Source of the DNA: Paludibacteraceae bacterium
Lineage (GTDB): Bacteria > Bacteroidota > Bacteroidia > Bacteroidales > Paludibacteraceae
Length of the DNA: 64,000 nucleotides
Direction: 5' to 3'
Assembly: GCA_017508305.1 (NCBI GenBank)
Contig: JAFVZF010000119.1
Location: 34-64,033, forward strand
Shown here: one piece after another, positions 1-64,000 of the stretch
Layout: the number at the start of each line of letters is the position of its first letter
Position numbering within the stretch: the stretch's first letter is position 1
Program-made: the position numbers and the translations under genes
The notes under the pieces: generated by a model
Told to the model about the DNA's origin: nothing
Seen by the model: the letters and a program-made list of their open reading frames with translations, nothing else
Databases searched by the model: none

Positions 1-1238
1 TGGTCGGTTGCCAATACAATGCAAACGTCGTTTTCCGATAGTATTCTAAAGAAATCGGCAATGGACGAGTGTTTAAACCAAGATAGTACCAACGAACGAT
101 AGGCAGCCTCGTCCGGCGCCAACTCTCTAAACAACTTTACCTCGGTGCGAGCGTGCGAAAGCATGTCTACAAAATTAAATACCACCACGTTGAGTGGGTT
201 GTTTAACAGTTGTTTTAAGTTGTCGTTGAGCTTTTCGCCGGCTTGGTTGGTGTTAATCTTATGATAGGAAAAGGCGTAAGGCTTTCTGTATCGCTCCAAT
301 TGAGTTTTAATCAGTGCTTCTTCGTTGAGGTTTTTACCTTCGTCTTCCTCTTCGTCTACCCATAGTTGAGGGTACATTTTTCTAATTTGAGAGGGCATTA
401 GCCCCGAAAATATGGCATTGCGCGAGTATTGGGTTGCCGTGGGCAATATGCTGTAAAAGGTATCGTTTGTATCAAACTGAAAGAGAGTTGCCAATTCTTG
501 TTGCATTACCTTCCAATGATCCAGTCGAAGGTTGTCGATAAGCACAAAAAATACCTTTTTGCCATTGTCCAATAGTGGGAATACCTTGTTCTTGAACAAA
601 TCGGGGCTCATCAAGGGGCGTTTACTCTCGTCTTTCCACCAACTTTCGTAGTGCTTTTTAATAAAGCGGGTAAAGAGGTTGTTGGCTTCTGTTTTCTGCA
701 TTTGCAGCATGTCGTTCATGGTATTGCCTGTTTGCTGCAATTCCATTTCCCAATAAATGAGGTGATTGTATACATCTTTCCAACTTTCAGCATCCATCGA
801 GTCGTTTATTTGCGAACTAATGCGCATAAACTCCATTTGATAGTTGCTGGTGGTTTTTTGCGATATAATCTCGTTCGACTTAAGCACCTTCTTAATGCTC
901 ATGATGATTTGATTGGGATTTACCGGCTTGATAAGGTAGTCCGCGATTTTTTGTCCGATAGCCTGTTCCATGATGTCCTCTTCTTCGCTTTTGGTAATCA
1001 TGATAACAGGCAAAGATGGATGCGCCTTTTTAATTTCCAAGAGAGCCTCCAATCCGCTGATACCAGGCATGTTTTCGTCCAAAAAAACCAAATCATACTT
1101 GCTTTGTTGGCAATTTTTGATAGCTTCGTTGCCATTGTTAACGGCCGTAACCTCATAGCCTTTCCCTTCTAAGAAAAGGATATGCGGACGAAGTAGGTCT
1201 ATTTCGTCGTCAGCCCATAGTATTTTTACACTGTTCAT
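1..1238 (-). CDS. porX: PorX-like response regulator (receiver domain + PglZ/alkaline-phosphatase-like domain); 3' end cut by the window edge
   Basis: Absent from the ORF track because no stop codon lies inside the window. My minus-strand translation from ATG (1236-1238) reads MNSVKILWADDEIDLLRPHILFLEGKGYEVTAV...DLVFLDENMPGISGLE (receiver). It continues with FFVLIDNLRLDHW, LPTATQYSRNAIFSG and NFVDMLSHART (PglZ-like) and stays open to position 1. Confidence 0.8.
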   Translation of the reverse strand, partial: MNSVKILWADDEIDLLRPHILFLEGKGYEVTAVNNGNEAIKNCQQSKYDLVFLDENMPGISGLEALLEIKKAHPSLPVIMITKSEEEDIMEQAIGQKIADYLIKPVNPNQIIMSIKKVLKSNEIISQKTTSNYQMEFMRISSQINDSMDAESWKDVYNHLIYWEMELQQTGNTMNDMLQMQKTEANNLFTRFIKKHYESWWKDESKRPLMSPDLFKNKVFPLLDNGKKVFFVLIDNLRLDHWKVMQQELATLFQFDTNDTFYSILPTATQYSRNAIFSGLMPSQIRKMYPQLWVDEEEDEGKNLNEEALIKTQLERYRKPYAFSYHKINTNQAGEKLNDNLKQLLNNPLNVVVFNFVDMLSHARTEVKLFRELAPDEAAYRSLVLSWFKHSSIADFFRILSENDVCIVLATD

Positions 1239-1285
1239 ACTACAAAAATACGATATTAAGTAGCAAGTTGTTTATCGTTTAACGT

Positions 1286-2338
1286 TTATTGTTTTTTTGT
1301 GTATAACAATAACACAGACCCGGTTAGCATGGGGCATACGTAGTTGATAAACCAAACGCCTATGGCAGCCAAGGCTGCACCAATGGTATTTTGAGTAAAG
1401 GCACCTATAATCAATATGGCGTACGAGCCCCTTATGCCCATTTCCGAAAAAGATATAGAGGGAGTTACTGATACGACCAAATAGTTAAGGGGGATAATCA
1501 TGAGAGCTGTAAGGGTGTCTATTTGCACATCAAAGAATCGAAGCATAAAATAGTATTGAAGGCAATACACTCCATACCGAAGCAGGCTGTATAGGGTTAC
1601 TTTTAGCAGGGTTGGATACGATACGCTCAATGCTGCACGTAGGTAGGGTTTTAGACCATTTATTATTGCTCTTATCCCATTTGCCACAGCATCTATGCGG
1701 AGTAGCCCCATTCTGATTTCCCACATAAATCGGATAAAAGCAGGATAAGAACCTGTCAGTATCCATTTGCCCCAGCAAGGCAGCAAAAAATAAACAAGGC
1801 TGATGGTTACTACAACGAAAATACCAAAACCAAACCACATTCCCATTGGCACAAAAGAGACATGAGGGTGCAAATTAAGAAATCCCATGCTGGCTACTAT
1901 GCCATACGCTAACGAGGCAAAGGTTTGTCCCATTACACCCACCAACATAAGGGCAATTCCTTGGCTACGTTTGCCCTCGGGAAGCAGCATAGACCTCCCC
2001 GCAGGTTCGCCAATGCGGTTGGGGGTAAAAAATCCGGCAGTAATGCCGATTAAAATAGATTTAATGCTCCACCATAGACTGGTAGGATGTAAGTGCTGCA
2101 ATAAACTCTGCCATTTTAACCCTTCTAATCCCCAATTCAAAACAATAAACAAAATAGCAAGGACTAAATACCCCAAGCGGGTAGGGCTGATGTGCTGAAA
2201 ACTTAGGGCAAATTCGTTGTAATATTCAAAGCGAGCCAATGTATACGCCAAATAGCCGTATGCGCACAGCATAATGCCTATTTTTAGGAGGCTAAAGTAG
2301 CGGTCAATCCAATTCGGTCTATTCGTTGACTCTTTCAT
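1286..2338 (-). CDS. Polytopic membrane protein, lysylphosphatidylglycerol-synthase-TM-region / flippase-like (UPF0104-type)
   Basis: ORF 1286..2371. Many predicted TM helices with an RIGEPAGR-type loop. I prefer the internal ATG at 2336-2338 (MKESTNRPNW). It overlaps the 3' end of the upstream GtrA-like gene. Confidence 0.55.
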   Translation of the reverse strand: MKESTNRPNWIDRYFSLLKIGIMLCAYGYLAYTLARFEYYNEFALSFQHISPTRLGYLVLAILFIVLNWGLEGLKWQSLLQHLHPTSLWWSIKSILIGITAGFFTPNRIGEPAGRSMLLPEGKRSQGIALMLVGVMGQTFASLAYGIVASMGFLNLHPHVSFVPMGMWFGFGIFVVVTISLVYFLLPCWGKWILTGSYPAFIRFMWEIRMGLLRIDAVANGIRAIINGLKPYLRAALSVSYPTLLKVTLYSLLRYGVYCLQYYFMLRFFDVQIDTLTALMIIPLNYLVVSVTPSISFSEMGIRGSYAILIIGAFTQNTIGAALAAIGVWFINYVCPMLTGSVLLLYTKKQ

Positions 2339-2804
2339 GGCGTTTAAACGAATAGTATTTTTGAAGTACAAATCCCAATAGGGTGGTAATCAGCGTGGTA
2401 ATCATTTTAGAGGGAGTAGGATAGATGCCTGCTATCTCTACAAAAACTTTTAGGCAGCAATAAGTGATTAACCAGTTGCAAAGTAAAATAGAGGCGTAGC
2501 GAAGCACCTGTTGCTTGGTTTTTAACGTAGAGTGTTTAAAAGTAATGTATTTGGAAAAGCAAAATCCCACCATAAAAGTAATAGGCGTAACAATAATAAG
2601 GCTGGATATGTGTGGCGAAATAACAACCCACCCCAAATCGATAAATTGCTTTTGGATGATAAAATTGTAGATAAAGAAGTACATTACCCAATCGCTGCAG
2701 GTATTGATGGTGCCACACGCCAAAAAGTAGTATACCTCTTTACTCATCCATCGCCCAAACAATGGATAAAAAAAATCGAGTATTTGGATTAAAATGCGGA
2801 GCAT
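2319..2804 (-). CDS. GtrA family membrane protein
   Basis: 161 aa with four TM segments. The size and N-terminus (YFLACGTINTCSDWVMYF) are typical of GtrA-like proteins. Confidence 0.6.
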   Translation of the reverse strand: MLRILIQILDFFYPLFGRWMSKEVYYFLACGTINTCSDWVMYFFIYNFIIQKQFIDLGWVVISPHISSLIIVTPITFMVGFCFSKYITFKHSTLKTKQQVLRYASILLCNWLITYCCLKVFVEIAGIYPTPSKMITTLITTLLGFVLQKYYSFKRHERVNE

Positions 2805-2809
2805 TTTGT

Positions 2810-2817
2810 TAATTTTG
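2810..2817 (+). promoter_or_regulatory. Candidate Bacteroidetes -7 promoter box (TAnnTTTG) upstream of rsmA
   Basis: TAATTTTG lies 29 nt upstream of the ATG at 2846, with TTTG at 2783-2786 as a possible -33 element. Motif match only. Confidence 0.3.
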
Positions 2818-2845
2818 CGCTAATATACAACAAAAAATCAAGACG

Positions 2846-3631
2846 ATGTACGTAAAACCCAAAAAACAGTTAGGACAGCATTTTTTGACAGACATGGGCA
2901 TAGCTCGGCGCATTGCAGAAACATTGCCCTTGCAGGGACCCTATCATGTTTTGGAAATTGGCCCGGGAACAGGCGTATTAACCCAGTTTTTGTTGCAAAA
3001 TAAGCAGCTCGATTTGAAGGTGATCGAAATAGACCAAGAATCGGTGGCGTACCTGAATCAAAACTTTGCTGCATTGGCAGGAAGAATTATAGCCGATGAT
3101 TTTTTACGCTACGACATAGAAGGTATTTTTGGGGGCGAACCCTTTGCACTTATTGGCAATTATCCTTACAATATTTCCAGCCAAATATTTTTTAAGGCAT
3201 TGGAACACAAGGACCAAATTCCCTTTATCAGCGGTATGCTCCAAAAAGAGGTGGCAGAAAGGTTGGCTTCCAAGCCCGGCAAAAAAGCGTATGGTATTTT
3301 AAGTGTACTTTTGCAAGCTTACTACGATATTGAGTATTTGTTTACCGTGCCTCCTTCGGTTTTTAACCCACCTCCCAAAGTACAATCGGCTGTAATAAAA
3401 ATGACGCGTAACAACACAGAGCATTTGCCATGCAACGAGGTGTTGTTTAAAAATGTAGTTAAAACCACTTTCAATCAGCGTCGCAAAACCATTCGAAATT
3501 CCATTAGACCCCTATTGGGAGCCGATTTCGATAAAGCAGGGAATCCTTTATTGGATAAACGTCCCGAACAACTCAGCGTGGCGCAGTTTGTAGAGCTAAC
3601 CCGGTGGGTAGAAACACAACAGAAAGTATAA
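2846..3631 (+). CDS. rsmA: 16S rRNA (adenine1518/1519-N6)-dimethyltransferase RsmA/KsgA
   Basis: 261 aa. KKQLGQHFLTD is followed by the SAM motif VLEIGPGTGVLT and by GNYPYNISS. Confidence 0.93.
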   Translation: MYVKPKKQLGQHFLTDMGIARRIAETLPLQGPYHVLEIGPGTGVLTQFLLQNKQLDLKVIEIDQESVAYLNQNFAALAGRIIADDFLRYDIEGIFGGEPFALIGNYPYNISSQIFFKALEHKDQIPFISGMLQKEVAERLASKPGKKAYGILSVLLQAYYDIEYLFTVPPSVFNPPPKVQSAVIKMTRNNTEHLPCNEVLFKNVVKTTFNQRRKTIRNSIRPLLGADFDKAGNPLLDKRPEQLSVAQFVELTRWVETQQKV

Positions 3632-3653
3632 AGAAAAAGCCGTAGATGCAGAC

Positions 3654-3692
3654 AAAAAGCGGTGACTGAGTGTATGGAAGTCACCGCTTTTT
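3654..3692. terminator. Bidirectional rho-independent terminator between convergent rsmA and recQ
   Basis: AAAAAGCGGTGACT-loop-AGTCACCGCTTTTT: a perfect 9-bp GC-containing stem flanked by A and T runs. Confidence 0.7.
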
Positions 3693-3713
3693 GTGTATAC
3701 AAGTATGGTTGGT

Positions 3714-5894
3714 TTAATTTCCTTTTTCAGAAATAAACTTGATGCGAATAAGTCTTACCTCTTCTTCGGTAAAATCGCCTCCTAATTCGGTAAGAGCCGC
3801 TTCGATATCGTCTGTTGTCGATTCGGCAAAGTACTCCATTATCTCATCCACTTTATCCGGATCCATTACCTCGTCAATAAAGTAATCGATGTTGATCTTG
3901 GTGCCCGAGTAGATAATGGCTTCTATCTCTTCGATCAGCTCGACAAAATCCAATCCCTTAGAAATTGCCAAGTCGTCCAAACTTATCTTTCGGTCAATGG
4001 CCTGAATGATAAATACTTTGAGTTTGGATTTGTTAGCAACCGTACGTACGCGCATGTCTTCGGGACGTTCAATTTCATTTTCCTGAACGTGTTTTTTTAT
4101 CAATGCGATAAATTCTTCGCCATAGCGTTTGGCTTTGCCGGCTCCTACTCCCGGAATGTTTTGCAATTCCTCAATCGTAATGGGGTAGGTGGTTGCCATC
4201 GACTCCAACGAGGGGTCTTGGAAAATAACGTAAGGGGGTAGTCCTACTTGTTTGGCAATTTTTTTGCGCAAGTCTTTTAGCATGACAAACAAGGCCTCAT
4301 CGGCTGCACACGAGCCCGCTTTACGGATGGGGGTCTCTTCGTCTTCCTCCTCAAAATCATTGTCCTTTGTGATTTTGAACGATGTGGGCTTTTTAAAGAA
4401 AGCTTTGCCCGATTTGGTTACCTTTAGTACACCGTAGTTCTCTATTTCTTTATCGATATAGCCGGCTATCATCGCCTGACGAATTACAGTGTGCCATACA
4501 GAAGCATCCTCGTTCGTTCCTGTGGCAAAAACTTCTAAATCTTCGTGTTTGTAGGCCAAAACTTCGGAAGTTTCTTTCCCTACAATAATATCAACAATGT
4601 GTTCTGCTTTGAATTTTTCTTTTACCGCCAATATGGTTTCAATGACGGTACACAACATGTCTTGTGCTTCCATCTGTTTTTTAGGATGCAGGCAGTTGTC
4701 ACAATTGCCGCAGTTTTCGGGGGCATACTCTTCGCCAAAATAGTGAAGTAGTAGCTTGCGTCTGCATACCGACGATTCGGCGTATGCAGCAGTTTCGTTT
4801 AATAGTTGTTTCCCTATTTCCTGCTCGGCAATGGGCTTGCCTTGCATAAATTTCTCTAGTTTCTGAATGTCTTTATACGAGTAAAAGGCAATGCACTGAC
4901 CTTCTCCTCCATCTCTACCGGCTCTTCCTGTTTCTTGGTAGTAGCCTTCCAAACTCTTAGGAATATCGTAGTGAATTACATAACGAACATCCGGTTTGTC
5001 GATACCCATACCAAATGCAATCGTGGCTACAATTACTTCTACTTTTCCCATCAAGAAATTATCCTGATTTTCCGACCGTGCGCTCGAATCCATACCGGCA
5101 TGGTAGGCAAGGGCATTGATACCATTTACACGCAAGGTTTCTGCCAAATCTTCTACTTTCTTGCGGCTTAGGCAATAGATAATGCCCGATTTTCCTTCTT
5201 GCGATTTGATAAACTTGATAATTTCTTTGTCGATACTTTGGTTCTTTTTACGAACTTCGTAGTATAGGTTAGAACGGTTAAACGACGATTTAAAGACTTT
5301 GGCATCAGTCATGCCCAAATTCTTTTGAATATCGTGTTGTACCTTTGGAGTAGCTGTAGCTGTTAATGCAATAACAGGTGCATTGCCAATTTGGCTGATA
5401 ATGGGGCGAATTTTTCGGTATTCAGGACGGAAATCGTGTCCCCATTCCGATATACAATGCGCCTCATCGACAGCATAAAATGATATTTTTACACCTTGCA
5501 GAAATTGAATATTCTCTTCTTTGGTAAGCGATTCGGGGGCGACATAGAGCAATTTGGTTTTGCCACTAAGGACATCTGCTTTCACCTCCTCGATAGCAGA
5601 ACGAGAAAGTGAAGAGTTGATAAAGTGGGCAATTCCGTCTTCCTCGCTAAACGAACGCATGGCGTCTACCTGATTTTTCATCAGGGCGATAAGTGGAGAG
5701 ATCACAATGGCGACCCCCTCCATTAACAACGAAGGAAGTTGGTAGCAAAGCGATTTTCCGCCTCCTGTGGGCATCAACACAAACGTATCACTTCCAGAAA
5801 GCAAATTTTCGATGATTGCTTCCTGGTTTCCTTTAAAAGAATCAAATCCAAAATATTCTTTAAGGGCGTTGGTAAGTTGTGTGTTATCTGCCAT
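3714..5894 (-). CDS. recQ: ATP-dependent DNA helicase RecQ
   Basis: 726 aa. Motifs FGFDSFKGNQ, MPTGGGKSLCYQ, DEAHCISEWGHDFRPEY, a Zn-binding Cys cluster and a C-terminal HRDC-like region. Confidence 0.95.
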   Translation of the reverse strand: MADNTQLTNALKEYFGFDSFKGNQEAIIENLLSGSDTFVLMPTGGGKSLCYQLPSLLMEGVAIVISPLIALMKNQVDAMRSFSEEDGIAHFINSSLSRSAIEEVKADVLSGKTKLLYVAPESLTKEENIQFLQGVKISFYAVDEAHCISEWGHDFRPEYRKIRPIISQIGNAPVIALTATATPKVQHDIQKNLGMTDAKVFKSSFNRSNLYYEVRKKNQSIDKEIIKFIKSQEGKSGIIYCLSRKKVEDLAETLRVNGINALAYHAGMDSSARSENQDNFLMGKVEVIVATIAFGMGIDKPDVRYVIHYDIPKSLEGYYQETGRAGRDGGEGQCIAFYSYKDIQKLEKFMQGKPIAEQEIGKQLLNETAAYAESSVCRRKLLLHYFGEEYAPENCGNCDNCLHPKKQMEAQDMLCTVIETILAVKEKFKAEHIVDIIVGKETSEVLAYKHEDLEVFATGTNEDASVWHTVIRQAMIAGYIDKEIENYGVLKVTKSGKAFFKKPTSFKITKDNDFEEEDEETPIRKAGSCAADEALFVMLKDLRKKIAKQVGLPPYVIFQDPSLESMATTYPITIEELQNIPGVGAGKAKRYGEEFIALIKKHVQENEIERPEDMRVRTVANKSKLKVFIIQAIDRKISLDDLAISKGLDFVELIEEIEAIIYSGTKINIDYFIDEVMDPDKVDEIMEYFAESTTDDIEAALTELGGDFTEEEVRLIRIKFISEKGN

Positions 5895-5951
5895 CGTTTA
5901 GCAAATATAGCATTTCAAATTTATAAAGAGAATATTTTTGCAAAAAAAATG

Positions 5952-7172
5952 CTACACATTTAGTTTTTTCGTTAATCTTTCTGCAACAATATCACGGGTA
6001 ATTTCCAATTTCTCTATTTTTTCAGAGGGTATGGAGTACATGTAATCCATCACCACCGACTCGGTAAGCGAACGCAAACCACGTGCCCCCAGTTTGTATT
6101 CAATGGCTTTGTCGACGATATAATCCAATGCTTCGTTTGTAAACGATAAATCAACTCCATCCATGGCAAATAATTTTACGTATTGTTTGATGATAGAGTT
6201 TTTGGGTTCTACTAAAATGCGTCGCAAGGCCTCCCTATTAAGGGGATCCAAATAGGTTAAAATAGGAAGTCGACCGATAATTTCCGGAATCAAACCAAAC
6301 GATTTTAAATCTTGTGGGGCAATGTATTGCAACAAATTATCGCGGTCTATTTTATGCACTTCTTTGGCAGCCGAATAGCCTACAGTCTTGGTGTTTAGTC
6401 GGTTGGCAATTCTTTTTTCGATGCCATCAAATGCGCCTCCACAGATAAACAGAATATTTTGCGTATTGATCGGAATGAGTTTTTGCTCCGGATGCTTGCG
6501 TCCCCCTTGTGGAGGTACGTTTACAATAGAGCCTTCCAATAGTTTAAGCAATCCTTGTTGTACTCCTTCGCCACTCACATCACATGTAATGGAAGGATTA
6601 TCGCTTTTACGGGCTATTTTGTCAATTTCGTCGATAAATACAATGCCCCTTTCGGCGGCTTCCACATTATAATCTGCCACCTGCAATAGGCGCGTTAGGA
6701 TGCTTTCGATGTCTTCGCCAACATAGCCGGCCTCGGTCAAAACGGTTGCATCGACAATGGTAAAAGGAACGTGCAATTTTTTGGCAATGGTTCTTGCTAA
6801 CAGTGTCTTTCCGGTACCGGTAGAACCTACCATGATGACATTGGATTTTTCAATCTCAACCTCGTCGCCCATGTCCTTTTGCAACAAGCGTTTGTAATGG
6901 TTATACACCACCACACTCAGGCTCTTTTTGGCGTTGTCTTGACCAATTACATATTGGTCTAAAAATGCCTTTATTTCTTTGGGCTTAGGCAACTCGTCCA
7001 TGCTGAGCGAGAAGCTGTTTTTACCACGCTGTTTGAGCGTCTCACGCACCATTTCGTGGGCACTTTCGGCGCATTCGTTGCAAATATTGCCGTTTAACCC
7101 TGTCATGAGCATCGCTACTTCGCGTTCGCTACGCCCGCAAAAGCTGCACCTTTGTTCGCTATTTTTGCTCAT
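5952..7172 (-). CDS. clpX: ATP-dependent Clp protease ATP-binding subunit ClpX
   Basis: 406 aa. N-terminal zinc finger CSFCGR...CNEC and Walker A GSTGTGKT. Its start overlaps the clpP stop by 1 nt. Confidence 0.96.
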
Positions 7173-7843
7173 TATTTGTTTGCTTTAATCAACACCTCGT
7201 CTATCATGCCGTATTCTTTGGCCTCTTGGGCAGTCATCCAATAGTCGCGGTCGGAATCTTTTTCGATGCGTTCAAATGGATTGCCAGAGTGGTCGGCAAT
7301 GATGGTGTACAATTCTTTCTTTAGTTTCTGAATTTCGCGGGCAGTAATTTCGATATCCGAAGCTTGTCCCTGCGCTCCGCCCATGGGTTGATGAATCATG
7401 ATGCGCGAGTGCTTTAGTGCCGAACGTTTGCCTTTTGCCCCGGCAGTTAGCAACACGGCACCCATAGAAGCTGCCATGCCGGTGCAAATGGTGGCAACAT
7501 CGCTGCTAATAAATTGCATGGTGTCGTAGATACCCAATCCGGCATATACCGAACCACCCGGGGTGTTGAGGTAGATGGAAATATCCTTGCCGGGATCGGC
7601 AGAATCCAAATACAATAGCTGTGCCTGAATCACATTGGCGGTGTAATCATCTACTTGTGTTCCCAAAAAGATGATACGGTCCATCATTAGGCGTGAAAAA
7701 ACGTCCATTTGTGCTACATTGAGTTGGCGCTCCTCGATAATGGTGGGCGAAATGTAGCTGCTGGTAATGTCCATGTATTGGTCCAAAGCCAATCCATTCA
7801 TGCCCAGATGTTTGGTCGCGTACTTTCTAAATTCGTTGTTCAT
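7172..7843 (-). CDS. clpP: ATP-dependent Clp protease proteolytic subunit ClpP
   Basis: 223 aa. Motifs [21 protein letters not shown] (active-site Ser context) and IMIHQP. Confidence 0.96.
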
Positions 7844-7849
7844 ATGTTG

Positions 7850-7912
7850 TTGGTTATTTGGTTATTTGGTTATTTGGTTATTCGATTCACCGATTCACCG
7901 TCGCGTAGCGAC
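7850..7912. repeat. 8-bp-periodic word array (GGTTATTT x3, then GATTCACC x2) plus a small GTCGC-GTA-GCGAC hairpin, directly upstream of clpP
   Basis: Read directly: ttggttatttggttatttggttatttggttattcgattcaccgattcaccgtcgcgtagcgac. Confidence 0.85.
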
Positions 7913-7914
7913 TT

Positions 7915-8508
7915 TTAGAATTCTTTCTGCATAAATAGTCGGGGAAGGTTACAGCCAATAAAGTTGCCTATTATCGCCCAAAACCATGCACCCAACAAAG
8001 GCAAGGTAAATTTGCCGTGAAATAGGGCGGCTGCATAATAAAATGCGTCGGCTACGCAGTGAGGAAGCCCGCATAAAATAAAAACAGGCACTCCAAAAAG
8101 CAAGGGCCAATAATGTTTTTGGCGTGCTCCATACACGGCTAAGGTCATAATCATGCCTGTTCCAACCGAGGTCATAATCAAACCATGCCACGAAGCGTTT
8201 AATCGAGCATCCAAGATGGCTTGTAGGTTGGTAAGAACGGTGTCGTTGCTCACGTAATAAGCAATCCAGGCAGCAAAGGCGCATCCCACGGCGTTAAGCA
8301 AAATCATGGGTACAAGTTTCCACATTTCTTTTAGTGGTAAAAAACCAGATTTTCCGGTATACAGTTGTGCTCCGCACATGACCACGCAAAGTAGTCCAAA
8401 AGCAAATAGTACAGCTCCGGCTATACCTCCAACGCGCAAATATACCAATCCGCCGGTTCCTATGAGTAGTCCGGCAAAAATAGACATAGAAATAAATTGT
8501 TTTGTCAT
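7915..8508 (-). CDS. Formate/nitrite transporter (FNT) family-like membrane protein, short form
   Basis: 197 aa and polytopic. LLCVVMCGAQLYTGK and LPHCVADAFY resemble the two FNT signature regions. Confidence 0.55.
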   Translation of the reverse strand: MTKQFISMSIFAGLLIGTGGLVYLRVGGIAGAVLFAFGLLCVVMCGAQLYTGKSGFLPLKEMWKLVPMILLNAVGCAFAAWIAYYVSNDTVLTNLQAILDARLNASWHGLIMTSVGTGMIMTLAVYGARQKHYWPLLFGVPVFILCGLPHCVADAFYYAAALFHGKFTLPLLGAWFWAIIGNFIGCNLPRLFMQKEF

Positions 8509-8564
8509 GTACTCAAATTTTAGGCGAAAGTAGTGTAAAAATATGGAATAACAAATTTTTTTTA

Positions 8565-8588
8565 CCGACTAATCGGTCAATCGACGAG
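8565..8588. repeat. Short word array (CGACTAAT-type)
   Basis: ccgactaatcggtcaatcgacgag. It belongs to the same word family as 37229-37260 and 38160-38193. Confidence 0.6.
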
Positions 8589-8706
8589 CTGTTGATGACA
8601 ATGGGAATAATTGATGCTTTATAGGGCGATTAGAAGATTCGTCGAGTTGAGTATTAAAAGAAGTTAAAAAGCAATCTGCTCTCTTGTAACATTCTGACAA
8701 TTGTCT

Positions 8707-8714
8707 TTACCTTT
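8707..8714 (+). promoter_or_regulatory. Candidate -7 box (TACCTTTG) upstream of the tra operon
   Basis: Matches TAnnTTTG, with a TTG about 22 nt upstream (8683-8685). It is the only such motif I saw between the FNT-like gene and traE. Confidence 0.3.
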
Positions 8715-8856
8715 GTAGCACCGATTTGTCGCATCTTATCGAAGCTCACGCAGTGAGCGACTTTATAAACATCTTAATTTTTAATGGTATGAAATCAATG
8801 TATTTTTTTAGCAGCCTTGGGCAGCATTGTGTAGGTAACCCTTTAAGGAGAAACGT

Positions 8857-9027
8857 ATGTTTGGGTTATCTCAAGTAAGTTGGAGCAGTTTTTTGCTATC
8901 AACGTTTGCTTTGTTAGTTGCATTTAATGGATTGGTATGGGGGTATTATCGTTGGATAGCATCTTCTAAGCACGACCGTTCGGAACAGCAACGGCAAGAC
9001 AAATTTCATCACAGTTTACCTTTTTAA
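8857..9027 (+). CDS. Small hypothetical membrane protein (56 aa) preceding traE
   Basis: Below the ORF-track size cutoff. I read ATG...TAA giving MFGLSQVSWSSFLLSTFALLVAFNGLVWGYYRWIASSKHDRSEQQRQDKFHHSLPF. It has one TM helix and an AAGGAG 7 nt upstream of the ATG. Confidence 0.35.
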   Translation: MFGLSQVSWSSFLLSTFALLVAFNGLVWGYYRWIASSKHDRSEQQRQDKFHHSLPF

Positions 9028-9053
9028 AAGCTTAATTTCTTAATCTTATTTTT

Positions 9054-9365
9054 ATGAAAAAAAATCTGCAAAAATCAGGCCTGTTATTGTTGGCCATGTG
9101 TGCCTCTATTACTTCGTTGTCGGCACAAGGTAATGGCGTTTCTGCCATCGAAAAAGCAAATGCCGAAATTCAGTCGTACGTCGAACCCATGACGCAGCTC
9201 TTTTATGTGGTTTGTGCTGTTATTGGGCTCATTGGTGCAATCAAAGTGTACGGAAAGTGGTCGGCAGGTAGTTCGGATACTACTCGCACCGCTGCTTCGT
9301 GGTTTGGTGCTTGTGTGTTTGCGGTGGTGGCAGTTACCGCCATTAGGGCTTTTTTTATCGGATAA
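9054..9365 (+). CDS. traE: Conjugative transposon protein TraE-like (DUF4134; VirB2/pilin-position protein)
   Basis: 103 aa. Signal peptide followed by two TM helices (FYVVCAVIGLIGAIKVY...FGACVFAVVAVTAI). It occupies the first position of a traE-F-G operon. Confidence 0.8.
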   Translation: MKKNLQKSGLLLLAMCASITSLSAQGNGVSAIEKANAEIQSYVEPMTQLFYVVCAVIGLIGAIKVYGKWSAGSSDTTRTAASWFGACVFAVVAVTAIRAFFIG

Positions 9366-9366
9366 A

Positions 9367-9699
9367 ATGGCATCCTATCCCATTAACAAGGGGGTGGGAA
9401 AAGCTGTAGAGGTAAAGGGCTTGGTGGCCCCTTACCTTCTATGGCTTGTGATAGGCATTGTATTGTCTTTATTGGTGCTGTTTTTACTGTCGATTATATC
9501 GGTAGTGTGGGGGATAGTAGTGGGTACAACTTTACTAATAGGGGTTGTACGGTATTGCTTTTATGCCAATAAAAAATACGGTCCGTATGGATGGATGCAA
9601 CGCCGAGCCGTACAAAAAATTCCACCTCGAATAGCCTTTTCGTTTCCTATTTATCAATTAGTTAGAATAGATGAAAAAAACATTAGGAACTTGCATTGA
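9367..9699 (+). CDS. traF: Conjugative transposon protein TraF-like (DUF4133)
   Basis: The ATG at 9367 lies 1 nt after the traE stop. 110 aa: MASYPINKGVGKAVEVKGL followed by two TM helices. The ORF-track start at 9205 is an in-frame extension that overlaps traE. Confidence 0.75.
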   Translation: MASYPINKGVGKAVEVKGLVAPYLLWLVIGIVLSLLVLFLLSIISVVWGIVVGTTLLIGVVRYCFYANKKYGPYGWMQRRAVQKIPPRIAFSFPIYQLVRIDEKNIRNLH

Positions 9700-12178
9700 T
9701 CGATGTTTCCCGCTATTGGCATGGGAAAATGACTGTCTTGTTAGCAAAAATGCAGATGTAACGGTACTTTTTCGCCTTACGTTGCCTGCTGTTTTTCAAC
9801 GTAATGAGGCACAATACGAGCAAGAGCATGCTGTGTGGGTACGTGCCATGCGTTTATTGCCCGATTATACCATCGTCCATAAGCAGGATATTTACCAACA
9901 AACCGTTTACCAAGCAGCGCATCTGTTACCAATCGAGGGTGATGTTTCATTTTTACAAGCTGCTTCGCATAAGCATTTTGCAGGTAGAAACTACTTGCAA
10001 CATAGCTGCTATTTATACTTTACCTTATCTTGCAAGGATTCGCTTCAGACCACAAGTGTCGCTTCTATGATTTGCCAAAACAGGCTTGTCCCTTCTCAAA
10101 TGTTGGATAAAAAGCGGCTGTCCGATTTTTTGGACAAAGTGGAGCAAGCCAAGACCTTGCTTGGCGAATGGGGTTACCGATTGGTTCGCTTGGGGCAAAA
10201 AGACGTGTTGGGTGCACCGCATTGTGATGGATTATTAACCCGTTACCTCAACTTGCATTTTGATACGACAACAACGGCTTGTATGGCAGATATTCATCTC
10301 TCGGACGGTGATTTGATGGTGGGCAGTAACTATGTGAGTTGCTTTTCGTTGCATCAGTTGGAGCAGCTACCGGGTGCTGTGCATACACATAAGTTGCACG
10401 CGGGCTATACAAATGCTCCTTTGCCCATTTCGTATGTTTCGGGGTTGGGTAGCGAGTTGCCATTCTCGCATATTTACAATCAGTATTTCTTTTTGGATAA
10501 TCACCAAGAAACCATTCGATACATCGAAAAAAGAGGGCGCGAACAGCAATCGCTGTCGGGCGTATCCCGGCAGAATGCCATAAACAAAGCCTGTAATGAT
10601 GCCTATATCGACGCTTCCATTGCCAATGGCAAACGTTCGGTGCGTTGTGCTTTCAATTTGATGCTTTGGGATACCGATTACTACCAATTGTTGCAAAAAA
10701 ATGCGGTAGTGGCGGCGCAGTTTTGCGAGATGGATGCCTTTGCTGCCAAAACAGAAGGCATTGTACCCTTGCTTTTTTGGGCAGCCATACCGGGAGCTGC
10801 CTCACAGTATCCGTCGGAGATGACCTTTTACACCTTTTTAGAGCAGGGAGCGTGTTTTTTAAATTACGATGGCTATTTGCCGCCATCCGATAGGTCAGGG
10901 GTAACGCTTTGCGATCGCACTACCGGTATTCCCATGCAGATTGATTTGTCGGATGCTCCCCTTAAGAAAGGGTGGATTAACAATCGCAATAAATTTATTT
11001 TGGGACCATCCGGTTCGGGAAAATCATTTTTTACCAACCATTTAATAAGAAGCTATTATGATCAGGGCAGCCATATCGTATTGGTCGATGTGGGCGACAG
11101 CTACAAAGGGCTATGCGAGTTAATTGCCGAACAGACCAATGGTGAAGACGGCATATACTATACTTACACCGAGGAACATCCTATAGCTTTTAATCCTTTT
11201 TATGTGGCAGATGCGTGCTATACCATCGAAAAACGAGAACAGCTTTCTGCGCTCATCTTTTGTTTATGGAAAAACGAAAGTGAGCACATTACCAAGGCAG
11301 AAGAAACGCACATTGCAGAGGCATTAAATGCTTATTTGGCATTGGTGACTGATGGGATAGCGGAGGCTTCGTTCAATGCCTTTTACGACTACTTGTCTAC
11401 CTCTTTCAAAAAGCAATTAAAACAACAAGCAGTAAAGTCCGTTCATTTTGATATTGACAATTTATTGCAGGTATTAAAACCCTACTATCGGGGTGGCATG
11501 TACGATTATTTGCTCAATGCAGAGCAACCTATCAACCTCATTGAAAAACGATTCATTGTTTTTGAAATTGACACTATCAAAGACCATAAAACCCTGTTTC
11601 CCGTGGTTACGTTAATACTGATGGACACGTTTATTTCCAAAATGCGTCATCCTTCTGTGGCATCTCATCGCAAAATGATCTTAATAGAAGAAGCTTGGAA
11701 AGCCATCTCAAAAAGCGGGACGGCAGCATTTATTAAGTACCTGTTTAAAACGGTGCGCAAGCACTTTGGTGAGGCTATTGTAGTGACGCAAGAGGTGGAC
11801 GATATTGTGGGCAATGAGATTATTAAAAATACCATTTTGGCAAATGCCGATTGTAAAATATTGCTCGATCAACGTAAATATGCCAACAAATTTGAAGACA
11901 TTAAAAATACCTTGTCTTTTACCGCTCACGAAGCAGCATTGGCCCTTTCTATCAATCAAGATTTGCAGACCAAAGACAGAAATCCTTACAAAGAGGTCTT
12001 TATTACCTTTAATGGAAATGCCCCTGCAGTGTATGGCTTGGAAGTGTCGCGTAGTGAGTATTTGGTGTATACCACAGAGAAATCAGAAAGACTTGCCCTA
12101 CAAACCTTACAAAATCGGCTGGGCTCTTTACAAGCAGCCATTTGCCATTCCGTTACACAAAAAAATCAACAAGTATGA
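9671..12178 (+). CDS. traG: Conjugation system ATPase TraG (VirB4-like)
   Basis: 835 aa. Walker A GPSGSGKSFFTNH, Walker B-like KMILIEEAWKA and IVVTQEVDDI. The N-terminus (FPLLAWENDCLVSKNADVTVLFRLTLP) is typical of Bacteroides TraG. Confidence 0.92.
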   Translation: MKKTLGTCIDRCFPLLAWENDCLVSKNADVTVLFRLTLPAVFQRNEAQYEQEHAVWVRAMRLLPDYTIVHKQDIYQQTVYQAAHLLPIEGDVSFLQAASHKHFAGRNYLQHSCYLYFTLSCKDSLQTTSVASMICQNRLVPSQMLDKKRLSDFLDKVEQAKTLLGEWGYRLVRLGQKDVLGAPHCDGLLTRYLNLHFDTTTTACMADIHLSDGDLMVGSNYVSCFSLHQLEQLPGAVHTHKLHAGYTNAPLPISYVSGLGSELPFSHIYNQYFFLDNHQETIRYIEKRGREQQSLSGVSRQNAINKACNDAYIDASIANGKRSVRCAFNLMLWDTDYYQLLQKNAVVAAQFCEMDAFAAKTEGIVPLLFWAAIPGAASQYPSEMTFYTFLEQGACFLNYDGYLPPSDRSGVTLCDRTTGIPMQIDLSDAPLKKGWINNRNKFILGPSGSGKSFFTNHLIRSYYDQGSHIVLVDVGDSYKGLCELIAEQTNGEDGIYYTYTEEHPIAFNPFYVADACYTIEKREQLSALIFCLWKNESEHITKAEETHIAEALNAYLALVTDGIAEASFNAFYDYLSTSFKKQLKQQAVKSVHFDIDNLLQVLKPYYRGGMYDYLLNAEQPINLIEKRFIVFEIDTIKDHKTLFPVVTLILMDTFISKMRHPSVASHRKMILIEEAWKAISKSGTAAFIKYLFKTVRKHFGEAIVVTQEVDDIVGNEIIKNTILANADCKILLDQRKYANKFEDIKNTLSFTAHEAALALSINQDLQTKDRNPYKEVFITFNGNAPAVYGLEVSRSEYLVYTTEKSERLALQTLQNRLGSLQAAICHSVTQKNQQV

Positions 12179-12891
12179 AAAAATTTTACCTTATACTACT
12201 ACTAATGGCATTGAGCGGTAAACTCTTTGCTCAATTTGTGGTGAGCGATCCCACTGCCATAACCCAGCGCATTACTTTGTTCTTAAACGAAATGAACGAG
12301 AAACTATTAGATCGCAACGAGATGGTTACACAAACCTTTAATACAACGCAGATGCTAAAGCAGGCGCAAGAAGGCATACAAAAGCTGCAAAAGGTAAGTG
12401 CCTATGTGCAAGGAGCCAAAATATCGTACGAGATCATAGACGAGGGGGTAAAATTAGCCAAACAAGTGCAGGATATTCAGCAAAATGTCAGCCGACTTAC
12501 TCACCTTACAGACGAAGAAATTAGCAATGCCATTTGCTTTTCTGCCGAGTTGGGAGATTACATTGCCGACAAAGTAGAAGAAGCAAACGAAATGCTCAGC
12601 AGTAAGAAAGATTTAGGCGAGATGTCCGACTATGAGCGTATCCAACTCCTAAAATCCATTAAAAGCGAATTGGTAAAGCTTCGTGGTATACTAACTGACG
12701 TGCAAAAGCGCTTTAAAAATAAGAATGCGTATGCACTTTGTGAGGATTACCTGCGCTCACTTACCTGCGAAATGATCTTTTTTGCATACGACCAAAAATA
12801 CGGTTTACACACCTCGCAAGTAGGTTCTGTGGTAAAAGAGGTGCAAAAGGCCCAAAAGAAACAAACTAAAAGTAAAAAATCAGACAAATAG
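12175..12891 (+). CDS. traI: TraI-like (DUF4141-type) secreted coiled-coil protein; VirB5/TrbJ-position analogue
   Basis: The ATG at 12175 overlaps the traG stop (ATGA). Signal peptide MKKFYLILLLMALSGKLFAQ is followed by FVVSDPTAITQ, as in Bacteroides TraI and TrbJ N-termini. The rest is predicted coiled coil. Confidence 0.6.
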   Translation: MKKFYLILLLMALSGKLFAQFVVSDPTAITQRITLFLNEMNEKLLDRNEMVTQTFNTTQMLKQAQEGIQKLQKVSAYVQGAKISYEIIDEGVKLAKQVQDIQQNVSRLTHLTDEEISNAICFSAELGDYIADKVEEANEMLSSKKDLGEMSDYERIQLLKSIKSELVKLRGILTDVQKRFKNKNAYALCEDYLRSLTCEMIFFAYDQKYGLHTSQVGSVVKEVQKAQKKQTKSKKSDK

Positions 12892-12898
12892 TACAACC

Positions 12899-13843
12899 AT
12901 GTCAGAAACAATGTCCTTGATGCAGTCCCTTGCATCCCAATTGGCAGTTGCATTACAACAGGTGCAAACAACTGCCCAAGAGTATGCCGATGCACTTGTT
13001 ATACCTGCCCAACTTTTGTGTGGATTATTTGCTCTGATTTATATAGGAGTAAAATTAGGCGCAAGTTGGGGAAGAGGCGAGAAGATAGATTTCTATGCAC
13101 TATTGCGGCCCTTTTCGGTCGGATTGATTATTGTCTTTTTTTCTGCTTTTGTATCCCTTTTGCAGTTGGTGGTAACTCCCATTGAGATGGCAGCAACTGC
13201 ACTCAATGAGTCGGTATACGAGCCATACGTACAATCACAGAACAACTACTTGCAGGCGGTGCAAAACGTTAAAAACAGCATGGCTGTATACGAGCGCAAG
13301 GCGGTACAAAATGAGACCCAAATCGTAGAGGAGGTAATGGACGCATCTATGTCAAAAGAACAGCCCCTTTTTAGGCAAAGCATAGCATACTTGGCGCAAT
13401 TGACGCAGGTTGGGGTATCTGGTATGGTCTATTTTATGCAAGTGTATGTGGTGTTGGCACAGCTTGTCTTGCTCTTGGTGGGTCCATTTGCTTTTGCACT
13501 GTCTTTGCTACCGGGTTTTTCGGCAAACATCACTCATTGGATGTTGCATTTTGTGCGCCTATCCATGTACAGGCCTCTTTGCCATGTGGTTGGTTTTATG
13601 GTGGCAGTATTGTTTGCTACTTGTGTATTTCCTGTTTTCGAACAGCAGCTCAACCTATTACCGGCGAGCGAGTATACTTTTTCGGATCATGAGTTGGCGC
13701 AACACATTCAATTTTCCATACAACTCATCTTTGTATTGTTTAACAGTATAGCCATAGCCCTGTATGCCTGTATTCCTACTTTTTCTAAATGGATAGTGGG
13801 CCGCAGTGGAATTTCTACTTGGTTAGTGTCATCAAAAAAATAG
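12899..13843 (+). CDS. traJ: Conjugative transposon protein TraJ (VirB6-like polytopic membrane protein)
   Basis: 314 aa with multiple TM helices. It occupies the position between traI and traK. Confidence 0.8.
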   Translation: MSETMSLMQSLASQLAVALQQVQTTAQEYADALVIPAQLLCGLFALIYIGVKLGASWGRGEKIDFYALLRPFSVGLIIVFFSAFVSLLQLVVTPIEMAATALNESVYEPYVQSQNNYLQAVQNVKNSMAVYERKAVQNETQIVEEVMDASMSKEQPLFRQSIAYLAQLTQVGVSGMVYFMQVYVVLAQLVLLLVGPFAFALSLLPGFSANITHWMLHFVRLSMYRPLCHVVGFMVAVLFATCVFPVFEQQLNLLPASEYTFSDHELAQHIQFSIQLIFVLFNSIAIALYACIPTFSKWIVGRSGISTWLVSSKK

Positions 13844-13844
13844 T

Positions 13845-14465
13845 ATGTTTCAATCGTTAAGAAATTTACAGAGTGCATTTGCTCTGACCCGAATCTATTT
13901 GATTCTACTTACCGTGGTATGCCTTACCGTAAGTCTGTATGCCTTGTATTCGGCGTATGTTTTTGCCGAAAAGCAACGCGAAAAGATTTATGTATTGGAC
14001 AGTGGACAGTCCTTGCTTCTTGCACTTTCGCACGATGTAACCGAAAACAGGGTTGCCGAGGCAAAATCGCATGTAAAGCGATTTCATGAGTACTTTTTTA
14101 CCTTATCGCCCGAAAAATCGGCCATCGAAGAGAATGTGCAACAGGCGCTGTTTTTGGCAGATAACTCTGCTACCGAGGTGTATTTGCGCATGAAAGAGCA
14201 AGGATTCTACGAGCAGCTAATAGCCTCGGGTATCATGTGTGAGGTAAAAATAGACAGTATCGTTATCAACGATGCCGTATACCCCTATCAGGTCAAGACC
14301 TATGCTGTGACGTCTGTTGTGCGTCGTTCTACTATAACCTATCGTCGGTTGGAAACTACTTGTGCATTGTTGCATTGTACGCGCACCGACAATAATCCGC
14401 ATGGTTTTTTGATGGAGAATTGGCAAATTACCGATAACAGCGATTTATACGTAGTACAACGATAA
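13845..14465 (+). CDS. traK: Conjugative transposon protein TraK (VirB8/VirB9-region analogue)
   Basis: 206 aa with an N-terminal TM anchor (IYLILLTVVCLTVSLYALY). Size and order are as in CTn tra operons. Confidence 0.8.
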   Translation: MFQSLRNLQSAFALTRIYLILLTVVCLTVSLYALYSAYVFAEKQREKIYVLDSGQSLLLALSHDVTENRVAEAKSHVKRFHEYFFTLSPEKSAIEENVQQALFLADNSATEVYLRMKEQGFYEQLIASGIMCEVKIDSIVINDAVYPYQVKTYAVTSVVRRSTITYRRLETTCALLHCTRTDNNPHGFLMENWQITDNSDLYVVQR

Positions 14466-14476
14466 TCTATTATAGT

Positions 14477-15517
14477 ATGTGTCATCAACAAAAATTAATA
14501 CATGCCGTATCGTGCTTGGTATGGGGCTTTGCCTTGCTTTGTTTTTATATTTTAGGGGGAGGAACAGCCGTCGATGCTGCCTCTGATACAGATGCGATGT
14601 CGGCTGGAATCAATCTATCCCTTCCAATGGCAGATACCCAAGAGTTGTCTGCCTCCCGATTAGAAGCCTTCAAAAAGGAAGCCGAACGACAACAACAAGT
14701 TTTTGCAAGCGAAAAACGACAAAACTCTTCCTCTTTTCAGTGGTATAATTCATCGCTAACCCAATCGGACACAACACTTGTTGCTGTGCGTGAGCAGCCG
14801 TCGGTGGTAGCTAAAGTTGCACAATCGGCAGCTGTGACCTCTTCGGTATCGAGCAAAAGCACACGTGCCAAAACGATGGATGAGAAAGAAAGGCACCGGT
14901 TGCTTACTGAAAAAAAACGTCAGTTGGAGAAACTATTGGGAGTGGCATCCGAAGAAGTGGCCGATACATTGCCATCTGCTCCTGTCAGTGTTAACGTAGC
15001 GCAATGCGAAGAAGTTCCCGATGGATTTTACGGTCTTCCAACCAACAAAATGGCCACTACTGCCATTCGTGCTGTGGTGCACGGCGAACTTGTGGGGTTA
15101 CAGCGAGGAGCCATTGTCAAATTGCGCTTATTGGACGATATTGTTGTGCAGTCCACCCACATCCCTGCCAATACGTTTTTATACGGTCAGCTATCTTTTA
15201 GCTCGTGTAGAGCCATGATTCACATAGAAAACATTCCATACAAGAATGCCATTTATCCCTTTAAAGCAACCATTTACGACAAGGACGGTTTTGAAGGCTT
15301 GTATGTGCCTGATAATAGGGTAGAGGAGGCCGCTCGAAAAGCCGGTTCGCAAGCCATAGGCAGTATGAATTTGCGCCTACCTGCCGCCTCTTTGGTCTCA
15401 AATGCCGCCAATGCTGCCATTGGAGCGGTGCAGTCTGTCGCACAATCGAGCGTCAATGAACCTAAAATATCCATTTCGTCCAACTATTCTGTAACCATTA
15501 AATTACAACTCCAATGA
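14477..15517 (+). CDS. traM: Conjugative transposon protein TraM (VirB10-like)
   Basis: 346 aa. TM anchor, then a low-complexity, charged linker and a C-terminal beta-rich domain. No separate traL ORF precedes it. Confidence 0.75.
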   Translation: MCHQQKLIHAVSCLVWGFALLCFYILGGGTAVDAASDTDAMSAGINLSLPMADTQELSASRLEAFKKEAERQQQVFASEKRQNSSSFQWYNSSLTQSDTTLVAVREQPSVVAKVAQSAAVTSSVSSKSTRAKTMDEKERHRLLTEKKRQLEKLLGVASEEVADTLPSAPVSVNVAQCEEVPDGFYGLPTNKMATTAIRAVVHGELVGLQRGAIVKLRLLDDIVVQSTHIPANTFLYGQLSFSSCRAMIHIENIPYKNAIYPFKATIYDKDGFEGLYVPDNRVEEAARKAGSQAIGSMNLRLPAASLVSNAANAAIGAVQSVAQSSVNEPKISISSNYSVTIKLQLQ

Positions 15518-16584
15518 AACGATTTTTACAGCTGGGGATTATCTTGTCAGTGTGCATACCCCTTTGTGCCAATTCTATTTTTTATGTCAATCACACTCAG
15601 CAACTCACCTTGCAATTTCCATCGTCTATCAAATACGTGGATGTTGGTAGCAAAGAAATACAACTTACCCAAATGTCCGATAATTGCAGTCTATCCATAC
15701 GTGCCAAGCAACAAGGAGTGTCGCCTACTACGCTCTCGGTGGTAACAGCAGATGGAAGCTACTATCTGTACCAATTGCAGGGGGCAGACATTTTGCCTTA
15801 TTTGTCCTATCGTATTAACAAAGGGGCGCTTGATGCACCCATTATGCGCATAGCCCAACAGCAAACCACTCATTTTATAGCTCCCTTTGCGCTGAGCGAT
15901 TGGGCAGTGGGAAACGATTCGGTTATTGCTGCCTACGCCGATGGCATACGCAATATGGTTCGGGTAAAAGCCTTGCATCGTTTTACTTCGCAGTCGTCTT
16001 TTACTTTGTTGGGAAGCCATGGAGAGCTATTTTCCTATCGATTGGTCTATTCGGACAGTGTGCCTCAACTATCGGTACAACTAACCGATTCGTTGTCGCA
16101 AGAAGCTATCTTTTGGGATAACCCGATGGATGCACATCTGCTAAAAAAATTAGCAGAAAAAGCCTTGCAGCAAAATTATACCAACAATCACTTAGGGGTA
16201 GTAGAGCATCGTATGCAGTTTTCGGCAGCCGGTATCTTTAGCTATAAAGGTTGGTTGATGCTTCGGTTGCAGTGCCAAAACCGCAACAATATCGATTACG
16301 AAATCGATTTTATTAAGGTGTACATCGCCGACAAAAAAGGGAGCAAACATACGGCCCTACAAGAAACCGAGATTACTCCCTTTTATACCTATTGCAGTGA
16401 TAGTATTGTTCAATTATTGCCTGCCCAATCCCAACAAGAGCAGGTCTTGTTTTTTAACCGTTTTACCCTACCCAAACATCGCATGCTCTACATAGAGTTG
16501 TTTGAAAAGAACGGGGGTCGGCATTTGCAGTTTTCTATTTCGCACAAGGAATTATTGCGCGCCAAGGCACTTACTTTGCCTTAG
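15514..16584 (+). CDS. traN: Conjugative transposon protein TraN (DUF4138; VirB9-like)
   Basis: 356 aa with a signal peptide. Its start overlaps the traM stop (ATGA). It is the last gene of the operon. Confidence 0.8.
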   Translation: MKRFLQLGIILSVCIPLCANSIFYVNHTQQLTLQFPSSIKYVDVGSKEIQLTQMSDNCSLSIRAKQQGVSPTTLSVVTADGSYYLYQLQGADILPYLSYRINKGALDAPIMRIAQQQTTHFIAPFALSDWAVGNDSVIAAYADGIRNMVRVKALHRFTSQSSFTLLGSHGELFSYRLVYSDSVPQLSVQLTDSLSQEAIFWDNPMDAHLLKKLAEKALQQNYTNNHLGVVEHRMQFSAAGIFSYKGWLMLRLQCQNRNNIDYEIDFIKVYIADKKGSKHTALQETEITPFYTYCSDSIVQLLPAQSQQEQVLFFNRFTLPKHRMLYIELFEKNGGRHLQFSISHKELLRAKALTLP

Positions 16585-17774
16585 TGTGCCAACCATAATT
16601 CCGGATTTTGCAACAATTTGTCCTTCCATACCTGAAAATACAACTCGGTTTTATTGCCATCTTCGGGATCTGAATAAATAGAACCAATTTGCTGTTTGGC
16701 TTTTACTTTATCGCCTGCTTTTACGTTTACTTTAGTTAGGTTGGCATATACGGTTCGGTACATACCATGTTTAATGATTACGGCATTGTTGCTGCCCGGA
16801 ATGGAAAACACCTGTGTCACCTCGCCATCGTAAACGGCGCGTGCCTTGGTTCCTTTGGGGCATTGGATGTAAATGCCTTTGTTGTCGGTGGTAACGTATT
16901 TAAGAACGGGGTGTGGTTGTACGCCAAAACTGCCCACTACCACGCCTTTTTCTACCGGCCATGGCAAGCGACCTTTGTTCTTCTCAAAGTTGCCCGATAC
17001 CAATTTTTCTTCTTTGGTTAGGGCGTAGGTTTTGCCGCTTCCGGATTGTGATTTCTTGGCTTCGGCAGCAATTTTTGCCTCAATCTGTTTGTTTAGTTTA
17101 TTGGCAGTTTGTTGTTGTTTTTTTAGCTCGGCGCGCAAGCTTTTTTCTTTTTTACGTAGCTGTGAAACCATGTTGGCTTGCTTCTTTTTTTGTTGTTTGA
17201 GTTTGTCGTTTTCTGCCTGACGAGATTTTAGTACTTGCAAGCGTTCTAAACGCACTTTTTCCACCTCTTTGAGTTTTTCGTCCAATTGCGTTTTGGTTTC
17301 TTTTATTTCAACTACCTTTTTTTCGCAATATTCGCCGTATTGTTTCATGTATCGCCAGCGTCTGTATGATTGCGAAAAATCATCGGCGGACAAAATGAAC
17401 AATAGGTTCTCATATTTGTTTTTCTTGAAATACGAGTGATACATAAGTTGGGCGTATTCTGCTTTTAGGTCGTCCAACTGTTTTTGCAATTTGCCAGCCT
17501 CGCTTCTTAGCTTACTCATTTGGCGGTTCATGCCGCTAATTTCTGAGTTAATGGAGTTGATAAGCCGTTGCTGTTGCTTTATTTCGGCATTGATAACATT
17601 AAGTTGGGTAATGTTTTTGGCCTTGTTTTTGCTATTCTCGTTAATGAGGTTATTGGTTATTTCCAATTGCTTGAGTGCATTTGCTTTGCGTTTTTGCAAT
17701 TCGGAAACCGACTGGGCTTGTGCCACACACAATCCCAATACCAAAACCATGGCGTATACAAATAGTCGCTTCAT
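16581..17774 (-). CDS. Murein hydrolase activator EnvC-like / peptidase M23 family protein
   Basis: 397 aa. Signal peptide, a long coiled coil (LKQQKKKQANMVSQLRKKEK...) and a C-terminal LytM/M23 domain (GIYIQCPKGTKARAVYDGEV...VIIKHGMYRTVYANL). Confidence 0.88.
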   Translation of the reverse strand: MKRLFVYAMVLVLGLCVAQAQSVSELQKRKANALKQLEITNNLINENSKNKAKNITQLNVINAEIKQQQRLINSINSEISGMNRQMSKLRSEAGKLQKQLDDLKAEYAQLMYHSYFKKNKYENLLFILSADDFSQSYRRWRYMKQYGEYCEKKVVEIKETKTQLDEKLKEVEKVRLERLQVLKSRQAENDKLKQQKKKQANMVSQLRKKEKSLRAELKKQQQTANKLNKQIEAKIAAEAKKSQSGSGKTYALTKEEKLVSGNFEKNKGRLPWPVEKGVVVGSFGVQPHPVLKYVTTDNKGIYIQCPKGTKARAVYDGEVTQVFSIPGSNNAVIIKHGMYRTVYANLTKVNVKAGDKVKAKQQIGSIYSDPEDGNKTELYFQVWKDKLLQNPELWLAH

Positions 17775-17779
17775 ATCGA

Positions 17780-18574
17780 TTACAGGGTCAATAGTTGTTT
17801 TTGCAACTCTTGAACAGTTACAGTTTTATATCCGGTAGGCATCTGCCAATTTAGCTGATTGTTTTTATTAAAGCTGATGGATTGAAAAGTAACATCAACG
17901 CTGTTGCTTCGTTCTTTTGAGGCATATACAAATTGCATTTGCATGGGAAACTCAATGCCTTCTGTTGCTTGTAGGTTGCTGTAAGTAGCCATCAGGTAGT
18001 CTCCCTTGCTAAACGAACGAATGATGCTGCGTTGCAAGAATCGTCCATCTTGCAATAAAAATTCGGTTTGGTACTTGCCGTTGTGTGTCAAAATCCAATC
18101 GGTACCAACTACATCAAGGGTAAAATTGGCGTATTGGTTGCCATCAGGATCAAATAGTCGGTTGGTAAGCAATCCTTGCAAGCCATAAAAATCGGTACCC
18201 AATTCGGGTGCTAATTCACTGAAAGGCATGCTGCAAACGCGTTTTCCTATTCTGTCTATCAATACCGCCTGTTCGCTGGTACAGTAGATACGTATCACTT
18301 CGATGCCAAAAAGTGCTTTTACCGATACCATGAGTTCCTTGTCTGTAACAGATTCGATGGTACCACTTAGCGAAAATAGCTTGTTGCCAAGCAACTGCAT
18401 CTTAAATTGAGCCGTCAAGCTTTTAATGTGCTGATGGTATTGTCCGGCAGAGGATATACTATCGATGGTGCTTGGCGTGTAGGCTGTGGTTGCTGTCTTT
18501 TGGGTTGATTTACAAGCAGTAAGTAAACAAAGGCTAATGCCTACTATCCAGCATATTGTTTTGAGTGTTTTCAT
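17780..18574 (-). CDS. DUF4292-type (LolB-like) lipoprotein
   Basis: The ATG at 18572-18574 gives [21 protein letters not shown] (lipobox). The longer ORF-track start runs into the upstream TPR gene. It lies in a dut-TPR-lipoprotein-M23 arrangement that I recall as conserved in Bacteroidetes. Confidence 0.6.
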   Translation of the reverse strand: MKTLKTICWIVGISLCLLTACKSTQKTATTAYTPSTIDSISSAGQYHQHIKSLTAQFKMQLLGNKLFSLSGTIESVTDKELMVSVKALFGIEVIRIYCTSEQAVLIDRIGKRVCSMPFSELAPELGTDFYGLQGLLTNRLFDPDGNQYANFTLDVVGTDWILTHNGKYQTEFLLQDGRFLQRSIIRSFSKGDYLMATYSNLQATEGIEFPMQMQFVYASKERSNSVDVTFQSISFNKNNQLNWQMPTGYKTVTVQELQKQLLTL

Positions 18575-20252
18575 GTTGTGCGTTATTTTGTATGGTTTCT
18601 GCAATATGTAGCATTTCTTTGGCTTTTTCGGTATCGCCCAATTGTTGGAGCAACATGCCATAGTCGTAGTACAATTCGTAATGCTGTTGCTCCTTATCGT
18701 ACTCGATGGCTTGTTGTAGGTAAAATTTTGCATGACTCCATTTTCCTTGTAGCATCAGAATGTATCCGTAAGTATGCAAATAAGAACTGTTGAGTGGTTC
18801 TGCTTTGATGGTTTTGGCGCTGATGGCCTCGGCTTTGTCCAAGTCTTTTTTTAGCAAGGCAAGGTAAAAGGCATAGTTGTTATGAATCAGCGCATCGTCC
18901 GGAAAATCGTTTAATATCATTTCCAATAAGGCGGCACTCTTTTCGTAATCTTCTTGGTAACCATAAAGCCCACTAAGGGTAGTACAGACGGTATAGATGG
19001 TATGTTTGTCCTCGACCATACCAAGCGAAGCTTCTGCCGCTTTGGCCTCTGTGATCCAATCTTTGCCTAAATCGTAATAAACGGCGGCTTTGGCACACAA
19101 AAAGTAGGCGTCATCGGGCAATCCTTTTAGTGCCTCATCTGCCACGCGTAAAACCTCCTCTTTGTCATTCTTTGCAAATGCCAAATCGAGTAGAAATTTA
19201 TGGCAAGCAGCGCACGATGGCAGTAAATTGGTACAAGTGGTTAGCGCCGCCTTGGCATCTTCGGGGCGTTCTTGTTGTATTAAAAAATCGCTGTATAGCA
19301 ACCACACCTGCTCATTGCTGTTGTCTGCCAAAATCATTTTTTGGTAGATGGTTTCAATAATCTGTTGAAAATTGGGACGAGGTTGGTACAACTTGTAGCA
19401 AGCCTGCAATAGGGCAGTCTTTTCCTCCCAACTTACCTCTTTCGATGCAAAAAGCAGCAAAATACATTCGTCCAATTTTGCAAAATTGCCCGATCGGTCG
19501 TATGCGTCCGATAGGTAGCGTAGGGCGTTGATATTTTCGGGATTCAGCTCAAGCGCCTTTTCGTAGCAGTCGATAGCATACTGAAGGGTGTCCGGCATAA
19601 AGGTTTGCCACATTACCCCCTCTCTAAAATACAGATCGTCGTTAAGCGGAAACTTTTGGTGCAGTAGTTCAAACTGTTGTCTCATTTCCTCAAATTGCCC
19701 TTGTAGCGCCATTACGTATATCTTCTCCAACGACATTTCGGCAGTTATCCCAATGCGTTGCTCCAGCAGCTGGTAGGTTTTGATGCTTTTGGGATAGTCG
19801 CCTAATTGCAAGTAGCACCTGCTAAGCATGTAAATGGGATATTCCTTATCGGGAAACTTTTTACAAATAGTTTGGTATACCTTGGTGGCTTCTTTGTATT
19901 GCGATCGGGCGGTGTACCATTCTGCCAACGTCGAGTGGTAAAAATAGTTGCTGCTATTGTAGCGAATGGCCTTTTTAAGTTGCTTAATGGCGGCAGTAGT
20001 GTCCCCTTGTAGTGCATAGATTCCTGCCAGTTGATAGGCAACCACTGCACTTTTGGGCTGTAGTTTTTGGCATTTTTTAAAGCACTCTCCTGAGGGACGC
20101 AAACTGTCTGATTGCAAGTAACAAAGCCCCTCCATAAATAGGCTGTCAAACTCGGTGGTATAAAACAAGCGTTCTGCTATTTGTTTTTTTGCCATAGTAG
20201 GCGACAACAAACAACAGAACAATAAAAGCGTTAATATCGTATGCTTGTTCAC
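18534..20252 (-). CDS. Tetratricopeptide-repeat (TPR) protein
   Basis: Repeated TPR-like A/Y/L patterns run throughout. I prefer the GTG at 20250-20252, which overlaps the dut stop (GTGA) and gives the signal-like [21 protein letters not shown]. An alternative ATG lies at 20193-20195. Confidence 0.7.
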
Positions 20253-20686
20253 TTTTTCCCGGTATGACCAAACCCGCCTTCGCCCCTTTCGGTTTGCGAT
20301 AGTTGTTCGGCAACTGTCCACGAAGCGGTGGCATGTTCGGCAATGACCATTTGACAAATGCGCTCACCGTTTTCGATGACAAAAGGTTCGTTTGATAAGT
20401 TAATTAGAATGACACCGATTTCGCCTCGATAGTCGGCATCGATGGTGCCCGGCGTATTGAGTACGGTAATGCCTTTTTTTAGAGCCAATCCACTGCGTGG
20501 ACGTATTTGGGCTTCGTAGCCAGCAGGAAGCTCGATGTACAAACCGGTGGGAATCAATTTGCGCTCCATAGGTTTTAACTCTACAGGCTCGCTTAAAAAT
20601 GCGCGTAAATCCATACCTGCCGAAAGTTCGGTTGCATAGGCAGGTAGTGGATTATTACTTTTATTGATAATAGGAATTTGCACCAT
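20249..20686 (-). CDS. dut: dUTP diphosphatase
   Basis: 145 aa. Motifs [30 protein letters not shown] and the C-terminal [11 protein letters not shown]. Confidence 0.96.
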
Positions 20687-20694
20687 AAGCTGTC

Positions 20695-21216
20695 TTATTC
20701 TTTGTTAGCAAGTGGAGCGGGAGTAGCGTATGTGCGCGCCGCCAACTCCTTGTCAAACATATACAAGCCATAACCATGATCGCCATTTTTTTTAAGGTCG
20801 TCGATGTAGTTACGGGCAGTTTCTTCTTCTTCTACTTGTTCGTCGATAAACCACTTAAGCATGCTTTGCGAAGCGTAATCATTTTCTTGCACTGCCAAGG
20901 TGTACAAATCGTTAATCATGGCAGTAACTTTCTTTTCGTGCTCCAATGTATGTTTAAAGGCATCGATAATCGAATCCCATTCGGTGGGAACTTCGGCAAT
21001 AGGCATTAAGGTTACCTTACCATCGTGCGCATTTACATAATTCATCAAAATGGTAGCATGGTCTTGCTCCTCTTTGAATTGAACTGCAAACCAATTGGCA
21101 GTGCCATTGTAACTTGCATTTTCAAAATGCATAGACATGGACAAATATAGGTAAGCCGACCATAGTTCGGCGTTGATTTGGGCATTTAATGCCGCTTCCA
21201 TCTTTTTAGTTAACAT
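20695..21216 (-). CDS. ftnA: Ferritin (non-heme, bacterial)
   Basis: 173 aa. [19 protein letters not shown]...FKEEQDHA matches ferritin di-iron ligand spacing. A strong AAGGAGG lies 5 nt upstream of the ATG. Confidence 0.9.
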
Positions 21217-21339
21217 AGTAACCTCCTTTTGTTAAATTACATCTACAAAAGTAGCTTATTTCCATCAAAAAACCTAACAGGTAGCCTGCTCTAATCTATA
21301 AAAAATCATAACAAGGTTTTAATAACGTTCCGATATTTG

Positions 21340-21347
21340 TATCTTTG
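21340..21347 (+). promoter_or_regulatory. Candidate -7 box (TATCTTTG) upstream of the antiporter gene
   Basis: Matches TAnnTTTG. Motif match only. Confidence 0.3.
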
Positions 21348-21377
21348 CCCCATTAAATTGTAGAATCAGTTAAGCAA

Positions 21378-21478
21378 TCACCTCATCACCAAATAACCAA
21401 AAGTTGCGATTAGGCGATTAAACGATTAGGCGTGAGCGAAGCGAGCAAATAAACGACTAAACGACTAAACGACTAAAC
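21378..21478. repeat. Word arrays (CACC/AAATAACC, CGATTAGG/CGATTAAA, AAACGACT x3) flanking a degenerate core fragment (gcgtgagcgaagcgagc)
   Basis: Read directly. It ends 8 nt before the ATG at 21486. Confidence 0.8.
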
Positions 21479-21485
21479 AAATAAT

Positions 21486-22966
21486 ATGACTTTTCTAACC
21501 TCTGGAAACATCCTTCTTATAGGATCGATTCTCATTTTTAGCAGCATTCTCATTACCAAGGCAGGAGGCCGATTTGGTATGCCCGCATTGCTATTGTTCT
21601 TGTTGGCAGGTATGCTGTTTGGAGTGGATGGTGTTGGCATAGTGTTTAACAATGTAAGGCAGGCTCAGTTTGTGGGTATGATAGCCCTTTGCGTTATCTT
21701 GTTTGCAGGGGGGATGGAAACTCGTTTTAGTGATATTAAGCCGGTGTTATCCTCGGGATTGGCACTTTCTACCGTTGGGGTAATGCTTACCACTGCGCTA
21801 ACCGGTGGCTTTATTTACCTGCTATCCGAATGGCATACTTTTCCGTTGGCACTGCCTTTGGTTAGCTGTTTTTTGTTAGCCGCCACCATGTCTTCTACCG
21901 ATTCGGCATCGGTCTTTAATATCTTGCGCTCCAAAAATATTCGCCTCAAAAATAATATACAGCCCCTTTTAGAGTTAGAGAGTGGTAGCAATGACCCTAT
22001 GGCGTATATATTGACTATTGTATTGATACAAGTGGCGCACTCCATTTTTGGAGAAGCCAACACCGACATGGGAGCTACAGCTATGGTCATCAATGCGATG
22101 GTTGTATTGCTGCAACAATTTACAGTAGGTATTTTGGTAGGAGCCGTTATGGGGTATGCCGGTGTGTGGATCCTTAATCGCATAGAGCTGAAAAATATAC
22201 CGCTTAATTCTATTATGTTATTGAGCATTGTATTTTTTACTTTCTCATTTACCGATATGTTGGGTGGTAATGGCTATTTATCCGTTTATATAACGGGCAT
22301 TTTAATAGGCAACAATAAGGTCCCACACCGCAAACAAGTACTTTCCTTTTTTGATAGTTTAACGTGGATTGTGCAAATAGGCATGTTCCTTGTGTTGGGC
22401 CTACTCATCGATCCAAGTGAGATGATCAAATCGGCTCTCCCTGCCATTGCTATTGGCTTGTTTATGATGTTTGTAGCTCGTCCAATAAGTGTTTTTGCCA
22501 CGTTGCTTCCATTTAGAAGGATATCGAAAACCTCTAAACTTTTTGTATCGTGGGTGGGCTTGAGGGGAGCTGTCCCCATTATTTTGCCATGTATCCTGTG
22601 GTAGAAAAAGTGCCCGGATCCGAGCAAATTTTTGACATCGTTTTCTTTATTACCTTGCTATCATTGATTTTCCAAGGCAGTTCCATTGGCTATGTCGCAA
22701 AAAAATTAAACTTAACGCTTCCACCGATAGAAGAGAAACAGTTTGATTTAGATTTGCCCGACGAAGTAGGCGAATTGAGCGAAATGACCATTACGGCAGA
22801 GGTCTTGGCGGACAAAGGATCTACTTTAAAAGATTTTAAAATGCCCAAGGGTCTGTTGGTGTTGTTTATTAAACGCAACGACCGATTCATTGTGCCCAAC
22901 GGAAGTTTTGAGTTGCGCGAAGGCGATCACATGCTTATCGTAGCAGGCTCAGATTACGAAGGATAG
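21486..22966 (+). pseudogene. K+/H+ (cation:proton) antiporter NhaP2/CvrA-type with a C-terminal TrkA-C domain, split by a 1-nt frameshift
   Basis: ORF 21486..22604 ends ...WVGLRGAVPIILPCILW*. ORF 22550..22966 continues in another frame with ...YFAMYPVVEKVPGSEQIFDIVFFITLLSLIFQGSS and a TrkA-C-like tail. Adding one T to the T4 run at 22582-22585 restores a continuous ...GAVPIIFAMYPVV... reading. Confidence 0.65.
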
Positions 22967-23008
22967 CAAAATATCCCCTCAAAATATGCTATTGTGACGA
23001 TAATTTTA

Positions 23009-23016
23009 TAAATTTG
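23009..23016 (+). promoter_or_regulatory. Candidate -7 box (TAAATTTG) upstream of nadB
   Basis: Matches TAnnTTTG, 21 nt upstream of the ATG at 23037. Confidence 0.3.
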
Positions 23017-23036
23017 TGTGCTAAAAACTCAATGTC

Positions 23037-24611
23037 ATGGTACGCAAGTTTGATTTTATCGTAATAGGTAGCGGTATTGCAGGCATGAGTTTTGCCCTAA
23101 AAGTGGCAGACCATGGGAAAGTGGCAATTTTGTGCAAAACAAAATTAACAGAAGCCAATACCAATTTGGCACAAGGCGGTATTGCCTCTGTTACCAATGC
23201 AGCTACCGACAATTTTGACAAGCACGTAGCCGATACCCTTATTGCAGGCGATGGCATTTGCAACGAGGCAGTGGTGCGCAAAGTAGTAGAAGATGCTCCC
23301 CGCGAAATAGGCGAATTGGTAAAGTGGGGCGTAGACTTTGACAAAGACGAACAAGGAAACTTTGACCTACACAAGGAGGGAGGTCACTCCGAGTTTCGTA
23401 TCTTGCACCACAAGGACAGCACAGGAGCAGAAATCCAACGTTCTTTGGTAAAGCGCATCCAACAACACCCCAATATCGATGTTTTTGAAAACTACTTTGC
23501 CATCGAAATCATTACCCAACACCATTTAGGAAAATTAGTAAAGCATACCACGCCCGATATCGAATGTTATGGCGTGTACGTGCTCAATCCTCGTACCCGA
23601 AAGGTACATACCTTCTTATCCAAGGTAACCATGATGGCAACAGGTGGTATCGGGCAAATTTATCAAACCACTACCAATCCTCCCATTGCCACAGGCGATG
23701 GCATTGCTATGGTATACCGTGCCAAGGGCAGGGTAAACGATATGGAGTTTGTACAGTTTCATCCCACCTCTTTATACAACCCCGGCGAACATCCTTCTTT
23801 TTTAATTACCGAGGCGATGAGGGGCTATGGGGCTATTTTACGTACGCAAAAGGGAGTAGAATTTATGCACAAGTACGATGTGCGTGGTTCGCTTGCACCT
23901 CGCGATATAGTGGCACGAAGCATCGATACCGAAATGAAGTTGGCAGGCAACGATTATGTATACTTGGACGTAACACACAAAGATGCCGATCAGACCAAGG
24001 AGCATTTTCCTATGATTTACGAAAAATGCTTGAGTTTGGGCATTGATATTACCAAACAATACATTCCGGTAGTGCCAGCAGCGCACTATCTGTGTGGTGG
24101 TATAGCAGTGGATATGGATGCGCGCACCTCTATCAACCATTTGTACGCCGCAGGCGAATGTTCATGTACCGGTTTACACGGAGCCAACAGGTTGGCGTCC
24201 AATTCGCTCATCGAGGCAGTTGTTTATGCCGATGCGGCAGCACGTCATGCTCTTGGTGTGGTGGGCAGCATATCGCTTAACGAAAAGGTGCCACTTTGGA
24301 ACGACGAAGGTACATCGCTCAACGAAGAGTTGGTATTGATTACCCAAAGTAAAAAAGAGGTGGGACAAATTATGAGTAACTATGTAGGTATAGTGCGTTC
24401 TAATTTGCGCCTAAAAAGGGCATTTGACAGGCTCGAAATTTTGTACAAGGAAACAGAAGATTTGTTTGACCGATCGGTAGTTACCAAGGATATTTGTGAG
24501 CTTAGAAATATAATTACTACCGCCTACTTAGTGATTAAGATGGCAATGGAACGCAAAGAAAGTCGTGGATTGCACTACACCATCGACTATCCCGATAAGA
24601 TAGACCTTTAA
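23037..24611 (+). CDS. nadB: L-aspartate oxidase
   Basis: 524 aa. FAD motif FDFIVIGSGIAGMS, then AQGGIA, HPT..., RSID and GECSCTGLHGANRLASNSL. Confidence 0.94.
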   Translation: MVRKFDFIVIGSGIAGMSFALKVADHGKVAILCKTKLTEANTNLAQGGIASVTNAATDNFDKHVADTLIAGDGICNEAVVRKVVEDAPREIGELVKWGVDFDKDEQGNFDLHKEGGHSEFRILHHKDSTGAEIQRSLVKRIQQHPNIDVFENYFAIEIITQHHLGKLVKHTTPDIECYGVYVLNPRTRKVHTFLSKVTMMATGGIGQIYQTTTNPPIATGDGIAMVYRAKGRVNDMEFVQFHPTSLYNPGEHPSFLITEAMRGYGAILRTQKGVEFMHKYDVRGSLAPRDIVARSIDTEMKLAGNDYVYLDVTHKDADQTKEHFPMIYEKCLSLGIDITKQYIPVVPAAHYLCGGIAVDMDARTSINHLYAAGECSCTGLHGANRLASNSLIEAVVYADAAARHALGVVGSISLNEKVPLWNDEGTSLNEELVLITQSKKEVGQIMSNYVGIVRSNLRLKRAFDRLEILYKETEDLFDRSVVTKDICELRNIITTAYLVIKMAMERKESRGLHYTIDYPDKIDL

Positions 24612-24624
24612 ACTATAGATCCTG

Positions 24625-24666
24625 ACAACTAAAAGCCCCGCAGAAAACTGCGGGGCTTTTAGTTGT
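24625..24666. terminator. Bidirectional rho-independent terminator between nadB and the PorP/SprF gene
   Basis: Extended palindrome acaactAAAAGCCCCGCAG-aaaa-CTGCGGGGCTTTTagttgt. Confidence 0.8.
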
Positions 24667-24670
24667 CGTA

Positions 24671-25636
24671 TTATCTACAGAAGTGTTTTTGGTAGCAGAA
24701 GGTGTATCCCAACATAATTTCGTGGGTACCATAGTTCTGTGTTACCAAATTGTTCAAGTCGAGGCTAAATGCGTAGCCCAATTGGAACTGCCCAATTCTA
24801 AAACCGCACATGGGCATCAATACCATGGCCTGAATATTATTGGGATTCCAACAATGTCTGTACGATGCCTGCACCCAATAGCCCCAATCTTTGTCTACGT
24901 CATGACCAAATTTAAGGTTTAAGTCCATGTTTACCTCAAGGTATTGGTTCATTTTAAGCATCGCCATTGGTTCTATGTACTTGTCTTTACGTGCACCTAA
25001 ATCGAAGGTGTAGCCCCCAAACAAGAAGCCTGTAAAAGGAGCCGGAAGTTCCTTATCACCATAAATATCGGCAGCAAGCGGAATCAAGTTAGTAAGCGAT
25101 AGTCCTACAAAACCACCGTACGACTTATAGTATACGCCAAAATTAGCATTGGGCAAGAAACCATCGCGGTTGTTAAAGGCAATGTCTTGCATGGCATCGG
25201 GGTCGTCGATAAACAGTTGATCGTTTATGTAAAAGTAGCTAAACTTAAACGAAACACCAAACGAAAATTGTCTGTCGTATGATACCTTTTTGGAGTATCT
25301 TCTACCTTTGGATAACGGAATGTGATAGGCCAACGACACCTGACCACCTGCCTTGCTGGTGTAACCGTTACGGTCGTGAAATAGGTAAGCACCGATACCT
25401 ACGTTTTTCCAAACACGGGTCTTAAACGAGAGCAATTGTGTCATGGGAAAATCGTTCATACCTGCCCATTGCATTTTATTGCTTACCATTAAGTGAGAAC
25501 AAGGTTCTGCGCCTGCCAATGCGGGGTTAACAAGGTAGTAGTTAAAATGATACTGATTGTAAATTAACTCTTCTTGTGCAGATAGCTTGCCTGCCGCAAG
25601 TAAAGCTAATAATAGTATGCATACGTACTTTTTCAT
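24671..25636 (-). CDS. PorP/SprF family type IX secretion system membrane protein
   Basis: 321 aa. Signal peptide followed by QEELIYNQYHFNYYLVNPALAG, typical of the family. Beta-barrel-like sequence. It lies immediately downstream of a type-B-CTD cargo gene. Confidence 0.85.
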   Translation of the reverse strand: MKKYVCILLLALLAAGKLSAQEELIYNQYHFNYYLVNPALAGAEPCSHLMVSNKMQWAGMNDFPMTQLLSFKTRVWKNVGIGAYLFHDRNGYTSKAGGQVSLAYHIPLSKGRRYSKKVSYDRQFSFGVSFKFSYFYINDQLFIDDPDAMQDIAFNNRDGFLPNANFGVYYKSYGGFVGLSLTNLIPLAADIYGDKELPAPFTGFLFGGYTFDLGARKDKYIEPMAMLKMNQYLEVNMDLNLKFGHDVDKDWGYWVQASYRHCWNPNNIQAMVLMPMCGFRIGQFQLGYAFSLDLNNLVTQNYGTHEIMLGYTFCYQKHFCR

Positions 25637-25707
25637 AGTGTAAAGATAGTATTTATTTTATATGGTTTACAAACTTGAGTTATCTTCTTTATAAGTCGAC
25701 CACTTTC

Positions 25708-28700
25708 TTAACGTTTAAGAGTAAAGTGTCCGGTGTATTGTTTTCTTATTTCTTCGACCGTAATTAAGTACCAATAGTCGTCGCTGGGCATTTGGTGTCC
25801 ATTGTAGGTGCCATCCCAACCAAAAGGTTCACTGCCACTGATGCTTTCTGCACTAAACGATCCGGTGCGGTATTCGTATAGTCTACGACCATATCTGTCA
25901 TAAATTTCTACAATATACGATGTGTATTGATCCAAATTTTCTACTGTCCACAATTCAGATTTAGCATCACCTTCGCCATTGGGTGTAAAGTACTTTTTGG
26001 GTAGTACCGGAATAGGACTTATTTCAAAGAGTGAATCTACTTCGCATCCTACGGCATCCACTACGTACATACGGTGATAGCCAATAGGAACTTCGCCTAT
26101 AACTCGGTACGAGTAGGGAACTTCCTTGCTGTCAATGTAGAAGGTGTATTCGGGTGTTCCGCCGGTGGCATCCACGGTAACTTCTCTAATGTCTGTCTCT
26201 TCCAGTTGTGTAATAGTAGGACGTGGATTTACTTTTACGTAAATAGAGTCGCTGGTAGAACATACATCCGAGAAAATAGCTACGTAATACCATGTATCTA
26301 CATTGGGGGATGCTTTGGTTTGTTGTTTTTCGGGAGTAGCAAGATCCTTGGCAGGCGCCCATTTGTAATTGTAGTTGCCCGATGTGTGTACCTCTAAGGT
26401 AGCTTCGTCGCCATCACAAATGGTGGTGCTGTCGGCAAGTTGAGCAACAATACCCGGTTCTACTTCTACTTCTACTTCTTTTGTTGCTTGGCAAATGTCA
26501 ACTACCTTGGCGGTGTAGATTACCTTGCCTGTTTGTACGGGTTGTACTTCGTAGCTTGTGTCTGCCGATAGAGAGTCGGTGCCTAACCACCAGCTAAACG
26601 ATGCGCTTGGGTATTTTTGTAACGCATTGGTGGTAAGGGTGGTAGAATTGCCGGCGCATATCTTAGCAGGGTCGGCAGTAGCTGTAAATTCTATAGCCGC
26701 ATGTACGTTGGCAGTAGCAGTAGCACTGTTGTTACAAGTTCCGTTTGTTACCTCCACTGTGTAGGTTTTGGTTCCTTGCTCTTGCGGTTTGTATTGTTTT
26801 AGGTTTTTGCCCGATTCGCCTGTAATGGCTACGCCGTCTTCTAACCATTTATAGGTAGGATTGCTGCCCAATACGGTGGCGTCGCTGTTGATTACAGAAA
26901 GCGTATCGCCCAAACAAATATCCGATTTAGTTACGCTTAATACGGGTTGAGGTTTTTTGTCAACATTGATGGTAATGGTATTTTCGCCATCGCAAGGACC
27001 ATTTTTCAAAACAGCCTTATAGGTAGTGTTAGCGGTAAGTGCATCGGTGTCGTTTAGTGTATTGCCCGATACGCCACTTACCAGCACATCGTTTTTGTAC
27101 CATTCAAACGACTCGCCGGTAAGTAATTCGCGCTCTGCTTTGATGGTAACGTTGGTGCCTTCGCATACAGTAGTACCTTGTTGGCAAGACATTTCAAATT
27201 TAATCTTGTCGCCTACGGCTACTTCGATAGTTTGAGAGCTACCACAAGCGGTTACATCGCCAATGGTTAGTTTGTAGGTAACCGTGCCTTCTGTAGTACC
27301 TACCGAACTATCCTTATAAATTAGTTCGGTAGTGCCGGCTGTAAGTGTACCGGTTTTTACTTCGGTGCCGTTCTTTTCCCACTTGTAGTTGCCGCTGCCG
27401 CTGGTAATGGTTGCTTTGATGTCTGCTTGGGGCGCAGTGGTACATACCATGGCGGGTGCGCTTAGGGTAAATTGGGTGTTTTCGCTCAATGCGTACGTAG
27501 CGTCTACGCTATTTTCGCATGCGGAGGCTGACGATGCTTTGACACGAATTTTACCCGATACAGCTGCAGTTTGCTTGGCAATGGTGTATGTTTTGCTATT
27601 GTCGTTATTAAGGTCGGTTTCGGTACCACTGGCATCCACGCTGTACCATTTGATGGTAGCACCATTTGGAACAGTTACGGTAAAGGTGCGCGAAGCATCG
27701 CTTTCAAAGTTAGCCCAACAACCACTAATAGAAGATTTGTCAATAGTTAGTGTAATCTTGTCTTTTACAGTAACGGTTAGTTCGGTTTTTTCGCTTTCGC
27801 AATATTCGTCACCGGTGGTTATGTCTTTGTCTTTTTGGTAAGTTACATAGTAGTGATAGGTGCCGGCAGTACTAACATCCACGGCTGTTGCCTCGGCAGC
27901 AGTCATGGGAGTAGTAGCAGTTTCGCTACTGTACCAGCGAATGGTACCTCCTGTTGTGGTGCTGGTAATTTGCTTGTGTAGATCCAATTTAGTGGTACTT
28001 GCACATTCGGTGTAGGGTTTTACTGTGGGAGCAGTAGAGGCTTCGCACAAGCATTTGTATGTAATCTTAATCGGATCAGATACGGCAGTTAATGCACCGC
28101 AACCTGTGTTTTGTGTGCCTGTTGTTGCAGATTCTTCTACAGCAGCTTTGGTAGCACCTACCCACACGCGGTAATATAATCCGTTTCTGTATCCAGTGGG
28201 ATCGACCGTAATAGTAATGGATTCTTGGGTAGTAGCTTCTGTGCCTACATTGCTCCAAGGTCCTGTCGCATTGTCTGAGGTTTGGAACAAATAGTGGGGT
28301 GTGTTAAAGAATTCTTTTAAATCATAATCGGCAAGTGCATCCAATGTTAAATCTTGGTTGGCGCCTGCGTTACATACCACTACTTGGGGTTCGTGCTTGT
28401 GTTGGCTGTCGTTGTTCGAATAAATTTGAATCTCAGGACTACACGCACTAAACAGAATATCGTCGATACCAATATCATTACCAACAACGGTGGTTTCTGT
28501 TCCTTGGTAGTTGTTTTCGATGGTCAGCACAAACCGGGTGTTGGTGCCCGAGTTAAACGAACCGCCTTTGGGGGTCCAGTCGGTACCTACACCAAGGTTG
28601 CCCGTAGATGTTTTTACCAATTCCTTGCCACTGGGGTATCCCACTACCTTAAACGTAGCATTTACCGGCGCGTGCCCATCGGTGTTGTCCACGTTGGTAA

Positions 28701-29865
28701 TCCATGCCGAAAAGTCGTAGTAAGAGTTTTGGCAAAGGGCGGTGGTAACTTCGTATTGGAAAAATACGCCCGGATCTTTTTTTGCATTGACCAATAAGAA
28801 ACCATCTTGACCGCCATCTTTGGTATGACCTGTGCGCACAGGGGTAGATTGCCAGTGTCCACCCTCACTGGCTTTCTTGACAACGGCATAATAGCCATCA
28901 TCAATATCGCCACTACTCTTGTAGGTGTATGTTGTGCTTGCATTTGAATTTATATCGCTTAACTTTTTGCGTCCGCCAGAGTAGCTAAAACTTTCTTTTA
29001 GCACTTCTGCAACCAATGCATCTGCCGCACAACATACCACAGGACGTATGCTAGTGGTTGTATATATTACATCAGAACCTGCAGAAGCACGGTAGTGCGC
29101 TTCTTGTGATACATTGATTTGGAGAGTAGGATCGGTGGCACCCGCTATTACTTCCCAAGTTGCCTTGTTGTTGATAGATTTTTCCCATTTAATGGTTCCC
29201 GATAGCCCTACGGCAGTAAGGGTGGTAGGCTCGCCCGCACATACTTTTTCGCCGGCAGAACTGGTAACCATTTTTTTGCACTTGCCACTGATGGAAATGT
29301 TGGTAATGGCAAAGTAATTTAGGTTTTTGTTGTTCCAACTGGGGTTGTATGAAAAAACCACGCTGCCTTCAGTTTGTGTGGCTTTTAAAGTCCAGGTAAT
29401 TGTAGTGCTACTGGTACCAATTGTTGGCCATTGTGGTTGTACAGTGCTACTCCCGCTAGCATCTTTCATGCCTGCCCAACTGTTTTTTACTTCCATGGCA
29501 TCGCCATTACCTTTGGCAGTTAGTTTTACGGTATAGGTTTCGCCTACAATTAAGTTACTAAACTGCACGTTGATTAGGGTATATCCTTCGGTATCATCGT
29601 CGTATCCAAATTCTGCAGTGTTGTTGTTAATGCGGTATTTTTTCTTTTTTCCGCTTACACTACTGCTTTGGTAGTCATAGCCGGTACTGATTTCGGTAAT
29701 AAAAGGAGCAGCAGGTTGTACATCCTCCATTCGGTAGGTTGTGCCCGAAACGCCCGATTTTTTTTGAAAGTTGAGCGAAGCTGTCATGCTAACAACATTT
29801 TGTCCCCAAGTGGTTGCAGCAAACAAGAATAATGTAAAGAGTAAAGAAAAAGCTCTTTTTGTCAT
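25708..29865 (-). CDS. Large T9SS cargo/adhesin with repeated Ig-like domains and a type B C-terminal sorting domain (gliding-motility-associated CTD)
   Basis: 1385 aa with a signal peptide. Many repeats of ~80-90 aa carry paired Cys. The C-terminus reads YFTPNGEGDAKSELWTVENLDQYTSYIVEIYDRYGRRLYEY...WDGTYNGHQMPSDDYWYLITV...GHFTLKR. Confidence 0.85.
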   Translation of the reverse strand: MTKRAFSLLFTLFLFAATTWGQNVVSMTASLNFQKKSGVSGTTYRMEDVQPAAPFITEISTGYDYQSSSVSGKKKKYRINNNTAEFGYDDDTEGYTLINVQFSNLIVGETYTVKLTAKGNGDAMEVKNSWAGMKDASGSSTVQPQWPTIGTSSTTITWTLKATQTEGSVVFSYNPSWNNKNLNYFAITNISISGKCKKMVTSSAGEKVCAGEPTTLTAVGLSGTIKWEKSINNKATWEVIAGATDPTLQINVSQEAHYRASAGSDVIYTTTSIRPVVCCAADALVAEVLKESFSYSGGRKKLSDINSNASTTYTYKSSGDIDDGYYAVVKKASEGGHWQSTPVRTGHTKDGGQDGFLLVNAKKDPGVFFQYEVTTALCQNSYYDFSAWITNVDNTDGHAPVNATFKVVGYPSGKELVKTSTGNLGVGTDWTPKGGSFNSGTNTRFVLTIENNYQGTETTVVGNDIGIDDILFSACSPEIQIYSNNDSQHKHEPQVVVCNAGANQDLTLDALADYDLKEFFNTPHYLFQTSDNATGPWSNVGTEATTQESITITVDPTGYRNGLYYRVWVGATKAAVEESATTGTQNTGCGALTAVSDPIKITYKCLCEASTAPTVKPYTECASTTKLDLHKQITSTTTGGTIRWYSSETATTPMTAAEATAVDVSTAGTYHYYVTYQKDKDITTGDEYCESEKTELTVTVKDKITLTIDKSSISGCWANFESDASRTFTVTVPNGATIKWYSVDASGTETDLNNDNSKTYTIAKQTAAVSGKIRVKASSASACENSVDATYALSENTQFTLSAPAMVCTTAPQADIKATITSGSGNYKWEKNGTEVKTGTLTAGTTELIYKDSSVGTTEGTVTYKLTIGDVTACGSSQTIEVAVGDKIKFEMSCQQGTTVCEGTNVTIKAERELLTGESFEWYKNDVLVSGVSGNTLNDTDALTANTTYKAVLKNGPCDGENTITINVDKKPQPVLSVTKSDICLGDTLSVINSDATVLGSNPTYKWLEDGVAITGESGKNLKQYKPQEQGTKTYTVEVTNGTCNNSATATANVHAAIEFTATADPAKICAGNSTTLTTNALQKYPSASFSWWLGTDSLSADTSYEVQPVQTGKVIYTAKVVDICQATKEVEVEVEPGIVAQLADSTTICDGDEATLEVHTSGNYNYKWAPAKDLATPEKQQTKASPNVDTWYYVAIFSDVCSTSDSIYVKVNPRPTITQLEETDIREVTVDATGGTPEYTFYIDSKEVPYSYRVIGEVPIGYHRMYVVDAVGCEVDSLFEISPIPVLPKKYFTPNGEGDAKSELWTVENLDQYTSYIVEIYDRYGRRLYEYRTGSFSAESISGSEPFGWDGTYNGHQMPSDDYWYLITVEEIRKQYTGHFTLKR

Positions 29866-30098
29866 AGTATATGATTATTTAGGTTTATACGTTTGTAAAT
29901 AGGCGTTGTTTAAGCCGATAAATCGGACAAAATTACTATTTTTTTTGCAAATAATAACAATAATCCTATCTAATTAACAGAAAAACAGCACAAATATTGT
30001 ATAATCACCCTAAAAATGGTACATTTGTTCTTTGTATTTTTTTATTGAGTCGGGAGAATAATTTCTCCTCTCTCCTTTATCAATTCTCCTCTAATTCA

Positions 30099-32714
30099 AT
30101 GGCAAAGCAGGCAGAAACGCCCATGATGGCGCATTTTTACGAGATGAAAAAACAGCACCCCGATGCGGTGTTGCTGTATCGATGTGGCGACTTTTACGAA
30201 ACGTACGGAGACGATGCGGTGTTGGCTTCTCAACTATTGGGCATTTCGCTTACCTATCGTAGCAAAAGCTCGCCCAACCCTATCAGTATGGCAGGTTTTC
30301 CTTTTCATGCGCTCGATAATTACTTGCCAAAGTTAGTGCGTGCCGGTCATAGAGTGGCCATTTGCGATCAATTAGAAGACCCTAAACTTTCCAAAACCAA
30401 GTTGGTAAAGCGTGGCATTACCGAGTTGGTAACCCCCGGTATTTCGTACAACGATCAGCTGTTGGACGGAAAATCCAACAACTTTTTGTGTGCCATTCAT
30501 GCGCACAAATCGTCTGTAGGCGTATCATTCTTAGATGTGTCTACCGGTGAGTTTTTAGTGGCGCAAGGCACTATATCGTATATAGCCAAACTAATGGGCA
30601 GTTTTGCTCCTAAAGAAATATTATACGCTCCGGGCAAAGAAACCATTGTAGAACAGTTGGCAGAACCCGCTATCAGCAGGTTTAAGATGGACGATTGGGT
30701 GTTTACTCTCGATGCGGCGCAAGGAAGGCTTTACAAACAGTTTGAGGTAAAGAGCCTAAAAGGTTTTGGCATAGAGGCAATGAACGAGGCGATTGTTGCT
30801 GCGGGGGCAGTATTGTTCTACTTGGACCAAACCCAGCACTTACAAACTTCGCACATTAACCGCATCAGTCGGGTGGCAGAAAACAACTTTGTGTGGTTGG
30901 ATAAATTTACCATTCGCAATTTGGAACTTTTTGGTAGCAACTACGGCGATGGCAAATCGTTTGTCGATGTGCTGGATAGTACGAAAACCCCCATGGGTGC
31001 TCGCTTGTTGCGTCGATGGGTCGCTTTCCCACTCAAAAATGTGTCTGCCATTGTTGGCAGACAAGACATTGTAGAAACATTTTTTAGAGAGCCCGAATTA
31101 AAGTCGTTGCTTTTAGCCCAGTTGCCTTTAATAGGCGATATGGAACGTTTGGTATCCAAACTTTCGGCGGGACGCATCAATCCACGCGAGGTGGTACTTA
31201 TCAAAACGGCATTGTTTGCCATTGAAATCATTCAGAAACAGTGTGCGTTGTCCCAATGTGAGGTATTGCAGCAGATGGGTCAAAAATTGCAACTTTGCAC
31301 GCAAGTGCGCGACCAAATAGATAGTTGGGTGGAGATAGACCCTCCTATGGCGGTAAATAAAGGGGGTGTTATTAAAGCAGGAGTCGATGCCGAACTGGAC
31401 GAATACCGTCGGTTGGCATACTCGGGCAAGGATTATTTGCTACAAATGCAGCAACGTGAGGCAGAAGCTACCGGCATTAGCAGCCTTAAAATAAGCTATA
31501 ACAATGTATTTGGCTACTATATTGAGGTGCGCAACACGCACAAGGATGCTGTGCCCGACACGTGGATACGCAAGCAAACCTTGGTCAATGCCGAACGTTA
31601 CATTACCCCCGAACTCAAAGAATACGAAGAAAAAATATTAGGAGCCGAAGAACACATTCTCTCCATAGAAAGCAGGCTATTTGCGCAACTTTTGCAGGCA
31701 TTGTTGCAGCATACGCAAGCATTGCAGACCGATGCAGAAATAGTGGCACAATTGGACGTATTGAGCAATTTTGCCGTCATTGCACAAGCCAATAACTACC
31801 ATCGTCCCATTATCTCCGATAGCGATGTGTTGGATATAAAAGAAGGTAGACATCCGGTTATCGAAAAACAAATGCCTGTTGGCGAGGCATACATCCCCAA
31901 CGATGTGTATTTAGATACATCGTCGCAACAAATCATTATCATTACTGGTCCGAACATGGCAGGTAAGTCGGCTCTATTAAGGCAAACAGCACTGATTACA
32001 TTGATGGCGCAAATGGGCAGTTTTGTGCCGGCAAGCAGTGCGCACATCGGCGTGGTGGATAAGATTTTTACCCGTGTAGGGGCAGGCGATAATATATCGA
32101 TGGGAGAGAGTACATTTATGGTCGAGATGAACGAGGCTTCCAGCATTCTTAATAACCTGTCGGAGCGTAGTTTGGTGTTATTTGACGAGTTGGGCAGGGG
32201 TACTTCTACCTACGATGGCATATCGTTGGCATGGGCGATAGTCGAATACATACACGAACATACCTCGCACAAGGCACGTACGCTGTTTGCTACCCACTAC
32301 CACGAGCTCAACGAGATGGAAAAGAGTTTTGCCCGCATTAAAAACTTTCACATTGCGGTAAAAGAGGTGGATGGAAAGGTAATATTTTTGCGTAAACTAT
32401 GGCAGGGAGGTAGCGAACACAGTTTTGGTATTCATGTGGCAAAATTGGCGGGCATGCCCAAAAGTGTGCTGCAACGTGCCAATCAGGTACTATCTCAACT
32501 CGAAGCTCAAAATCAACGCGATGCCATTAGCAAACCCTTACAAGGATTGGCGCAGAGCCGAGAGGGGTATCAACTTAGCCTATTTCAATTGGACGATCCT
32601 GTATTGGCATCCATTCGCGACGAGATTAAAAACGTAGATATTAACAACTTAACGCCCATCGAGGCACTAAATAAGTTAAACGAAATAAAGAAAATCATCA
32701 CCGGAAAATCGTAA
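30099..32714 (+). CDS. mutS: DNA mismatch repair protein MutS
   Basis: ATG at 30099 gives [40 protein letters not shown]. Walker A GPNMAGKS, then [12 protein letters not shown]. The ORF-track TTG start at 29997 adds a repeat-derived leader. Confidence 0.95.
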
Positions 32715-32755
32715 CAATCGACGAACCGACTAATCGATTAATCGACGAATCGATG
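32715..32755. repeat. Word array (CGACGAAC/CGACTAAT/CGATTAAT/CGACGAAT)
   Basis: caatcgacgaaccgactaatcgattaatcgacgaatcgatg, starting right after the mutS stop. Confidence 0.85.
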
Positions 32756-32773
32756 CCAAAGATATGAAAGAGC

Positions 32774-32893
32774 GTACCAAATAGCAAAGCATCCCATACG
32801 GTCCCTGAGCCTGTCAAAGGGCCCTACCAAATAGCAAAGCATCCCATACGGTCCCTGAGCTTGTCGAAGGGCCCGTACAAATTACAAACCATC
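32774..32893. repeat. Tandem 50-bp direct repeat (2.4 copies); each full unit ends in an S-type stem-loop (GGTCCC-TGAGCYTGTCRAA-GGGCC)
   Basis: Unit 32774-32823 and unit 32824-32873 differ at 4 of 50 positions (92% identity). A decayed third partial unit follows. Confidence 0.9.
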
Positions 32894-32907
32894 TTAATTA
32901 TTTTCTT

Positions 32908-33165
32908 ATGGAAACAAAAGCTTACATGTACATTTTATTGTGCGCAGACGGAAGTTACTATACTGGTAGTACCACCAATTTAGATATAAGAATAGCGCAA
33001 CACTTATCAGGTGAAGGCTCTAATTATACCAGAAAACATAAACCAATAAAATTACTCTACACAGAAGAATACGATAGTATTGAGGATGCATTTTTTAGAG
33101 AGAAACAAGTACAAGGTTGGAGTAGAAGAAAAAAAGAGGCGTTAATCTGTGGAGAGTGGAAGTAG
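32908..33165 (+). CDS. GIY-YIG nuclease family protein (stand-alone URI domain, COG2827-like)
   Basis: 85 aa: YMYILLCADGSYYTGSTTNLDIRIAQH...EEYDSIEDAFFREKQVQGWSRRKK. The GIY, YIG, R and E/N positions are recognisable. Confidence 0.88.
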   Translation: METKAYMYILLCADGSYYTGSTTNLDIRIAQHLSGEGSNYTRKHKPIKLLYTEEYDSIEDAFFREKQVQGWSRRKKEALICGEWK

Positions 33166-33185
33166 AGTTTCCTTTGAATATGATT

Positions 33186-33390
33186 GGCATAATCAATGCT
33201 GGCATTTCGACAAGCTCAATGACCGCATTGCTTTGCAATCATATTGCATAATTTTTCGGTCCCTGAGCCTGTCGAATTTTGCGAGTAAGTGAGAGCAATG
33301 ATAAGCTTGCTTAATCATTGCCGAACGAGAGCAACTTATTACATGATTTTAGGCATCGGCTCAGCATAATCCATGTAAACATGGTTTCTG
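33186..33390. repeat. Repeat nest: an inverted S stem-loop, a truncated S unit, an inverted H-core copy and a further hairpin fragment
   Basis: 33201-33226 is the reverse complement of an S unit. 33258-33276 is cggtccctgagcctgtcgaa. The reverse complement of 33281-33335 matches 47057-47110 closely (gcaatgat...atcattgc hairpin). Confidence 0.85.
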
Positions 33391-33467
33391 CATTCACCTC
33401 GCACTAAAATTCATGAGCATAGCGAATAAAGGGCCCGAAACAATGATAAACCAAATATACATTATAC

Positions 33468-34958
33468 ATGAGCAAAAAAACCGTATTTTTAACTGGAGCC
33501 ACTGGCAATATGGGTGGCGCAGGTTTGGCAGAATTGCTAAAAAGAACAGACTTGTACAACATTCGTTTGTTGGTGCGTCCCAGCAAAGTAAACAAGAAAA
33601 AATTAGCGTACCTACAAGGTAATCCCAATGTAACCATTATTTGGGGTGATTTAACCAATTACGACCACATGCTCGAAGGCATAACTGGATCTGATATTGT
33701 GTTGCACGTGGGCGGTATGGTATCTCCTTCTGCCGACTACTATCCCAAGCGCACCTTGCATACTAATATCACTGCTGCTAAAAACTTGGTAAAAGCTGTG
33801 TTGGCACAACCCAATGCCGATGTTATTAAGGTGGTTTACATTGGTACGGTAGCACAAACATCCGACCGCAACGAACCCATCCATTGGGGACGTACGGGCG
33901 ACCCTATTTGCATCAGCGTGTACGACCACTATGCCATGAGTAAAACAGAGGCAGAAAAGATAATTGTAGAATCGGGCATTAAAAACTGGGTTAGCTTGCG
34001 CCAAACCGGTATTTTGTATGCCGGTATCTTAAAAAACTTTGACCCCATTATGTTTCATGTGCCCTTGCGTGGTGTGTTAGAATGGGCTACAGTAGAGGAC
34101 AGTGGCCGTATTTTGGCAAATGTATGTAGCGACGATGTGCCTGCCGAGTTTTGGAACAACTTTTACAACATCGGTAGTGGCAAAGAGTATCGCCTATCCA
34201 ACTACGAATTTGAATGCTATCTATTAGATACGATTTCGTGTCCGCGTCCCGAAAAAATATTCAATACCAATTGGTTTGTGTTGCGTAACTTTCATGGACA
34301 GTGGTATTTAGACTCGGATAAATTAGAAGAATACTTGCATTTTCGTGCCAACATACCGGTGGCAGACTATTTCAAAAAGCATTTAGGCAAGCAAGTGCCA
34401 TGGTTCTACCATTTGGCTGCCATTTGCCCGCCTATCTTTATCAAGTGGGCAATGTACTTTATGGCAAACAAAAAGAAGTGGGGTACACAATGGTGGATTA
34501 AAAACAACGTAAAAGAGCGCATAGCGGCTTATTATGGCTCGTTGGAAGCCTGGAAGAATATTCCATCGTGGAAAGAATTTGACCTATCGCATCCATCCGA
34601 AACCGATATTGTGCACATCAATCATGGGTACGACGAAAGCAAACCTCGTGCTGAGTGGACCATTGAGGATATGCAGCAGGCAGCCGCTTTCCGTGGTGGT
34701 AAATGCTTGTCTAAAACCATGGTAAAAGGCGACTTTTCTACTCCATTGGAGTGGGAGTGTGCCGAAGGGCATCGTTTTACCATGTCGCCTGTGTTAGCAT
34801 TGCAAGGCGGTCACTGGTGTCCCGAATGCCAACCCATGCCTTGGCGTTACAACCAAATTGCCGCTAAGAATCCTTTCTTTGCGCAAATTTGGCATCCGCT
34901 ACATGGCAAGGATGAGACCGACGAATATACAGAAGAGATCTTTGCAGGTTGGGACTAG
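33468..34958 (+). CDS. NAD(P)-dependent epimerase/dehydratase / 3beta-hydroxysteroid-dehydrogenase-family oxidoreductase with a Cys-rich C-terminal extension
   Basis: 496 aa. Rossmann motif VFLTGATGNMGGAG and a YxxxK-type site (YAMSKTEAEK). The C-terminal region has CAEGH...HWCPEC zinc-ribbon-like spacing. Confidence 0.7.
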   Translation: MSKKTVFLTGATGNMGGAGLAELLKRTDLYNIRLLVRPSKVNKKKLAYLQGNPNVTIIWGDLTNYDHMLEGITGSDIVLHVGGMVSPSADYYPKRTLHTNITAAKNLVKAVLAQPNADVIKVVYIGTVAQTSDRNEPIHWGRTGDPICISVYDHYAMSKTEAEKIIVESGIKNWVSLRQTGILYAGILKNFDPIMFHVPLRGVLEWATVEDSGRILANVCSDDVPAEFWNNFYNIGSGKEYRLSNYEFECYLLDTISCPRPEKIFNTNWFVLRNFHGQWYLDSDKLEEYLHFRANIPVADYFKKHLGKQVPWFYHLAAICPPIFIKWAMYFMANKKKWGTQWWIKNNVKERIAAYYGSLEAWKNIPSWKEFDLSHPSETDIVHINHGYDESKPRAEWTIEDMQQAAAFRGGKCLSKTMVKGDFSTPLEWECAEGHRFTMSPVLALQGGHWCPECQPMPWRYNQIAAKNPFFAQIWHPLHGKDETDEYTEEIFAGWD

Positions 34959-34997
34959 TGACCTACGACTTCTGACTTTTAACTTTTGACATTCGAC
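34959..34997. repeat. Word array of the GACTTTTG/CGACTTCT type
   Basis: gtgacctacgacttctgacttttaacttttgacattcgac. Same word type as 39267-39329. Confidence 0.7.
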
Positions 34998-35000
34998 AAA

Positions 35001-35040
35001 AATAATTAAAGGCTCCCTTGCAAGGGAGCCTTTAATTATT
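35001..35040. terminator. Bidirectional terminator palindrome between two convergent oxidoreductase genes
   Basis: aataattaaaGGCTCCCttgcaaGGGAGCCtttaattatt is a perfect 40-bp palindrome. It overlaps the stop codon of the SDR gene. Confidence 0.7.
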
Positions 35041-35815
35041 TCTTAAAACAGTCAATGCGTTTCATTACTGTAAATACCACCCAATCGGGCAAGTGTTTGA
35101 TAAGGGGCACAAATAGGTGGTTTAAAAAGCCCGGCATTACCTGTTTTTTGCGTTTAAACATCTTTTTAAGGGCTATTTTTACCAATCGTTCGGGGGGCAT
35201 AGACACTCGTAGTGCCACCGCCAGTTTGCGCAAGTTGCTTGCCAATCCATACAAGCCTGTATCGATAGCACCCGGACAGATGGCAGTAACACTTACACCA
35301 TAGGGTTTCATTTCGTACCACATCGAACGGCTAAAGTTTAAGATATAGGCCTTGGTGGCGTTGTAGCACTGAATACCCGGCATCGCCATCCATGCACTCA
35401 TCGAACTCATGTTTAAAATATAGCCTTTGCCACGCTCACGCATATCCGCTCCAAACAAACGGCAAAGTTGGGTAACGGTTCTTACGTGTAAATGAAGCAT
35501 TAGATTTACCCTGTTTTCGGCAGTTTTTACCAAATCGTTAAAGTAAAATACTCCGGCATTGTTAATCAACACTTCAATTTCGTAGCCCCCGTCTTTGCAA
35601 AATTGGTGCAATTCGGTAGCTGCGTTTTCGGTCGATAAATCTTGGTACACCGCTACGGTTTTTACACCGTACTCAGCTTGTAGTTTTTCGGCTACTTCGT
35701 GTATTTCTTTTTCTTGATTACTTACCAATACCAAATCGTAGTGGTAGTAGGAAGCCAATCGAGTGGCGTATTGTAGACCAATTCCTTGGCTCGCTCCTGT
35801 TACTAATGCGTACAT
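35036..35815 (-). CDS. Short-chain dehydrogenase/reductase (SDR) family oxidoreductase
   Basis: 259 aa. Motifs TGASQGIG, NNAG and the YNATKAY catalytic motif. Confidence 0.88.
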   Translation of the reverse strand: MYALVTGASQGIGLQYATRLASYYHYDLVLVSNQEKEIHEVAEKLQAEYGVKTVAVYQDLSTENAATELHQFCKDGGYEIEVLINNAGVFYFNDLVKTAENRVNLMLHLHVRTVTQLCRLFGADMRERGKGYILNMSSMSAWMAMPGIQCYNATKAYILNFSRSMWYEMKPYGVSVTAICPGAIDTGLYGLASNLRKLAVALRVSMPPERLVKIALKKMFKRKKQVMPGFLNHLFVPLIKHLPDWVVFTVMKRIDCFKK

Positions 35816-35828
35816 AATTTATATCTTG

Positions 35829-35992
35829 TTACTCAAAGCTTCGCTTTTCGTGAAGTTGCTTTCGTTAGCTTCGCTCAAGTTGCTCACGCTCGGCATAATC
35901 AATGCAAACATTGCTTCTGCTCTCGCTTAATCGCAACAGTCGGCATAATCAATGTAAACATTGCTTCTGCTCTCACTTAATCGCAACTTTTG
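35829..35992. repeat. H-core repeat element whose hairpin-containing half is tandemly duplicated (35891-35940 and 35941-35987)
   Basis: ...gttgctcacgct followed by two copies of cggcataatcaatg(c/t)aaacattgcttctgctct(c/t)(g/a)cttaatcgcaac. Confidence 0.9.
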
Positions 35993-35993
35993 A

Positions 35994-37220
35994 CTACTCC
36001 TTCTCTGCTTTGGCAATTTCCTTTTGAATCTTTTTAGGTAGGTTGTCTACGCAGTGGTGGCATTTCATTTCTTTGGTATACATACGACCAATGCAATAGT
36101 TGCTATGTTTGCATCCACAGCGATACGAGCTGTCTGCCTCTTTCATTTTGTTGACAAAAGCAGGATCGTGCACCAATGCACGTGCCATTTGTACCAATTC
36201 AAAACCACTGTCCAAAACTTCGTCTATTTTTTCACGACTCACCAAACCACCCACATAGATGATGGGCATTTTTAGCTCGGCACGGAATTTCTTGGCATCT
36301 TCTAAGAAGTAGGCCTCTTTAAAGGGTACAGTAGGAATCATCCATCTGCCCACCAATGCCAAAGCCGCTTTTAACCACCAGAATTTGCACATATCCATAT
36401 AGTGTGCCAATGTTTTTAGGGGCATTGCTCCACGCATTACAGCCATGGGTGCTTTGCTTACAAAGCCGGCACTCAACACAACGGCATGCACACCAAATTT
36501 TTCAATTTCTTTGGCTACGGTGATGCAATCGGGCAACTGCAATCCGCTCTTAAATCCGTCGTACATATTGGTTTTTACCACTACAGCCATGTCGTTTTTG
36601 GCAGCCACCATTACTTCGGTAAGCACCTCGCGCATAAAACGCATGCGGTTGTCAAGCGAACCTCCGTATTCGTCGCGGCGTTTGTTGGTATAGGGCGACA
36701 AAAATTGCGATATCAAGTACCCATGTCCGGCATGTATTTCTACGCAATCAAAGCCTGCCTCGCGGCACATGTTTACAGCTCTGCCAAAATCTTTTACCAA
36801 CTCTTTTATTTCGCTTACTTTTAGTCCGCGTACCAAGGTGGGCGAGTAGAGGTTAAAACCGCTCGATGCTCCCACAGGCATGCAACCACAAGTGTAAAAG
36901 TGGGTCATGTTGCCACAGTGACCCAACTGAATGCTGGCTTTGGCACCCTTGGCATGGATGGCATCGGTTAGCTTCTTTAATTCGGGAATGATTTCCTGAC
37001 GCATCCAAAGCTGACCATCAAACGAAACACCGCTTTTGTTTACGGCACAGTAGGCAATGGTAGTCATACCAATGCCACCTTTGGCAACGCTGGTGTGGTA
37101 GTCAAACAAATCTTGCGATGGTTTATTGCCATAGCACATGTTTTCGAAAGCCGCCGAACGAATGGTGCGGTTTCTTAATGTAATGGGTCCTAATTGATAG
37201 GGTGTGAATAGTTTGCTCAT
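35994..37220 (-). CDS. NADH:flavin oxidoreductase, Old Yellow Enzyme family
   Basis: 408 aa. The OYE hallmark is HAGHGYLISQFLSPYTNKRRDEYGGSLDNRMRF. The C-terminal tail is Cys-rich (CGCKHSNYCIGR...CHHC). Confidence 0.88.
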   Translation of the reverse strand: MSKLFTPYQLGPITLRNRTIRSAAFENMCYGNKPSQDLFDYHTSVAKGGIGMTTIAYCAVNKSGVSFDGQLWMRQEIIPELKKLTDAIHAKGAKASIQLGHCGNMTHFYTCGCMPVGASSGFNLYSPTLVRGLKVSEIKELVKDFGRAVNMCREAGFDCVEIHAGHGYLISQFLSPYTNKRRDEYGGSLDNRMRFMREVLTEVMVAAKNDMAVVVKTNMYDGFKSGLQLPDCITVAKEIEKFGVHAVVLSAGFVSKAPMAVMRGAMPLKTLAHYMDMCKFWWLKAALALVGRWMIPTVPFKEAYFLEDAKKFRAELKMPIIYVGGLVSREKIDEVLDSGFELVQMARALVHDPAFVNKMKEADSSYRCGCKHSNYCIGRMYTKEMKCHHCVDNLPKKIQKEIAKAEKE

Positions 37221-37228
37221 ATTTTATT

Positions 37229-37384
37229 GATGAATCGACTAATCGACTAACCGACTAATCGAAGGTTGTTATTAAAAGGGTGAAAATAGCTTGCTCACAT
37301 ATAAGTGGTGATTCGGTGATACGGTGATTCGGTGATTCGGAAGTTATCAACTCACCGCCTCACCAAATAACCAACTCACCGATT
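37229..37384. repeat. Two word arrays (CGACTAAT-type at 37233-37262; GGTGATTC- and CACC-type at 37307-37384) filling the OYE / 5alpha-reductase spacer
   Basis: gaatcgactaatcgactaaccgactaatcga ... ggtgattcggtgatacggtgattcggtgattcgg ... ctcaccgcctcaccaaataaccaactcaccgatt. Confidence 0.9.
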
Positions 37385-38150
37385 AGTAAATAAATGGTAT
37401 TACTCTTTTTAAGCGTTTCTTGTCAAATTCGTCAGCAAATTCAATGCTGTATTTTTTGTAAATGGCATGGGCACGAGGCACTAAATTGGCGCAGGTCCAC
37501 CACAAGAAAATAGCGCCTGCATACGACCATGTTAGTACGGCAAAACCAGTCCATTCCAAGATTTCGCCAAAATAGTTGGCAGAGGTAACGTATTTGTACA
37601 TGCCCTTTTTAGGTAAATAGTGCTTGGTATCGCCGGGCTTGCGCAAGTGTCTGATTACATAATCAGAATGCAAGTTGATAATAAAACCTATTATAAAAAT
37701 GCACGTACCTATGATAAATTGTGGAGTGGTAAGCCAGGCTGGGGTGTACATATCGGCAGGCGATAGGTAAAAAATCCAATATCCTTGAATGATGCCGTTT
37801 ATTAAGTTAAATACAAATCCCATCATCATAATGGTAATGGGCATTTTGCTTTTGCCTTTTAGTAAGAAAGGGAAAATAAACGAACGTTGAAAATAGTGTG
37901 CCTGAAAGATGCAGAAAATAGCCAAAGGGGCCACTTCAAAAGTTCTGCTGCTCATGCCCCATAGGTAAAGCATGACAAAGAAAACGGGGCATTCCATAAT
38001 CACCCAAGCCACTTTGTTGTTGATGGCAGGTCCCCATTTGTCGCTAATCATTTTTCCGTAGCCTGCTTCTACAAAGTAAAGTGCTACAAATACCACAAGG
38101 CCTGTTATAGCCATGATTAGTAGTAGAAAGTTGAATTGTTCTAAGCTCAT
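37383..38150 (-). CDS. 3-oxo-5-alpha-steroid 4-dehydrogenase (steroid 5alpha-reductase) family membrane protein
   Basis: 255 aa and polytopic. The C-terminal signature HSDYVIRHLRKPGDTKHYLPKKGMYKYVTSANYFGEILEWTGFAV is typical of SRD5A-type enzymes. Confidence 0.85.
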   Translation of the reverse strand: MSLEQFNFLLLIMAITGLVVFVALYFVEAGYGKMISDKWGPAINNKVAWVIMECPVFFVMLYLWGMSSRTFEVAPLAIFCIFQAHYFQRSFIFPFLLKGKSKMPITIMMMGFVFNLINGIIQGYWIFYLSPADMYTPAWLTTPQFIIGTCIFIIGFIINLHSDYVIRHLRKPGDTKHYLPKKGMYKYVTSANYFGEILEWTGFAVLTWSYAGAIFLWWTCANLVPRAHAIYKKYSIEFADEFDKKRLKRVIPFIY

Positions 38151-38159
38151 ATTATTTTG

Positions 38160-38266
38160 ACTAATCGACTAATCGACTAACCGACCAATCGAGAATTATG
38201 TTATGAATAAAATTATTCGCATTCGCTCATGCCTTTTATTATTAAAATTATTCGCATTCGCTCATG
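38160..38266. repeat. Word array (CGACTAAT-type, 38160-38193) followed by a 22-bp unit, aaattattcgcattcgctcatg, repeated twice
   Basis: Read directly. The units lie at 38210-38231 and 38245-38266. Confidence 0.8.
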
Positions 38267-38283
38267 ATTTTAGGCGGTGCCGC

Positions 38284-39228
38284 CTAAAACTCCCAACCTA
38301 CATTATCCACCCAAAGGGTGTTACCTACGGTGCCAATAAATGCTCCTTGGTTGCCGGCAGTTATCATCATGATAGCGTGAGTGGGTGTGTCGTCGGCATC
38401 TGCCCAACCCTCTTCTATAATAGGAACAATTTTTCCCTTGCTATTCATGGCACGGTAGGGACCGTTTAGGTGCATAAAGTCTTGGTAATAGTCGGTTTTG
38501 GTAATGTCCCCGTAGTGAATCTCTACTCGATGAGCATTGATCCATTCGGGTTCGTCGTGGTCTAACTGTTCGCGTGCAGTACCCACACGCAAGGCATGGA
38601 TTTTGCCCTCTTCGTCTTCCCAGCGTTTTTGCAGGTATACAAAAAATTCGGCTTTATCTTGCACTCCGTCGATGCGTTTTGAGCCCACACCCGGAAACTT
38701 CATTACGTAGTTATTTTTAGAAATAAGGCATTTGTAGTCCAAAACCAACGCTTTGGGTTTGCGTGTAAAAGGCAGGCCAAAATTGAGGTTTTTGTAAGGA
38801 TCGCCGGTACCGGTAATGGGTTCGAGGGTTTGTCCCAAAAACATGCTACCCGACACCAATACCGAAATATCAATAAAGCCCAAAACAGTTACATCTTCCA
38901 TTTTGGTATCCATGCGGGCGCATCTGCCTTCGCCTCTCTTTTCGGGTTGTACCGTATTGCTCCCTTTATGAATGCCAGCCACTTTTGCATAGGCATTCGA
39001 CATGGTCCATGGGGTATGAAGTGCGTAGTTGTAGGGTTTGTTTCCCTTTATGTAAGCTTCCGGACCTACTACATATAGAAATTTGGTTTTGCCGCCAATG
39101 ATGCCCGATTCTTTTATTTCGCGTGTTGTCCAACTTTCAAAGTCGCCAAATGGAATGGGCTCAAAGGTCTGTGCATTGGCAAAAATCGCTGATACACAAA
39201 GCGTTAGGATAATTACAAGTCTCTTCAT
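38284..39228 (-). CDS. Secreted PCMD-like (putative carbohydrate metabolism domain) protein
   Basis: The ATG at 39226-39228 gives MKRLVIILTLCVSAIFANAQ (signal peptide). The GDFESW...start resembles Bacteroides PCMD-domain proteins. The ORF-track start is a TTG 4 codons upstream. Confidence 0.45.
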   Translation of the reverse strand: MKRLVIILTLCVSAIFANAQTFEPIPFGDFESWTTREIKESGIIGGKTKFLYVVGPEAYIKGNKPYNYALHTPWTMSNAYAKVAGIHKGSNTVQPEKRGEGRCARMDTKMEDVTVLGFIDISVLVSGSMFLGQTLEPITGTGDPYKNLNFGLPFTRKPKALVLDYKCLISKNNYVMKFPGVGSKRIDGVQDKAEFFVYLQKRWEDEEGKIHALRVGTAREQLDHDEPEWINAHRVEIHYGDITKTDYYQDFMHLNGPYRAMNSKGKIVPIIEEGWADADDTPTHAIMMITAGNQGAFIGTVGNTLWVDNVGWEF

Positions 39229-39266
39229 TTCTTTGAACAAAAATCAGTGCAAAGGTAATAAAAAAT

Positions 39267-39329
39267 GTCGAAAGTCAAAAGTTAAAAGTAAAACGACCTT
39301 CGACCTTTGACTTTCGACTTTTGACCTTT
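39267..39329 (-). terminator. Long imperfect hairpin built from inverted TCGAAAGTCAAAAG-type words, followed by a T-run on the minus strand; likely polA terminator
   Basis: The minus strand reads aaaggtcaaaaGTCGAAAGTCAAAGG...ACTTTTGACTTTCGACatttttt immediately after the polA stop. Confidence 0.55.
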
Positions 39330-42241
39330 CAATGTGCTTCCAACCAATTTGTGCCAATTCCGCAGTCTGCAATAAGTGGAACGTTCAGTTTTATCGCTTG
39401 TTGCATTTCGTGGCAAACAATCTGTTTTACTTGTTCCAATTCGTCGGGATAAACATTAAAATTAAGTTCGTCGTGCACCTGTAAAATCATTTGCGATTTA
39501 AGATTTGACTTTTTAAATGCTTGGTCGATAGCAATCATCGCTACCTTGATAATATCGGCTGCACTGCCCTGAATGGGGGCATTGATGGCGTTTCTTTCGG
39601 CAAAACCACGCACAAAACTATTGCCCGAGTTAATGTCGGGCAGGTAGCGTTTTCTGCCCCATAGTGTTTGTACATATCCTACTTGTCGTGCCTGCTCAAT
39701 GCAATTGTCCATGTAGGTTTTTATTTGTGGATAGGTCTCAAAATAGCCGTCGATAAGCTGTTTGGCTTCGCTGCGCTGTATTTGTAAGCGCTCGCTAAGT
39801 CCAAATACCGAAATGCCGTAAATAATGCCAAAATTGGCGGTCTTGGCTTTTCGACGCATATCGGCAGTAACTTGGTCGATGGGTACTTTGTATATTTTGG
39901 CAGCAGTGGCAGCATGAATATCGCCATCCATGTTAAAGGCCTCAATCATGGCACTATCGCCACTAAGGTGCGCCATGATGCGCAATTCTATTTGCGAATA
40001 GTCGGCAGAGAAGAACAGGCAACCCTCGTCGGCAATAAAACATTTTCTTATTTCTTTGCCCATATCGTCGCGCACCGGAATGTTTTGCAAGTTGGGATTG
40101 CTCGAACTGAGTCGCCCTGTAGCCGTTACCGCTTGGTTGTACGAGGTATGAATTTTGCCGGTCGTAGGGTTTACCAACAGTGGCAGTGCCTCAATGTAGG
40201 TGCTCAACAATTTTTTGATACCCCGATAATCCAATATTTTTCCCACAACGGGGTGCTTGTGGCGTAACCCCTCCAACACCTCTTCGGAGGTAATGTATTG
40301 TCCGGTTTTGGTTTTTTTGGCTTTGTCTACAATCTTAAGCCTGTCAAAAAGCACTTCGCCCACTTGTTTGGCAGAGCTTATATTAAATGTACAGCCCGAT
40401 AGGGCATATACCTCTTGTTCGATGGCAGAGAGTTGCTCATGCAAATGTTGCGACGAGGCTTTCAACGCATTGGAATCGATTCTAACCCCTGCCATTTCCA
40501 TGTTTACCAAGGTACGCAATAGGGGCATCTCTAACTCGTAAAAGAGTTTTTCCATGCCCGCCTGCTGTAGCTCCTTGGCTAATATCTCTTTGAGTTGTAA
40601 GGTAATGTCGGCATCCTCGGCGGCATATTCTGCTACCTGTTCAATGGGTATTTGGTCGATGCTTTTTTTGTTTTTGCCTTTTCCACCTACCAAATCGTCG
40701 TAGGCGATGGTTTGGTAGTGCAAGTAAATCTCTGCCAAGTAATCCATGCCGTGTCGCAATTCCGGTTGCAACAAGTAGTGTGCCAGCATGGTGTCAAAAA
40801 GCGGCCCGTTTACCTCTATGCCGTAGCGTTTAAGCAGCAGTAAATCGAACTTACAATTTTGTCCTATCTTGAGGGTGTTTTCATTTTCAAAAGCAGGACG
40901 CAAGTAGGAAAGTATGTTTTTGCTATTTTGTTCATTAACAGGTATATAATACGCCTCGTGGGCTTTCCATGCAAACGACAGTCCCACCAACTTATCGCTC
41001 ATCACCTGCAAACCGGTGGTTTCGGTATCAAAGCAAAAAGCCGATTGCGCCTTTAAAACTTCTGCCCATTGGGGCAATTGCTCCTCTGTAATAAGCTGGT
41101 AGTTATGCGCTGTGGTATGGATATTGCTGTGCTCTGACGATGCTGTAACTTGGTGTTTAGTCGTTGATTCGTTTAGTTGTTTAGACGATTCTGGACATTC
41201 CGATTCGTCATTATCCAATCCTGCAAACAAGTCCATCATGCCGTCATCTTTGGTAATTCGGTGATTTGTTTGTTTAGTCGTTGAGTCGTTTAGTCGTTTA
41301 GTCGATTCATCAATCCCGCTATTCATCGATTCACCGATTAGTCGATTCCCCGATATTTCTCCTTTCTCCTTTATCAACTCTCCTTTCTGATTGCGAAGCA
41401 GGCTCCTAAATTCCAACTCGCTAAAAATGGTACGCAATGCTTCGGTGTCAGGTTGCTGCCTTAACATTGCATTTTCGTCGAAAACAAGGGGTACATCCGT
41501 TTTAATGGTCGCCAAAAATTGCGAAAACTTAATTTGGTCGATGTTGTTTTCTATCTTAGTTTTAAGCGCTCCTTTTAGTAAATGCGTGTTGCCGAGCAGG
41601 TAGTCGATGCTACCAAATTCTTGCAACAATTTGACCGCTGTTTTTTCGCCTACGCCGGGACAACCGGGAATGTTATCGCTACTGTCGCCCATAAGTCCTA
41701 GCAAATCAATTACTTGCAGTTGGTCTTTGAGTCCGTATTTTGCCGTTACTTCTGCAACACCCATTACCTCGTACCCGCCGTTGTGTCGAGGACGGTACAT
41801 AAAAATATGTTCGTCTACCAGTTGGCCGTAATCTTTATCGGGTGTCAGCATAAATACCTCAAATCCTTTGGTGGCGGCCTGTTTTGCCATGGTTCCAATC
41901 ACATCGTCCGCCTCAAACCCTTTTACCTCAAAAATAGGAATGCGATACGCATTCAGTACCTCTTTGATAATGGGCACCGAAAGCCGAATATCTTCTGGCG
42001 TTTGCTCTCGTCCTGCCTTGTAGGCATCGTATGCTTCGTGTCTGAAAGTAGGTCCCGAAGGGTCGAAAGCAACCCCGATATGGGTGGGTTGTTCGCGCTT
42101 TAGTACATCTTCGAGCGTATTGACAAAGCCCAAAATAGCCGAAGTGTTTAGCCCCTTGGAGTTAATACGTGGGGCTTTTATAAAGGCAAAATACGCTCTA
42201 TATATTAGGGCGTAGGCATCCAAAAGAAATAATTTTTTCAT
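39329..42241 (-). CDS. polA: DNA polymerase I, with a repeat-derived, low-complexity linker between the 5'-nuclease and 3'-5' exonuclease domains
   Basis: 970 aa. 5'-3' exonuclease N-terminus (LLDAYALIYRAYFA...), FDTETTGL (exo I), and the polymerase motifs DYSQIELR and QVHDEL. Confidence 0.95.
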   Translation of the reverse strand: MKKLFLLDAYALIYRAYFAFIKAPRINSKGLNTSAILGFVNTLEDVLKREQPTHIGVAFDPSGPTFRHEAYDAYKAGREQTPEDIRLSVPIIKEVLNAYRIPIFEVKGFEADDVIGTMAKQAATKGFEVFMLTPDKDYGQLVDEHIFMYRPRHNGGYEVMGVAEVTAKYGLKDQLQVIDLLGLMGDSSDNIPGCPGVGEKTAVKLLQEFGSIDYLLGNTHLLKGALKTKIENNIDQIKFSQFLATIKTDVPLVFDENAMLRQQPDTEALRTIFSELEFRSLLRNQKGELIKEKGEISGNRLIGESMNSGIDESTKRLNDSTTKQTNHRITKDDGMMDLFAGLDNDESECPESSKQLNESTTKHQVTASSEHSNIHTTAHNYQLITEEQLPQWAEVLKAQSAFCFDTETTGLQVMSDKLVGLSFAWKAHEAYYIPVNEQNSKNILSYLRPAFENENTLKIGQNCKFDLLLLKRYGIEVNGPLFDTMLAHYLLQPELRHGMDYLAEIYLHYQTIAYDDLVGGKGKNKKSIDQIPIEQVAEYAAEDADITLQLKEILAKELQQAGMEKLFYELEMPLLRTLVNMEMAGVRIDSNALKASSQHLHEQLSAIEQEVYALSGCTFNISSAKQVGEVLFDRLKIVDKAKKTKTGQYITSEEVLEGLRHKHPVVGKILDYRGIKKLLSTYIEALPLLVNPTTGKIHTSYNQAVTATGRLSSSNPNLQNIPVRDDMGKEIRKCFIADEGCLFFSADYSQIELRIMAHLSGDSAMIEAFNMDGDIHAATAAKIYKVPIDQVTADMRRKAKTANFGIIYGISVFGLSERLQIQRSEAKQLIDGYFETYPQIKTYMDNCIEQARQVGYVQTLWGRKRYLPDINSGNSFVRGFAERNAINAPIQGSAADIIKVAMIAIDQAFKKSNLKSQMILQVHDELNFNVYPDELEQVKQIVCHEMQQAIKLNVPLIADCGIGTNWLEAH
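41150..41390. repeat. Word arrays (GTCGTTTA, GATTCACC and TCTCCT types) lying inside the polA reading frame
   Basis: ggtgtttagtcgttgattcgtttagttgtttagacgattc ... gtttagtcgttgagtcgtttagtcgtttagtcgattcatc ... cgattcaccgattagtcgattcc ... tttctcctttctcctttatcaactctcctttc. Confidence 0.85.
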
Positions 42242-42296
42242 GTGGGTAAAGGTACGATTTTTTCGCTTTGCTTGTGTTACATTTGTCAGATTTTTC

Positions 42297-42304
42297 TAAC
42301 TTTG
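42297..42304 (+). promoter_or_regulatory. Candidate -7 box (TAACTTTG) upstream of the LytTR gene
   Basis: Matches TAnnTTTG, 58 nt upstream of the ATG at 42362. Confidence 0.3.
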
Positions 42305-42307
42305 TAG

Positions 42308-42350
42308 AATCGTCGATTTGTTTATTCGCCTAAACGCCTAAACGACTCAA
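42308..42350. repeat. Word array (CGCCTAAA/CGACTCAA type)
   Basis: aatcgtcgatttgtttattcgcctaaacgcctaaacgactcaa. Confidence 0.75.
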
Positions 42351-42361
42351 CACCATAAAAC

Positions 42362-43288
42362 ATGTCCACAGAAAAAAATAAACGTTCTCAAAAAGGGAAA
42401 GTAGCAGGTTACTTAATCGAAAAATCAAACTTGGTAAAATTGGTTATTTTTACCGGCCTATTTTCGTTGGTTTTTGTCAATTTATACAAACCGTTTTCGT
42501 CCGATAGGTGGATAGATATTTCTTCTACGCAATATTTTCTATACTCTTGTGTCATTGTTTTTATTGGTATCGCCGTTATTGCAGTGAGTCGATATTTGAT
42601 GAACCTGTTTGTGAGACGCTACTCGCTCAACAACATCGAATACGCTATTTGGGTAGTGTTAGAGTTGGTTATTTTGTCGGGATTTTATACCCTGTATGTG
42701 CTTTGGATTCGGTCCGATTTGGAGTTTTGGTCGATAGAAGATGCCGTTATCGCTTTTAGAGATATCAATATCAACACCTTTTTGGTGGTGTTTTTTCCGT
42801 ATCTTATTTCGTGGCTCTACTTTGCCTACGACGATAAAAATAAGAAAATCAGAGAATTAGAAAAACGTGGTTTGGTGCGCAATGGTCCTTCGGTGTTGCA
42901 TTTTAACGACGAAAAAGGAGGACAGCGTCTTTCGGTGGCATTTGAGTCGGTTATTTACCTCGAATCGGCAGATAACTACATCGAAATCAATTACCTGTTG
43001 CAAGGCAAAATGGAAAAGTTTATGTTGCGCAACTCGATGAAACGTATCGAGTTAGAGCTGACAGATACGGCTATTAAGCGATGCCATCGTTCTTATATGG
43101 TTAATTTTGAGCATGTTACCTCTTTGCATAAGGACGGCGACGATTTCTTCTTAGAGTTGGATGTACCTCAAACCAAACGCATAACCGTTTCCAAAACCTA
43201 CGTACAAAAAGCGACCGAAGCATTTACACACTTCGGCCGCCGTAAAGCTATTTCGTTACACGAGGTTACTTATAGAGATAACGCTTGA
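42362..43288 (+). CDS. Membrane-anchored LytTR-family DNA-binding protein
   Basis: 308 aa with about four N-terminal TM helices. The C-terminal LytTR domain reads VIYLESADNYIEINYLL...LRNSMKRIELEL...CHRSYMVNFEHV. Confidence 0.85.
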   Translation: MSTEKNKRSQKGKVAGYLIEKSNLVKLVIFTGLFSLVFVNLYKPFSSDRWIDISSTQYFLYSCVIVFIGIAVIAVSRYLMNLFVRRYSLNNIEYAIWVVLELVILSGFYTLYVLWIRSDLEFWSIEDAVIAFRDININTFLVVFFPYLISWLYFAYDDKNKKIRELEKRGLVRNGPSVLHFNDEKGGQRLSVAFESVIYLESADNYIEINYLLQGKMEKFMLRNSMKRIELELTDTAIKRCHRSYMVNFEHVTSLHKDGDDFFLELDVPQTKRITVSKTYVQKATEAFTHFGRRKAISLHEVTYRDNA

Positions 43289-44906
43289 TACTGCGTTTAG
43301 GTGTTTTCTCAAATTCTTCTGCCACTACTTCTACTGCCGATATTTGGCAGAATTTAGGCAACAATCTGTTTACGTGAATACGCATTAGTTCCATTTCGTC
43401 GGCTACGGTTTTACCGGCTTGCTCTATGGCTTTAGTGTCGGCATATACCAATGCTACCAATTTATCGTTACGGCTTACCAATACGCTTTCGACAACGTAA
43501 TCCATGTTGTTTACCTTGTCCTCAATTTCTTCGGGATAGATATTTTGTCCCGAAGGGCCCAAAATCATGCTCTTGTTACGACCACGGATAAATACGTTGC
43601 CCTCTTTGTCCAAGATGCCTAAGTCGCCGGTGCGCATCCAACCGTCCGAAGTAAAGATGGCGGTTGTTGCTTCGGGATTTTTGTAGTAGCCCAACATCAT
43701 GTTGTCGCCTTTTACCAAGATTTCGCCCACTTGCTTGGTGGGGTCTAACGAGTCGATGGTTAGTTGCATACGGTCTACTACACGACCGCACGAACGTTGT
43801 ACAAATTTGGTCCAAACCGAGTAAGCCAACAAAGGAGCACATTCGGTCATGCCGTATCCTACGCAGTAGGGAAATTTAATTTGTTTCAAGCATTTTTCTA
43901 CCTCGCGGTTAAGGGCAGCACCACCAATAATAAGGTATCTAAGCTCACCACCAAAGGCAGAAAGCAGCTGTTGGTGTACTTTTTTGCGAATAATGCTGCT
44001 AATGCCCGGTACGTACCACAAAACGCGCATCAATGGTTTTTTGATAACCGGGAAGATTTTTCCTTTAAAGATTTTTTCGACCACCAAAGGTACCGTTAAA
44101 ATCATGTAAGGATGTACTTCAGAGAAAGCTTTCATCAACACTTGAGGCGAGGGGGTTTTGCCAAGGAAGTAAACGTGACAACCACCTGCCAACTGGTACA
44201 AGAACTCGAAAGTAAGACCAAACATGTGTGCCAAAGGAAGCATCGAAACCATGCTCCAACCGGCTTTGTTAGGAATATTGTCTTGTCCAAATTCTACGTT
44301 AGAGCTGATGTTTCTAAAGCTAAGTACCACCCCTTTTGGATCGCCGGTACTACCCGATGTGTAGTTGATGATGGCGGGTTTTTCCATGTTGTCAGTGGGG
44401 TAGTTTACATCGTTGGCGCTAAATCCGTTGGGGTAAGTTTCGGCAAATAATTGATCCCAATTTTTAAATGCTTTTGCTCCTTTTTCGGTTTTGCTAAAGT
44501 ATAGTTCTTGTCCGTTTTGGCAAACGATAGCCTCCAATTGCGACATGGCATTGTTGTCCAGACCGCTGTATACTTGGTCGCCTACTAAAAATAGTTTGGC
44601 ATCCGAGTGCTTCACAAGATAGTGAATGCTATCCGCGTGAAAGGCGTCCAAGATAGATACTGCCACTGCCTCATAGCTGATGGTAGCCAAAAAACAGGTA
44701 GCCCAATAGGTACTGTTTCTGCCGCACAAAGCAATTTTATCGCCTTTGTTAATGCCTAACTCTTTAAACAGCACGTGCCAACGGGCAATTTGGGTAGCCA
44801 TATCGCCGTAACTGTCTGTTTTTTTCTCCACATAATCGGAGATGGCAGGTTGGTCCCAATCGCGTTTGATGGTAGCCTGCAAGTAGTCAAATAGATGTTT
44901 TGCCAT
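43266..44906 (-). CDS. AMP-dependent synthetase/ligase (long-chain fatty acid--CoA ligase-like)
   Basis: 546 aa. AMP-binding motifs YTSGSTGDPKGVVLS, GYGMTE and TGDLG. Its 3' end overlaps the LytTR gene by 23 nt (convergent). Confidence 0.88.
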   Translation of the reverse strand: MAKHLFDYLQATIKRDWDQPAISDYVEKKTDSYGDMATQIARWHVLFKELGINKGDKIALCGRNSTYWATCFLATISYEAVAVSILDAFHADSIHYLVKHSDAKLFLVGDQVYSGLDNNAMSQLEAIVCQNGQELYFSKTEKGAKAFKNWDQLFAETYPNGFSANDVNYPTDNMEKPAIINYTSGSTGDPKGVVLSFRNISSNVEFGQDNIPNKAGWSMVSMLPLAHMFGLTFEFLYQLAGGCHVYFLGKTPSPQVLMKAFSEVHPYMILTVPLVVEKIFKGKIFPVIKKPLMRVLWYVPGISSIIRKKVHQQLLSAFGGELRYLIIGGAALNREVEKCLKQIKFPYCVGYGMTECAPLLAYSVWTKFVQRSCGRVVDRMQLTIDSLDPTKQVGEILVKGDNMMLGYYKNPEATTAIFTSDGWMRTGDLGILDKEGNVFIRGRNKSMILGPSGQNIYPEEIEDKVNNMDYVVESVLVSRNDKLVALVYADTKAIEQAGKTVADEMELMRIHVNRLLPKFCQISAVEVVAEEFEKTPKRSIKRYLYK

Positions 44907-44909
44907 AAA

Positions 44910-45055
44910 TGTTTATGTGTTTATGCGTTTAGTCGTTTAGTCGTTTAGTCGTTTATGTATTCAAAGCTTCGCTTTTCATGATTTCAGGCTGCGCCTTGGC
45001 ATAACCAAACAAGTTTGCTTCTGCGCTCGGCTTGCACTGAAATTCGATTCGGTTT
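44910..45055. repeat. Word array (GTCGTTTA x3) plus a degenerate H-core-like element
   Basis: gcgtttagtcgtttagtcgtttagtcgtttatg, then ttcaaagcttcgcttttcatgatttcaggctgcgccttggcataaccaaacaagtttgcttctgcgctcggc. Compare 35829-35900. Confidence 0.7.
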
Positions 45056-45136
45056 CAAGGACAAAGGTACAACTAACTATGCAGAGGTACGCTGTTTTAA
45101 TTATATATGGTATAAACCCTCAAAATTTTCTTTTTT

Positions 45137-45193
45137 GAGGGGTAAAAATGGATATTTAGGGGTAAAAAATGGATTTTTAGGGGCGAAAAAAGC
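45137..45193. repeat. 21-bp-period direct repeat (AGGGGTAAAAATGGATATTT, about 2.6 copies) in the divergent fadD-like / fumarate hydratase spacer
   Basis: gaggggtaaaaatggatattt / aggggtaaaaaatggattttt / aggggcgaaaaaagcc. It is preceded by the hairpin CCCTCAAAA-ttttctt-TTTTGAGGG (45117-45141). Confidence 0.8.
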
Positions 45194-45280
45194 CGTTGCG
45201 CCATGTAAAATAACAACAAATCCCAAAAAATAATGTTATCTTTACCCATTCATTAGCATTCATTTAAACACAATAATAGT

Positions 45281-46894
45281 ATGGCAACAACATTTAAGTA
45301 CGAACCCATGTTTCAAGTGGGCGAAGACAACACCGAGTACTACTTGCTTACCAAAGATTATGTATCCGTAAGTGAGTTTGAGGGAAAACCTATCCTAAAG
45401 ATTGCGCCCGAAGGTTTAACCGCCATGGCCAATGCTGCCTTTCGCGATGTATCTTTCTTGCTTCGTCGTTCGCACAACGAGCAAGTGGCAAAAATCTTGT
45501 CCGATCCCGAAGCATCCGAAAATGACAAATACGTAGCACTTACCTTTTTGCGTAATGCCGAGGTAGCTGCTAAAGGAAAATTGCCCCTTTGCCAAGATAC
45601 CGGTACTGCCATTATCCACGGCGAAAAAGGACAGCAAGTATTTACCGAAGGCGAAGACGAAGAAGCCCTTTCGTTGGGTGTATACAAGACCTATACCGAA
45701 GAAAACCTGCGCTACTCGCAAAATGCGCCTCTTGACATGTACAACGAGGTAAATACCAAATGCAATTTGCCTGCGCAAATAGATTTACACGCTACCACCG
45801 GTATGGAATACCACTTTTTATGTGTAACCAAAGGGGGTGGTTCTGCCAATAAAACCTACCTTTATCAAGAAACAAAGGCCCTGCTTAATCCTGCGACATT
45901 GGTTCCTTTTTTGGTAGAAAAAATGAAAACCTTAGGTACTGCAGCTTGTCCTCCTTATCACATTGCTTTTGTCATTGGTGGTACATCGGCAGAAAAGAAT
46001 CTTTTGACCGTAAAATTGGCATCTACTCACTATTACGACAACCTGCCTACCACCGGTAGCGAGGGCGGTAGAGCTTTTCGCGATGTAGAACTCGAAAAAC
46101 AAGTGCTTCAAGAAGCCTATAAAGTGGGCTTAGGCGCTCAATTTGGCGGTAAGTACTTGGCACACGACATTCGCATTGTACGTTTGCCACGCCACGGTGC
46201 ATCCTGCCCCGTAGGTATGGGTGTTTCTTGCTCTGCCGACCGAAACATTAAATGTAAAATAAACAAAGACGGTATCTGGATTGAAAAATTAGACGATAAA
46301 CCCTACGAACTAATCCCGGAAGAGCTACGCAATGCAGGCGAAGGTGATGTGGTGCGTATCGATTTAAATCAACCCATAGAAAAGGTATTGGCAGAGTTGG
46401 ATAAATACCCCGTTGCCACTCGTTTGTCGCTTAACGGCACCATTATTGTGGGTCGTGATATTGCGCATGCGAAGCTAAAAGAACGCCTTGACAATGGCGA
46501 AGATTTGCCTCAATACATCAAAGATCACCCCATTTACTATGCCGGACCTGCCAAAACACCTGCCGGTATGGCATGTGGTTCGATGGGACCCACCACTGCC
46601 GGACGTATGGACTCTTATGTAGGTTTGTTCCAATCCAAAGGTGGTAGCAAAATTATGTTGGCAAAAGGCAACCGTAGCCAACAAGTAACTGATGCTTGTA
46701 AACAATATGGAGGCTTTTATTTGGGCTCTATTGGAGGTCCTGCAGCTATCTTGGCACAGAACAACATTAAGAGCATCGAATGCGTAGAATACCCCGAATT
46801 GGGCATGGAAGCCATCTGGAAAATTGAAGTAGAAGATTTCCCTGCGTTTATTTTGGTGGATAATAAAGGGAATGACTTCTTCAAAACCCTTTAA
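45281..46894 (+). CDS. Class I (Fe-S) fumarate hydratase
   Basis: 537 aa. [16 protein letters not shown] and the C-terminal beta-subunit-like domain ([14 protein letters not shown]...). Confidence 0.92.
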
Positions 46895-47030
46895 GAATTA
46901 GTTTATAGGGTGCTTTTTGCGTTGTGCTTGTGCTCAAAATCCTCATTTACGTTTAGTAAACTCCGGTTTTTCGCACTGCGCACGCCTTAAAATCCCACCT
47001 CTAAACATAATTCTTATTAAAATAATCGCA

Positions 47031-47146
47031 TTACTCGGGCTTCGCCCTCGTGATTTTGCTCACGCTCGGCAATGATTAAGCAAGCTTATCATTGCTCTCG
47101 CTTACTCGCAAAATTCACCGCATCACCGAATAACCGCATCACCAAC
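47031..47146. repeat. Complete H-core element (47031-47111) followed by a word array (47112-47146)
   Basis: ttactcgggcttcgccctcgtgattttgctcacgctcggCAATGATTAAGCaaGCTTATCATTGctctcgcttactcgcaa, then aattcaccgcatcaccgaataaccgcatcaccaac. Confidence 0.9.
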
Positions 47147-47180
47147 AAAAAAGGGAGAACCAATTGGTTCTCCCTTTTTT
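47147..47180. terminator. Rho-independent terminator downstream of tsf (bidirectional palindrome)
   Basis: AAAAAAGGGAGAACC-aatt-GGTTCTCCCTTTTTT. Confidence 0.85.
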
Positions 47181-47199
47181 GTTGTATATAGACTACTAA

Positions 47200-48021
47200 T
47201 TAGTCAACGTTCAAAGTTACGCGTTTGAAATCAACTGCTACAAGGTTAGCCGATTGTGCTTTCAAGTAATCTTTTACGCTTACCTTAGCGTCTTTGATAA
47301 ACTCTTGTTCCAACAAAGTAGATTCTTTGTAGAATTTATTCAAGCGACCTTGTGCAATTTTATCCAACATAGCTTCGGGTTTGCCTTCTTGACGAGCTTT
47401 TTCGCGACCAATTTCCAACTCTTGTTCGATGATGTTGGCAGGTACGCTTTCGCGGTTTACAGCGATAGGATTCATTGCAGCTACTTGCATGGCAATTTCG
47501 CGTGCAACTTGGTTGTCAAGGGCTTCGTTGAAGGTTACGATGGTAGCCAATTTGTTGCCCGGGTGGATGTAAGCTACAGTAGCAACACCTTTTACAAACT
47601 CATAGTAGCCCAACTCCATTTTTTCGCCGGTAATACCACTGCGGTCGGTAATCAAGTCGGCAATGCTGCGTCCGTCCAATTGAGCAGCCAAAAGAGCTTC
47701 TTTGCTTTCAATTTGGTTGGCCATAGCAAAGTCCAAAATGCTTTGGGTAAGCGCAATAAAGTCTGCATTTTGAGCCACAAAGTCAGTTTCGCATTGTAGT
47801 GCAACGATAGCGGCAAAGCCGTCTTTTTGTGCTGCCAATACGCAACCTTCTGCAGCTTGGCGATCGCTACGTTTTGCTGCGATAGCTTGACCTTTTTTAC
47901 GAATAATTTCAATTGCTTTGTCAAAATTGCCTTCGGCTTCGGTCAAAGCGTTTTTGCAATCCATCATTCCAGCTCCGGTCATCGAGCGAAGCTTGGAAAT
48001 ATCTGCCATAGTTACTGCCAT
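47200..48021 (-). CDS. tsf: Translation elongation factor Ts
   Basis: 273 aa, starting MAVTMADISKLRSMTGAGMMDCKNALTEAEGNFDKAIEIIRKKG. Confidence 0.96.
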   Translation of the reverse strand: MAVTMADISKLRSMTGAGMMDCKNALTEAEGNFDKAIEIIRKKGQAIAAKRSDRQAAEGCVLAAQKDGFAAIVALQCETDFVAQNADFIALTQSILDFAMANQIESKEALLAAQLDGRSIADLITDRSGITGEKMELGYYEFVKGVATVAYIHPGNKLATIVTFNEALDNQVAREIAMQVAAMNPIAVNRESVPANIIEQELEIGREKARQEGKPEAMLDKIAQGRLNKFYKESTLLEQEFIKDAKVSVKDYLKAQSANLVAVDFKRVTLNVD

Positions 48022-48025
48022 AGTC

Positions 48026-48871
48026 TTATGCTTCTTCTTTTTCTGCTTCCGATAAATATTTTTCTGCTACGTTAGCGTTGATAGCTGCAGCGTCTGCACG
48101 TTTGATGCGAGCGCGACCACCTTTAGCGGTGTTGGTTTTTTTGTCGGCAGCTTCTTTGTTTTCGCTTTCGTTTTCTTTTTCCAACTTGCGTTGATTCAAT
48201 CCTTCTTGGATAGCACCGCAAACGGTGTTAAGAATGATTTCGATCGATTTAGAAGCGTCGTCGTTACCGGGGATAACGAAGTCGATGTTTTTAGGATTCG
48301 AGTTGGTATCAACGATAGCAAATACAGGAATACCCAAACGGTTAGCTTCTTTTACTGCAATGTGCTCTTTCATTACGTCAACTACAAACAAAGCAGCGGG
48401 CAAACGAGTCAAATCGGCAATGCTGCCCAAGTTTTTTTGCAATTTTTCGCGTTGACGAGAGATTTGCAATTTTTCGCGTTTCGACAAGTTTTCGAAAGTA
48501 CCATCGTTAGCCATTTTGTCGATGCTCGACATTTTTTTAACGGCTTTGCGGATGGTGGGGAAGTTGGTTAACATACCACCTGCCCAACGTTCGGTTACGT
48601 AAGGCATGCCCACAGCAGATGCTTTTTCGGCAATGATTTCTTTTGCTTGTTTTTTGGTAGCAACAAACAAGATTTTTTTGCCTTGTTTAGCCAATGCGCC
48701 AAGAGCGTCGGCAGCTTCGTCCAACTTAATTACAGTTTTGTTAAGGTCAATGATGTGGATACCATTGTGCTCCATAAAGATGTAAGGAGCCATAGCAGGG
48801 TTCCATTTGCGGGTCATGTGTCCAAAGTGAACACCTGCGTCTAATAATTCTTGAAAATTAGTTCTAGCCAT
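48026..48871 (-). CDS. rpsB: 30S ribosomal protein S2
   Basis: 281 aa. LLDAGVHFGHMTRKWNPAMAPYIF, with a Lys/Glu-rich C-terminal tail. Confidence 0.96.
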   Translation of the reverse strand: MARTNFQELLDAGVHFGHMTRKWNPAMAPYIFMEHNGIHIIDLNKTVIKLDEAADALGALAKQGKKILFVATKKQAKEIIAEKASAVGMPYVTERWAGGMLTNFPTIRKAVKKMSSIDKMANDGTFENLSKREKLQISRQREKLQKNLGSIADLTRLPAALFVVDVMKEHIAVKEANRLGIPVFAIVDTNSNPKNIDFVIPGNDDASKSIEIILNTVCGAIQEGLNQRKLEKENESENKEAADKKTNTAKGGRARIKRADAAAINANVAEKYLSEAEKEEA

Positions 48872-48920
48872 AATAATAAATTGTTTACATTCTTTTTAAT
48901 CAACCTGTCGGTAGTTTATT

Positions 48921-48960
48921 GTCGCTTCGCTCCGGTGAATCGGTGAATCGGTGATTCGAA
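48921..48960. repeat. Word array (GGTGAATC x2, GGTGATTC) upstream of rpsB
   Basis: gtcgcttcgctccggtgaatcggtgaatcggtgattcgaa. Confidence 0.8.
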
Positions 48961-49047
48961 TTTCCAAATAGCTATACCGAGCAAAAGTCTATAAAATCCG
49001 ATAGGTTTAGATACTAAACAGCTTCCAATAAGGGTAGCAAAAGTGTA

Positions 49048-49434
49048 TTAACGTTTGCTGAATTGGAATCTTTTGCGTGCTTTTGGACGACCTGGTTTTT
49101 TGCGTTCCACTTCGCGTGGGTCGCGGGTCATAAAGCCTTCTGCTTTTAGAGCAGGCTTGTCTTCGGGGTTGATTTTAACCAAGGCACGAGCAATAGCCAA
49201 ACGCAATGCTTCGGCTTGGCCTTTGTAACCACCGCCACACAAGTTTACTTTGATGTCGTATTTTTCTTCAACGCCCAATTTTGCTAAAGGTTGTTTAACA
49301 ATGAATTGAAGAATTCCGGTAGGGAAATAAACCGACAAATCTCTTTTATTGATGGTAATAGTACCCTTTCCTGGGGTTACATAAACGCGAGCAATAGCTG
49401 CTTTTCTTCTACCAATTGCATTTATTACTTCCAT
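49048..49434 (-). CDS. rpsI: 30S ribosomal protein S9
   Basis: 128 aa. GRRKAAIARV...GGGYKGQAEALRLAIARAL...C-terminal KARKRFQFSKR. Confidence 0.96.
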   Translation of the reverse strand: MEVINAIGRRKAAIARVYVTPGKGTITINKRDLSVYFPTGILQFIVKQPLAKLGVEEKYDIKVNLCGGGYKGQAEALRLAIARALVKINPEDKPALKAEGFMTRDPREVERKKPGRPKARKRFQFSKR

Positions 49435-49439
49435 ATCCG

Positions 49440-49895
49440 TTATTTAAGAGCGTTGATATCAATGGTTTTAGGATTTTGAGCGGCTTTGTTGTGTTCTGCA
49501 CCGTCAAATACATATACGTTGTCCAAGATTTTTGCACCAAGACGGTTTTTAGGCAACATGCCTTTCAAAACTTTCTTAAACAAACGTTCTGAGCTTTTTG
49601 CTTGCAAACGAGCAGGGGTCATAACACGTTGACCACCGGGATAGCCGGTATAGCTCAAGTACTCGCGATCGGTCCATTTGTTGCCGGTCAATTTAATTTT
49701 GTCTGCGTTGATAATGATTACATTGTCGCCACAGTCTACGTGAGGAGTAAAGTTAGGTTTGTACTTTCCTCTCGCCAATTTTGCTACTTTCGAGCAAAAA
49801 CGACCCAAGATTTGGTCTGTTGCATCAACAACAACCCACTCTTTGGTAACGGTTGCCTTGTTGGCAGAAACGGTTTTAAAACTTAAAGTATCCAC
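49440..49895 (-). CDS. rplM: 50S ribosomal protein L13 (GTG start)
   Basis: 151 aa. WVVVDATDQILGRFCSKVAKLARGKYKP. The start codon at 49893-49895 is GTG. Confidence 0.95.
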   Translation of the reverse strand: MDTLSFKTVSANKATVTKEWVVVDATDQILGRFCSKVAKLARGKYKPNFTPHVDCGDNVIIINADKIKLTGNKWTDREYLSYTGYPGGQRVMTPARLQAKSSERLFKKVLKGMLPKNRLGAKILDNVYVFDGAEHNKAAQNPKTIDINALK

Positions 49896-50028
49896 AATAA
49901 TTTTTTTTATTCGTTTTACTTGGTGCAGATAATTCCCATCGTCTAAAGGCTAAAAAAGACGTTTTTCGGTCATTATCAGACACTTACACTAAATAGAATA
50001 ATGATCGGACTGCAAAGATACAATAAAT

Positions 50029-50147
50029 AAATGAGAAATGAGAAAGGAGAAAGGAGATTTTTTTATTTTTTTTGTTGAAAGGCAGAAAGTTGCACTCGCT
50101 ACGCAGGTATCGACTCACCGACTCACCGCATCACCGAATCACCAATT
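50029..50147. repeat. Word arrays (GAGAAATG/GAGAAAGG type at 50029-50058; CGACTCAC/CGCATCAC type at 50110-50147)
   Basis: aaatgagaaatgagaaaggagaaaggagatt ... cgactcaccgactcaccgcatcaccgaatcaccaatt. The second array abuts the ispG stop. Confidence 0.85.
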
Positions 50148-51675
50148 ATTTTGCTTCAAACCAATCCCCATTGGCCTTGATAAGTTCGATAAGGCGGTCT
50201 ACGGCTTCTTCTTCGGGAATGTTTTTTTCGATGCAGTTTTGACCCTTGTAGAGGCTTATTTTGCCACGACCGGCACCTACATAGCCATAGTCGGCATCTG
50301 CCATTTCGCCCGGACCGTTTACGATGCATCCCATAATGCCTATTTTTAAGGTAGTAAGGTGCGAGGTTTTGGCTTTGATGCGGGCAATGGCGGTTTGGAT
50401 ATCAAAAAGTGTTCTGCCACAGCTGGGGCAAGAGATGTATTCGGTTTTGCTCATGCGGGCACGTGCAGCCTGCAAAATGCTGTAACCTAATGCTTCTGTG
50501 TCTGCTGCCGAGATGCCCTCTGCCTCGATGCAAATGCCGTCTGCCAACCCATCGATAAAGAAACTGCCCAACTGAGCAGCAGCTGTTAGCTGTAGTTCTT
50601 TGAGCGATAAATCAGTATATTTTCGATAAACGATAACCGGTTGTTTGTTGCCCTCTTGTTGCATCTTGCCAAATAGGTAGCGACCTTGCTCCAATGGATT
50701 GTCGTGGTCTAACACCATTAGCATAACGCCTTGTGGAACCTCTGTGCCCGCATTCCATACCACAGGCAGTGCGCCTCCGCCAATTTCGCCCACGGCAATA
50801 CTGTCGCGGCGGCTGTATTTTTCGCCATTGTACCAATCCATGTTACAGGCAGGCATGGCAGGGGCTTGCATGGCCTTTTCTGCCAAACTAACCAAAGCAC
50901 GAGCCACCGGAATTTCGTTGGCGGGGTCTTCGCTAAGCGACACGCGAATGGTATCGCCTATACCTTCTAATAATAAGGTGCCAATGCCCACTGCCGATTT
51001 GATACGACCGTCTTCGCCCTCGCCGGCTTCGGTAACGCCCAAGTGGATAGGAAAGTTTAGCCCCTCGGCATCCATGCGGCGTACCATTTGGCGTACCGTA
51101 TGTATCATAACACGCGTGTTTGATGCTTTTACCGAAATCACCACGTTATTAAAGTCTTGTTCTTTGCAGATGCGCAGAAACTCCAAGCAGCTTTCGGTCA
51201 TGCCTTCGGGCGTATCGCCGTACTTATCGAGCATCCGAGCACCTAACGAACCATGATTTACGCCAATGCGAATGGCAGTGCCGTGTTCTTTGCAAAGTGT
51301 CAAGAACGGAATAAATTTGGCACGAATCTCCTCGTAGGTTGATGCGTAGTTGCCCGGATTGATGCGTACTTTTTCGATGTGCAAGGCAGCTTCGCTGGCA
51401 GCATTGGGATTAAAATGCACGTCTGCTACCAAAGGAGTATCGTAGCCCTTGGCGCGTAGTGCTGCTTTGATGTTTGCCATGTTGGCAGCTTCTTTTACGC
51501 CTTGTGTGGTAAGGCGAACCAATTCGCCGCCAGCCTCAATTACCTCAATAGCTTGTGCCACGCAGGCATCGGTATCGGTGGTAAAAGTATTTAGCATCGA
51601 TTGTACACGAACGGGGTTGTTGCCACCCATTTGTAGGTTGCCTATTTGTACGGTTTTGGTAAGTCTTCTGTTCAT
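50146..51675 (-). CDS. ispG: 4-hydroxy-3-methylbut-2-en-1-yl diphosphate synthase (flavodoxin), long form with insert domain
   Basis: 509 aa. VQIGNLQMGGNNPVRVQSM, RINPGN, and the C-terminal Fe-S Cys motif CPSCGR...GCIVNGPGE. Confidence 0.95.
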   Translation of the reverse strand: MNRRLTKTVQIGNLQMGGNNPVRVQSMLNTFTTDTDACVAQAIEVIEAGGELVRLTTQGVKEAANMANIKAALRAKGYDTPLVADVHFNPNAASEAALHIEKVRINPGNYASTYEEIRAKFIPFLTLCKEHGTAIRIGVNHGSLGARMLDKYGDTPEGMTESCLEFLRICKEQDFNNVVISVKASNTRVMIHTVRQMVRRMDAEGLNFPIHLGVTEAGEGEDGRIKSAVGIGTLLLEGIGDTIRVSLSEDPANEIPVARALVSLAEKAMQAPAMPACNMDWYNGEKYSRRDSIAVGEIGGGALPVVWNAGTEVPQGVMLMVLDHDNPLEQGRYLFGKMQQEGNKQPVIVYRKYTDLSLKELQLTAAAQLGSFFIDGLADGICIEAEGISAADTEALGYSILQAARARMSKTEYISCPSCGRTLFDIQTAIARIKAKTSHLTTLKIGIMGCIVNGPGEMADADYGYVGAGRGKISLYKGQNCIEKNIPEEEAVDRLIELIKANGDWFEAK

Positions 51676-51860
51676 ATTGTTTAGTTGTTTATTCGGGCTT
51701 TGCCCTCATGAAGTTGCTCACGCTCGGCATAACAAATAAATTTGTTCTGCTCTCGCTTAATCGCAACTTTAGTCGTTTAGTCGTTTGGCGATGAGCTATG
51801 ATTGATATGTTGCACTGCGCAATTGCATCATCGCATCACCGCATCACCGCATAGCCAATT
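51676..51860. repeat. Word array + H-core (51688-51767) + word arrays, filling the spacer and entering the 3' end of the next gene
   Basis: attgtttagttgtttattcgggctttgccctcatgaagttgctcacgctcggcatAACAAAtaaaTTTGTTctgctctcgcttaatcgcaactttagtcgtttagtcgtttgg ... catcgcatcaccgcatcaccgcatagcc. Confidence 0.9.
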
Positions 51861-52751
51861 ATTTAATTTGGTCGATAATTTGGCAGCGCCTTGCCGGTTT
51901 AAGTGGTCGGCATCGTAAAAATCATCGTCGGTAAAGGTACTATCTTTTAAGTAATTTAAATAGGTTACGTGTTCATATTTTTTATCCAACTGCTCGCAAA
52001 TGCGTTGCGTCTTGCCCCACATGGTCGAATCCAATAAGGTGTAGTAGCTTGGATGGGTAGGAGTTGTGAGCAAAATGACGTTGATGCCCTTTTGTTGGCA
52101 GGTTTCGATAATCTGAGTAAGTCGTTGTTGGTTAGGCAGGGTGCTTTGCAGGCTGTTACGGCTGTGGTGAGCAACCGTGTGCATGGCCTCTTGCTTAAAG
52201 TTGGGTTTTTGGTCGCCCCATTGGCGTTTGTAGCCCCAGCCCAACGAGTCGGCAACGGCAAAATTAAGCGGCTTGCCCATTTGTTTGGCAATGCCCAAGT
52301 ATTTTTCTTTGTTGATAAGCTCTAAATGGTAAATGGGGTTAATGGGGTGGTAGGTACAGCCCATATAGATGTGGTATCCCTTTACATGTGCCCAAGCGCC
52401 GCCATCTTCCATCTCGCTAAAAAGCGAAAAGTAAGAAACAGGCAAAATAATGGTTTGCAGGCTGCTGCATTTGTTTATGTATCGATGTAGCAGGTACTGG
52501 TCGTATTGGATGCTTTGCGAGGGAAAACCAAGATTGTAGGTCTTTTTATCAAAACAATCGGGACGAATGCCGTAAAAACCATGCGAAGAACCAAAGGTAA
52601 GCACTTGTACCGAAGGGGCATTTGCCTGCATCCAAGCCTCTTTGTTTCGATAATCGTTGTCGATACTGCGCAAAACCACCTCGATGCCGGTAAGCAACAG
52701 CAACATCGGCAGTATATAGGTAAGCATCGTTTTCAGTAAAAATCGTTTCAT
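51828..52751 (-). CDS. Hypothetical membrane-anchored protein, SGNH/DltD-like; probable partner of the upstream MBOAT acyltransferase
   Basis: 307 aa with an N-terminal TM helix. It has a GSSHGFYG (GDS-like) block and a late DADHLNRQGA (DxxH-like) block. Its start lies 7 nt after the MBOAT stop. Confidence 0.45.
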   Translation of the reverse strand: MKRFLLKTMLTYILPMLLLLTGIEVVLRSIDNDYRNKEAWMQANAPSVQVLTFGSSHGFYGIRPDCFDKKTYNLGFPSQSIQYDQYLLHRYINKCSSLQTIILPVSYFSLFSEMEDGGAWAHVKGYHIYMGCTYHPINPIYHLELINKEKYLGIAKQMGKPLNFAVADSLGWGYKRQWGDQKPNFKQEAMHTVAHHSRNSLQSTLPNQQRLTQIIETCQQKGINVILLTTPTHPSYYTLLDSTMWGKTQRICEQLDKKYEHVTYLNYLKDSTFTDDDFYDADHLNRQGAAKLSTKLNNWLCGDAVMR

Positions 52752-52757
52752 GGCTTT

Positions 52758-54278
52758 TTAGAACTGAAAATAAATAAAGTTTTGCTGTGGTCCCATGTTG
52801 ATGATAATCAAAAGCGATAGGATAAAATAAATGCAGTATCGTACTGCATTGTTATGTATGCCCCTAACGGCAAGTCCGTGGTTTTCTGTGCGGTTAAACC
52901 ATTCCATGCCAATCATTATCAGCAACGGCAAAAAGATAAATACCTTGTTGGTAAGGTAGGGCATGTCCCATAGCTGGGGAGTACACAAACGTTCAAAATA
53001 CAGCAAGGTCATGTCCATGTTGTCCGATCGAAAGATAACCCATCCCACTACAGCCAATAAAAAAGTAATAGTCATCTTTGCTACTTCCGATAGGGAGGGC
53101 CAACATTTTACTGCCTTCAAATCGGTGGCATCCTTTGCCATAGAGCAAGTTGCCACCACATTGGTATATTTTCTGTTTTTCTCCAATAATATAAGCGGTA
53201 AGAATAGCAGGGCATGATAGGTTCCCCACACCAAAAAAGTCCAGTTGGCACCGTGCCAAAAGCCCGACAGTAAAAAGATAGTAAAGGTGTTGCGTACAAT
53301 TATTGCCTTTTTATACAAGGTAGGGTGTGCAGTGCCTTGTGGCAAGTTAGGACGCGAGCCTCCCAAGGGGATGTACACATAGTCCCTAAACCAAGTGGTG
53401 AGTGATATGTGCCATCGGCGCCAAAACTCGGCTATGTCGCGCGAAAAATAGGGCACGTTAAAGTTGCGCATCAGCTTGATGCCAAACAGTTTGCCCAAGC
53501 CGATGGCAATGTCGGAGTAGCCCGAAAAATCGCCATAAATCTGAAACGTAAACAGCACGGCAGCCACTGCCAAGGTGGCGGCATTGTGGCTTTCTATATC
53601 GGCAAAAATAATATCCACGTAATAGGCGCAGTTGTCGGCTACCACCACTTTTTTAAACATGCCCCACAGTATTTGGCGCAAACCATCTACGCCATCGGCA
53701 TAATTAAAACTGCGTTTTTGTAGAAATTGGGGCAGTAGGTTGGTGGCACGTTCAATGGGTCCTGCCACCAATTGTGGGAAAAAACTAAGAAACGCCGTAA
53801 AGGCAAGCAGGTTGGTGGTGGGTGGCAGCTTGCCTTTGTACACGTCTATGCTGTACGACAGTGCCTGAAAGGTGTAAAAACTAATGCCCACGGGCAAGAT
53901 AAGGTGCAACAGGTGTTTTTGGGCATCTATTTGTAGTAGGCTCGCCAATGAACTAACAAAAAAATCGTAGTATTTGTACATGCCCAAAATAAACAAGTTT
54001 ACCAGCACGTTACCCAGCATCCAAGCCTTTTTGTGCCATCTAACTTGGCTACGACCTATGGCAATGCCACTGACATACGAGCAAAGCGTGGTAAAGGCAA
54101 TGAGCAGCAAAAAGCGGGCGTCCCACCACCCATAAAACAGGTAGCTGGCACCTACTACCAACGCATTTTGGCAGACAAGTTGATACTTGCTGCCCCGCAT
54201 GGCATGGCCAAATACCCACCAATACAACGCAAAAACGATGGGCAAGAAAACCAAAAACTCGAACGAATTAAAGAGCAT
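52758..54278 (-). CDS. MBOAT family O-acyltransferase (AlgI/DltB-like)
   Basis: 506 aa and polytopic. NFNVPYFSRDIAEFWRRWHISLTTWFRDYVYIPLGG contains the conserved MBOAT His region. Confidence 0.9.
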   Translation of the reverse strand: MLFNSFEFLVFLPIVFALYWWVFGHAMRGSKYQLVCQNALVVGASYLFYGWWDARFLLLIAFTTLCSYVSGIAIGRSQVRWHKKAWMLGNVLVNLFILGMYKYYDFFVSSLASLLQIDAQKHLLHLILPVGISFYTFQALSYSIDVYKGKLPPTTNLLAFTAFLSFFPQLVAGPIERATNLLPQFLQKRSFNYADGVDGLRQILWGMFKKVVVADNCAYYVDIIFADIESHNAATLAVAAVLFTFQIYGDFSGYSDIAIGLGKLFGIKLMRNFNVPYFSRDIAEFWRRWHISLTTWFRDYVYIPLGGSRPNLPQGTAHPTLYKKAIIVRNTFTIFLLSGFWHGANWTFLVWGTYHALLFLPLILLEKNRKYTNVVATCSMAKDATDLKAVKCWPSLSEVAKMTITFLLAVVGWVIFRSDNMDMTLLYFERLCTPQLWDMPYLTNKVFIFLPLLIMIGMEWFNRTENHGLAVRGIHNNAVRYCIYFILSLLIIINMGPQQNFIYFQF

Positions 54279-55764
54279 CTATCAGTGTGGTTAGTTTCAT
54301 AGAGTTAGAACCTTTGATGAGCAATGTTTTGCCCGATAGAGGATGCGCTTGCAACCATTCTTTAAACAGAGAGGTCGATGCAAAGCGTGTGCCGATACCT
54401 GTTGTGGTTTCAAAATTTTTGCCCAATAAGTATGCCTCGCCAATGCCCAGCTGCTCCAATAATGACACTACTTTTTGGTGTTCGGTAGCGCTGTCGTCGC
54501 CCAATTCAAACATATCGCCCAAAATAACGGCTTTGCTATCGGTTTGAATCAAAGCAAAGTTGCGCAGTGCCGCTTCCATGCTGGTTGGATTGGCGTTGTA
54601 GGCATCTACAATTAGGGTGTTGCGCTCGGTTTTGGTTAGTTGCGAGCGGTTGTTTTGAGGGGTATAATCGCTCAATGCTTTGACAATTTGCGCAGCAGGT
54701 ACGCCAAAGTAGTGTCCCACGCAGGCTGCCGATAGCATGTTGCTCACGTTGTAGCTACCAATTAATTGGCTATTAACGTGGTAATTGTTGCCGTCGATGT
54801 TTAGGTCGATGTTTACAAAAGGAGTGCAGCTTACCACTTTGCCGTTAACGGGCAGGGCAGGGTTGGTGCCGTATAATTCGGTCACTGAGCTTGTCGAAGT
54901 GCCCGAATTATACGATTCATCGTTTTCTATGTTAGCAAGCATTTCTTTTAGGTGTGCATTATCGGCATCGACAAACACCGTTTTGCCACGGCTTAGCAGG
55001 TTGTGGTAAAGTTCTGCCTTGGTGTTTTTAACGCCCTCAAAACTACCAAAACCTGCCAAATGCGCCTTGCCCACGTTGGTAATAAGCCCTGCATCGGGCA
55101 TTACGATGTTGGCTAAAAACGCAATTTCGCCAGGATGGTTGGCACCTATTTCTATCACTGCCATGTTGTGCTCTTTGGTAAGGCGCAGTAGGGTTAAAGG
55201 CACGCCAATGTGGTTGTTAAAGTTGCCAAGGGTATAGAGTACGTTGTATTTTTTTGCCAATACAGCAGCCACCAACTCTTTGGTGGTGGTTTTGCCGTTG
55301 GTGCCCGTTATGCCTACGATGGGCGTGCCCAATACTTTGCGGTGGTGTGCTGCCAATTGTTGCAGTGCCACAAGGGTGTCTTCTACGTAGATATAGGGTG
55401 ATTCGGTGATTTGGTGATTTGGTGAGTCGATGTTCTGTCCCTGAGCTTGTCGAAGGGTCGATTCACCGATTACTCGGGCTTCGCCCTCATGAAGTTGCTC
55501 ACGCTCGGCATAATCAATGTAAACATTGCTTCTGCTCTCGCTTAATCGCAACTTTAGTCGATTAGTCGATTCATCGGAAGTTAACAACTCTTTGCGCGAG
55601 GTAAGCACGTACTTGCACCCCATCTCTACGGCTTTTTCGGCAAATTCGTTGCCATCAAAGTTTTCGCCCTTAAGGCACACAAACAAATTGCCCGCTTGGC
55701 AGGCACGACTATCGGTGCACACCCCGTTGCATGCCAAATAAGCTTGGTATATAGTTTCGATCAT
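54268..55764 (-). CDS. murF: UDP-N-acetylmuramoyl-tripeptide--D-alanyl-D-alanine ligase carrying in-frame repeat-element insertions
   Basis: 498 aa. CTDSRACQAGNLFVCLKGENFDGNEF, P-loop GITGTNGKTTTKE, IEIGANHPGEI and DAYNANPTSM. Residues about 62-123 are encoded by a composite repeat. Confidence 0.9.
   Translation of the reverse strand: MIETIYQAYLACNGVCTDSRACQAGNLFVCLKGENFDGNEFAEKAVEMGCKYVLTSRKELLTSDESTNRLKLRLSESRSNVYIDYAEREQLHEGEARVIGESTLRQAQGQNIDSPNHQITESPYIYVEDTLVALQQLAAHHRKVLGTPIVGITGTNGKTTTKELVAAVLAKKYNVLYTLGNFNNHIGVPLTLLRLTKEHNMAVIEIGANHPGEIAFLANIVMPDAGLITNVGKAHLAGFGSFEGVKNTKAELYHNLLSRGKTVFVDADNAHLKEMLANIENDESYNSGTSTSSVTELYGTNPALPVNGKVVSCTPFVNIDLNIDGNNYHVNSQLIGSYNVSNMLSAACVGHYFGVPAAQIVKALSDYTPQNNRSQLTKTERNTLIVDAYNANPTSMEAALRNFALIQTDSKAVILGDMFELGDDSATEHQKVVSLLEQLGIGEAYLLGKNFETTTGIGTRFASTSLFKEWLQAHPLSGKTLLIKGSNSMKLTTLIDAL
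54872..54912. repeat. S-type stem-loop inside murF: a perfect 10-bp outer stem (TATAATTCGG/CCGAATTATA) enclosing TCAC-TGAGCTTGTCGAA-GTGC
   Basis: Read directly. Same loop as the copies at 32800-32823, 32850-32873, 33201-33226 (inverted), 55437-55457 and 59802-59840. Confidence 0.85.
55397..55576. repeat. Composite element inside murF: word array (55397-55432), S unit (55437-55457), words, H-core (55470-55552), word array (55553-55576)
   Basis: The H-core differs only slightly from the intergenic copies at 35881-35940 and 51688-51767. The segment that looks inserted spans 186 bp (62 codons), so the murF frame is preserved. Confidence 0.9.
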
Positions 55765-55852
55765 GATTGATGATATTATCGTATAAAACAGCGAATATAC
55801 ACTTTTCCGCTAAAAATTGCGCCATAAAAAAGCGTATTTCTGATAAAACGTA

Positions 55853-55939
55853 GCAAAAGTGTGAAAAACATAGTGATTTCGCCTACTTTTTCACAGGTTT
55901 GCTGTGATTTTTGATAGGAAAGGTGTGAAAAAGTGGTAT
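55853..55939. repeat. Left copy of an 87-bp direct repeat bracketing the ATPase gene
   Basis: gcaaaagtgtgaaaaacatagtgatttcgcctactttttcacaggtttgctgtgatttttgataggaaaggtgtgaaaaagtggtat. It ends 1 nt before the ATPase stop codon and contains GTGTGAAAAA twice plus its inverted copy TTTTTCACAG. Confidence 0.9.
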
Positions 55940-57361
55940 TTATTTAAATAAATCCTCCAGTTTTACCTCCGACTGAATGGAATTCCAATAGGTATTCCGT
56001 TTTAAACCAAATGAGGTAACCATGGTGAGGTGAATGGATTTTGTGGTTTTTGAATATTTTCTAAATATCTCCTTTCTTTCTATCATCCAGTTGTTATAAT
56101 CCTGCGTAATGGCATATTCATGGTTGCTGTATTTCATTTCGCATAAATTGATAATGCCATCTTTGCGATCAATAATCAAATCAATTTGAATTCCTTTGTT
56201 AGAATTGTTTGTTTTTTGGTGCCATGCAGAACATTCTGCATATACTCCCGAGATGCCTAAAGCAGCTTTAATCTGTGGAATATGCCACAAACACAAACGT
56301 TCAAAGGCTAATCCCGCCCAATTGTAATAGATAGGGGAGTCTATGTTATAACTCCAAAAGTTAGCTTCGTGCGATTTGTTCTCTTGTATAAATTGCAGGT
56401 AAAATAATGTAAAATTGTCAATCAATTGATAAATGAGGTTGTTTTTAGGCTTCCCAAAACTATTATAAGAACGAATAAAACCACTTTGTTCCAATTCTAT
56501 CAAGGTGCGCTTAAAAACAGCGTTGTTAGAAAGTTTAGCGGTTTTCAATATTTCGTCCCTTTTCATGCCGTATCTTTTGCTTCCCAGGGCTTTTACTATG
56601 CTAATGTAATTTTCGGGACGCTTAAAGATAGAGGCATATAAGGCATTAAATTCATTTTTGAACGTGGCATTCTCGTAAAAGAATAGACGATCGACGTTTT
56701 GTGCCAAACTCTCTCCCTTACGCAAAAAACTCCAATAGTACGGAATACCTCCCATAATCATATACGCCTCTGCAATATCTTTTGCGGATAACTCGAGATT
56801 TGAAGCTTTAACGTATTCTTGGCAGGCACTGAGTGAGAAAGGTTGAAGGTTGATTTGTTCTGTTACTCTATTATATAGCCCGCCCGTGTTGTTAATGATA
56901 TTGTTTATAATCCACGTAGTAGAGCTACAGCATGTTATAAGTACGACATCTTCGCGTGCACTAAGGTATCCATTCCAGAAGTGCTCCAATGCGCTTACAA
57001 AGCCACTTTGTTTTGCGTCTAACCAAGATAGTTCGTCCAAAAAGATAACTTTCTTTTCGTTTGTTGGCGTTTGTTCTATCAACGAAAGCAAACTCATAAA
57101 GGCTTCGCTCCAATCGCTTGGTCTGCTGTGTTGCTTAGGTAGCCCATAACGTAAAAGCGATAGGTAAAACTCTTTTAATTGTGTACTTTTATTTCCATTA
57201 GCAACTCCTGTGTGCGAGAACAGGAAATTATTTTGGAAGGTTTGTCTAATTAGATATGTTTTTCCAACACGTCTTCTGCCGTAAATGACGCAAAACTGAC
57301 TTTCTTGCTTGTTTAGCAAATTAAGTAAAATGGACTGTTCTTTATCTCTTCCTATTAGCAT
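55940..57361 (-). CDS. AAA-type ATP-binding protein (archaeal-ATPase-like N-terminal domain + DUF234-type C-terminal domain)
   Basis: ATG at 57359-57361 gives MLIGRDKEQSILLNLLNKQESQFCVIYGRRRVGKTYLIRQ (Walker A), then VIFLDELSWL (Walker B). The ORF-track N-terminal extension reads through the flanking repeat. Confidence 0.8.
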   Translation of the reverse strand: MLIGRDKEQSILLNLLNKQESQFCVIYGRRRVGKTYLIRQTFQNNFLFSHTGVANGNKSTQLKEFYLSLLRYGLPKQHSRPSDWSEAFMSLLSLIEQTPTNEKKVIFLDELSWLDAKQSGFVSALEHFWNGYLSAREDVVLITCCSSTTWIINNIINNTGGLYNRVTEQINLQPFSLSACQEYVKASNLELSAKDIAEAYMIMGGIPYYWSFLRKGESLAQNVDRLFFYENATFKNEFNALYASIFKRPENYISIVKALGSKRYGMKRDEILKTAKLSNNAVFKRTLIELEQSGFIRSYNSFGKPKNNLIYQLIDNFTLFYLQFIQENKSHEANFWSYNIDSPIYYNWAGLAFERLCLWHIPQIKAALGISGVYAECSAWHQKTNNSNKGIQIDLIIDRKDGIINLCEMKYSNHEYAITQDYNNWMIERKEIFRKYSKTTKSIHLTMVTSFGLKRNTYWNSIQSEVKLEDLFK

Positions 57362-57420
57362 AGCTGAAGTTTCTTTTAGGCAAATATAAACAAAAATATA
57401 AGAAAGTGAACAAATTTGCG

Positions 57421-57507
57421 GCAAAAGTGTGAAAAACCATGTGATTTTTCCTACTTTTTCACAGGTTTGCTGTGGTTTTTGATAGGAAAGGTGTGAAAAA
57501 GTGGTAT
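57421..57507. repeat. Right copy of the 87-bp direct repeat (upstream of the ATPase gene)
   Basis: gcaaaagtgtgaaaaaccatgtgatttttcctactttttcacaggtttgctgtggtttttgataggaaaggtgtgaaaaagtggtat. Only a handful of mismatches to 55853-55939. Confidence 0.9.
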
Positions 57508-57630
57508 AAACAGGCAATAAAAGATCAACGGCTGTAACTTATCTAAGCTTACATAAATGTTAAACATATATTGAAATTTGTGAATGAAGGCTATTTTAAA
57601 TATTTTTGTACTATAAAATACTGTAATAAT

Positions 57631-58089
57631 ATGAGCACTACGAGTTATAGCAATGGATATAGTGGATTGGCTATCGCGGATTACTTTGTAAAAAAAGCTT
57701 TATCTCAAAATGAATCCATAACTAATATGCAAGTACTTAATATGATGTACTTTGCACAAACATTTGGATTTACAGAATTAAACAGGCGGTTAATTAAAGA
57801 TGAATTTTACGCTTGGCAATGGGGACCTGTTGAGCCTAAAACATACGCGGAATTTCGGAAATATGGAGGTCAAAGTATAAAAGAAATTTCCCATAAAACT
57901 AATAAGGAACTTGACGATATAGAGAGTCAAAAAGATATAAAAGAATTTCTTGATAAAATATATATACTGCGAACAGCAGATCCTTTTGTTCTTAACAAAA
58001 AAACTAACGGTCTTGGTAGCCCATGGGCTGAAACAAACCCTTATGGTGCAATTGACATAAGTCTAATTCGTAATGATTTTATAAAATAA
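57631..58089 (+). CDS. Panacea (DUF4065) domain protein, SocA/GepA-like putative antitoxin
   Basis: ATG at 57631. 152 aa: LAIADYFVKKALSQNESITNMQVLNMMYFAQTFGFTELNRRLIKDEFYAWQWGPVEPKTYAEFRKYG fits the DUF4065 pattern (KLQKLLYFAQ...AWxxGPVxxxVY). AT-rich. Confidence 0.75.
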   Translation: MSTTSYSNGYSGLAIADYFVKKALSQNESITNMQVLNMMYFAQTFGFTELNRRLIKDEFYAWQWGPVEPKTYAEFRKYGGQSIKEISHKTNKELDDIESQKDIKEFLDKIYILRTADPFVLNKKTNGLGSPWAETNPYGAIDISLIRNDFIK

Positions 58090-58460
58090 TGAGCCAGCTA
58101 GATAATTTTATTTCAGAATATGCTAATACGGACCCTAATGTTTCAGTTAGTCCAAGCAAGGTGCAAGAAAGTTTCCAGTTGCTAGATAAAGATTATGAGA
58201 TTTCTCAAAAAATAATAGAATTAGTACAAATTAAAGATAAACTTGCTGATATTGATTTAAAGAAGATTTACGGAATCTGCCTACTTGTAATTTTAGCTTT
58301 ATGGATTATTATGGTGGCATTTATTTGTATTACTTATATCTTTCAGGACTCTCCTCACGTTTCTGATACTGTTCTAATTACATTATTTACGACCACAACA
58401 GCTAATATAGTGGCTCTTCCAACCTTAGTATTAAAGTATTTGTTTCCTATAAAAGACTGA
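58089..58460 (+). CDS. Small two-TM membrane protein, translationally coupled to the Panacea gene (candidate toxin partner)
   Basis: 123 aa. Its ATG overlaps the upstream TAA (TAATG). A soluble ~68-aa N-terminus is followed by IYGICLLVILALWIIMVAFICITYIF and VLITLFTTTTANIVALPTLVL. Confidence 0.6.
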   Translation: MSQLDNFISEYANTDPNVSVSPSKVQESFQLLDKDYEISQKIIELVQIKDKLADIDLKKIYGICLLVILALWIIMVAFICITYIFQDSPHVSDTVLITLFTTTTANIVALPTLVLKYLFPIKD

Positions 58461-58494
58461 AATAAAAAAATCAATCCGGTCAAATAGGTAAAAT

Positions 58495-58525
58495 AAAGGT
58501 TCAGAAGAAATGCTTCTGAACCTTT
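58495..58525. terminator. Bidirectional rho-independent terminator between the convergent TM-protein and LRR genes
   Basis: AAAGGTTCAGAAG-aaatg-CTTCTGAACCTTT. Confidence 0.8.
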
Positions 58526-58560
58526 ATTACATAACTTATTAAGGAAACTTTTACGTAAAC

Positions 58561-59247
58561 TTATGGCTTGGGCAAAAGTTTAATGCAGATATTCTTATAA
58601 ATATTGTGAAATGCGCTAGTCGTAATACCACATGGCAGCTGTCCTACAAAATATACAGTTCTCAAATTTTCGCATGATGCAAACGCCATTGGTTCAATGT
58701 ATTCTACACCATATGGAATGGTAATTTCTGTCCCTTTATAATGGCACAAAGCATATTCGCCAATAATTTTAACTCCTCGCCAGTCTTCTGCAGTAATAGG
58801 GATATTTGTAGAAGCATATATCAATCTTTCGCCAGAATAATCCGTAACGATAATATTTTTTGTTTCTTTGAAGAATCTATTCGGTTCATCTGTTTCTGGG
58901 TTGTCTATGATAATGCTACCTACGGTACAATTGCAAAAGGAGAATCCACTAAAAACTCTTAAGGTAGGAGGCAAATGTAACTCTGTAATATCTCCACCTA
59001 TTGCTGCACCACATATACCTATAACTTGGTACACCTCATTATGATGTTTAACAGCTTCTGGAATACATAACACCGTTCTGCCTTTCTCCTTCTTAACAGC
59101 AGAACTTGTTACCATTGAAACCATAACGCTACCTGCCTTATTATTCTCAGGTTCTTTATCAATAGCATAATGAATCCCGTTCTCATCAAAGGAGCCACCT
59201 CCGCCAAAGGGTACATCTGGTGATAAATTTTTAATCTCGTGTTTCAT
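58561..59247 (-). CDS. BspA-type leucine-rich-repeat (LRR_5) domain protein, no signal peptide seen
   Basis: ATG at 59245-59247 (MKHEIKNLSP). Segments such as IGEYALCHYKGTEITIPYGVEYIEPMAFASCENLRTVYF match the BspA-like LRR pattern. The ORF-track start is a TTG 18 codons upstream. Confidence 0.6.
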   Translation of the reverse strand: MKHEIKNLSPDVPFGGGGSFDENGIHYAIDKEPENNKAGSVMVSMVTSSAVKKEKGRTVLCIPEAVKHHNEVYQVIGICGAAIGGDITELHLPPTLRVFSGFSFCNCTVGSIIIDNPETDEPNRFFKETKNIIVTDYSGERLIYASTNIPITAEDWRGVKIIGEYALCHYKGTEITIPYGVEYIEPMAFASCENLRTVYFVGQLPCGITTSAFHNIYKNICIKLLPKP

Positions 59248-59305
59248 AATGATATATTTTAAGGTTAAACATAAAACCCTACCGTTTCCGGTAGGGTTCA
59301 AGCAA

Positions 59306-59761
59306 TCACATTGTTTTTGTCACTTTGGTTCGATACACCGCTACGGCACCGTATGCCGCTACAAGGGCAAGTAGAAAGGCGGTGGGGGCGTCGAGGGGAA
59401 GAGAGGTACCGTTAGTACATGATTTAATACATGTGGTATTCAATGTACCACATTCTAAAATTTTATCAAAATCATCTCCAGCGGCTTCTTCACATGGACC
59501 TAATACGATTTCCTCGCAACACGTTTGACAATCAGTGGGGTCGCCTTGTACTCCTTCTGTGGTACAATGATAAAGATCGTACTCGCCACTGCCTACAACG
59601 CTATAGCCCTCTATAGAAATACCTGTTCCCATTTGAAAGCTATGGTTTTCGGCAGGACCAGCGTAACCTCTAGAATATGGCGAAGTGGGTAACTTAACAG
59701 CAAAACAAGCAGAGGCAATAGCCCAAACTAACACGCTTATAACTAATCTTATGTTTTTCAT
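59306..59761 (-). CDS. Small Cys-rich secreted/anchored protein with a C-terminal hydrophobic helix plus basic tail
   Basis: 151 aa. Signal peptide MKNIRLVISVLVWAIASAC, nine further Cys (CQTCCEE, PCEE, ECGT, TCIKSC) and the C-terminus SLPLDAPTAFLLALVAAYGAVAVYRTKVTKTM. Confidence 0.6.
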   Translation of the reverse strand: MKNIRLVISVLVWAIASACFAVKLPTSPYSRGYAGPAENHSFQMGTGISIEGYSVVGSGEYDLYHCTTEGVQGDPTDCQTCCEEIVLGPCEEAAGDDFDKILECGTLNTTCIKSCTNGTSLPLDAPTAFLLALVAAYGAVAVYRTKVTKTM

Positions 59762-59801
59762 TTCTTTATAAATTACTTCGAAATTTGACTAATCGGCTAA
59801 T

Positions 59802-59840
59802 CTATTCCGGTCACTGAGTTTGTTGATGTGCCCGGAATAG
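59802..59840. repeat. S-type stem-loop (9-bp perfect outer stem CTATTCCGG/CCGGAATAG) between the giant T9SS gene and the Cys-rich gene
   Basis: ctattccgg-tcactgagtttgttgatgtgc-ccggaatag, preceded by the word fragment gactaatcggctaatc. Confidence 0.8.
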
Positions 59841-59855
59841 ACACCGTATCATCTT

Positions 59856-62800
59856 TTATTTTAAAATTACTTTACCTGTTTTGGTTGCATTATCGCCAAT
59901 TACCTTAACGGTATATACTCCTTGAGTTACAGGAAGATTTAGTTCTACATACTGTCCAGACACGTTATATACAGAGCTTCTACCACTCATGTCGTTTACA
60001 ATAATGGTTTGTAGTTCTACTTCATTATTGCAACTAACTATAATGCGCTGTCCTTTGCTCAATATGTTGATGTTTTTGTCAGATATGCTATCTTCGATGT
60101 CAGTAACCACCTCATCTTCTACTTGTTCTTTTGCGCCAACATTTAAGAAGAAGCGTCCTTCGCAATCGCCTACTTTAAGACCAGTTACCGTGCAAGTTTC
60201 GCCTGCCAATAGGTTATAGGTTTTACCCTCTAGGCGGTCTTCTAACATAACCGTAGCCATATCTGCTTCACTATCCAAAGAGAATACAAAGGTTTGATCT
60301 GCTTCCGATACTCTAATACCCAATGGGATAGGTTCGTCGTAGGTAGGCACTCTTACACCTGCCCATTTTTTGTTGTAACGCATAATGTACAAGTCGGGTA
60401 GTTTTGTTTCTTGTGCGTTAAATACTTTAGGAGCATCGGTATCGTAGTTAATTACGTCGTCTTTTAACCAGTCGATGCTTAGATTTACTGTACTGCTTGC
60501 TTCTGCAGCCTGATTGCTTACAGTAATGCTTACTTCTGGCATGTATTCTGCTATGCTACGATGCTCAGTATTGCTTACCTCAAATGCTTCGGCAGGGATA
60601 GTAAGATCTCCATCCTTACCTGGTGTATATACAAAACCATGTTGGGCAATGATTAGTTCAGTAGCTTCTGCAAGTCTAAATGATTTATCATCATAATCAT
60701 AGATTTGAACTGTACCTCCTGTTTTGCTCTTCATAACATCAATGTTAATATTAGCAGGATAACTGTTGTTTAATAGTACAGGTTGACCTGCAGTTAAGTC
60801 AGTATAGGTAGGCAATGCTCCTTCGTTGGTAAAACGACCATTAAAGGTGTAGGCAATAGGTTGAGTTGCATCGTAAGACGTACTAAAGTATTTGTTGTAC
60901 AACTCTGCCGGGAACATTAAGTTGGTGCCGTACATATCTGGAATTTGAATAGCAAATACCTTGTTAGCAGGAACCTCTATGTTCAAATCTGGGAACGGAT
61001 TTTCCCAAGATACGTTGTTACCGCTCATTTTTGCCTCGTGCATCCAAACATGTGGCAATTGTTTTTCAATAAAGTAGTGACCCGAGAGCATATCGCCAGC
61101 CTTGCCACTTCCATCAAATGGTCTAATAATAGGACCTACTAATATCCATTTGCTGCGTGGAACGATTAATTCGGTACTTGCTTGGGTATAACGTTCGGTT
61201 TTACCTTCTGCTGCCAATTCTTCTACACCAATAAGTGCTGCACCGTATTCCATGGTAATGCCATTTGCCACCTTGGTAGGAGTACTTATTTTACCTTTAC
61301 CTGCCGATACCTCTTCGCCATACCAATCAGCAGTACGTTGGGTAGAGAAGTCATCTTCGTCTGCTATGGCAGGAAGCTTAGGATATTCTGCCACACCACC
61401 TTCTGGTACAGGATATTTGGTAGTATTAGGAGCAGGTATAATTACTTCTAAGTCTTCTGTTAGCACGTCCACACAAGTTACCAACTGACCATTGGGTTTG
61501 TACCAGTTGTTACGGTTGTCCCATTCGGTAGAGGTAGAACCGTGCCAAATAATTCGTGACACTTCTGTACCTTCTCCTTGTTGGTAAGCACCAATGGTGT
61601 ATTCTCCAACGCCCTCCGTGGTGTTAGGATCGTATGGACGAGGATTGCCCAAACGGTCTATCTTTTGCATTTCGGTGGTTAATAATTCTGATGCATCTGT
61701 CTTAATAAAGGCACCGGTATTTAGCGAGTTGCCTTTAATAACCAACGAACCAGGTTCTTCTGGCGATGTTCTACATACCAAGTTTTGAACATTGGTAAAG
61801 GTATTTTCTGTTCCACAACCTGTGCCTAATTCAAAGGCAGAACGGGTTGGTTTAGGATTTTGCGTTTCTTCGTATGCACTCCAGAAGTTGTTGTACTTAA
61901 ACGAACCACACCAATCTGATTCATCCATGGTTTGCAAATAGTGGGATGCTCCACTTGCAGTATTCTTACCATATACGTCTGTATCGTAAGAATAACAGTT
62001 GTTGTAGTCAAACTCTATAGTCTCTGGATCATAATTACCAGTATTACCTGTTTGTTGGCTACCACCTATACGGAAGAAGTCAAAATAGTTATAATAACCA
62101 GCACCTACTGAGTTGTCTTTTAAGAACATGGTATTGTAATAAATACCAATGTTTTGCAGTGGATTATTTGAGCCAAACGAACTTAAACGGATAATGGCAA
62201 CGGTGTTTACATTGGTTTGTACCGCATTTTCGTGCCAGAACACGTTGTTGTAAATAAGAACGCTTTGGGTGCCTTGCAACAGAATAGAGGTAGCGTGCTG
62301 ACCCGTAAAGTTATTGCGCACAAACTTGATGTTCTTACAGTTAATAAACTTAGCAGAAGCACCCCAGTTGGCAGTATTGTCTTTTTCAGTACTGTTTACA
62401 AAATCATACATCGCCTTAAATTCGTTGTTTTCAAAGGTGATGCCATCGTAAGCCGCTACGTGTAAACAGGTAAAGCCATACGACTCTACAAGACAGTTTT
62501 TAATGTTAATATTGGCATCCACTATACCGCCTAATGGAACCGAGTTCCAGTCAGTGCCTAAACCTTCTGTGTTGCCTGTACCTTCGCCGCTATCAATGTC
62601 CATCGCATTGTCTGCATCTGCCACATCTTTAGAAGAACCAGTAAGGTTCAAATAATCCAATGTGATGTTTTTAGAACGACGAATAACTACGTGTTGTAGG
62701 GTAGCACGGGTTGCACTCTTGTCGATAGAACGCACAATAAGCGGTTTGCCTCCGTTGTAGTTTATGTTGCGGAAGAAGATTGCTTTTACTTCTCTCATAT

Positions 62801-64000
62801 CACCACCCGACAAACCAACTTTTTCGTCTCCTACATAGTTGGTTCCTGTTGGTACCACTTGCATTACAATGGGTTTAACCAAGGTATATTGGGTTTGCGT
62901 GCCAGAACCTACGGTAATGCTTTGGGTAGTACAGATATTGCTGTAATTTTTTAGGGTTGCCCATGCATCTTCAAAGTTTTTGAAACGGAAGTCGCACTTG
63001 TCGTTTGCTTCTAAACTATTGTCTATGGTTACGTAAATGGTATCGCCAAATACCATGTTACATGGCGAGAAATAGCGGGTTTCTGAAGATACTTGTACTT
63101 TGCTGTCATTAATTATGTATGCACGATAGCCGTACCATTCGCTGGTAAGGTCGTTGTTATTTACCTCACCTGTAAAGTGTTGACCTTTTTCTAATGCGTC
63201 TTCTGTAGTAATTTTTATATCGTTATCGGCATAGGTAGGTGTACATCCGCCCTCTGTTTCGCTACCGCATAGAATAAAACCATACTCGGTAATCTCGGTA
63301 CAATTGGTTTTTTCGAGGTAACCGCTAAGGGTCCAGTTTTTATTGGCTTCTTGTTTAGCGTCTTCTGCTAACAGAACGTCACTTTCTTCTACCACTACCA
63401 CTGTAAAGGTTACAGAACCACTGCAATAAGGCGATTTTAGTGCTTGCTTAGCAGTAATTTCAGCTGTGCCGGCTACGCTTTTTGCCGTTAAAGTAGTACC
63501 ACTTATGCCCACAGAAGTAGTGCCCGACATGATAGAGTAGGTAAAATCTGCATCGGATGTAGAGGTACATACCTTGCTTAAATCAATGCTTTCGCCAAAA
63601 GCCAAGGTTATGGTACTTGGTACGCTATAAACAGGTTCTTCTGTACAATCTATTGGATCTGTCCAAATGTAACCTGTACATGGGTTGTATTTGATATAGA
63701 CATTGCCGATAGATAGATTGGCGTTACTTCCGTCACCACTGTAAGTAATTGTAGTACATTTATCAGATACCTGTACACTCTTCCAAAAGGTATCATCGTA
63801 ATTTTGCTGGTTACTCATTTTAAAATCACCAGCATTAGGAGCCAAGTAGTAATAAAAACCTTTACCATCTGATGTAGGTTCCATTTTGTGCCATGTACCC
63901 CAGTTACCAAAAGGTGCGCCGGTAATATAAAAGTCGCCAGTTTGGTCGCACTCAGAACCGCCTGGGGTTGGGTCGTCGCCACCGCCGCCTTTAGCAGTAG
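59856..64000 (-). CDS. Giant T9SS cargo protein with parallel beta-helix (pectate-lyase-fold-like) repeats and a type A C-terminal sorting domain; 5' end beyond the window
   Basis: The ORF-track Met at 63884 is internal. My translation upstream stays open to position 64000 (...TAKGGGGDDPTPGGSECDQTGDFYITGAPFGNWGTWHKMEPTSDG...). Beta-helix-like NIxF/NN repeats occur (NIKNCLVESYGF..., INCKNIKFVRNNFTG..., LIYNNVFWHEN). The C-terminus GVYTVKVIGDNATKTGKVILK is Por_Secre_tail-like. Confidence 0.8.
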   Translation of the reverse strand, partial: TAKGGGGDDPTPGGSECDQTGDFYITGAPFGNWGTWHKMEPTSDGKGFYYYLAPNAGDFKMSNQQNYDDTFWKSVQVSDKCTTITYSGDGSNANLSIGNVYIKYNPCTGYIWTDPIDCTEEPVYSVPSTITLAFGESIDLSKVCTSTSDADFTYSIMSGTTSVGISGTTLTAKSVAGTAEITAKQALKSPYCSGSVTFTVVVVEESDVLLAEDAKQEANKNWTLSGYLEKTNCTEITEYGFILCGSETEGGCTPTYADNDIKITTEDALEKGQHFTGEVNNNDLTSEWYGYRAYIINDSKVQVSSETRYFSPCNMVFGDTIYVTIDNSLEANDKCDFRFKNFEDAWATLKNYSNICTTQSITVGSGTQTQYTLVKPIVMQVVPTGTNYVGDEKVGLSGGDMREVKAIFFRNINYNGGKPLIVRSIDKSATRATLQHVVIRRSKNITLDYLNLTGSSKDVADADNAMDIDSGEGTGNTEGLGTDWNSVPLGGIVDANINIKNCLVESYGFTCLHVAAYDGITFENNEFKAMYDFVNSTEKDNTANWGASAKFINCKNIKFVRNNFTGQHATSILLQGTQSVLIYNNVFWHENAVQTNVNTVAIIRLSSFGSNNPLQNIGIYYNTMFLKDNSVGAGYYNYFDFFRIGGSQQTGNTGNYDPETIEFDYNNCYSYDTDVYGKNTASGASHYLQTMDESDWCGSFKYNNFWSAYEETQNPKPTRSAFELGTGCGTENTFTNVQNLVCRTSPEEPGSLVIKGNSLNTGAFIKTDASELLTTEMQKIDRLGNPRPYDPNTTEGVGEYTIGAYQQGEGTEVSRIIWHGSTSTEWDNRNNWYKPNGQLVTCVDVLTEDLEVIIPAPNTTKYPVPEGGVAEYPKLPAIADEDDFSTQRTADWYGEEVSAGKGKISTPTKVANGITMEYGAALIGVEELAAEGKTERYTQASTELIVPRSKWILVGPIIRPFDGSGKAGDMLSGHYFIEKQLPHVWMHEAKMSGNNVSWENPFPDLNIEVPANKVFAIQIPDMYGTNLMFPAELYNKYFSTSYDATQPIAYTFNGRFTNEGALPTYTDLTAGQPVLLNNSYPANINIDVMKSKTGGTVQIYDYDDKSFRLAEATELIIAQHGFVYTPGKDGDLTIPAEAFEVSNTEHRSIAEYMPEVSITVSNQAAEASSTVNLSIDWLKDDVINYDTDAPKVFNAQETKLPDLYIMRYNKKWAGVRVPTYDEPIPLGIRVSEADQTFVFSLDSEADMATVMLEDRLEGKTYNLLAGETCTVTGLKVGDCEGRFFLNVGAKEQVEDEVVTDIEDSISDKNINILSKGQRIIVSCNNEVELQTIIVNDMSGRSSVYNVSGQYVELNLPVTQGVYTVKVIGDNATKTGKVILK

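Follow-up and report, generated by a model that had tools for sequence, protein, structure and literature searches.

A probably domesticated, chromosomally fixed MPF_B secretion apparatus in Paludibacteraceae

The tra operon found at positions 8857-16584 of the window (the whole 64-kb stretch of DNA analysed here) is read, with fair confidence and on the strength of sequence comparisons, as a domesticated, chromosomally fixed, minimal secretion apparatus of the Bacteroidetes type (MPF_B) that would fulfil a coupling-protein-independent role at the cell surface, being neither a mobile element nor a decaying fragment. The more restricted proposal, that of a domesticated and functional operon, appears highly probable: because about 30 species have inherited it vertically, under purifying selection, it looks like a secretion apparatus kept for the host's own use.

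The operon is composed of nine intact and tightly packed genes on the + strand, namely a 56-aa membrane sORF followed by traE, F, G, I, J, K, M and N, the tra set being assigned to MPF_B type IV secretion systems (T4SS) by ORF calls and profile searches. The initial annotation had described eight coupled tra genes joined by ATGA overlaps or short gaps. These genes and most of their junctions were recovered, with ATGA overlaps at traG/traI (12175-12178) and traM/traN (15514-15517) and gaps of 1-11 nt at the remaining tra junctions, but the sORF (8857-9027) had been omitted, and traF runs 29 nt into traG. At the other end, the stop of traN and that of the convergent M23 gene overlap by 4 nt.

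The same operon is present in 28 GTDB species of Paludibacteraceae/'Ca. Enterocola', most of these relatives being MAGs, whose loci were inspected over the operon ±10 kb. In group 1, which contains eight genomes (the window and 7 further species), the intact operon is bordered by the same clpP/FNT...M23/dut flanks, the synteny of the clpP...dut interval being maintained throughout. In group 2 (21 species), it lies intact at the ancestral YbeY/Gate/GidA/UvrC site. Neither T4CP, relaxase, ParA nor PcfJK was detected within 10 kb of the group-1 and group-2 operons, whereas most of the more distantly related tra loci do have T4CP, relaxase, ParA or PcfJK within that distance. In the TraG tree, groups 1 and 2 are together monophyletic (100/100 bootstraps) and apart from ICE-borne TraG, group 1 being nested inside group 2 (92/100 bootstraps), and TraG identity correlates with that of the flanking core genes (r=0.81-0.88).

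These results show that an ancestor of the gut-rumen clade 'Ca. Enterocola'/Paludibacteraceae acquired, beside ybeY/gidA and ahead of dut...M23, the mating-pore module of a CTnDOT-like ICE, and that this module shed all DNA-processing genes before being vertically inherited and streamlined. In the older arrangement, the order reads sORF-E-F-G-I-J-K-(L)-M-N-traO-T9SS giant protein-lipoprotein, and group 2 still keeps the ICE-derived TraO, the adhesin-like giant T9SS protein and the lipoprotein. The lineage of the window was reduced to sORF-E-F-G-I-J-K-M-N, and a local inversion or deletion put M23 against traN. As the dut-TPR-DUF4292-M23 block is still located 7-16 kb downstream of tra, on the same contig, in the group-2 sister lineages, the layout of the window arose by local rearrangement.

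Both the intactness of the genes and their mode of evolution strongly support domestication, which had been among the initial proposals, together with synteny, TraG monophyly and co-divergence with core genes. The nine ORFs are gap-free in three same-species assemblies (L086, L088 and L089), two others (L001 and L090) are intact over the part of the operon that they cover, and no frameshift is found in these four to five independent assemblies, so that the eight tra frames, annotated as intact, are indeed so. Within the species, the dS of tra genes (0.036-0.039) matches that of the flanks (0.031-0.040), with an omega of 0.075-0.085; between species, the tra dN/dS of 0.06-0.27 is comparable to that of the adjoining TPR and DUF4292 genes. 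The tra genes are under purifying selection.

A putative Bacteroidetes-type promoter is located upstream of the operon (8684-8715, + strand), with a -33 TTG at 8684-8686 and a -7 box TACCTTTG at 8708-8715, which we take to fit the Bacteroides consensus (TAnnTTTG / -33 TTTG). This promoter block (...cTcTTGtaacattctg..aaTGTcTTTACCTTTG) is kept in 7/7 aligned group-1 upstream regions. It is followed by a 5'-leader hairpin (8744-8758, + strand; GCTCAC-GCA-GTGAGC) and a conserved TTTATAAACATCTTAATT. The hairpin, for which an Rfam search gave no match, is identical in five relatives, replaced in L005 by a different perfect hairpin (GTCGC-GAA-GCGAC) and deleted in L008.

Alternatively, the operon could be what is left of a decaying ICE after deletion of its other modules, with frames left intact by chance or by recency. 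The absence of mobilisation, integration and accessory tra genes, as well as the apparent truncation of traF in L008 and L087, would suit such a decay. It is however effectively refuted by the conservation data, namely the intactness of the nine ORFs across about 28 species as well as in a number of same-species assemblies, the low omega values within and between species, the kept promoter, the co-divergence with core genes and a GC content equal to that of the flanks, and we regard it as very improbable. The apparent internal deletion of traF in L008, and probably in L087 too, could reflect either a decay of the operon in one sub-lineage or MAG artefacts.

Outside the operon, the whole window is core chromosome, as the initial annotation had proposed for the immediate flanks. 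The left flank (RecQ, ClpX, ClpP, FNT, RsmA-like, GtrA-like and LPG-synthase-like genes) represents 8.8 kb of the window and is syntenic core in L002, L005, L026 and L088, and the right flank, which starts with the M23, DUF4292, TPR and dut block, spans 47 kb and is made of core genes, MutS, PolA, Tsf and RpsB among them. No GC anomaly distinguishes the operon from these flanks. In agreement with the borders first described, neither tRNA nor flanking att-like direct repeats above chance level were found in the window. Likewise, a domain scan of its ORFs (nearly all of those ≥150 aa) revealed no relaxase, T4CP or integrase, and tblastn with T4CP, relaxase, TraA/B/H/L/O, TopoIII and PcfJ/K queries from true ICE loci gave no real match, consistent with the reported lack of DNA-processing, coupling and integration genes. 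A contiguous ICE with its other modules just beyond the window has no positive support beyond the shortness of the 8.8 kb covered on the left; the core genes on either side refute it, the missing tRNA and att-like repeats also count against it, and its probability is negligible. The idea of an element mobilised in trans is unsupported as well, because the locus is fixed and devoid of element borders.

The profile searches matched TraE, F, G, K and N, while TraJ, TraM and TraI stayed under at least one threshold. The sORF (8857-9027, + strand), a single-pass membrane protein (MFGLSQVSW...SLPF) without any match in Pfam or NCBIfam profile searches, is a truncated homologue of the ICE traD-position gene: in the true ICE L028, its motif constitutes the N-terminus of a 246-aa gene that immediately precedes traE, its length and motif are kept in all group-1 loci, and in all three groups most orphan operons carry it ahead of traE. 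traE (9054-9365, + strand) encodes a VirB2-like pilin with a signal peptide (PF13572 DUF4134, 104 bits), the best-conserved protein of the operon (76-90% identity inside group 1, 67-82% with group 2), whose homology to VirB2 has been stated before (PMC4027160). traF (9367-9699, + strand), encoding a VirB3-like inner-membrane protein (PF13571 DUF4133, 57 bits), is skipped by gene callers, yet intact in same-species assemblies. traG (9671-12178, + strand) encodes the sole ATPase of the locus, of the VirB4 family (TIGR03783, 915 bits for a cut-off of 262; PF19044, 588 bits), and its Walker A (GPSGSGKS) and Walker B (ILIEEAW) motifs, initially annotated as intact, conform to the MPF_B norm. The traI-like gene (12175-12891, + strand), whose ATGA overlaps the traG stop, encodes a secreted protein, all-helical, that occupies the VirB5/TraI position; DUF4141 is sub-threshold (19.6 bits) although PF13605 is found on homologues, identity to traI-position genes of true ICEs is 24-31%, and the AF2 model is helical with low confidence (pLDDT 45.6).

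The four remaining genes, also on the + strand, complete the set. traJ (12899-13843) encodes a divergent, VirB6-like polytopic membrane protein (TIGR03782, only 76 bits, cut-off 290, E=3e-21), PF07863 CtnDOT_TraJ being recorded for a 98.7%-identical protein, and traK (13845-14465) a VirB8-like protein (TIGR03781, 254 bits, cut-off 152). traM (14477-15517) encodes a VirB10-like protein (PF12508, 124 bits; TIGR03779, 138 bits, under its cut-off of 172) that evolves fast (45-59% identity inside group 1), and traN (15514-16584) a VirB9-like outer-membrane core protein (PF13595 DUF4138, 206 bits; TIGR03780, 217 bits, cut-off 164). TraJ, TraM and TraN all show fast evolution and recombination between lineages.

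When compared to the traA-traQ operon of CTnDOT-type ICEs, the operon shares homologues, in the same order, of TraE, F, G, I, J, K, M and N, their tight packing, and a TraG of the Bac_Flav_CT_G subfamily with an EEAW Walker B. It differs by its fixation in the core chromosome and vertical inheritance, by TraJ, TraM and TraI falling under equivalog cut-offs, and by the absence of relaxase, MobC coupling protein, TopoIII, integrase and att sites. The tra genes initially listed as missing (traA-D, H, L, O, P and Q) are absent, except that the 56-aa stub of the traD-position gene is present. The retained set is exactly that of the MPF_B proteins having VirB homologues, and traG-N are reported as essential in CTnDOT (PMC4027160).

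Judging from these homologies, TraG (VirB4) would power the assembly of an inner-membrane platform made of TraF, TraJ and TraK (VirB3, VirB6, VirB8), an envelope-spanning core made of TraM and TraN (VirB10, VirB9), and a pilus or surface filament made of TraE and TraI (VirB2, VirB5). The selected role would be a surface function based on this pilus or channel, and not the export of host DNA. Because neither a coupling protein nor a relaxase is found in linkage with the operon in about 30 species, we consider coupling-protein independence somewhat more likely than not.

The same apparatus could, however, serve as the mating channel of a split conjugation system, with T4CP and relaxase provided by another chromosomal locus or by T4CP-carrying integrative mobilisable elements. 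MPF_B channels are otherwise known from conjugation only, the full pilus and channel set is kept, including the VirB5-like TraI, and true ICE-type loci do occur in other Paludibacteraceae MAGs. The group-2 TraO, giant T9SS protein and lipoprotein resemble mating-pair accessories, and suit cell-to-cell mating equally well as other surface roles. Furthermore, a T4CP or relaxase may be encoded elsewhere in the genome, since ComB11 of Helicobacter pylori, an essential T4SS ATPase, is encoded far from the main operons. Nevertheless, T4CP, relaxase, TraA, primase and TopoIII are unlinked in all about 30 species despite repeated rearrangements on both sides, and serving foreign elements is no obvious cause of host-level purifying selection (omega about 0.08) over family-level divergence. 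No second tra or TraG locus was detected in operon-bearing genomes by a scan of species-representative genomes, which is weak evidence. Split conjugation is judged rather unlikely.

For the coupling-protein-independent surface role, DNA uptake of the ComB type is one leading candidate, and adhesion or cell contact the other. The ComB system of H. pylori, a host-beneficial core gene set, is likewise chromosomal, devoid of VirD4 and relaxase, and keeps equivalents of VirB2, 3, 4, 6, 8, 9 and 10. It differs in that it is MPF_T, has lost VirB5 and requires the distantly encoded VirB11 (ComB11), whereas the present operon belongs to MPF_B, a class devoid of VirB11, and retains the VirB5-like TraI, which counts against this explanation. 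A DNA-importing T4SS is expected to lack VirD4 (PMC13395361). DNA uptake specifically stays a tentative candidate role, of rather low probability.

Finally, the channel could pass protein effectors to neighbour cells or to the medium. The fast-evolving TraJ, TraM and TraN, which recombine between lineages, do behave like surface or recognition structures, but known effector-translocating T4SS take cytoplasmic substrates via VirD4, and the operon has neither VirD4 nor VirB11. Bordetella Ptl and Brucella VirB are MPF_T effector systems that work without VirD4, like the operon, but they still have VirB11 and known protein substrates, whereas the operon has no linked substrate candidate and the group-1 neighbourhoods contain no conserved candidate effector or immunity genes. 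MOBless T4SS of other classes often secrete proteins (PMC3158045, PMC3548315), although delivery has so far been shown just for MPF_T and MPF_I (PMC3548315). Protein secretion or contact-dependent antagonism is considered improbable.

With these MOBless T4SS, interpreted as exapted conjugation systems (Guglielmini et al., 2011, 2012; PMC3158045, PMC3548315), the operon shares a chromosomal, VirB4-containing MPF cluster without relaxase or integrase nearby. The characterised exaptations are however MPF_T and MPF_I, and no described case of a conserved MPF_B exaptation was found in the searchable literature. The present MPF_B case documents vertical inheritance, a series of streamlining steps and another, independent origin. 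This second orphan MPF_B clade (L027, L075, L076, L052, L029 and L030) shares the architecture sORF-E-F-G-I-J-K-(L)-M-N and also has chromosomal flanks (YidC, MATE, DUF4197, sugar transferase), with neither MOB nor T4CP within 10 kb. It differs by its independent origin, as the sister group (100/100 bootstraps) of the true ICE L028, in which relaxase, ParA, TopoIII and MobC are present, and by the retention of the TraL-position gene.

The operon occupies positions 8857-16584 of the window and is composed of nine ORFs, all on the + strand, with nearly no intergenic space. ORF calls and profile searches bear out its description in the initial annotation as a run of eight coupled genes, with two small corrections: a ninth gene, a 56-aa single-pass membrane sORF (8857-9027), stands at the start, and the overlap of traF and traG is 29 nt. 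traE (9054-9365) and traF (9367-9699) both sit upstream of traG and encode a pilin-like DUF4134 protein (PF13572, 104 bits) and a VirB3-like DUF4133 protein (PF13571, 57 bits), each above its gathering score. TraG (9671-12178) is a VirB4-family ATPase of the Bac_Flav_CT_G subfamily (TIGR03783, 915 bits vs a cut-off of 262; PF19044, 588 bits), with an intact Walker A motif (GPSGSGKS) and an intact, MPF_B-typical Walker B motif (ILIEEAW). TraK (13845-14465; TIGR03781, 254 bits vs 152) and TraN (15514-16584; TIGR03780, 217 bits vs 164; DUF4138, 206 bits) also exceed their cut-offs, and the end of traN overlaps the M23 peptidase gene by 4 nt.

The remaining members are more divergent. TraM (14477-15517) reaches 124 bits on PF12508 and 138 bits on the NCBIfam equivalog model, vs a cut-off of 172; TraJ (12899-13843), for which PF07863 is on record, reaches 76 bits on TIGR03782 (E=3e-21), vs a cut-off of 290. 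For the VirB10-like TraM and the VirB6-like TraJ, homology is clear, and both are best described as divergent homologues and not as equivalogs. The traI-like gene (12175-12891) starts at a true ATG at 12175, which overlaps the traG stop as ATGA, and its product scores 19.6 bits on DUF4141, under the cut-off of 30. Its homologues at 55-58% identity carry PF13605, and in tblastn it is 24-31% identical to the traI-position genes of true ICEs. By these comparisons TraI, like TraJ, would be a divergent homologue of its MPF_B counterpart. An AlphaFold2 model of the TraI-like protein, from a 17-sequence alignment, had a pLDDT of 45.6 and was unusable. Taken together, the profile matches place the operon in the MPF_B T4SS class. 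No ORFs are found at the positions of traH, traL, traO, traP or traQ in the window operon, and the TraH-, TraL- and TraO-like proteins of related loci have no tblastn match in the window.

We then consider whether the operon is part of a mobile element. Pfam scans covering nearly all window ORFs of >=150 aa detected neither a relaxase (PF03432 or other) nor an integrase or excisionase domain. Query proteins for tblastn were taken from true ICE loci recovered in the same analysis: two ICE relaxases have no match in the window or in any locus of the three sets of orphan operons (groups 1, 2 and 3, see below), the T4CP of one such locus (L031) has no match in the window or at any orphan locus, the MobC of the true ICE L028 is negative in the window, and ParA/TraA, PcfJ/K and TopoIII give nothing real there. 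The sole window match to the coupling-protein queries is the P-loop of TraG. A tRNA scan finds no tRNA in the window, only short, chance-level att-like matches are present with none bracketing the operon, and the GC and skew profile of the operon matches that of its flanks. On both sides, Pfam reports core functions only, including RecQ, ClpX/ClpP, an FNT-family channel, the M23 peptidase, DUF4292, TPR and dUTPase, as well as ferritin, a Na/H exchanger, a NadB-like protein, PorP and a T9SS cargo, MutS, PolA, fumarase, IspG, MurE, Tsf, RpsB and RplM. In every related genome recovered, the operon keeps its synteny and diverges in step with its flanks, without insertion polymorphism or patchiness among these genomes. 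As judged from sequence, it fails every test that defines an ICE. A VirB4 gene and class-specific MPF genes are clustered with no relaxase nearby, which corresponds to a MOBless T4SS as defined by Guglielmini et al. (PMC3158045), whose definition is used here.

With TraG as query and each GTDB species represented by a single genome, 79 loci of three kinds were recovered. Group 1 (L002, L003, L004, L005, L008, L026+L071 and L033; all MAGs of Paludibacteraceae or 'Ca. Enterocola') has the same nine genes, flanked by FNT-ClpP-ClpX-RecQ and M23-DUF4292-TPR-dut; TraG is 68-74% identical to that of the window, and ClpP and dUTPase are 91-98% identical. Group 2 is made up of 21 species, in which TraG is 55-59% identical to the window protein. 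Its operon directly adjoins the genes for YbeY and a Gate-domain protein; farther upstream come GidA, Apt, UvrC, Dtd and DeoC. Downstream of the group-2 operon, in the 21 species, lie genes for a TraO-like outer-membrane barrel, a ~1310-aa protein bearing a T9SS type A sorting domain and a ~257-aa lipoprotein (L017:16860-22121 and equivalents). Homologues of all three are found on the ICE-like loci L035, L036 and L078. They are absent from the window, as are the left-flank genes GidA, YbeY, Gate and UvrC. TraO is thus kept in group 2, and a TraL-position ORF in some of the group-2 loci as well as in group 3. The more distant loci (TraG 38-51%) belong to Cytophagales, Sphingobacteriales and other Bacteroidales, and many of them, with relaxase, T4CP and ParA genes at <=10 kb, are true ICEs or plasmids. 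In groups 1 and 2, none of these mobilisation genes lies within 10 kb of any locus.

In an NJ tree of TraG with bootstrapping, groups 1 and 2 form a clade in 100/100 replicates, with group 1 nested inside as the sister of subgroup 2a (92/100). When loci are compared in pairs, TraG identity correlates with identity in the flanking Gate-domain protein (r=0.81 over 171 pairs) and in GidA (r=0.88 over 66 pairs). The evolutionary case for domestication is strong.

A second clade of orphan operons is found in other Bacteroidales MAGs. Its six loci (L027, L075 and L076, which are mutually syntenic, and L029, L030 and L052, which have DUF4197 upstream in common) all have the order sORF-E-F-G-I-J-K-(L)-M-N amid chromosomal genes (YidC, MATE, DUF4197, ComM-like, sugar transferase), with the operon at ~9.0-17.5 kb within 22-kb loci and no MOB or T4CP within 10 kb. 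On TraG they form a clade with 100% bootstrap, whose sister, also at 100%, is L028, an ICE carrying a relaxase, ParA, TopoIII and MobC. This tree indicates that the second clade is derived independently of groups 1 and 2. Two origins converging on one reduced gene set argue that selection acts to maintain this very set. In most orphan operons, the sORF upstream of traE conserves the motif MFGLxxISW...FL and a size of 51-84 aa. As in L028 this motif is the N-terminus of a 246-aa gene immediately upstream of traE, the sORF is a retained, truncated membrane anchor of the traD-position gene.

The layout of the window can be accounted for from group-2 contigs, on which homologues of the window M23 peptidase are found together with the operon. 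The order in L017 is GidA, YbeY, Gate, tra, traO, the 1309-aa protein, the lipoprotein, Ldh, TPR, patatin, RNase R, dut, TPR, DUF4292 and M23, where M23 shares the strand of traN and follows it at a distance of ~16 kb; in L006 the dut...M23 block is ~7 kb downstream of the lipoprotein gene. This block was therefore linked to tra in the common ancestor already. In the window, M23 is convergent with and abuts traN, and none of the three accessory genes is left. Inversion or deletion in the tra-M23 region explains this arrangement without any new insertion. An independent insertion of the window locus between FNT and M23 was rejected, as the group-2 genomes have dut...M23 downstream of tra on the same contig.

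The left side is plastic too. In L089 (GCA_965349515.1), from the species of the window, operon and right flank share 99.9% identity with those of the conspecific L088, and the left flank (DnaB/POR/S41 protease) is unlike that of the window. The operon thus survives rearrangement on both sides as an intact unit. The L089 breakpoint adjoins an 85-94-nt dispersed repeat. Dispersed intergenic repeats of ~85-128 nt are present at 33324-33417 and 35867-35994 of the window, at 6311-6404 of L088/L089 and at 5398-5521 of L088; one copy, the one beside the L089 breakpoint, is inserted ahead of the tra promoter in two further conspecific genomes and is missing there in the window. These repeats may be MITE-like elements that drive rearrangements.

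Purifying selection was assessed at two scales. Between species, NG86 dN/dS of the tra genes is 0.06-0.27, rough values since dS is often saturated, and resembles that of the neighbouring TPR and DUF4292 genes. Within the species, a metagenome scan with TraN for close relatives returned two short contigs only, and close relatives were obtained by exact-protein look-ups. The window was compared with L086 (SRR24752792) and L088 (GCA_965318285.1), which are 98.7-98.9% identical to it. The nine tra genes have a dS of 0.036-0.039 and an omega of 0.075-0.085, and the flanking core genes a dS of 0.031-0.040 and an omega of 0.044-0.048. The equal dS indicates that the operon and its flanks have one shared history, and the low omega that the tra genes are under purifying selection. 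The intact frames reported from the window alone hold on resequencing: no gap is found in any of the nine ORFs of L086, L088 or L089, and the portions covered in two further assemblies of the species (L001 and L090) are also intact. That the operon is simply decaying is thus hardly credible.

Two variations were observed within group 1. In one sub-lineage, the VirB3-like traF is only ~60 aa long (L008:5740-5912 and L087:10471-10649) and has apparently lost its central membrane hairpin, the remainder of the operon being intact. The shortening may reflect genuine decay, a loss without harm to the system, or an error in MAG assembly. In two GTDB species representatives (L002:8839-16900 and L004:1-7872), nucleotide identity is 98-100% from the sORF through traG, ~80% in traJ-traK and 45-75% in traM-traN. 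L002/L004 is a recombination mosaic, in which lineages appear to have swapped divergent alleles for the outer-core half of the operon, possibly reflecting diversifying selection on surface parts.

What the operon could do may be approached from CTnDOT, in which TraE, TraF, TraG, TraI, TraJ, TraK, TraN and TraM are homologous to VirB2, VirB3, VirB4, VirB5, VirB6, VirB8, VirB9 and VirB10, respectively, and in which traG-N are reported to be essential and traO-Q possibly regulatory (PMC4027160). The retained proteins would thus amount to a complete channel and pilus with a single ATPase. As all functions that select or process DNA have been lost, the apparatus would still assemble and be unable to transfer its own locus. 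MOBless T4SSs are a recognised and frequent category, read as exaptations (PMC3158045, PMC3548315).

The closest functional analogue is ComB of H. pylori, a chromosomal T4SS that imports DNA without VirD4 or a relaxase; the operon studied here and the other orphan loci are likewise without linked VirD4 and relaxase genes, and the absence of VirD4 is expected in a DNA-importing T4SS (PMC13395361). The two systems differ in that ComB has lost VirB5, whereas a VirB5-position gene (traI-like) is kept here. TraG scores 88 bits on TIGR00929 (VirB4_CagE), vs a cut-off of 643, giving no ComB/MPF_T orthology, and no VirB11-like ATPase is found among the scanned window ORFs. By these comparisons, the operon is like ComB in its logic and outside the ComB family. 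The ComB VirB11 (ComB11) is encoded far from the comB operons (PMC13395361), so a coupling protein located elsewhere may by analogy serve the operon here. This would make it one part of a split or helper conjugation system, a conceivable reading that we nonetheless consider doubtful, with the L031 coupling-protein query negative at all orphan loci. Secretion of proteins through the channel is improbable, delivery having been demonstrated for MPF_T and MPF_I only (PMC3158045, PMC3548315).

We rather lean, with modest confidence, towards a pilus or channel function that is independent of a coupling protein. Within it, DNA uptake would be a leading candidate role, suggested by the analogy with ComB, though taken by itself it is less likely than not. 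A role in cell contact may also be considered, from the retained TraI and, in group 2, TraO, the adhesin-like T9SS protein and the lipoprotein. The giant T9SS-exported protein associated with T4SS operons in group 2 may be a mating-pair adhesin. The window has a separate 1341-aa ORF (59856-63884), with no Pfam match and no similarity to this protein.

Orphan T4SSs are already known as a category, and the function of the present operon is one that we infer. To our knowledge, the T4SSs that have been exapted (Cag, Dot/Icm, VirB effectors, ComB, Ptl) all belong to proteobacterial MPF classes, and the Bacteroidetes class is known solely as a conjugation machine, its structure being almost unstudied. 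In the searchable literature we found nothing specific on an orphan or exapted MPF_B system or on a T4SS in Paludibacteraceae, which is absence of evidence only. We propose tentatively, stopping a little short of calling it probable, that this is the first documented exaptation of an MPF_B conjugation machine to a host-owned organelle. It would consist of eight VirB-homologous core proteins and the 56-aa stub, be fixed in the chromosome of a whole family-level clade of gut and rumen Bacteroidales, have been reduced at least twice independently, and work without a coupling protein, for instance in ComB-like DNA uptake or as an adhesive or contact pilus. If so, host bacteria with an otherwise unexplained outer-membrane route of DNA uptake gain a candidate apparatus.

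Such a vertically inherited, streamlined operon is a natural experiment on the minimal channel or pilus gene set kept by selection and a clean system for what a T4SS does without a coupling protein, and comparative tests can draw on its two independent origins and its stepwise series of reductions. It points to a cell-surface function, so far overlooked, in gut and rumen Bacteroidales that are abundant and for the most part uncultured. It also calls for caution in mobilome and ICE annotation, as counting 'conjugative transposon protein Tra*' genes scores core-genome operons as mobile.

Several smaller elements were observed in or upstream of the operon. All group-1 upstream regions contain a block made of TTG, a 21-nt spacer and TACCTTTG (8708-8715 in the window), which we take to match the Bacteroidetes promoter consensus and is thus a putative promoter. 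It is followed by a leader hairpin (GCTCAC-GCA-GTGAGC, 8744-8758), immediately before a conserved TTTATAAACATCTTAATT; L005 has a different perfect hairpin (GTCGC-GAA-GCGAC) at the equivalent place and L008 has none. The hairpin may be a regulatory leader element, and no Rfam family is found in the upstream region (8300-9200). Another hairpin, terminator-like and located where traE ends (9323-9344), was rejected as a pilin attenuator, since its consensus fold over 12 relatives is only -2 kcal/mol and shows no covariation. Between clpP and FNT, the short intergenic region contains three copies of an 8-nt tandem repeat, GTTATTTG (7845-7883), and L088 has ~120 additional nt at this spot.

Elsewhere in the window, a PorP/SprF gene is paired with a gene for a 1385-aa Ig-like/CHU_C T9SS cargo (24671-29865). 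A stretch at 55940-59301 has a low GC content (0.33-0.37 vs ~0.43 elsewhere) and encodes, according to Pfam, an ATPase_2/AAA protein (55940-57517), a SocA/Panacea-domain antitoxin-like protein (57571-58089) and a BspA-type LRR protein (58561-59301); a small islet with toxin-antitoxin or defence functions may have been acquired here.

What the first reader, a model, noticed from the sequence alone, without database searches (positions are those of the whole stretch)
41150..41390. The polA inter-domain linker is built from the intergenic word repeats, read in frame
Between the 5'-nuclease domain (ending ...FSELEFRSLLRNQKGE) and the 3'-5' exonuclease domain (...YQLITEEQL...FDTETTGL), about 80 codons are encoded by GTCGTTTA, GATTCACC and TCTCCT word arrays. 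These are the same kinds of word that fill intergenic spacers. They translate to low-complexity peptide such as ...GESMNSGIDESTKRLNDSTTKQTNHRITKDD...ESSKQLNESTTKHQVTASS... and the frame stays open. This indicates that selfish or slippage-prone DNA has invaded an essential gene at a tolerant linker, as with Rickettsia palindromic elements.
Basis: partly seen in the sequence, partly recalled or inferred. Interest (0 to 1): 0.65.

Follow-up and report, generated by a model that had tools for sequence, protein, structure and literature searches.

The report
Repeat DNA translated inside polA linker
The flexible tether between two domains of this gut bacterium's DNA polymerase I is built from the same short repeated DNA words that fill its intergenic spacers, and these belong to a repeat family that also sits in frame inside other housekeeping genes of gut and rumen Bacteroidales.

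Summary
polA (39329-42241, minus strand) has a linker of about 85 codons made of a 7-nt array, 13 in-phase 8-nt words and a second word block. These flank a conserved clamp-motif-like core (KDDGMMDLFAGL). 92 of the linker's 233 9-mers recur in the window's non-coding DNA, against 18 ± 6 for coding background.

The RPE-like reading is supported and turns out broader than proposed. The words belong to a modular repeat family: 7/8-nt arrays, a small "H1" hairpin, and a ~90-nt structured core with invariant loops and covarying stems. A full core plus arrays lies in frame in murF in this window. In relatives it lies in the polA linker.

The core occurs in Prevotella, Bacteroidaceae, Rikenellaceae, Barnesiella and Paludibacteraceae. 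There it is in frame in DinB, CTP synthase and other proteins, nearly always in one orientation.

polA alleles 92-96% identical overall have linkers of 109-157 aa, against 72-90 aa in the sister group. Some differ by exactly 8 or 7 residues, which is three words. AlphaFold gives pLDDT below 50 for residues 286-369.

How the repeats spread is unknown, and no transposase was found. The literature and Rfam searches found no description of this family.

The parts
39329..42241 (-). polA (DNA polymerase I, 970 aa), the host gene
   Evidence: ORF. Pfam finds 5_3_exonuc_N, 5_3_exonuc, DNA_pol_A_exo1 and DNA_pol_A.
41135..41386 (-). Predicted disordered inter-domain linker, residues 286-369
   Evidence: The AlphaFold2 model built on 27 sequences gives pLDDT below 50 for residues 286-369 (block means 24-31). 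There is no secondary structure except a 3-residue helix at 336-338.
41352..41389 (-). In-frame heptamer array (AAAGGAG type), encoding QKGELIKEKGEI
   Evidence: It is 93% identical to the array in the mutS 5' leader at 30061-30090 (family D18). The same word is tandem in the intergenic spacer at 50026-50059.
41248..41351 (-). 13 in-phase octamer words (GACTAATC, GGTGAATC, GACTAAAC, CACCGAAT types), encoding GNRLIGESMNSGIDESTKRLNDSTTKQTNHRITK
   Evidence: The in-frame TAA that a perfect array would give reads TCA here (GACTCAAC).
41216..41251 (-). Conserved non-repeat core of the linker, KDDGMMDLFAGL. It occupies the position of QLSLF in the sister group and is a likely beta-clamp-binding motif.
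   Evidence: It is kept in all clade alleles while both flanks vary. The sister group has PVQLSLFDMF or PKQLSLFDLF at this place.
41155..41209 (-). Second in-frame word block, encoding DESECPESSKQLNESTTKH
   Evidence: Other strains carry 19 more residues here. A metagenome contig has 69 letters in place of 12 at 41188-41201, a net gain of 57 nt.
55397..55575 (-). murF insert 1, in frame: octamer words + full core + small hairpin + H1 + octamer words (about 59 aa)
   Evidence: The insert is absent in L041 and L042, is words only in L039, and is words + H1 in L040. It replaces a 5-aa loop of E. coli MurF 1GG4.
54874..54934 (-). murF insert 2: an H1-type hairpin module in frame (DESYNSGTSTSSVTEL)
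   Evidence: It is 72% identical to the intergenic copy at 59803-59863 (family D10). The same site holds other modules in L040, L041 and L042.
55467..55557 (-). Core element copy inside murF
   Evidence: Covariance model R1 scores it 78.4 bits, E 7e-22.
47028..47117 (-). Core element, intergenic, followed by the array at 47115-47143
   Evidence: R1 79.5 bits.
51686..51772 (-). Core element, intergenic, embedded in a GTTTAGTC-type array
   Evidence: R1 76.5 bits. Junctions are shown.
35852..35942 (-). Core element, intergenic, with a partial tandem second copy up to 35987
   Evidence: R1 74.2 bits. TRF finds a 50-nt period.
33273..33362 (+). Core element, intergenic, in the opposite orientation
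   Evidence: R1 62 bits.
44910..45046 (.). GTTTAGTC array abutting the start codon of gene 43266..44906, plus a degenerate core
   Evidence: 26.4 bits.
21406..21478 (.). Intergenic arrays (GCGATTAG, TAAACGAC) ending 8 nt before the start codon at 21486
7846..7900 (.). Arrays (TTGGTTAT, CGATTCAC) that fill the spacer upstream of clpP (7172..7843), between it and gene 7915..8508
37233..37380 (.). Spacer made of three arrays (AATCGACT, GGTGATTC, CACC-type)
38157..38192 (.). GACTAATC array 7 nt upstream of a start codon
42327..42350 (.). CGCCTAAA / GACTCAAC words in the polA-divergent spacer, 12 nt before the start at 42362
   Evidence: inverted pair I4.
50026..50143 (.). AAAGGAG heptamer array and CACCGNNT octamer array after the ispG stop
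51821..51856 (.). Octamer array that supplies the last codons and the stop of ORF 51828..52751

Best explanation
The polA linker is an intrinsically disordered tether whose only conserved part is a short clamp-motif-like peptide (KDDGMMDLFAGL). In the Candidatus Enterocola / Paludibacteraceae lineage this tether has been colonised by a genome-wide family of modular short repeats.

The family has three kinds of module:
- tandem arrays of 8-nt words, with some 7-nt words;
- a ~25-nt hairpin module, called H1 here;
- a ~90-nt core, made of a small GAA-loop hairpin plus a long stem that encloses two invariant loops and a variable apical hairpin.

Elsewhere these modules fill intergenic spacers and abut start and stop codons. 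In polA they are transcribed and, by inference, translated as polar low-complexity peptide.

Selection appears to act only as a filter. The in-frame TAA of the array word is changed to TCA. The hairpin modules are read on the strand that gives hydrophilic peptide. Only length changes divisible by three persist, including 24 nt (three octamers) and 21 nt (three heptamers).

Content turns over quickly between strains. One route is slippage or unequal recombination among words. The other is insertion and deletion of hairpin modules inside arrays. In this clade the core sits exactly between two array words, after ...TTA.

The repeats are most likely neutral or selfish passengers. Their net effect on the enzyme is a linker 10-85 residues longer, with the clamp motif preserved.

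Shown here: sequence identity with intergenic repeats, presence/absence among relatives and strains, transcription, and predicted disorder. Inferred: translation, neutrality, and the way the modules spread.
For: Word sharing with non-coding DNA gives z of about 11.6. Words are far over-represented. Period-8 arrays are specific and mostly intergenic.

A perfect GACTAAAC or GACTAATC array has stops in all six frames. The polA copies carry GACTCAAC or GAATCAAC at the critical unit.

Linker length is 98-169 aa in the clade against 72-90 aa in the sister group. Alleles 92-96% identical overall have linkers of 109-157 aa with a mosaic of modules. P0016 and P0015 differ by 8 aa. The window and P0014 differ by the 7 aa ELIKEKG.

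The full core is in frame in the polA of L004, P0024, P0025, P0027, P0029, P0030 and P0049, and a core with an internal deletion is in L005.

The same modules form a graded presence/absence series in murF across L038-L042. A ~95-nt composite is shared between murF site 1 of L040 and site 2 of L042.

Its stem P1 covaries (47 sequence combinations; UA 23, CG 14, AU 11 at one pair).

In a first screen, 16 core copies lay in ORFs open for at least 60 aa on each side, 15 of them read on one strand. A second count gave 22 against 4 inside ORFs and 23 against 9 between co-directional genes.

The core peptide is a clean 22-aa insertion in DinB compared with PDB 7yll. A CTP synthase that carries the core in a loop is about 21 aa longer than its closest solved homologue.

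Arrays flank 26-27% of cores, against 2.4% of random segments. Junctions in the clade read GTCGATTA | element ...CTTTA | GTCGATTA.

AlphaFold2 gives pLDDT below 50 for residues 286-369. Metatranscriptome contigs cover part of the linker, and other strains show changes of +57, +12 and +9/-3 nt. Four metagenomes carry the identical allele.
Against: No transposase or other recurrent enzyme lies near the elements. Window ORFs were scanned, and ORFs from 130 loci were clustered. Mobility is therefore inferred only from distribution and presence/absence.

The window's own polA linker holds arrays but no core, so its arrays could have grown locally.

Almost all comparative data are metagenome-assembled genomes or contigs, and assemblies break at these repeats.

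No peptide evidence for translation is available.

The strong sequence conservation of the core loops across families, and its orientation bias also between genes, suggest a function at the RNA or single-strand DNA level that is not explained here.

The arrays often abut start codons, so a role in leaders cannot be excluded.
Confidence: 0.8

Rival explanations
1. Ordinary low-complexity linker. The repeats arose inside polA by codon-level slippage and only resemble the intergenic arrays by chance or through shared composition.
For: The window's linker has no core module. Some allele differences are simple tandem duplications (ESADSVIG/ESADSGIN).
Against: The repeat period is 8 nt, not 3, and 13 words keep one 8-nt phase across reading frames. 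The words are identical to those in intergenic arrays. The same composites and the full intergenic core occur in polA of relatives and in murF.
Confidence: 0.05
2. Adaptive variable linker or contingency locus. Array length is selected to tune the spacing between the 5'-nuclease and Klenow parts or access to the clamp. Alternatively, 8-nt slippage switches the polymerase part off and leaves a free 5'-nuclease, giving a phase-variable repair state.
For: There is large length polymorphism between close strains. The unit length is not divisible by 3. The clamp-like motif is retained in the middle. One MAG has polA cut at the heptamer array.
Against: The coding arrays are imperfect, with at most two identical units, which disfavours frequent slippage. 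No frameshifted allele occurs among the 120 listed PolA proteins. The same modules sit in murF, DinB, CTP synthase and others, where no such logic applies. The truncated MAG copy has unrelated sequence upstream, as expected of a misassembly at a repeat.
Confidence: 0.08
3. The inserted segments are not part of the mature protein. They are removed from the mRNA or from the polypeptide, as with an intron or an intein.
For: The core is a conserved structured element with invariant loops. One metatranscriptome contig shows a 113-nt skip in the linker.
Against: Removal would lift the need for an open frame. Yet every allele is open, stops are purged and the well-defined indels are multiples of 3. 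Modules occur in two different frames (GPSTSSGT and ALRQAQGP for H1). No Rfam ribozyme or intron matches. The skipping contig continues with a poor match (7 differences in 43) and looks like another strain's array. Another RNA contig runs through positions 41200-41299.
Confidence: 0.02
4. Assembly artefact. The repeats were stitched into polA by a metagenome assembler.
For: Contigs break at the arrays, and read depth there is 10-40 times the baseline. L006 looks chimeric at an array.
Against: Contigs from four independent runs span the linker with no difference. More than 50 independently assembled alleles keep the frame.
Confidence: 0.01

Closest known systems
Rickettsia palindromic elements (RPE; Ogata et al. 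2000, as summarised in PMC10969869 and PMC3733652)
   Same: Both are short non-autonomous repeats with hairpin potential. Both are present between genes and also in frame inside unrelated, often essential, genes. Insertions are polymorphic between relatives, sit at tolerant positions, and no encoded transposase is known.
   Different: No sequence relation to RPE was seen, although none was tested directly. The hosts are free-living gut and rumen Bacteroidales, not an obligate intracellular alphaproteobacterium. The architecture is modular, with tandem 7/8-nt word arrays plus two hairpin modules. Turnover is visible between strains that are 92-96% identical. The core is shared across several bacterial families.
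Intragenic REPs of the GTAG/CGTC super-families and RAYT-mobilised REPINs (Di Nocera et al. 2013, PMC3733652)
   Same: Both are small palindromic repeats, mostly intergenic and plausibly transcribed. Some lie inside genes, and that paper notes many in replication and repair genes.
   Different: No GTAG or CGTC tag stands out at the stem foot in the copies inspected. No RAYT-like gene is in the window or near 130 loci. The element is larger (~90 nt), with invariant internal loops.
Enterobacterial ERIC/RU small mobile sequences found intragenically (Delihas 2007, PMC2759123) and the modular pneumococcal BOX elements
   Same: ERIC/RU are intergenic repeats that occasionally contribute in-frame peptide. 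BOX elements have a modular build with a variable number of internal subunits.
   Different: Those subunits are tens of nucleotides long, not 7-8. In-frame insertion in housekeeping enzymes is rare for them.
IS200/IS605-type palindrome-associated elements (single-strand transposition; from general knowledge)
   Same: Both have a hairpin with conserved unpaired bases and covarying stems. Insertion is directly 3' of a short motif (here ...TTA) without a clear target duplication, and there is a strand or orientation bias.
   Different: No TnpA (Y1 HUH) gene was found. The left and right ends are not defined experimentally. The resemblance is a lead only.
Simple-sequence contingency loci (phase variation by repeats whose unit is not a multiple of 3; from general knowledge)
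   Same: Tandem units of 7-8 nt lie inside a reading frame, with length polymorphism between strains.
   Different: The tracts here are imperfect and no out-of-frame alleles were seen. The host genes are housekeeping genes, not surface or restriction genes.

Membership tests
RPE-like in-frame interspersed repeats (a functional class, not a homology family) | Multiple copies per genome, mostly intergenic | tested here: met
   The 64-kb window has 5 intact and about 3 degenerate cores, 9 strict octamer arrays and many looser ones.
RPE-like in-frame interspersed repeats (a functional class, not a homology family) | Copies inside ORFs of unrelated genes with the frame kept open | tested here: met
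   Hosts include PolA, MurF (two sites), DinB, CTP synthase, a GlnRS-like protein and AAA ATPases.
RPE-like in-frame interspersed repeats (a functional class, not a homology family) | Presence/absence between orthologues, showing insertion | tested here: met
   The murF series across L038-L042, the PolA alleles, and DinB compared with 7yll.
RPE-like in-frame interspersed repeats (a functional class, not a homology family) | Insertion at structurally tolerant sites | tested here: met
   The PolA linker has pLDDT below 50. MurF insert 1 replaces a 5-residue loop of 1GG4. The CTP synthase insert lies in a variable loop. The DinB insert interrupts a little-finger strand region, so tolerance there is less obvious.
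RPE-like in-frame interspersed repeats (a functional class, not a homology family) | Sequence homology to Rickettsia RPE families | not tested
   No RPE sequences were at hand, and none is expected. The claim made here is 'works like', not 'is a member of'.
MITE | Terminal inverted repeats | tested here: inconclusive
   The P1 stem (7-9 bp, covarying) closes the core. However, the small hairpin lies outside it, so P1 is not terminal.
MITE | Target-site duplication of fixed length | tested here: inconclusive
   The junctions fit either a TTA/TTTA duplication or no duplication with an element end ...CTTTA. The periodic flanks hide the answer.
MITE | A related autonomous IS with a transposase | tested here: not met
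   No transposase was found among the window ORFs. No recurrent ORF family lies next to cores in 130 loci. Whole genomes were not available.
REP/REPIN with RAYT | GTAG or CGTC tetranucleotide at the stem foot, and a RAYT gene flanked by repeats | tested here: not met
   Neither tag stands out at the stem foot in the aligned copies (read by eye). No RAYT candidate was found.
IS200/IS605-type palindrome-associated element | Insertion 3' of a short specific motif without duplication, structured ends, and a strand bias | tested here: inconclusive
   All 11 clade junctions place the element after a word ending in TTA or TA. Orientation bias is 45 against 13. The stems covary. No TnpA was found.
Simple-sequence contingency locus | A long perfect tract, with ON/OFF frameshift variants in populations | tested here: not met
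   There are at most two identical units in polA. All PolA proteins retrieved have an open frame. No frameshifting indel was seen in the near-identical strains.
Known RNA families (Rfam 15) | A match to a curated covariance model | tested here: not met
   There were no hits at gathering score in the whole window. Only noise appeared at E <= 10 around one core.

The most novel reading that the evidence does not exclude
The ~90-nt core is a previously undescribed kind of element that spans the order Bacteroidales. It has invariant loops (UAAGCGAGAGCAG and UGCCGAGCGUGAGC on the strand read in genes) held by covarying stems. It uses 7-8-nt word arrays as landing pads, or generates them, and moves by an unknown trans-acting machinery, possibly a single-strand HUH enzyme. 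It is tolerated in one orientation inside many housekeeping proteins. If so, gut Bacteroidales proteomes carry a strain-variable layer of repeat-encoded peptides.
Probability: 0.35. Interest if true: 0.8.

Novelty: new variant of a known kind. Interest (0 to 1): 0.66.

Why it matters
In-frame colonisation of essential genes by repeat DNA is mainly known from Rickettsia and is usually linked to relaxed selection in intracellular bacteria. Here the same thing is seen in abundant free-living gut and rumen Bacteroidales, in core replication and cell-wall enzymes, with turnover between strains of one species.

This has three practical consequences:
- It gives hypervariable, PCR-sized strain markers inside conserved genes.
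- It warns that MAG assemblies and gene calls break or become chimeric at these sites.
- It creates spurious small ORFs and N-terminal extensions in annotation.

It also raises two biological questions. One is what recognises the invariant loops of the core. The other is why 7-8-nt arrays accumulate next to it. Both could now be tested in cultured carriers such as Prevotella strains. The linker additionally offers a natural experiment on how much tether length DNA polymerase I tolerates around its clamp-binding motif.

Tried and rejected
- **GIY-YIG link.** A small GIY-YIG nuclease ORF (32908-33165) sits among the modules, but only 1 of 140 cores in 1.67 Mb of loci has such a neighbour. Rejected as the mobilising enzyme.
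- **Known RNA family.** Rfam gave nothing at gathering score for the window, and nothing useful at E <= 10 around a core.
- **Partner transposase.** Pfam scans of 43 window ORFs found only conjugative-transposon tra genes. All-against-all clustering of 1,534 ORFs from 130 core-bearing loci found no recurrent enzyme. The top cluster was an ORF extended at its N-terminus through a core copy, so a core lies just upstream of the same gene in eight loci.
- **Host census by peptide search.** Searching the large protein database with the murF insert returned only 11 tiny ORFs and a MurF fragment. It was uninformative because of the word index.
- **Phages and plasmids.** The core has no match in INPHARED or PLSDB. 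Eleven IMG/VR contigs carry it. This was not followed further.
- **Literature.** Seven full-text searches, including the core sequences themselves, found no description of this Bacteroidales element. Most subscription papers are not in that library.
- **Length variation in near-identical strains.** Four runs showed none. Variation appeared only in more divergent strains and in database alleles.
- **Stop codons as the cause of the single orientation.** The other strand of the core also has open frames. The bias is better explained by peptide polarity or by a strand-specific process.
Full report
**1. The observation**

polA lies on the minus strand at 39329-42241 and encodes 970 aa. Pfam places the 5'-nuclease at residues 3-266, the 3'-5' exonuclease at 385-559 and the polymerase at 591-968. 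The finding's interval, 41150-41390, falls between the first two domains.

Tandem Repeats Finder reports three period-8 arrays and one period-7 array in that interval. Read on the sense strand, the segment 41351-41248 is 13 consecutive octamers in a single 8-nt phase: GGGGAATC GACTAATC GGTGAATC GATGAATA GCGGGATT GATGAATC GACTAAAC GACTAAAC GACTCAAC GACTAAAC AAACAAAT CACCGAAT TACCAAAG. A heptamer block of the AAAGGAG type precedes it. After a non-repeat stretch comes a second block: GTCTAAAC AACTAAAC GAATCAAC GACTAAAC.

The same words are tandem in intergenic spacers:
- GTCGTTTAG occurs 9 times against 0.48 expected, and CGATTCACC 6 times against 0.29 expected.
- 92 of the linker's 233 9-mers are found in the window's non-coding DNA, against 18.0 +/- 6.4 for coding segments of the same length.
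- Arrays with at least 21 of 24 self-matches exist only at lag 8 (nine) and lag 7 (one), and not at lags 6, 9 or 10. Six of the nine lie in the 11% of the window that is non-coding.

The spacers that carry arrays are listed. Many arrays touch a start or stop codon.

The sequence is not an assembly artefact. Contigs from four unrelated gut metagenomes match the linker exactly.

**2. How a period-8 array can be read in frame**

A perfect (GACTAAAC)n or (GACTAATC)n array has a stop codon in all six frames within three units. In polA the unit that would give GAC TAA reads GAC TCA in the first block and GAA TCA in the second. This yields ESTKRLNDSTTKQ and ESSKQLNESTTKH.

(GAATCACC)n is open in all three sense frames and gives ...NHRITESP..., which is what is seen. 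The coding copies therefore look like intergenic arrays that have passed a filter for an open frame.

**3. Comparison with relatives**

The closest genomes are Candidatus Enterocola / Paludibacteraceae MAGs from animal guts, at 75-83% PolA identity. A search of the large protein collection gave 120 listed PolA proteins. The segment from ELEFR to FDTET has these lengths:

| Group | Linker length |
|---|---|
| 13 alleles at least 87% identical to the window (12 of them 92-100%) | 109-157 aa |
| Alleles 73-82% identical | 98-169 aa |
| 58 proteins of the ~64% sister group | 72-90 aa (median 85) |

The sister group has no word peptides. It does have a canonical beta-clamp motif, PVQLSLFDMF or PKQLSLFDLF. 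At the same place the window clade has KDDGMMDLFAGL, which is invariant while both flanks change.

Within the species-level group the linker is a mosaic. The window has DESECPESSKQLNES where P0014 has DESTNRQIGESADSVIVESADSGINNSTKRLNES. P0016 and P0015 differ by exactly 8 aa (24 nt, three octamers). The window and P0014 differ by the 7 aa ELIKEKG (21 nt, three heptamers).

Metagenome contigs of more divergent strains show +57 nt at 41188-41201, +12 nt after 41213 (in a metatranscriptome contig of depth 33) and +9/-3 nt.

**4. The arrays are one module of a larger family**

In L004 the polA linker contains, in frame, a full copy of a ~90-nt element. In the window that element is intergenic at 51686-51772, 47028-47117, 35852-35942 and 33273-33362. 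The peptide it encodes is ANRLKLRLSESRSNVYIDYAEREQLHE...

Many database alleles carry this core in the first half of the linker, the second half, or both (P0024, P0025, P0027, P0029, P0030, P0049). L005 carries a copy with an internal deletion.

A third module, called H1 here (...CCCTTCGACAAGCTCAGGG...), appears in two reading frames, as GPSTSSGT or ALRQAQGP. It is also present in some sister-group linkers.

**5. A second host gene in the window**

murF (54268-55764, minus strand) carries at 55397-55575 the string words + core + small hairpin + H1 + words, in frame. The peptide is DESTNRLKLRLSESRSNVYIDYAEREQLHEGEARVIGESTLRQAQGQNIDSPNHQITESP.

Orthologues form a graded series:
- L038 has the same insert as the window.
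- L040 has words + H1.
- L039 has words only.
- L041 and L042 keep just CACCGAATCACC.
- Distant Bacteroidota have none of it.

Against E. coli MurF (1GG4), the 64 residues 58-121 replace a 5-residue loop.

A second murF site (54874-54934) holds an H1-type module. In L041, L042 and L040 the same site holds other word arrays or composites. A ~95-nt composite is nearly identical between site 1 of L040 and site 2 of L042. That argues for copying of composites between sites rather than purely local growth.

**6. The core across Bacteroidales**

The hits came from Prevotella, Bacteroidaceae, Tidjanibacter/Rikenellaceae, Alistipes, Barnesiella and Paludibacteraceae.

The closing stem P1 shows 47 different sequence combinations, mostly perfectly paired. 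RNAalifold on 49 copies counts UA 23, CG 14 and AU 11 at one pair and similar spreads at three others. The base of the apical stem covaries too. Single copies fold with z-scores of -2.2 to -3.5. There is no Rfam match.

The core lies inside long open frames in many loci and is read almost always on the strand opposite to GCTCACGCTCGGCA. It gives [I/S]KREQS...SAEREQ or LSESRSNVYIDYAEREQ. A first screen found 16 copies in ORFs open for at least 60 aa on each side, 15 of them on that strand. A second count found 22 against 4 inside ORFs, and 23 against 9 between co-directional genes.

In a Prevotellaceae DinB the 22 core-encoded residues are a clean insertion relative to PDB 7yll. A CTP synthase that carries the core in a loop of the glutaminase domain is about 21 aa longer than its closest solved homologue.

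Arrays lie next to cores in 26-27% of flanks, against 2.4% of random segments. Period 7 dominates elsewhere and period 8 in the Enterocola clade. Each lineage has its own words.

In the clade, the junctions read ...GTCGATTA | TTC-hairpin...core...GCAACTTTA | GTCGATTA... The element sits exactly between two words, after TTA, with either a 3-4-nt duplication or none.

**7. Structure**

An AlphaFold2 model built on 27 sequences gives pLDDT below 50 for residues 286-369 (block means 24-31). There is no secondary structure there except a three-residue helix at the MDLF motif. The 3'-5' exonuclease and polymerase parts and most of the 5'-nuclease are confidently modelled, apart from a few short low-confidence segments. 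The repeat-derived residues thus sit in a predicted disordered tether.

**8. Interpretation**

The best-supported reading is that repeat DNA of an intergenic, modular family has entered and keeps turning over in a tolerant linker of polA. The same has happened in surface loops of other housekeeping enzymes. Selection acts as a filter for an open frame, polar peptide and preservation of the clamp-like motif.

Slippage or unequal exchange among words explains the 24-nt and 21-nt steps. Insertion and deletion of hairpin modules within arrays explains the larger differences.

What mobilises the modules is unknown. No transposase lies in the window. No recurrent neighbour gene appears in 130 loci. 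The GIY-YIG ORF in the window is not generally linked.

The covarying stems with invariant loops, insertion after a short motif and the orientation bias resemble single-strand (IS200/IS605-type) elements. They equally fit an RNA-level function. This could not be decided here.

**9. What is known**

The behaviour matches Rickettsia palindromic elements and intragenic REP/ERIC repeats, as reviewed in PMC10969869, PMC3733652 and PMC2759123. It is a resemblance in behaviour, not a family membership. No tag, terminal repeat or partner gene that defines those families was found.

Seven full-text searches, including the core sequences themselves, found no description of this element. The library lacks most subscription journals, so prior description cannot be excluded.

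**10. Verdict**

This is a new variant of a known kind of phenomenon. It is of moderate to high interest because of its host range, its presence in essential genes of free-living bacteria, and its strain-level dynamics.

Noticed in passing
window 41216-41251 (PolA residues 331-342): The only conserved part of the linker, KDDGMMDLFAGL, sits where the sister group has the canonical beta-clamp-binding pentapeptide QLSLF. Other Bacteroidales have Q..LF there. The window clade has lost the Q and the first L but keeps DLF.
   Followed up: partly
window 54268-55764 (murF): murF carries two in-frame repeat insertions. One is a complete core element with arrays and H1 (about 59 aa). It replaces a 5-residue loop of domain 1.
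   Followed up: yes
window 30061-30090: The mutS 5' leader holds a TCTCCTT-type array 93% identical to the one read in frame (on the other strand) at the start of the polA linker. The long TTG-started ORF 29997..32714 overcalls the N-terminus; the real start is probably the MAKQ methionine near 30099.
   Followed up: partly
window 51821-51856: An octamer array (GCATCACC type) supplies the last codons and the TGA stop of ORF 51828..52751.
   Followed up: no
window 32773-32893 and 32908-33165: A 50-nt unit containing an H1 hairpin is repeated 2.4 times. It is followed by an 85-aa GIY-YIG nuclease ORF and then by two cores in opposite orientation. The nuclease is not generally associated with cores.
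   Followed up: yes
window about 9200-16600: A block of conjugative-transposon transfer genes (DUF4133, TraG, TraM, DUF4138) indicates an integrated conjugative element or its remnant.
   Followed up: no
window 55853-55939 and 57421-57507; low-GC stretch 56000-60000: An 87-nt direct repeat (93% identical) flanks an AAA/ATPase_2 gene in a 35-37% GC island. The island also encodes a SocA/Panacea-domain protein and a BspA-type LRR protein, so it is probably foreign DNA.
   Followed up: no
L006 (CALDQH010000097.1), locus positions about 2968-3010: In the closest MAG the polA frame begins inside the AAAGGAG array and the upstream DNA is unrelated to the 5'-nuclease domain. This is either a misassembly at the repeat or a real split of polA.
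   Followed up: partly
L237-L247 (IMG/VR contigs): Eleven viral or proviral contigs carry the core, some with 2-3 copies. There is no match in GenBank phages or in PLSDB plasmids.
   Followed up: no
L211 and seven other loci: The same gene, whose product looks like an acetyltransferase by eye, has a core directly upstream in eight loci. ORF callers would extend its N-terminus through the core (MLTLGIGQTSLPLLSLNR...).
   Followed up: no
window 41251-41304 in runs X1-X4, X13, X16, X18, X19: Contig depth at the GACTAAAC array is 10-40 times that of flanking polA, and many contigs end there. The word arrays are highly repeated in these gut metagenomes and fragment their assemblies.
   Followed up: partly
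PolA alleles P0012-P0024: The N-terminal domain occurs as two haplotypes (...HIGVAFDPSGPTFRHEAYDAYKAGREQ... against ...HIAVAFDPAGPTFRHEAFEAYKAQREK...), combined with different linkers and C-termini. This suggests homologous recombination between strains within polA.
   Followed up: no

Follow-up and report, generated by a model that had tools for sequence, protein, structure and literature searches.

The window, the whole 64-kb stretch of DNA that was analysed, carries a gene for a small GIY-YIG nuclease, a murF gene, and dispersed copies of a short hairpin repeat, here designated S. The main features are given below. The bit scores of the S copies come from a scan of the window with a covariance model (CM R1) trained on 97 S copies.

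3658 to 3688, plus strand: divergent eighth, S-like copy, GCGGTGAC TGAGTGTATGGAA GTCACCGC (24.9 bits, E 9e-6)
32797 to 32827, plus strand: second upstream S copy, within a 50-bp tandem unit (31.7 bits)
32847 to 32877, plus strand: S copy, left bracket of the GIY-YIG gene (40.5 bits, E 3e-11)
32908 to 33165, plus strand: gene for a single-domain, UPF0213/YhbQ-like GIY-YIG nuclease of 85 aa (Pfam PF01541, E 4e-18)
33197 to 33227, minus strand: inverted S copy, right bracket of the GIY-YIG gene (36.8 bits)
33259 to 33279, plus strand: truncated S copy with 5' arm and centre, ending after TCGAA, 3' arm absent (13.5 bits)
54268 to 55764, minus strand: murF, UDP-MurNAc-tripeptide--D-Ala-D-Ala ligase of 498 aa (Pfam Mur_ligase, Mur_ligase_M, Mur_ligase_C)
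54872 to 54912, plus strand, antisense to murF: S copy with a 10-bp outer stem at murF hot spot 2 (40.5 bits)
55389 to 55571, plus strand: mosaic insertion in murF, read through in frame (repeat families D3, D5-D7 and D9)
55433 to 55463, plus strand: S copy at murF hot spot 1, giving the peptide ESTLRQAQGQ (32.3 bits)
59802 to 59840, plus strand: S copy in intergenic DNA; centre diverged (TGAGTTTGTTGAT), outer stem of 9 bp (27.5 bits)

The 85-aa protein has PF01541 as its sole Pfam domain, and NCBIfam has no model for it. The profile of its family matches the PDB entries 1zg2 ('UPF0213 protein BH0048', E 4.5e-23) and 1ywl (E 8.5e-18). Homologues range from 83 to 147 aa, and their N- and C-terminal extensions beyond the 85-aa window protein carry S-derived peptides. 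The order mutS, GIY-YIG gene, epimerase is the same in 10 of 10 strain contigs, and these contigs contain no other genomic context of the gene within the species. This single syntenic site suggests that the gene itself is not mobile in this species. The bracket of S(+), gene and S(-) is invariant in the 10 contigs, and the tandem copies vary from 1 to 5. The left bracket lies 31 nt upstream of the start codon, an offset constant across the strains (L085-L094), and the right bracket, invariant in the same strains, lies 32 nt past the stop codon. The second upstream copy belongs to the 50-bp tandem unit, which occupies 32775-32824 and 32825-32874 at 96% identity (repeat family D14). The truncated copy at 33259 matches the model only partially, at model positions 10-22, and is joined to a mosaic module of ~60 nt (33274-33334) that pairs with 47056-47116 as the inverted repeat I1. 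The copy at 59802 is flanked by two minus-strand ORFs.

The sequence-only reading had listed seven S copies, and all are present, at 32801, 32851, 33203 (minus strand), 33259, 54881, 55437 and 59810. All seven fit GTCNNTGAGYYTGTYRAWNNG with at most one mismatch. When up to three mismatches are allowed, GTCNNTGAGYYTGTYRAWNNG has 8 matches in the window, far above chance: shuffles give 2.1 +/- 1.4 and never as many as 8. Exact matches to TGAGCYTGTCRAA in the window are six S copies. The three inner-arm combinations (TCCC/GGGC, TCAC/GTGC and TCAT/ATGC) and the outer stems of 9-10 bp (TATAATTCGG/CCGAATTATA and CTATTCCGG/CCGGAATAG) are found as reported. The T.C mismatch, said to be conserved at one stem position, occurs at arm position 4 in five window copies, but the copy at 55437 has T.T; the conservation holds within the lineage, whereas family-wide the same position is mostly T-A. 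The covariance-model search that had been proposed, run on the window, adds the eighth copy at 3658-3688.

Folded as single-stranded DNA, the copy at 54868-54916 reaches -13.3 kcal/mol (z -6.0), that at 59798-59844 reaches -10.3 kcal/mol (z -5.2), and the 3658 copy reaches -17.8 kcal/mol (z -9.0). The short-armed copies at 55437 and 32797 do not fold better than shuffles. GC skew is too weak for replication-strand assignment. Since short palindromes are common and these two copies fold like shuffles, S might have arisen by chance or from base composition, or be no more than a simple palindrome that lacks a specific partner. The shuffle controls, E-values of the model down to 3e-11, and the conservation of S across phyla beside one gene family leave this reading with next to no credibility.

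S is a genuine structured DNA hairpin repeat, but its centre differs from the open 13-nt loop first described. In ~300 copies from 80 genomes the centre has the form TGAG-X-(2-3 nt)-X'-TCGAA with an internal pair, and this X:X' pair covaries (C:G in 64, G:C in 28 and U:A in 2 of 97 copies). The claim that the structure is under selection holds on a far larger copy set. Double-sided changes number 255, against 104 expected. Among 97 non-identical copies from ~60 genomes, 79.5% of cells are paired, against 58.7% in shuffles, and the covariation score is 0.526 against 0.163 shuffled; 0 of 500 shuffles reach the observed score, and slid registers do not exceed 0.167. A total of 297 unique matches to TGAG-N4-5-TCGAA occur in 432 kb of GIY-YIG loci, where only a handful is estimated by chance. 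For copies that were not pre-selected on pairing, Watson-Crick pairing of the arms at positions 1-5 is 93, 87, 89, 73 and 60%, and then falls to a background of ~30%.

The centre (TGAG...TCGAA) is invariant and asymmetric, and the orientation of S is thereby defined. The 5' arm is the more conserved one: of 297 copies, 267 have G at -6 and 138 have its pairing partner C. The arms follow the consensus YCGGTG.., and GTAG and CGTC tags are absent. Likeness of the centre to a hammerhead, a K-turn or a tRNA T-arm was rejected on sequence inspection, as defining nucleotides or bulges are missing. An origin of the outer stems from inverted target duplication was also rejected as a general explanation, because 59 of 86 copies sampled motif-first have no outer extension at all.

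The Rfam comparison suggested earlier places S in no curated family: the window and 20 loci have 0 matches at gathering thresholds, and the region 32650-33450 has only noise at E below 10 (snR39, mir-676). A literature search with exact S motif strings and derived peptides gave nothing relevant. Rfam has a bearing on whether S could be an RNA element, a hairpin in the transcript that terminates transcription, stabilises mRNA or regulates the GIY-YIG mRNA in cis, with the nuclease link reflecting autoregulation. Several copies lie directly downstream of genes, and RNA-level roles are documented for REPs (PMC3733652). The 3658 copy looks like a bidirectional terminator, having a perfect 16-bp stem, A and T runs on either side, and convergent ORFs around it. 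On the S(+) strand the ratio of G.T to A.C pairs at arm positions 1-6 is also ~3:1, which folding of one strand would predict, but this excess is largely due to the conserved G's of the 5' arm and is too confounded to serve as proof of one-strand folding. In addition, the copies nearest the gene are oppositely oriented, so that the complement is what is transcribed downstream, and it has no TGAG/TCGAA centre. Intragenic copies occur in both orientations, at 12(-) to 5(+), which is near the 3:2 expected from stop-free frames alone. The nuclease SsnA, moreover, does not bind RNA (PMC11893778). With these points and the absence of Rfam matches, an RNA element is quite an unlikely explanation of S.

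The association of S with the GIY-YIG gene extends well beyond the window. Of 78 loci, 59 (76%) have S within 400 nt of the gene, and 35 (45%) have it on both sides. In the other 19 of 78, no S is present within 400 nt by the pattern used. Of the copies closest to the gene, those upstream are (+) in 31 of 41 loci and those downstream are (-) in 46 of 53. Within 150 nt of the gene S reaches a density of ~56 per 100 nt, versus 0.3-1.5 beyond, an enrichment of ~50-100x over the rest of the same loci. Among the loci are members of Bacteroidota, Chloroflexota, Spirochaetia, Coriobacteriia, Hyphomicrobiales, Calditrichia and CPR. Two candidate partners had been named at the outset. An HUH-type enzyme is unsupported, and the GIY-YIG nuclease is supported by the tight, oriented association across phyla. 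The 85-aa nuclease is presumed to be the protein partner of the hairpin, which it would recognise if it behaves like its analogues.

The inverted bracket resembles terminal inverted repeats, and free-standing GIY-YIG homing endonucleases are an established class. S-gene-S could accordingly be a mobile unit of the homing or transposon type, in which the enzyme cuts S, repair places a copy of the gene in S arrays, and solo copies are landing pads or footprints instead of the output of a nuclease that multiplies S as in REP systems. Across distant phyla the protein keeps 65-75% identity, implying horizontal transfer of the nuclease together with its hairpins. At the locus L068 the gene sits between two direct repeats of a ~145-nt block holding four S copies, a layout that insertion of the gene into an S array could leave. 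On the other hand, the gene occupies one syntenic site in 10 of 10 contigs, and empty and filled sites for the whole unit were not found. The gene is virtually absent from viral contigs (1 weak match in 2.9 million), so a phage vector is unsupported. Enzymes of the SsnA type do not cut dsDNA (PMC11893778). A mobile unit of this kind is unlikely, though it deserves some weight.

Most copies are found away from the nuclease gene. In a metagenome sample collected motif-first, 5 of 86 copies lie within 500 nt of a GIY-YIG ORF and 81 of 86 lie away from one. Open frames of at least 150 aa contain 38 of the 86 (44%), and 17 of 20 S-bearing frames tested have Pfam domains, including PolA, PriA, ThrRS, AroA/C and TilS. 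S reads as peptides of 8-9 residues, and five of its six frames are stop-free; the short, largely stop-free core would explain why many copies survive in coding genes. The flank consensus of the 86 copies is C-T-N-A / S / G-A-C. No consistent direct duplication of the kind that marks a classical MITE, beside its terminal inverted repeats, flanks them, and truly naive empty sites are few. Neither a target-site duplication nor another signature links dispersal to the GIY-YIG enzyme.

The window murF shows this coding occupancy in detail. Its protein is 100% identical to an NCBI protein from a Paludibacteraceae MAG. The copy at 54872 was said to lie within the murF frame, and it does, reading ...SGTSTSSVTE... 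and being translated as YNSGTSTSSVTELY. The naming of murF as a host is correct for this copy, but the list is incomplete, as the 55437 copy (ESTLRQAQGQ) is in murF too. The mosaic at 55389-55571 (~185 nt) consists, in order, of an 8-bp tandem array, S, a module of ~100 nt, and a second 8-bp array. It encodes MurF residues ~63-120, and the 54872 copy encodes residues 285-293; in the AlphaFold model both segments have a pLDDT below 50. A comparison of murF orthologues, as had been recommended, gives lengths of 432-560 aa with length differences at two hot spots, and some orthologues are without inserts. The ~100-nt module is at hot spot 1 or hot spot 2, depending on the orthologue (alignment A1). 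Orthologue P0013 has the hot-spot-1 S without the 100-nt module, P0012 is without both, and in P0021 the 21-nt core of S is exactly inverted while the same arms are kept.

Other genes behave in the same way. TilS orthologues, like those of MurF, have S flipped at the same site. AroC alleles contain 0, 1(+), 1(-) or 2 copies at one loop, and the AroC target GGCCC appears to be the source of one hairpin arm. S is thus gained, lost and flipped in orientation at single sites among orthologues.

Selection could in principle act at the protein level, on a peptide module or linker that is used repeatedly, with the DNA hairpin a by-product. S peptides recur in many proteins (GPSTGSGT, ALRQAQGP, VPEPVEGP), and their high content of Gly, Pro, Ser and Thr resembles that of flexible linkers. 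However, five frames and both orientations of the same DNA give unrelated peptides, and S is flipped at the same site among orthologues. More than half of the copies are outside long open frames, and both conservation and covariation are at the nucleotide level. The murF inserts are of low confidence in the model and are missing from orthologues. The possibility that S is a known protein-coding repeat, raised with the first description, fails in the same manner, as five different frames are read and intergenic copies exist. A peptide module is therefore a very improbable reading.

The best explanation, and a fairly likely one, is that S is the cognate hairpin of the small GIY-YIG nuclease, in a system built like Ssn/SRM but with a different hairpin and a sister clade of nucleases. 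Under this explanation, the S(+) strand, 5'-(C)GGTGNN-TGAG-X-nn(n)-X'-TCGAA-N'N'CACC(G)-3', would form the hairpin once it is single-stranded, for which replication, DNA uptake or repair are possible occasions. The stem sequence would be free, and the sequence specificity would reside in the irregular centre, where TGAG faces TCGAA with a mini-stem of one pair. The arrangement proposed for the centre is T-A, tandem G.A, G-C, a bulged T and X:X'. The 85-aa nuclease, encoded between S(+) and S(-), would recognise the folded strand and nick ssDNA nearby. ssDNA-specific binding and cleavage are here attributed to the S-type nuclease by analogy with SsnA. S copies would have spread from the gene in a REP/RAYT-like or MITE-like manner, and the nuclease may be the cause of this dispersal. 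Intragenic copies that survive would be translated as stretches of 8-9 residues, which for the two murF copies fall in low-confidence AlphaFold segments. In this explanation S acts as DNA rather than RNA, because it occurs in both orientations relative to transcription, forms an inverted pair around the gene, and is intragenic in both orientations.

A broader proposal is put forward tentatively, as a distinct possibility. S and the UPF0213-like GIY-YIG may form an undescribed second lineage of nuclease and hairpin, parallel to Ssn/SRM, missed by the published SRM search, and present in Bacteroidota, Spirochaetota, Chloroflexota and further phyla. Its hairpin may be an unusually efficient coloniser of essential genes, given the 38 of 86 copies (44%) in long open frames, with enzyme-driven turnover in place (flips at fixed sites and precise loss of the 12-nt centre alone), and the system an RPE-like generator of peptide insertions with an identifiable enzyme partner.

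Should the inferred partnership of S and the nuclease hold, the pairing of a small GIY-YIG ssDNA nuclease with its own hairpin would extend past the cd10448/CGTC-tagged family to a second clade, whose recognition hairpin differs in structure. It would add to the candidate site-specific ssDNA cutters, seen as prospective tools by the Ssn authors (PMC11893778). It would also offer a candidate enzyme and a tractable model for in-frame palindromes in housekeeping proteins, such as RPEs and intragenic REPs. Natural allelic series of S gain, loss and inversion are available in murF, aroC and tilS. Odd recurrent peptides (GPSTGSGT, ALRQAQGP, SLSLSKG, VPEPVEG, FDKLRD) would be explained, as would length variation in annotated proteins from genomes and metagenome bins, where S would affect gene calling and alignment.

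S shares several features with the REP/REPIN-RAYT systems and BIMEs. In both cases a nuclease gene is flanked by inverted, short, imperfect palindromes that are dispersed in the genome, and S joins mosaics with other short modules (the 8-bp arrays and the ~100-nt module), as in BIMEs. Intragenic REP copies are on record (PMC3733652). The partner of S, in contrast, is a GIY-YIG enzyme and not an HUH/Y1 (IS200/IS605-like) transposase. S lacks a GTAG or CGTC tag and has its specific sequence in the hairpin centre rather than in a 5' tail.

RPEs are palindromic and occur in frame in unrelated housekeeping genes, with about half of them intragenic (PMC10969869). S likewise lies in frame in unrelated protein-coding genes and is translated as an extra peptide, and the match is one of behaviour only, as neither sequence nor size is shared. 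RPEs are ~100-150 bp long and restricted to Rickettsia, whereas the S core is ~24 nt and found in several phyla. The review of RPEs mentions no nuclease partner (PMC10969869), and Rickettsia is among the SRM-rich genera (PMC11893778).

UPF0213/YhbQ/YazA, with an Slx1-like URI domain, is the closest relative with a solved structure (1zg2, 1ywl), and has the same size and single-domain build as the window nuclease. The contexts differ. The N. gonorrhoeae YhbQ-like gene (L095, the one checked) has no S hairpin. B. subtilis yazA adjoins the tRNA methyltransferase gene trmNF, a housekeeping context. E. coli YhbQ (UPF0213) is named 'DNA damage response exodeoxyribonuclease' in RefSeq, unlike the activity of SsnA. 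The YhbQ-like gene was the sole tblastn match on the N. gonorrhoeae chromosome (mislabelled as a plasmid), at 7e-4, and there is no NTS beside it. The homologue from Sphingomonas (L096), which shares 50% identity with the window protein, also has an S-type hairpin next to its gene.

The Ssn/SRM (NTS) systems come from Chenal et al. 2025, Nat Commun 16:2388 (PMC11893778). SsnA is a 94-aa single-domain GIY-YIG protein that binds its hairpin repeat as ssDNA only, and on one strand only (PMC11893778). Besides lacking RNA binding and dsDNA cleavage, it cuts a few nucleotides upstream of the repeat (PMC11893778). Of the SRM-rich genomes, 81% carry ssnA (PMC11893778). The layout is NTS-ssnA-NTS, with the repeat near 71% of homologs and on both sides in 42% (PMC11893778); canonical Ssn loci retrieved here have the layout (-)(+) gene (-)(+).

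As a proxy for placement in the CDD clade cd10448, that of the N. meningitidis SsnA homologues, scores were compared. With the family HMM, BH0048 (UPF0213) reaches 84 bits and EF2693 68, and the SRM-flanked Ssn-type proteins of Shinella and Spirosoma reach 66 and 62. The corresponding BLAST scores against the window protein are 76 and 62 bits for BH0048 and EF2693, and 50 and 46 for Shinella and Spirosoma. By these scores the window nuclease is nearer to UPF0213 than to Ssn-type proteins; it is homologous to the Ssn type and probably belongs to a sister clade. Carrying over the activity of SsnA is consequently an analogy between sister groups.

The hairpins themselves are distinct. SRM consists of a CGTC tag and a plain stem-loop, whereas S has the irregular TGAG/mini-stem/TCGAA centre and variable arms. 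The SRM consensus HGTCWYN(0-2)YYVSBRHN(0-5)WNVSBRGN(0-2)RNCYNB has 0 matches in the 64-kb window and 0 in 80 S-type loci (432 kb), and as positive controls it has 4 matches in a Shinella locus and 2 in a Sphingobium locus. The S covariance model in turn has 0 matches in Ssn-type loci. Only 2% of NTS are intragenic (PMC11893778), versus the 38 of 86 sampled S copies in long open frames. The overall build is nevertheless alike. The protein is in each case a small GIY-YIG protein of one domain, 94 aa in Ssn and 85 aa in the S system, and its gene lies between copies of a hairpin repeat of its own, 20-50 nt long, the nearest upstream copy being (+) and the nearest downstream copy (-). A conserved non-palindromic part orients the repeat in each. 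The repeat is present on any side or on both sides in 71% and 42% of cases for Ssn, and in 76% and 45% for S. Both repeats have many dispersed copies and a spread over several phyla.

All seven copies of the S hairpin repeat reported by the sequence-only reading are present in the window, each with at most one mismatch to the pattern GTCNNTGAGYYTGTYRAWNNG. This pattern has eight window matches at three mismatches or fewer, against 2.1 ± 1.4 in dinucleotide shuffles, and the bare 13-mer centre has six exact matches. A covariance model trained on 97 copies recovers the six full copies at 27–40 bits together with the truncated one, and adds an eighth, divergent copy (24.9 bits) that is missing from the earlier seven. 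The window itself belongs to a Paludibacteraceae metagenome-assembled genome.

S copies and the two genes concerned
3658–3688: divergent S copy, within a hairpin at 3650–3696
32801: S copy
32851: S copy
32908–33165, plus strand: GIY-YIG ORF, 85 aa
33203: S copy, inverted (-)
33259: S copy, truncated
54268–55764, minus strand: murF, 498 aa, with Mur ligase N, M and C domains
54881: S copy, inside murF
55437: S copy, inside murF
59810: S copy

The three arm variants (TCCC/GGGC, TCAC/GTGC and TCAT/ATGC) and the two long outer stems are as that reading described. Its T.C mismatch at the fourth arm position is present in the window, but is a feature of the lineage, as 59 of 97 copies family-wide have T-A. 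The 3650–3696 hairpin has a perfect 16-bp stem between AAAAA and TTTTT, with convergent ORFs on either side. It resembles a bidirectional intrinsic terminator, and an S copy may have been co-opted for that role here or have decayed into one.

PF01541 is the sole domain of the GIY-YIG ORF, which four S copies adjoin. A homologue search with this ORF gave more than 4000 proteins with E <= 1e-5; identity is 65–100% for the best 120, and 80 loci were fetched from named genomes. Summed over loci, the density of S is about 56 per 100 nt at distances up to 150 nt from the gene and 0.3–1.5 beyond. Of 78 loci, 59 have an S copy no more than 400 nt from the conserved domain, and 35 have copies on both sides. 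Upstream of the gene, the nearest copy is (+) in 31/41 loci; downstream, it is (-) in 46/53. The window has the identical layout, with S(+) 31 nt 5' of the ATG and S(-) 32 nt 3' of the stop. The suspected link between repeat and nuclease is thus supported. By analogy with Ssn nucleases and their hairpin repeats (SRM/NTS), the two probably form an Ssn-like partnership: the small enzyme would recognise the polar ssDNA hairpin bracketing its own gene, and S would disperse REP-like through genomes and, having a short and nearly stop-free core, be able to persist inside genes. The same S-gene-S layout could instead be a homing or transposon element, which is the next most plausible account.

Taxa represented among the loci are Bacteroidota, Dehalococcoidia, Anaerolineales, Calditrichia, Ignavibacteriales, Cloacimonadota, Spirochaetia, Hyphomicrobiales, one Coriobacteriia genome and one CPR bin. 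As the GIY-YIG protein is 60–73% identical to the window protein in all 80 loci, these identities imply horizontal spread of the gene jointly with the hairpin. Among 2.9 million viral contigs scanned, one weak relative was found and nothing more. In each of ten strain contigs from the window's species, the GIY-YIG gene has mutS on one side and an epimerase gene on the other. Both bracketing copies are invariant there, and the upstream 50-bp S tandem comprises 1 to 5 units. Compared with the 85-aa protein, database homologues are extended at the N or C terminus, and the added segments contain the S-derived peptides PSTSSGT, LRQAQ, SLSLSKG, VEPVET and VTELVEV.

Several further observations concern repeat arrays. 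Among the strain contigs (L085–L094), called MutS proteins are 863 to 949 aa long and both the mutS/GIY-YIG and GIY-YIG/epimerase spacers differ; read-through of expanding arrays beside the gene is suspected. In a Paratractidigestivibacter contig (Coriobacteriia, L068), a block of about 145 nt with four S copies (- - + +) is directly duplicated at 2838–2985 and 3236–3385, on either side of the GIY-YIG gene, which looks as if it were situated within, or copied into, an S array. Regular tandem arrays of S occur in further genomes, at 3392–3861 in L028, 18–1700 in L011 and 3300–3636 in L008. Array periods are 23 nt with overlapping units (Hydrotalea), 102 nt (Empedobacter brevis) and 42 nt (an uncultured Bacteroidetes bin).

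Across the GIY-YIG loci the S centre has the general form TGAG-X-(2-3 nt)-X'-TCGAA, and the window centre TGAGCYTGTCGAA is one variant among several. Centres of 13 nt include TGAGGCTCTCGAA, TGAGGCACTCGAA and TGAGGTTCTCGAA, and those of 14 nt include TGAGCGGAGTCGAA, TGAGCGTAGTCGAA and TGAGCGAAGTCGAA. In 297 unique matches taken with no pairing filter, the arms are Watson-Crick at positions 1–5 in 93, 87, 89, 73 and 60%, and the rate then drops to a background near 30% by position 8. In the 97-sequence alignment A3, 79.5% of cells are paired versus 58.7% in shuffles, double-sided changes number 255 versus 104, and the covariation score is 0.526 versus 0.163. None of 500 shuffles and no slid register comes near the observed score. 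The earlier argument from compensatory changes that the structure is under selection is therefore upheld. The 13-nt loop claimed with it is not open. Its internal X:X' pair (C:G 64, G:C 28, U:A 2, other 2 in A3) covaries and played no part in selecting sequences, so the loop is itself structured. In the proposed centre, T1-A13 and G4-C10 would be Watson-Crick pairs, both invariant and hence outside the reach of covariation; G2.A12 and A3.G11 would form tandem purine pairs, T9 would be bulged, and a one-pair mini-stem would close a loop of 2–3 nt. Centre versions with C-GAA-G, C-GTA-G and C-GGA-G resemble the very stable DNA mini-hairpin d(GCGAAGC). The 5' arm (consensus YCGGTG) is better conserved than its partner, with G at -6 in 267/297 and the partner C in 138/297, which gives S a polarity. 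Rfam has no match at gathering scores, either in the window or in 20 loci.

A motif-first scan of metagenome contigs with the window subtype GGTCMCTGAGCYTGTCGAAGKGCC gave 86 copies in 80 loci among the matches listed. Within this set, 5/86 lie at most 500 nt from a GIY-YIG ORF and 38/86 (44%) lie in open frames that are 150 aa or longer, with 30 aa or more to either side. Pfam domains are present in 17 of 20 S-carrying frames tested. The genes include those for DNA polymerase I, PriA, ThrRS, EPSP synthase, chorismate synthase, TilS (twice), FeoB, MacB/FtsX, TamB and an SBP_bac_5 protein. The core is translated as GPSTGSGT, ALRQAQGP or PFDKLRD in (-) and as VPEPVEGP in (+) orientation, and only one of its six frames has a stop (GGT CCC TGA). 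Intragenic copies are 12(-):5(+), close to the 3:2 predicted by open frames alone. Stop-free survival thus explains the pattern, and an action of S at the peptide level is contradicted. An action at the RNA level ranks behind the homing or transposon account in remaining plausibility; the inverted bracket around the gene and the occupancy in both orientations argue against it.

The murF gene was claimed to carry one S copy; the copy at 54881 is indeed inside (...SGTSTSSVTE...), but so is that at 55437 (...ESTLRQAQGQ...). Among 26 murF orthologues of 432–560 aa, compared as the sequence-only reading had proposed, differences are almost confined to two hot spots. The two spots contain the same S copies, along with 8-bp tandem arrays and a ~100-nt module, in combinations that vary from one orthologue to another, with elements even exchanged between spots. 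In the AlphaFold MurF model (mean pLDDT 74), the two inserts, residues 63–120 and 285–293, are below 50; a third low segment, 230–247, is not an insert.

Associated repeats in the window
7845–7895, 21441–21488, 32690–32753, 37207–37262, 37299–37347, 38137–38192, 41140–41323, 44896–44970, 48926–48966, 50107–50151, 51828–51872, 55389–55437: 8-bp-period tandem arrays
35855–36006, 47031–47116, 51689–51786, 55470–55571, 33274–33334 (inverted): interspersed module of about 100 nt, TTACTCGGGCTTCGCCCTCATGAAGTTGCTCACGCTCGGCATAATCAATGTAAACATTGCTTCTGCTCTCGCTTAATCGCAAC
55853–55939 and 57421–57507: 87-nt direct repeat, 93% identical, around an ATPase_2/AAA ORF (55940–57517)

The 8-bp arrays occupy a dozen sites, are of types GGTGATTC, TTAGTCGT and AATCGACT, and adjoin S copies in the contexts examined, including murF, where they read SPNHQITES. 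They keep frame because three octamers make 24 nt. In murF the module encodes LKLRLSESRSNVYIDYAEREQLHEGEARVIGES, has the direct repeat TGAATCGAC at its borders, and is placed at hot spot 1 or hot spot 2 depending on the orthologue. Together, S, octamers and module form BIME-like mosaics. The contig of orthologue P0021 (L083) has a local S cluster, with copies at 148–178, 1110–1140 and 1953–1983, just upstream, downstream and inside murF. The block 56001–60000 has a G+C of 0.358 versus 0.41–0.46 elsewhere, and this region with its 87-nt repeat may be an inserted island.

S also changes at fixed sites. In hot spot 2 of P0021, the 10-bp arms (TATAATTCGG/CCGAATTATA) are unchanged but the 21-nt core between them is the exact reverse complement, and the peptide NSVTELVEVPELY replaces NSGTSTSSVTELY. 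Two TilS orthologues have S at one position in opposite orientations. Treponema chorismate synthase alleles (81–96% identical to the query) differ at a single loop, which contains 0, 1(+), 1(-) or 2(-,+) copies. In these aroC alleles (L220–L226, L131), the 12-nt centre GAGCCTGTCGAA is absent or present with both arms kept (CCCT/GGGCC). Thus P0264 (ttc cct ggg ccg) and P0245 (ttc cct GAG CCT GTC GAA ggg cca) differ by the 12-nt centre exactly, which suggests that the loop alone may be precisely lost or gained. The outgroup reads ttc gac ggc ccg here, so that the GGCCC of the ancestral state matches one arm of the inserted hairpin, whichever way round the hairpin lies. Around the 86 copies among the matches listed, the flanking bases follow a weak consensus (C-T-N-A, S, G-A-C) and direct duplications are absent. 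The changes at fixed sites may reflect processing at the hairpin itself, by the nuclease or by another agent.

The earlier observation is confirmed and extended, with support for its structural argument and for the suggested link to the GIY-YIG gene. This kind of system is known since 2025, while the S hairpin, its nuclease clade and the high intragenic occupancy appear undescribed in the literature searched, where the exact S variant strings were not found. The intragenic share of 44%, for long open frames among the matches listed, is far higher than the 2% of NTS (PMC11893778), and is reminiscent of Rickettsia palindromic elements (PMC10969869). A 2013 survey of GTAG- and CGTC-tagged REPs describes CGTC REPs without transposase and some REPs inside genes (PMC3733652). 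The NTS/SRM consensus starts with the CGTC tag, whereas S has neither tag.

The Neisseria meningitidis protein SsnA has 94 aa and GIY-YIG as its single domain (CDD cd10448; Chenal et al. 2025, PMC11893778). It binds NTS solely as ssDNA and on one strand only, cuts a few nucleotides upstream, and is inactive on dsDNA and RNA (PMC11893778). Its gene layout is NTS-ssnA-NTS, and the degenerate SRM consensus is found near 71% of homologues and on both sides in 42% (PMC11893778). The same authors liken the system to REP/RAYT and BIMEs (PMC11893778). Ssn-type genes with a C-terminal NPDW motif are also present in Bacteroidota (L097, L098, L099). One of them, on a Spirosoma plasmid (L099), has its own different hairpins (TTGTCATCC... 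and TTTTGTCATCCTTCCTGTCGTCAGGATGACAAAA), likewise missed by the published SRM pattern; the phylum therefore contains both lineages, and SRM-type searches under-count.

The S system differs from Ssn/SRM in repeat consensus and in the relatives nearest to its protein. The SRM consensus has no match in the window or in the 80 S-type loci, but finds the expected repeats at Shinella and Sphingobium Ssn-type genes, the Shinella locus having CGTCATCCTCGGGCTTGACCCGAGGATCCAT as (-)(+) gene (-)(+). Conversely, the S covariance model has no match in these control loci. The window protein is nearer to UPF0213 than to Ssn-type proteins, by BLAST (76 and 62 bits versus 50 and 46) and by the family HMM (BH0048 84 and EF2693 68 bits versus Shinella 66 and Spirosoma 62). 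The family profile matches PDB entries 1zg2 (E 4.5e-23) and 1ywl (E 8.5e-18). A Sphingomonas homologue of 50% identity has S-type hairpins (GGCTGAGCGAAGTCGAAGCC), and a Neisseria YhbQ-like gene is without them. S and Ssn/SRM nevertheless have the same architecture and near-equal association statistics, and on this comparison the S-type nuclease reads as a sister lineage that would work like Ssn.
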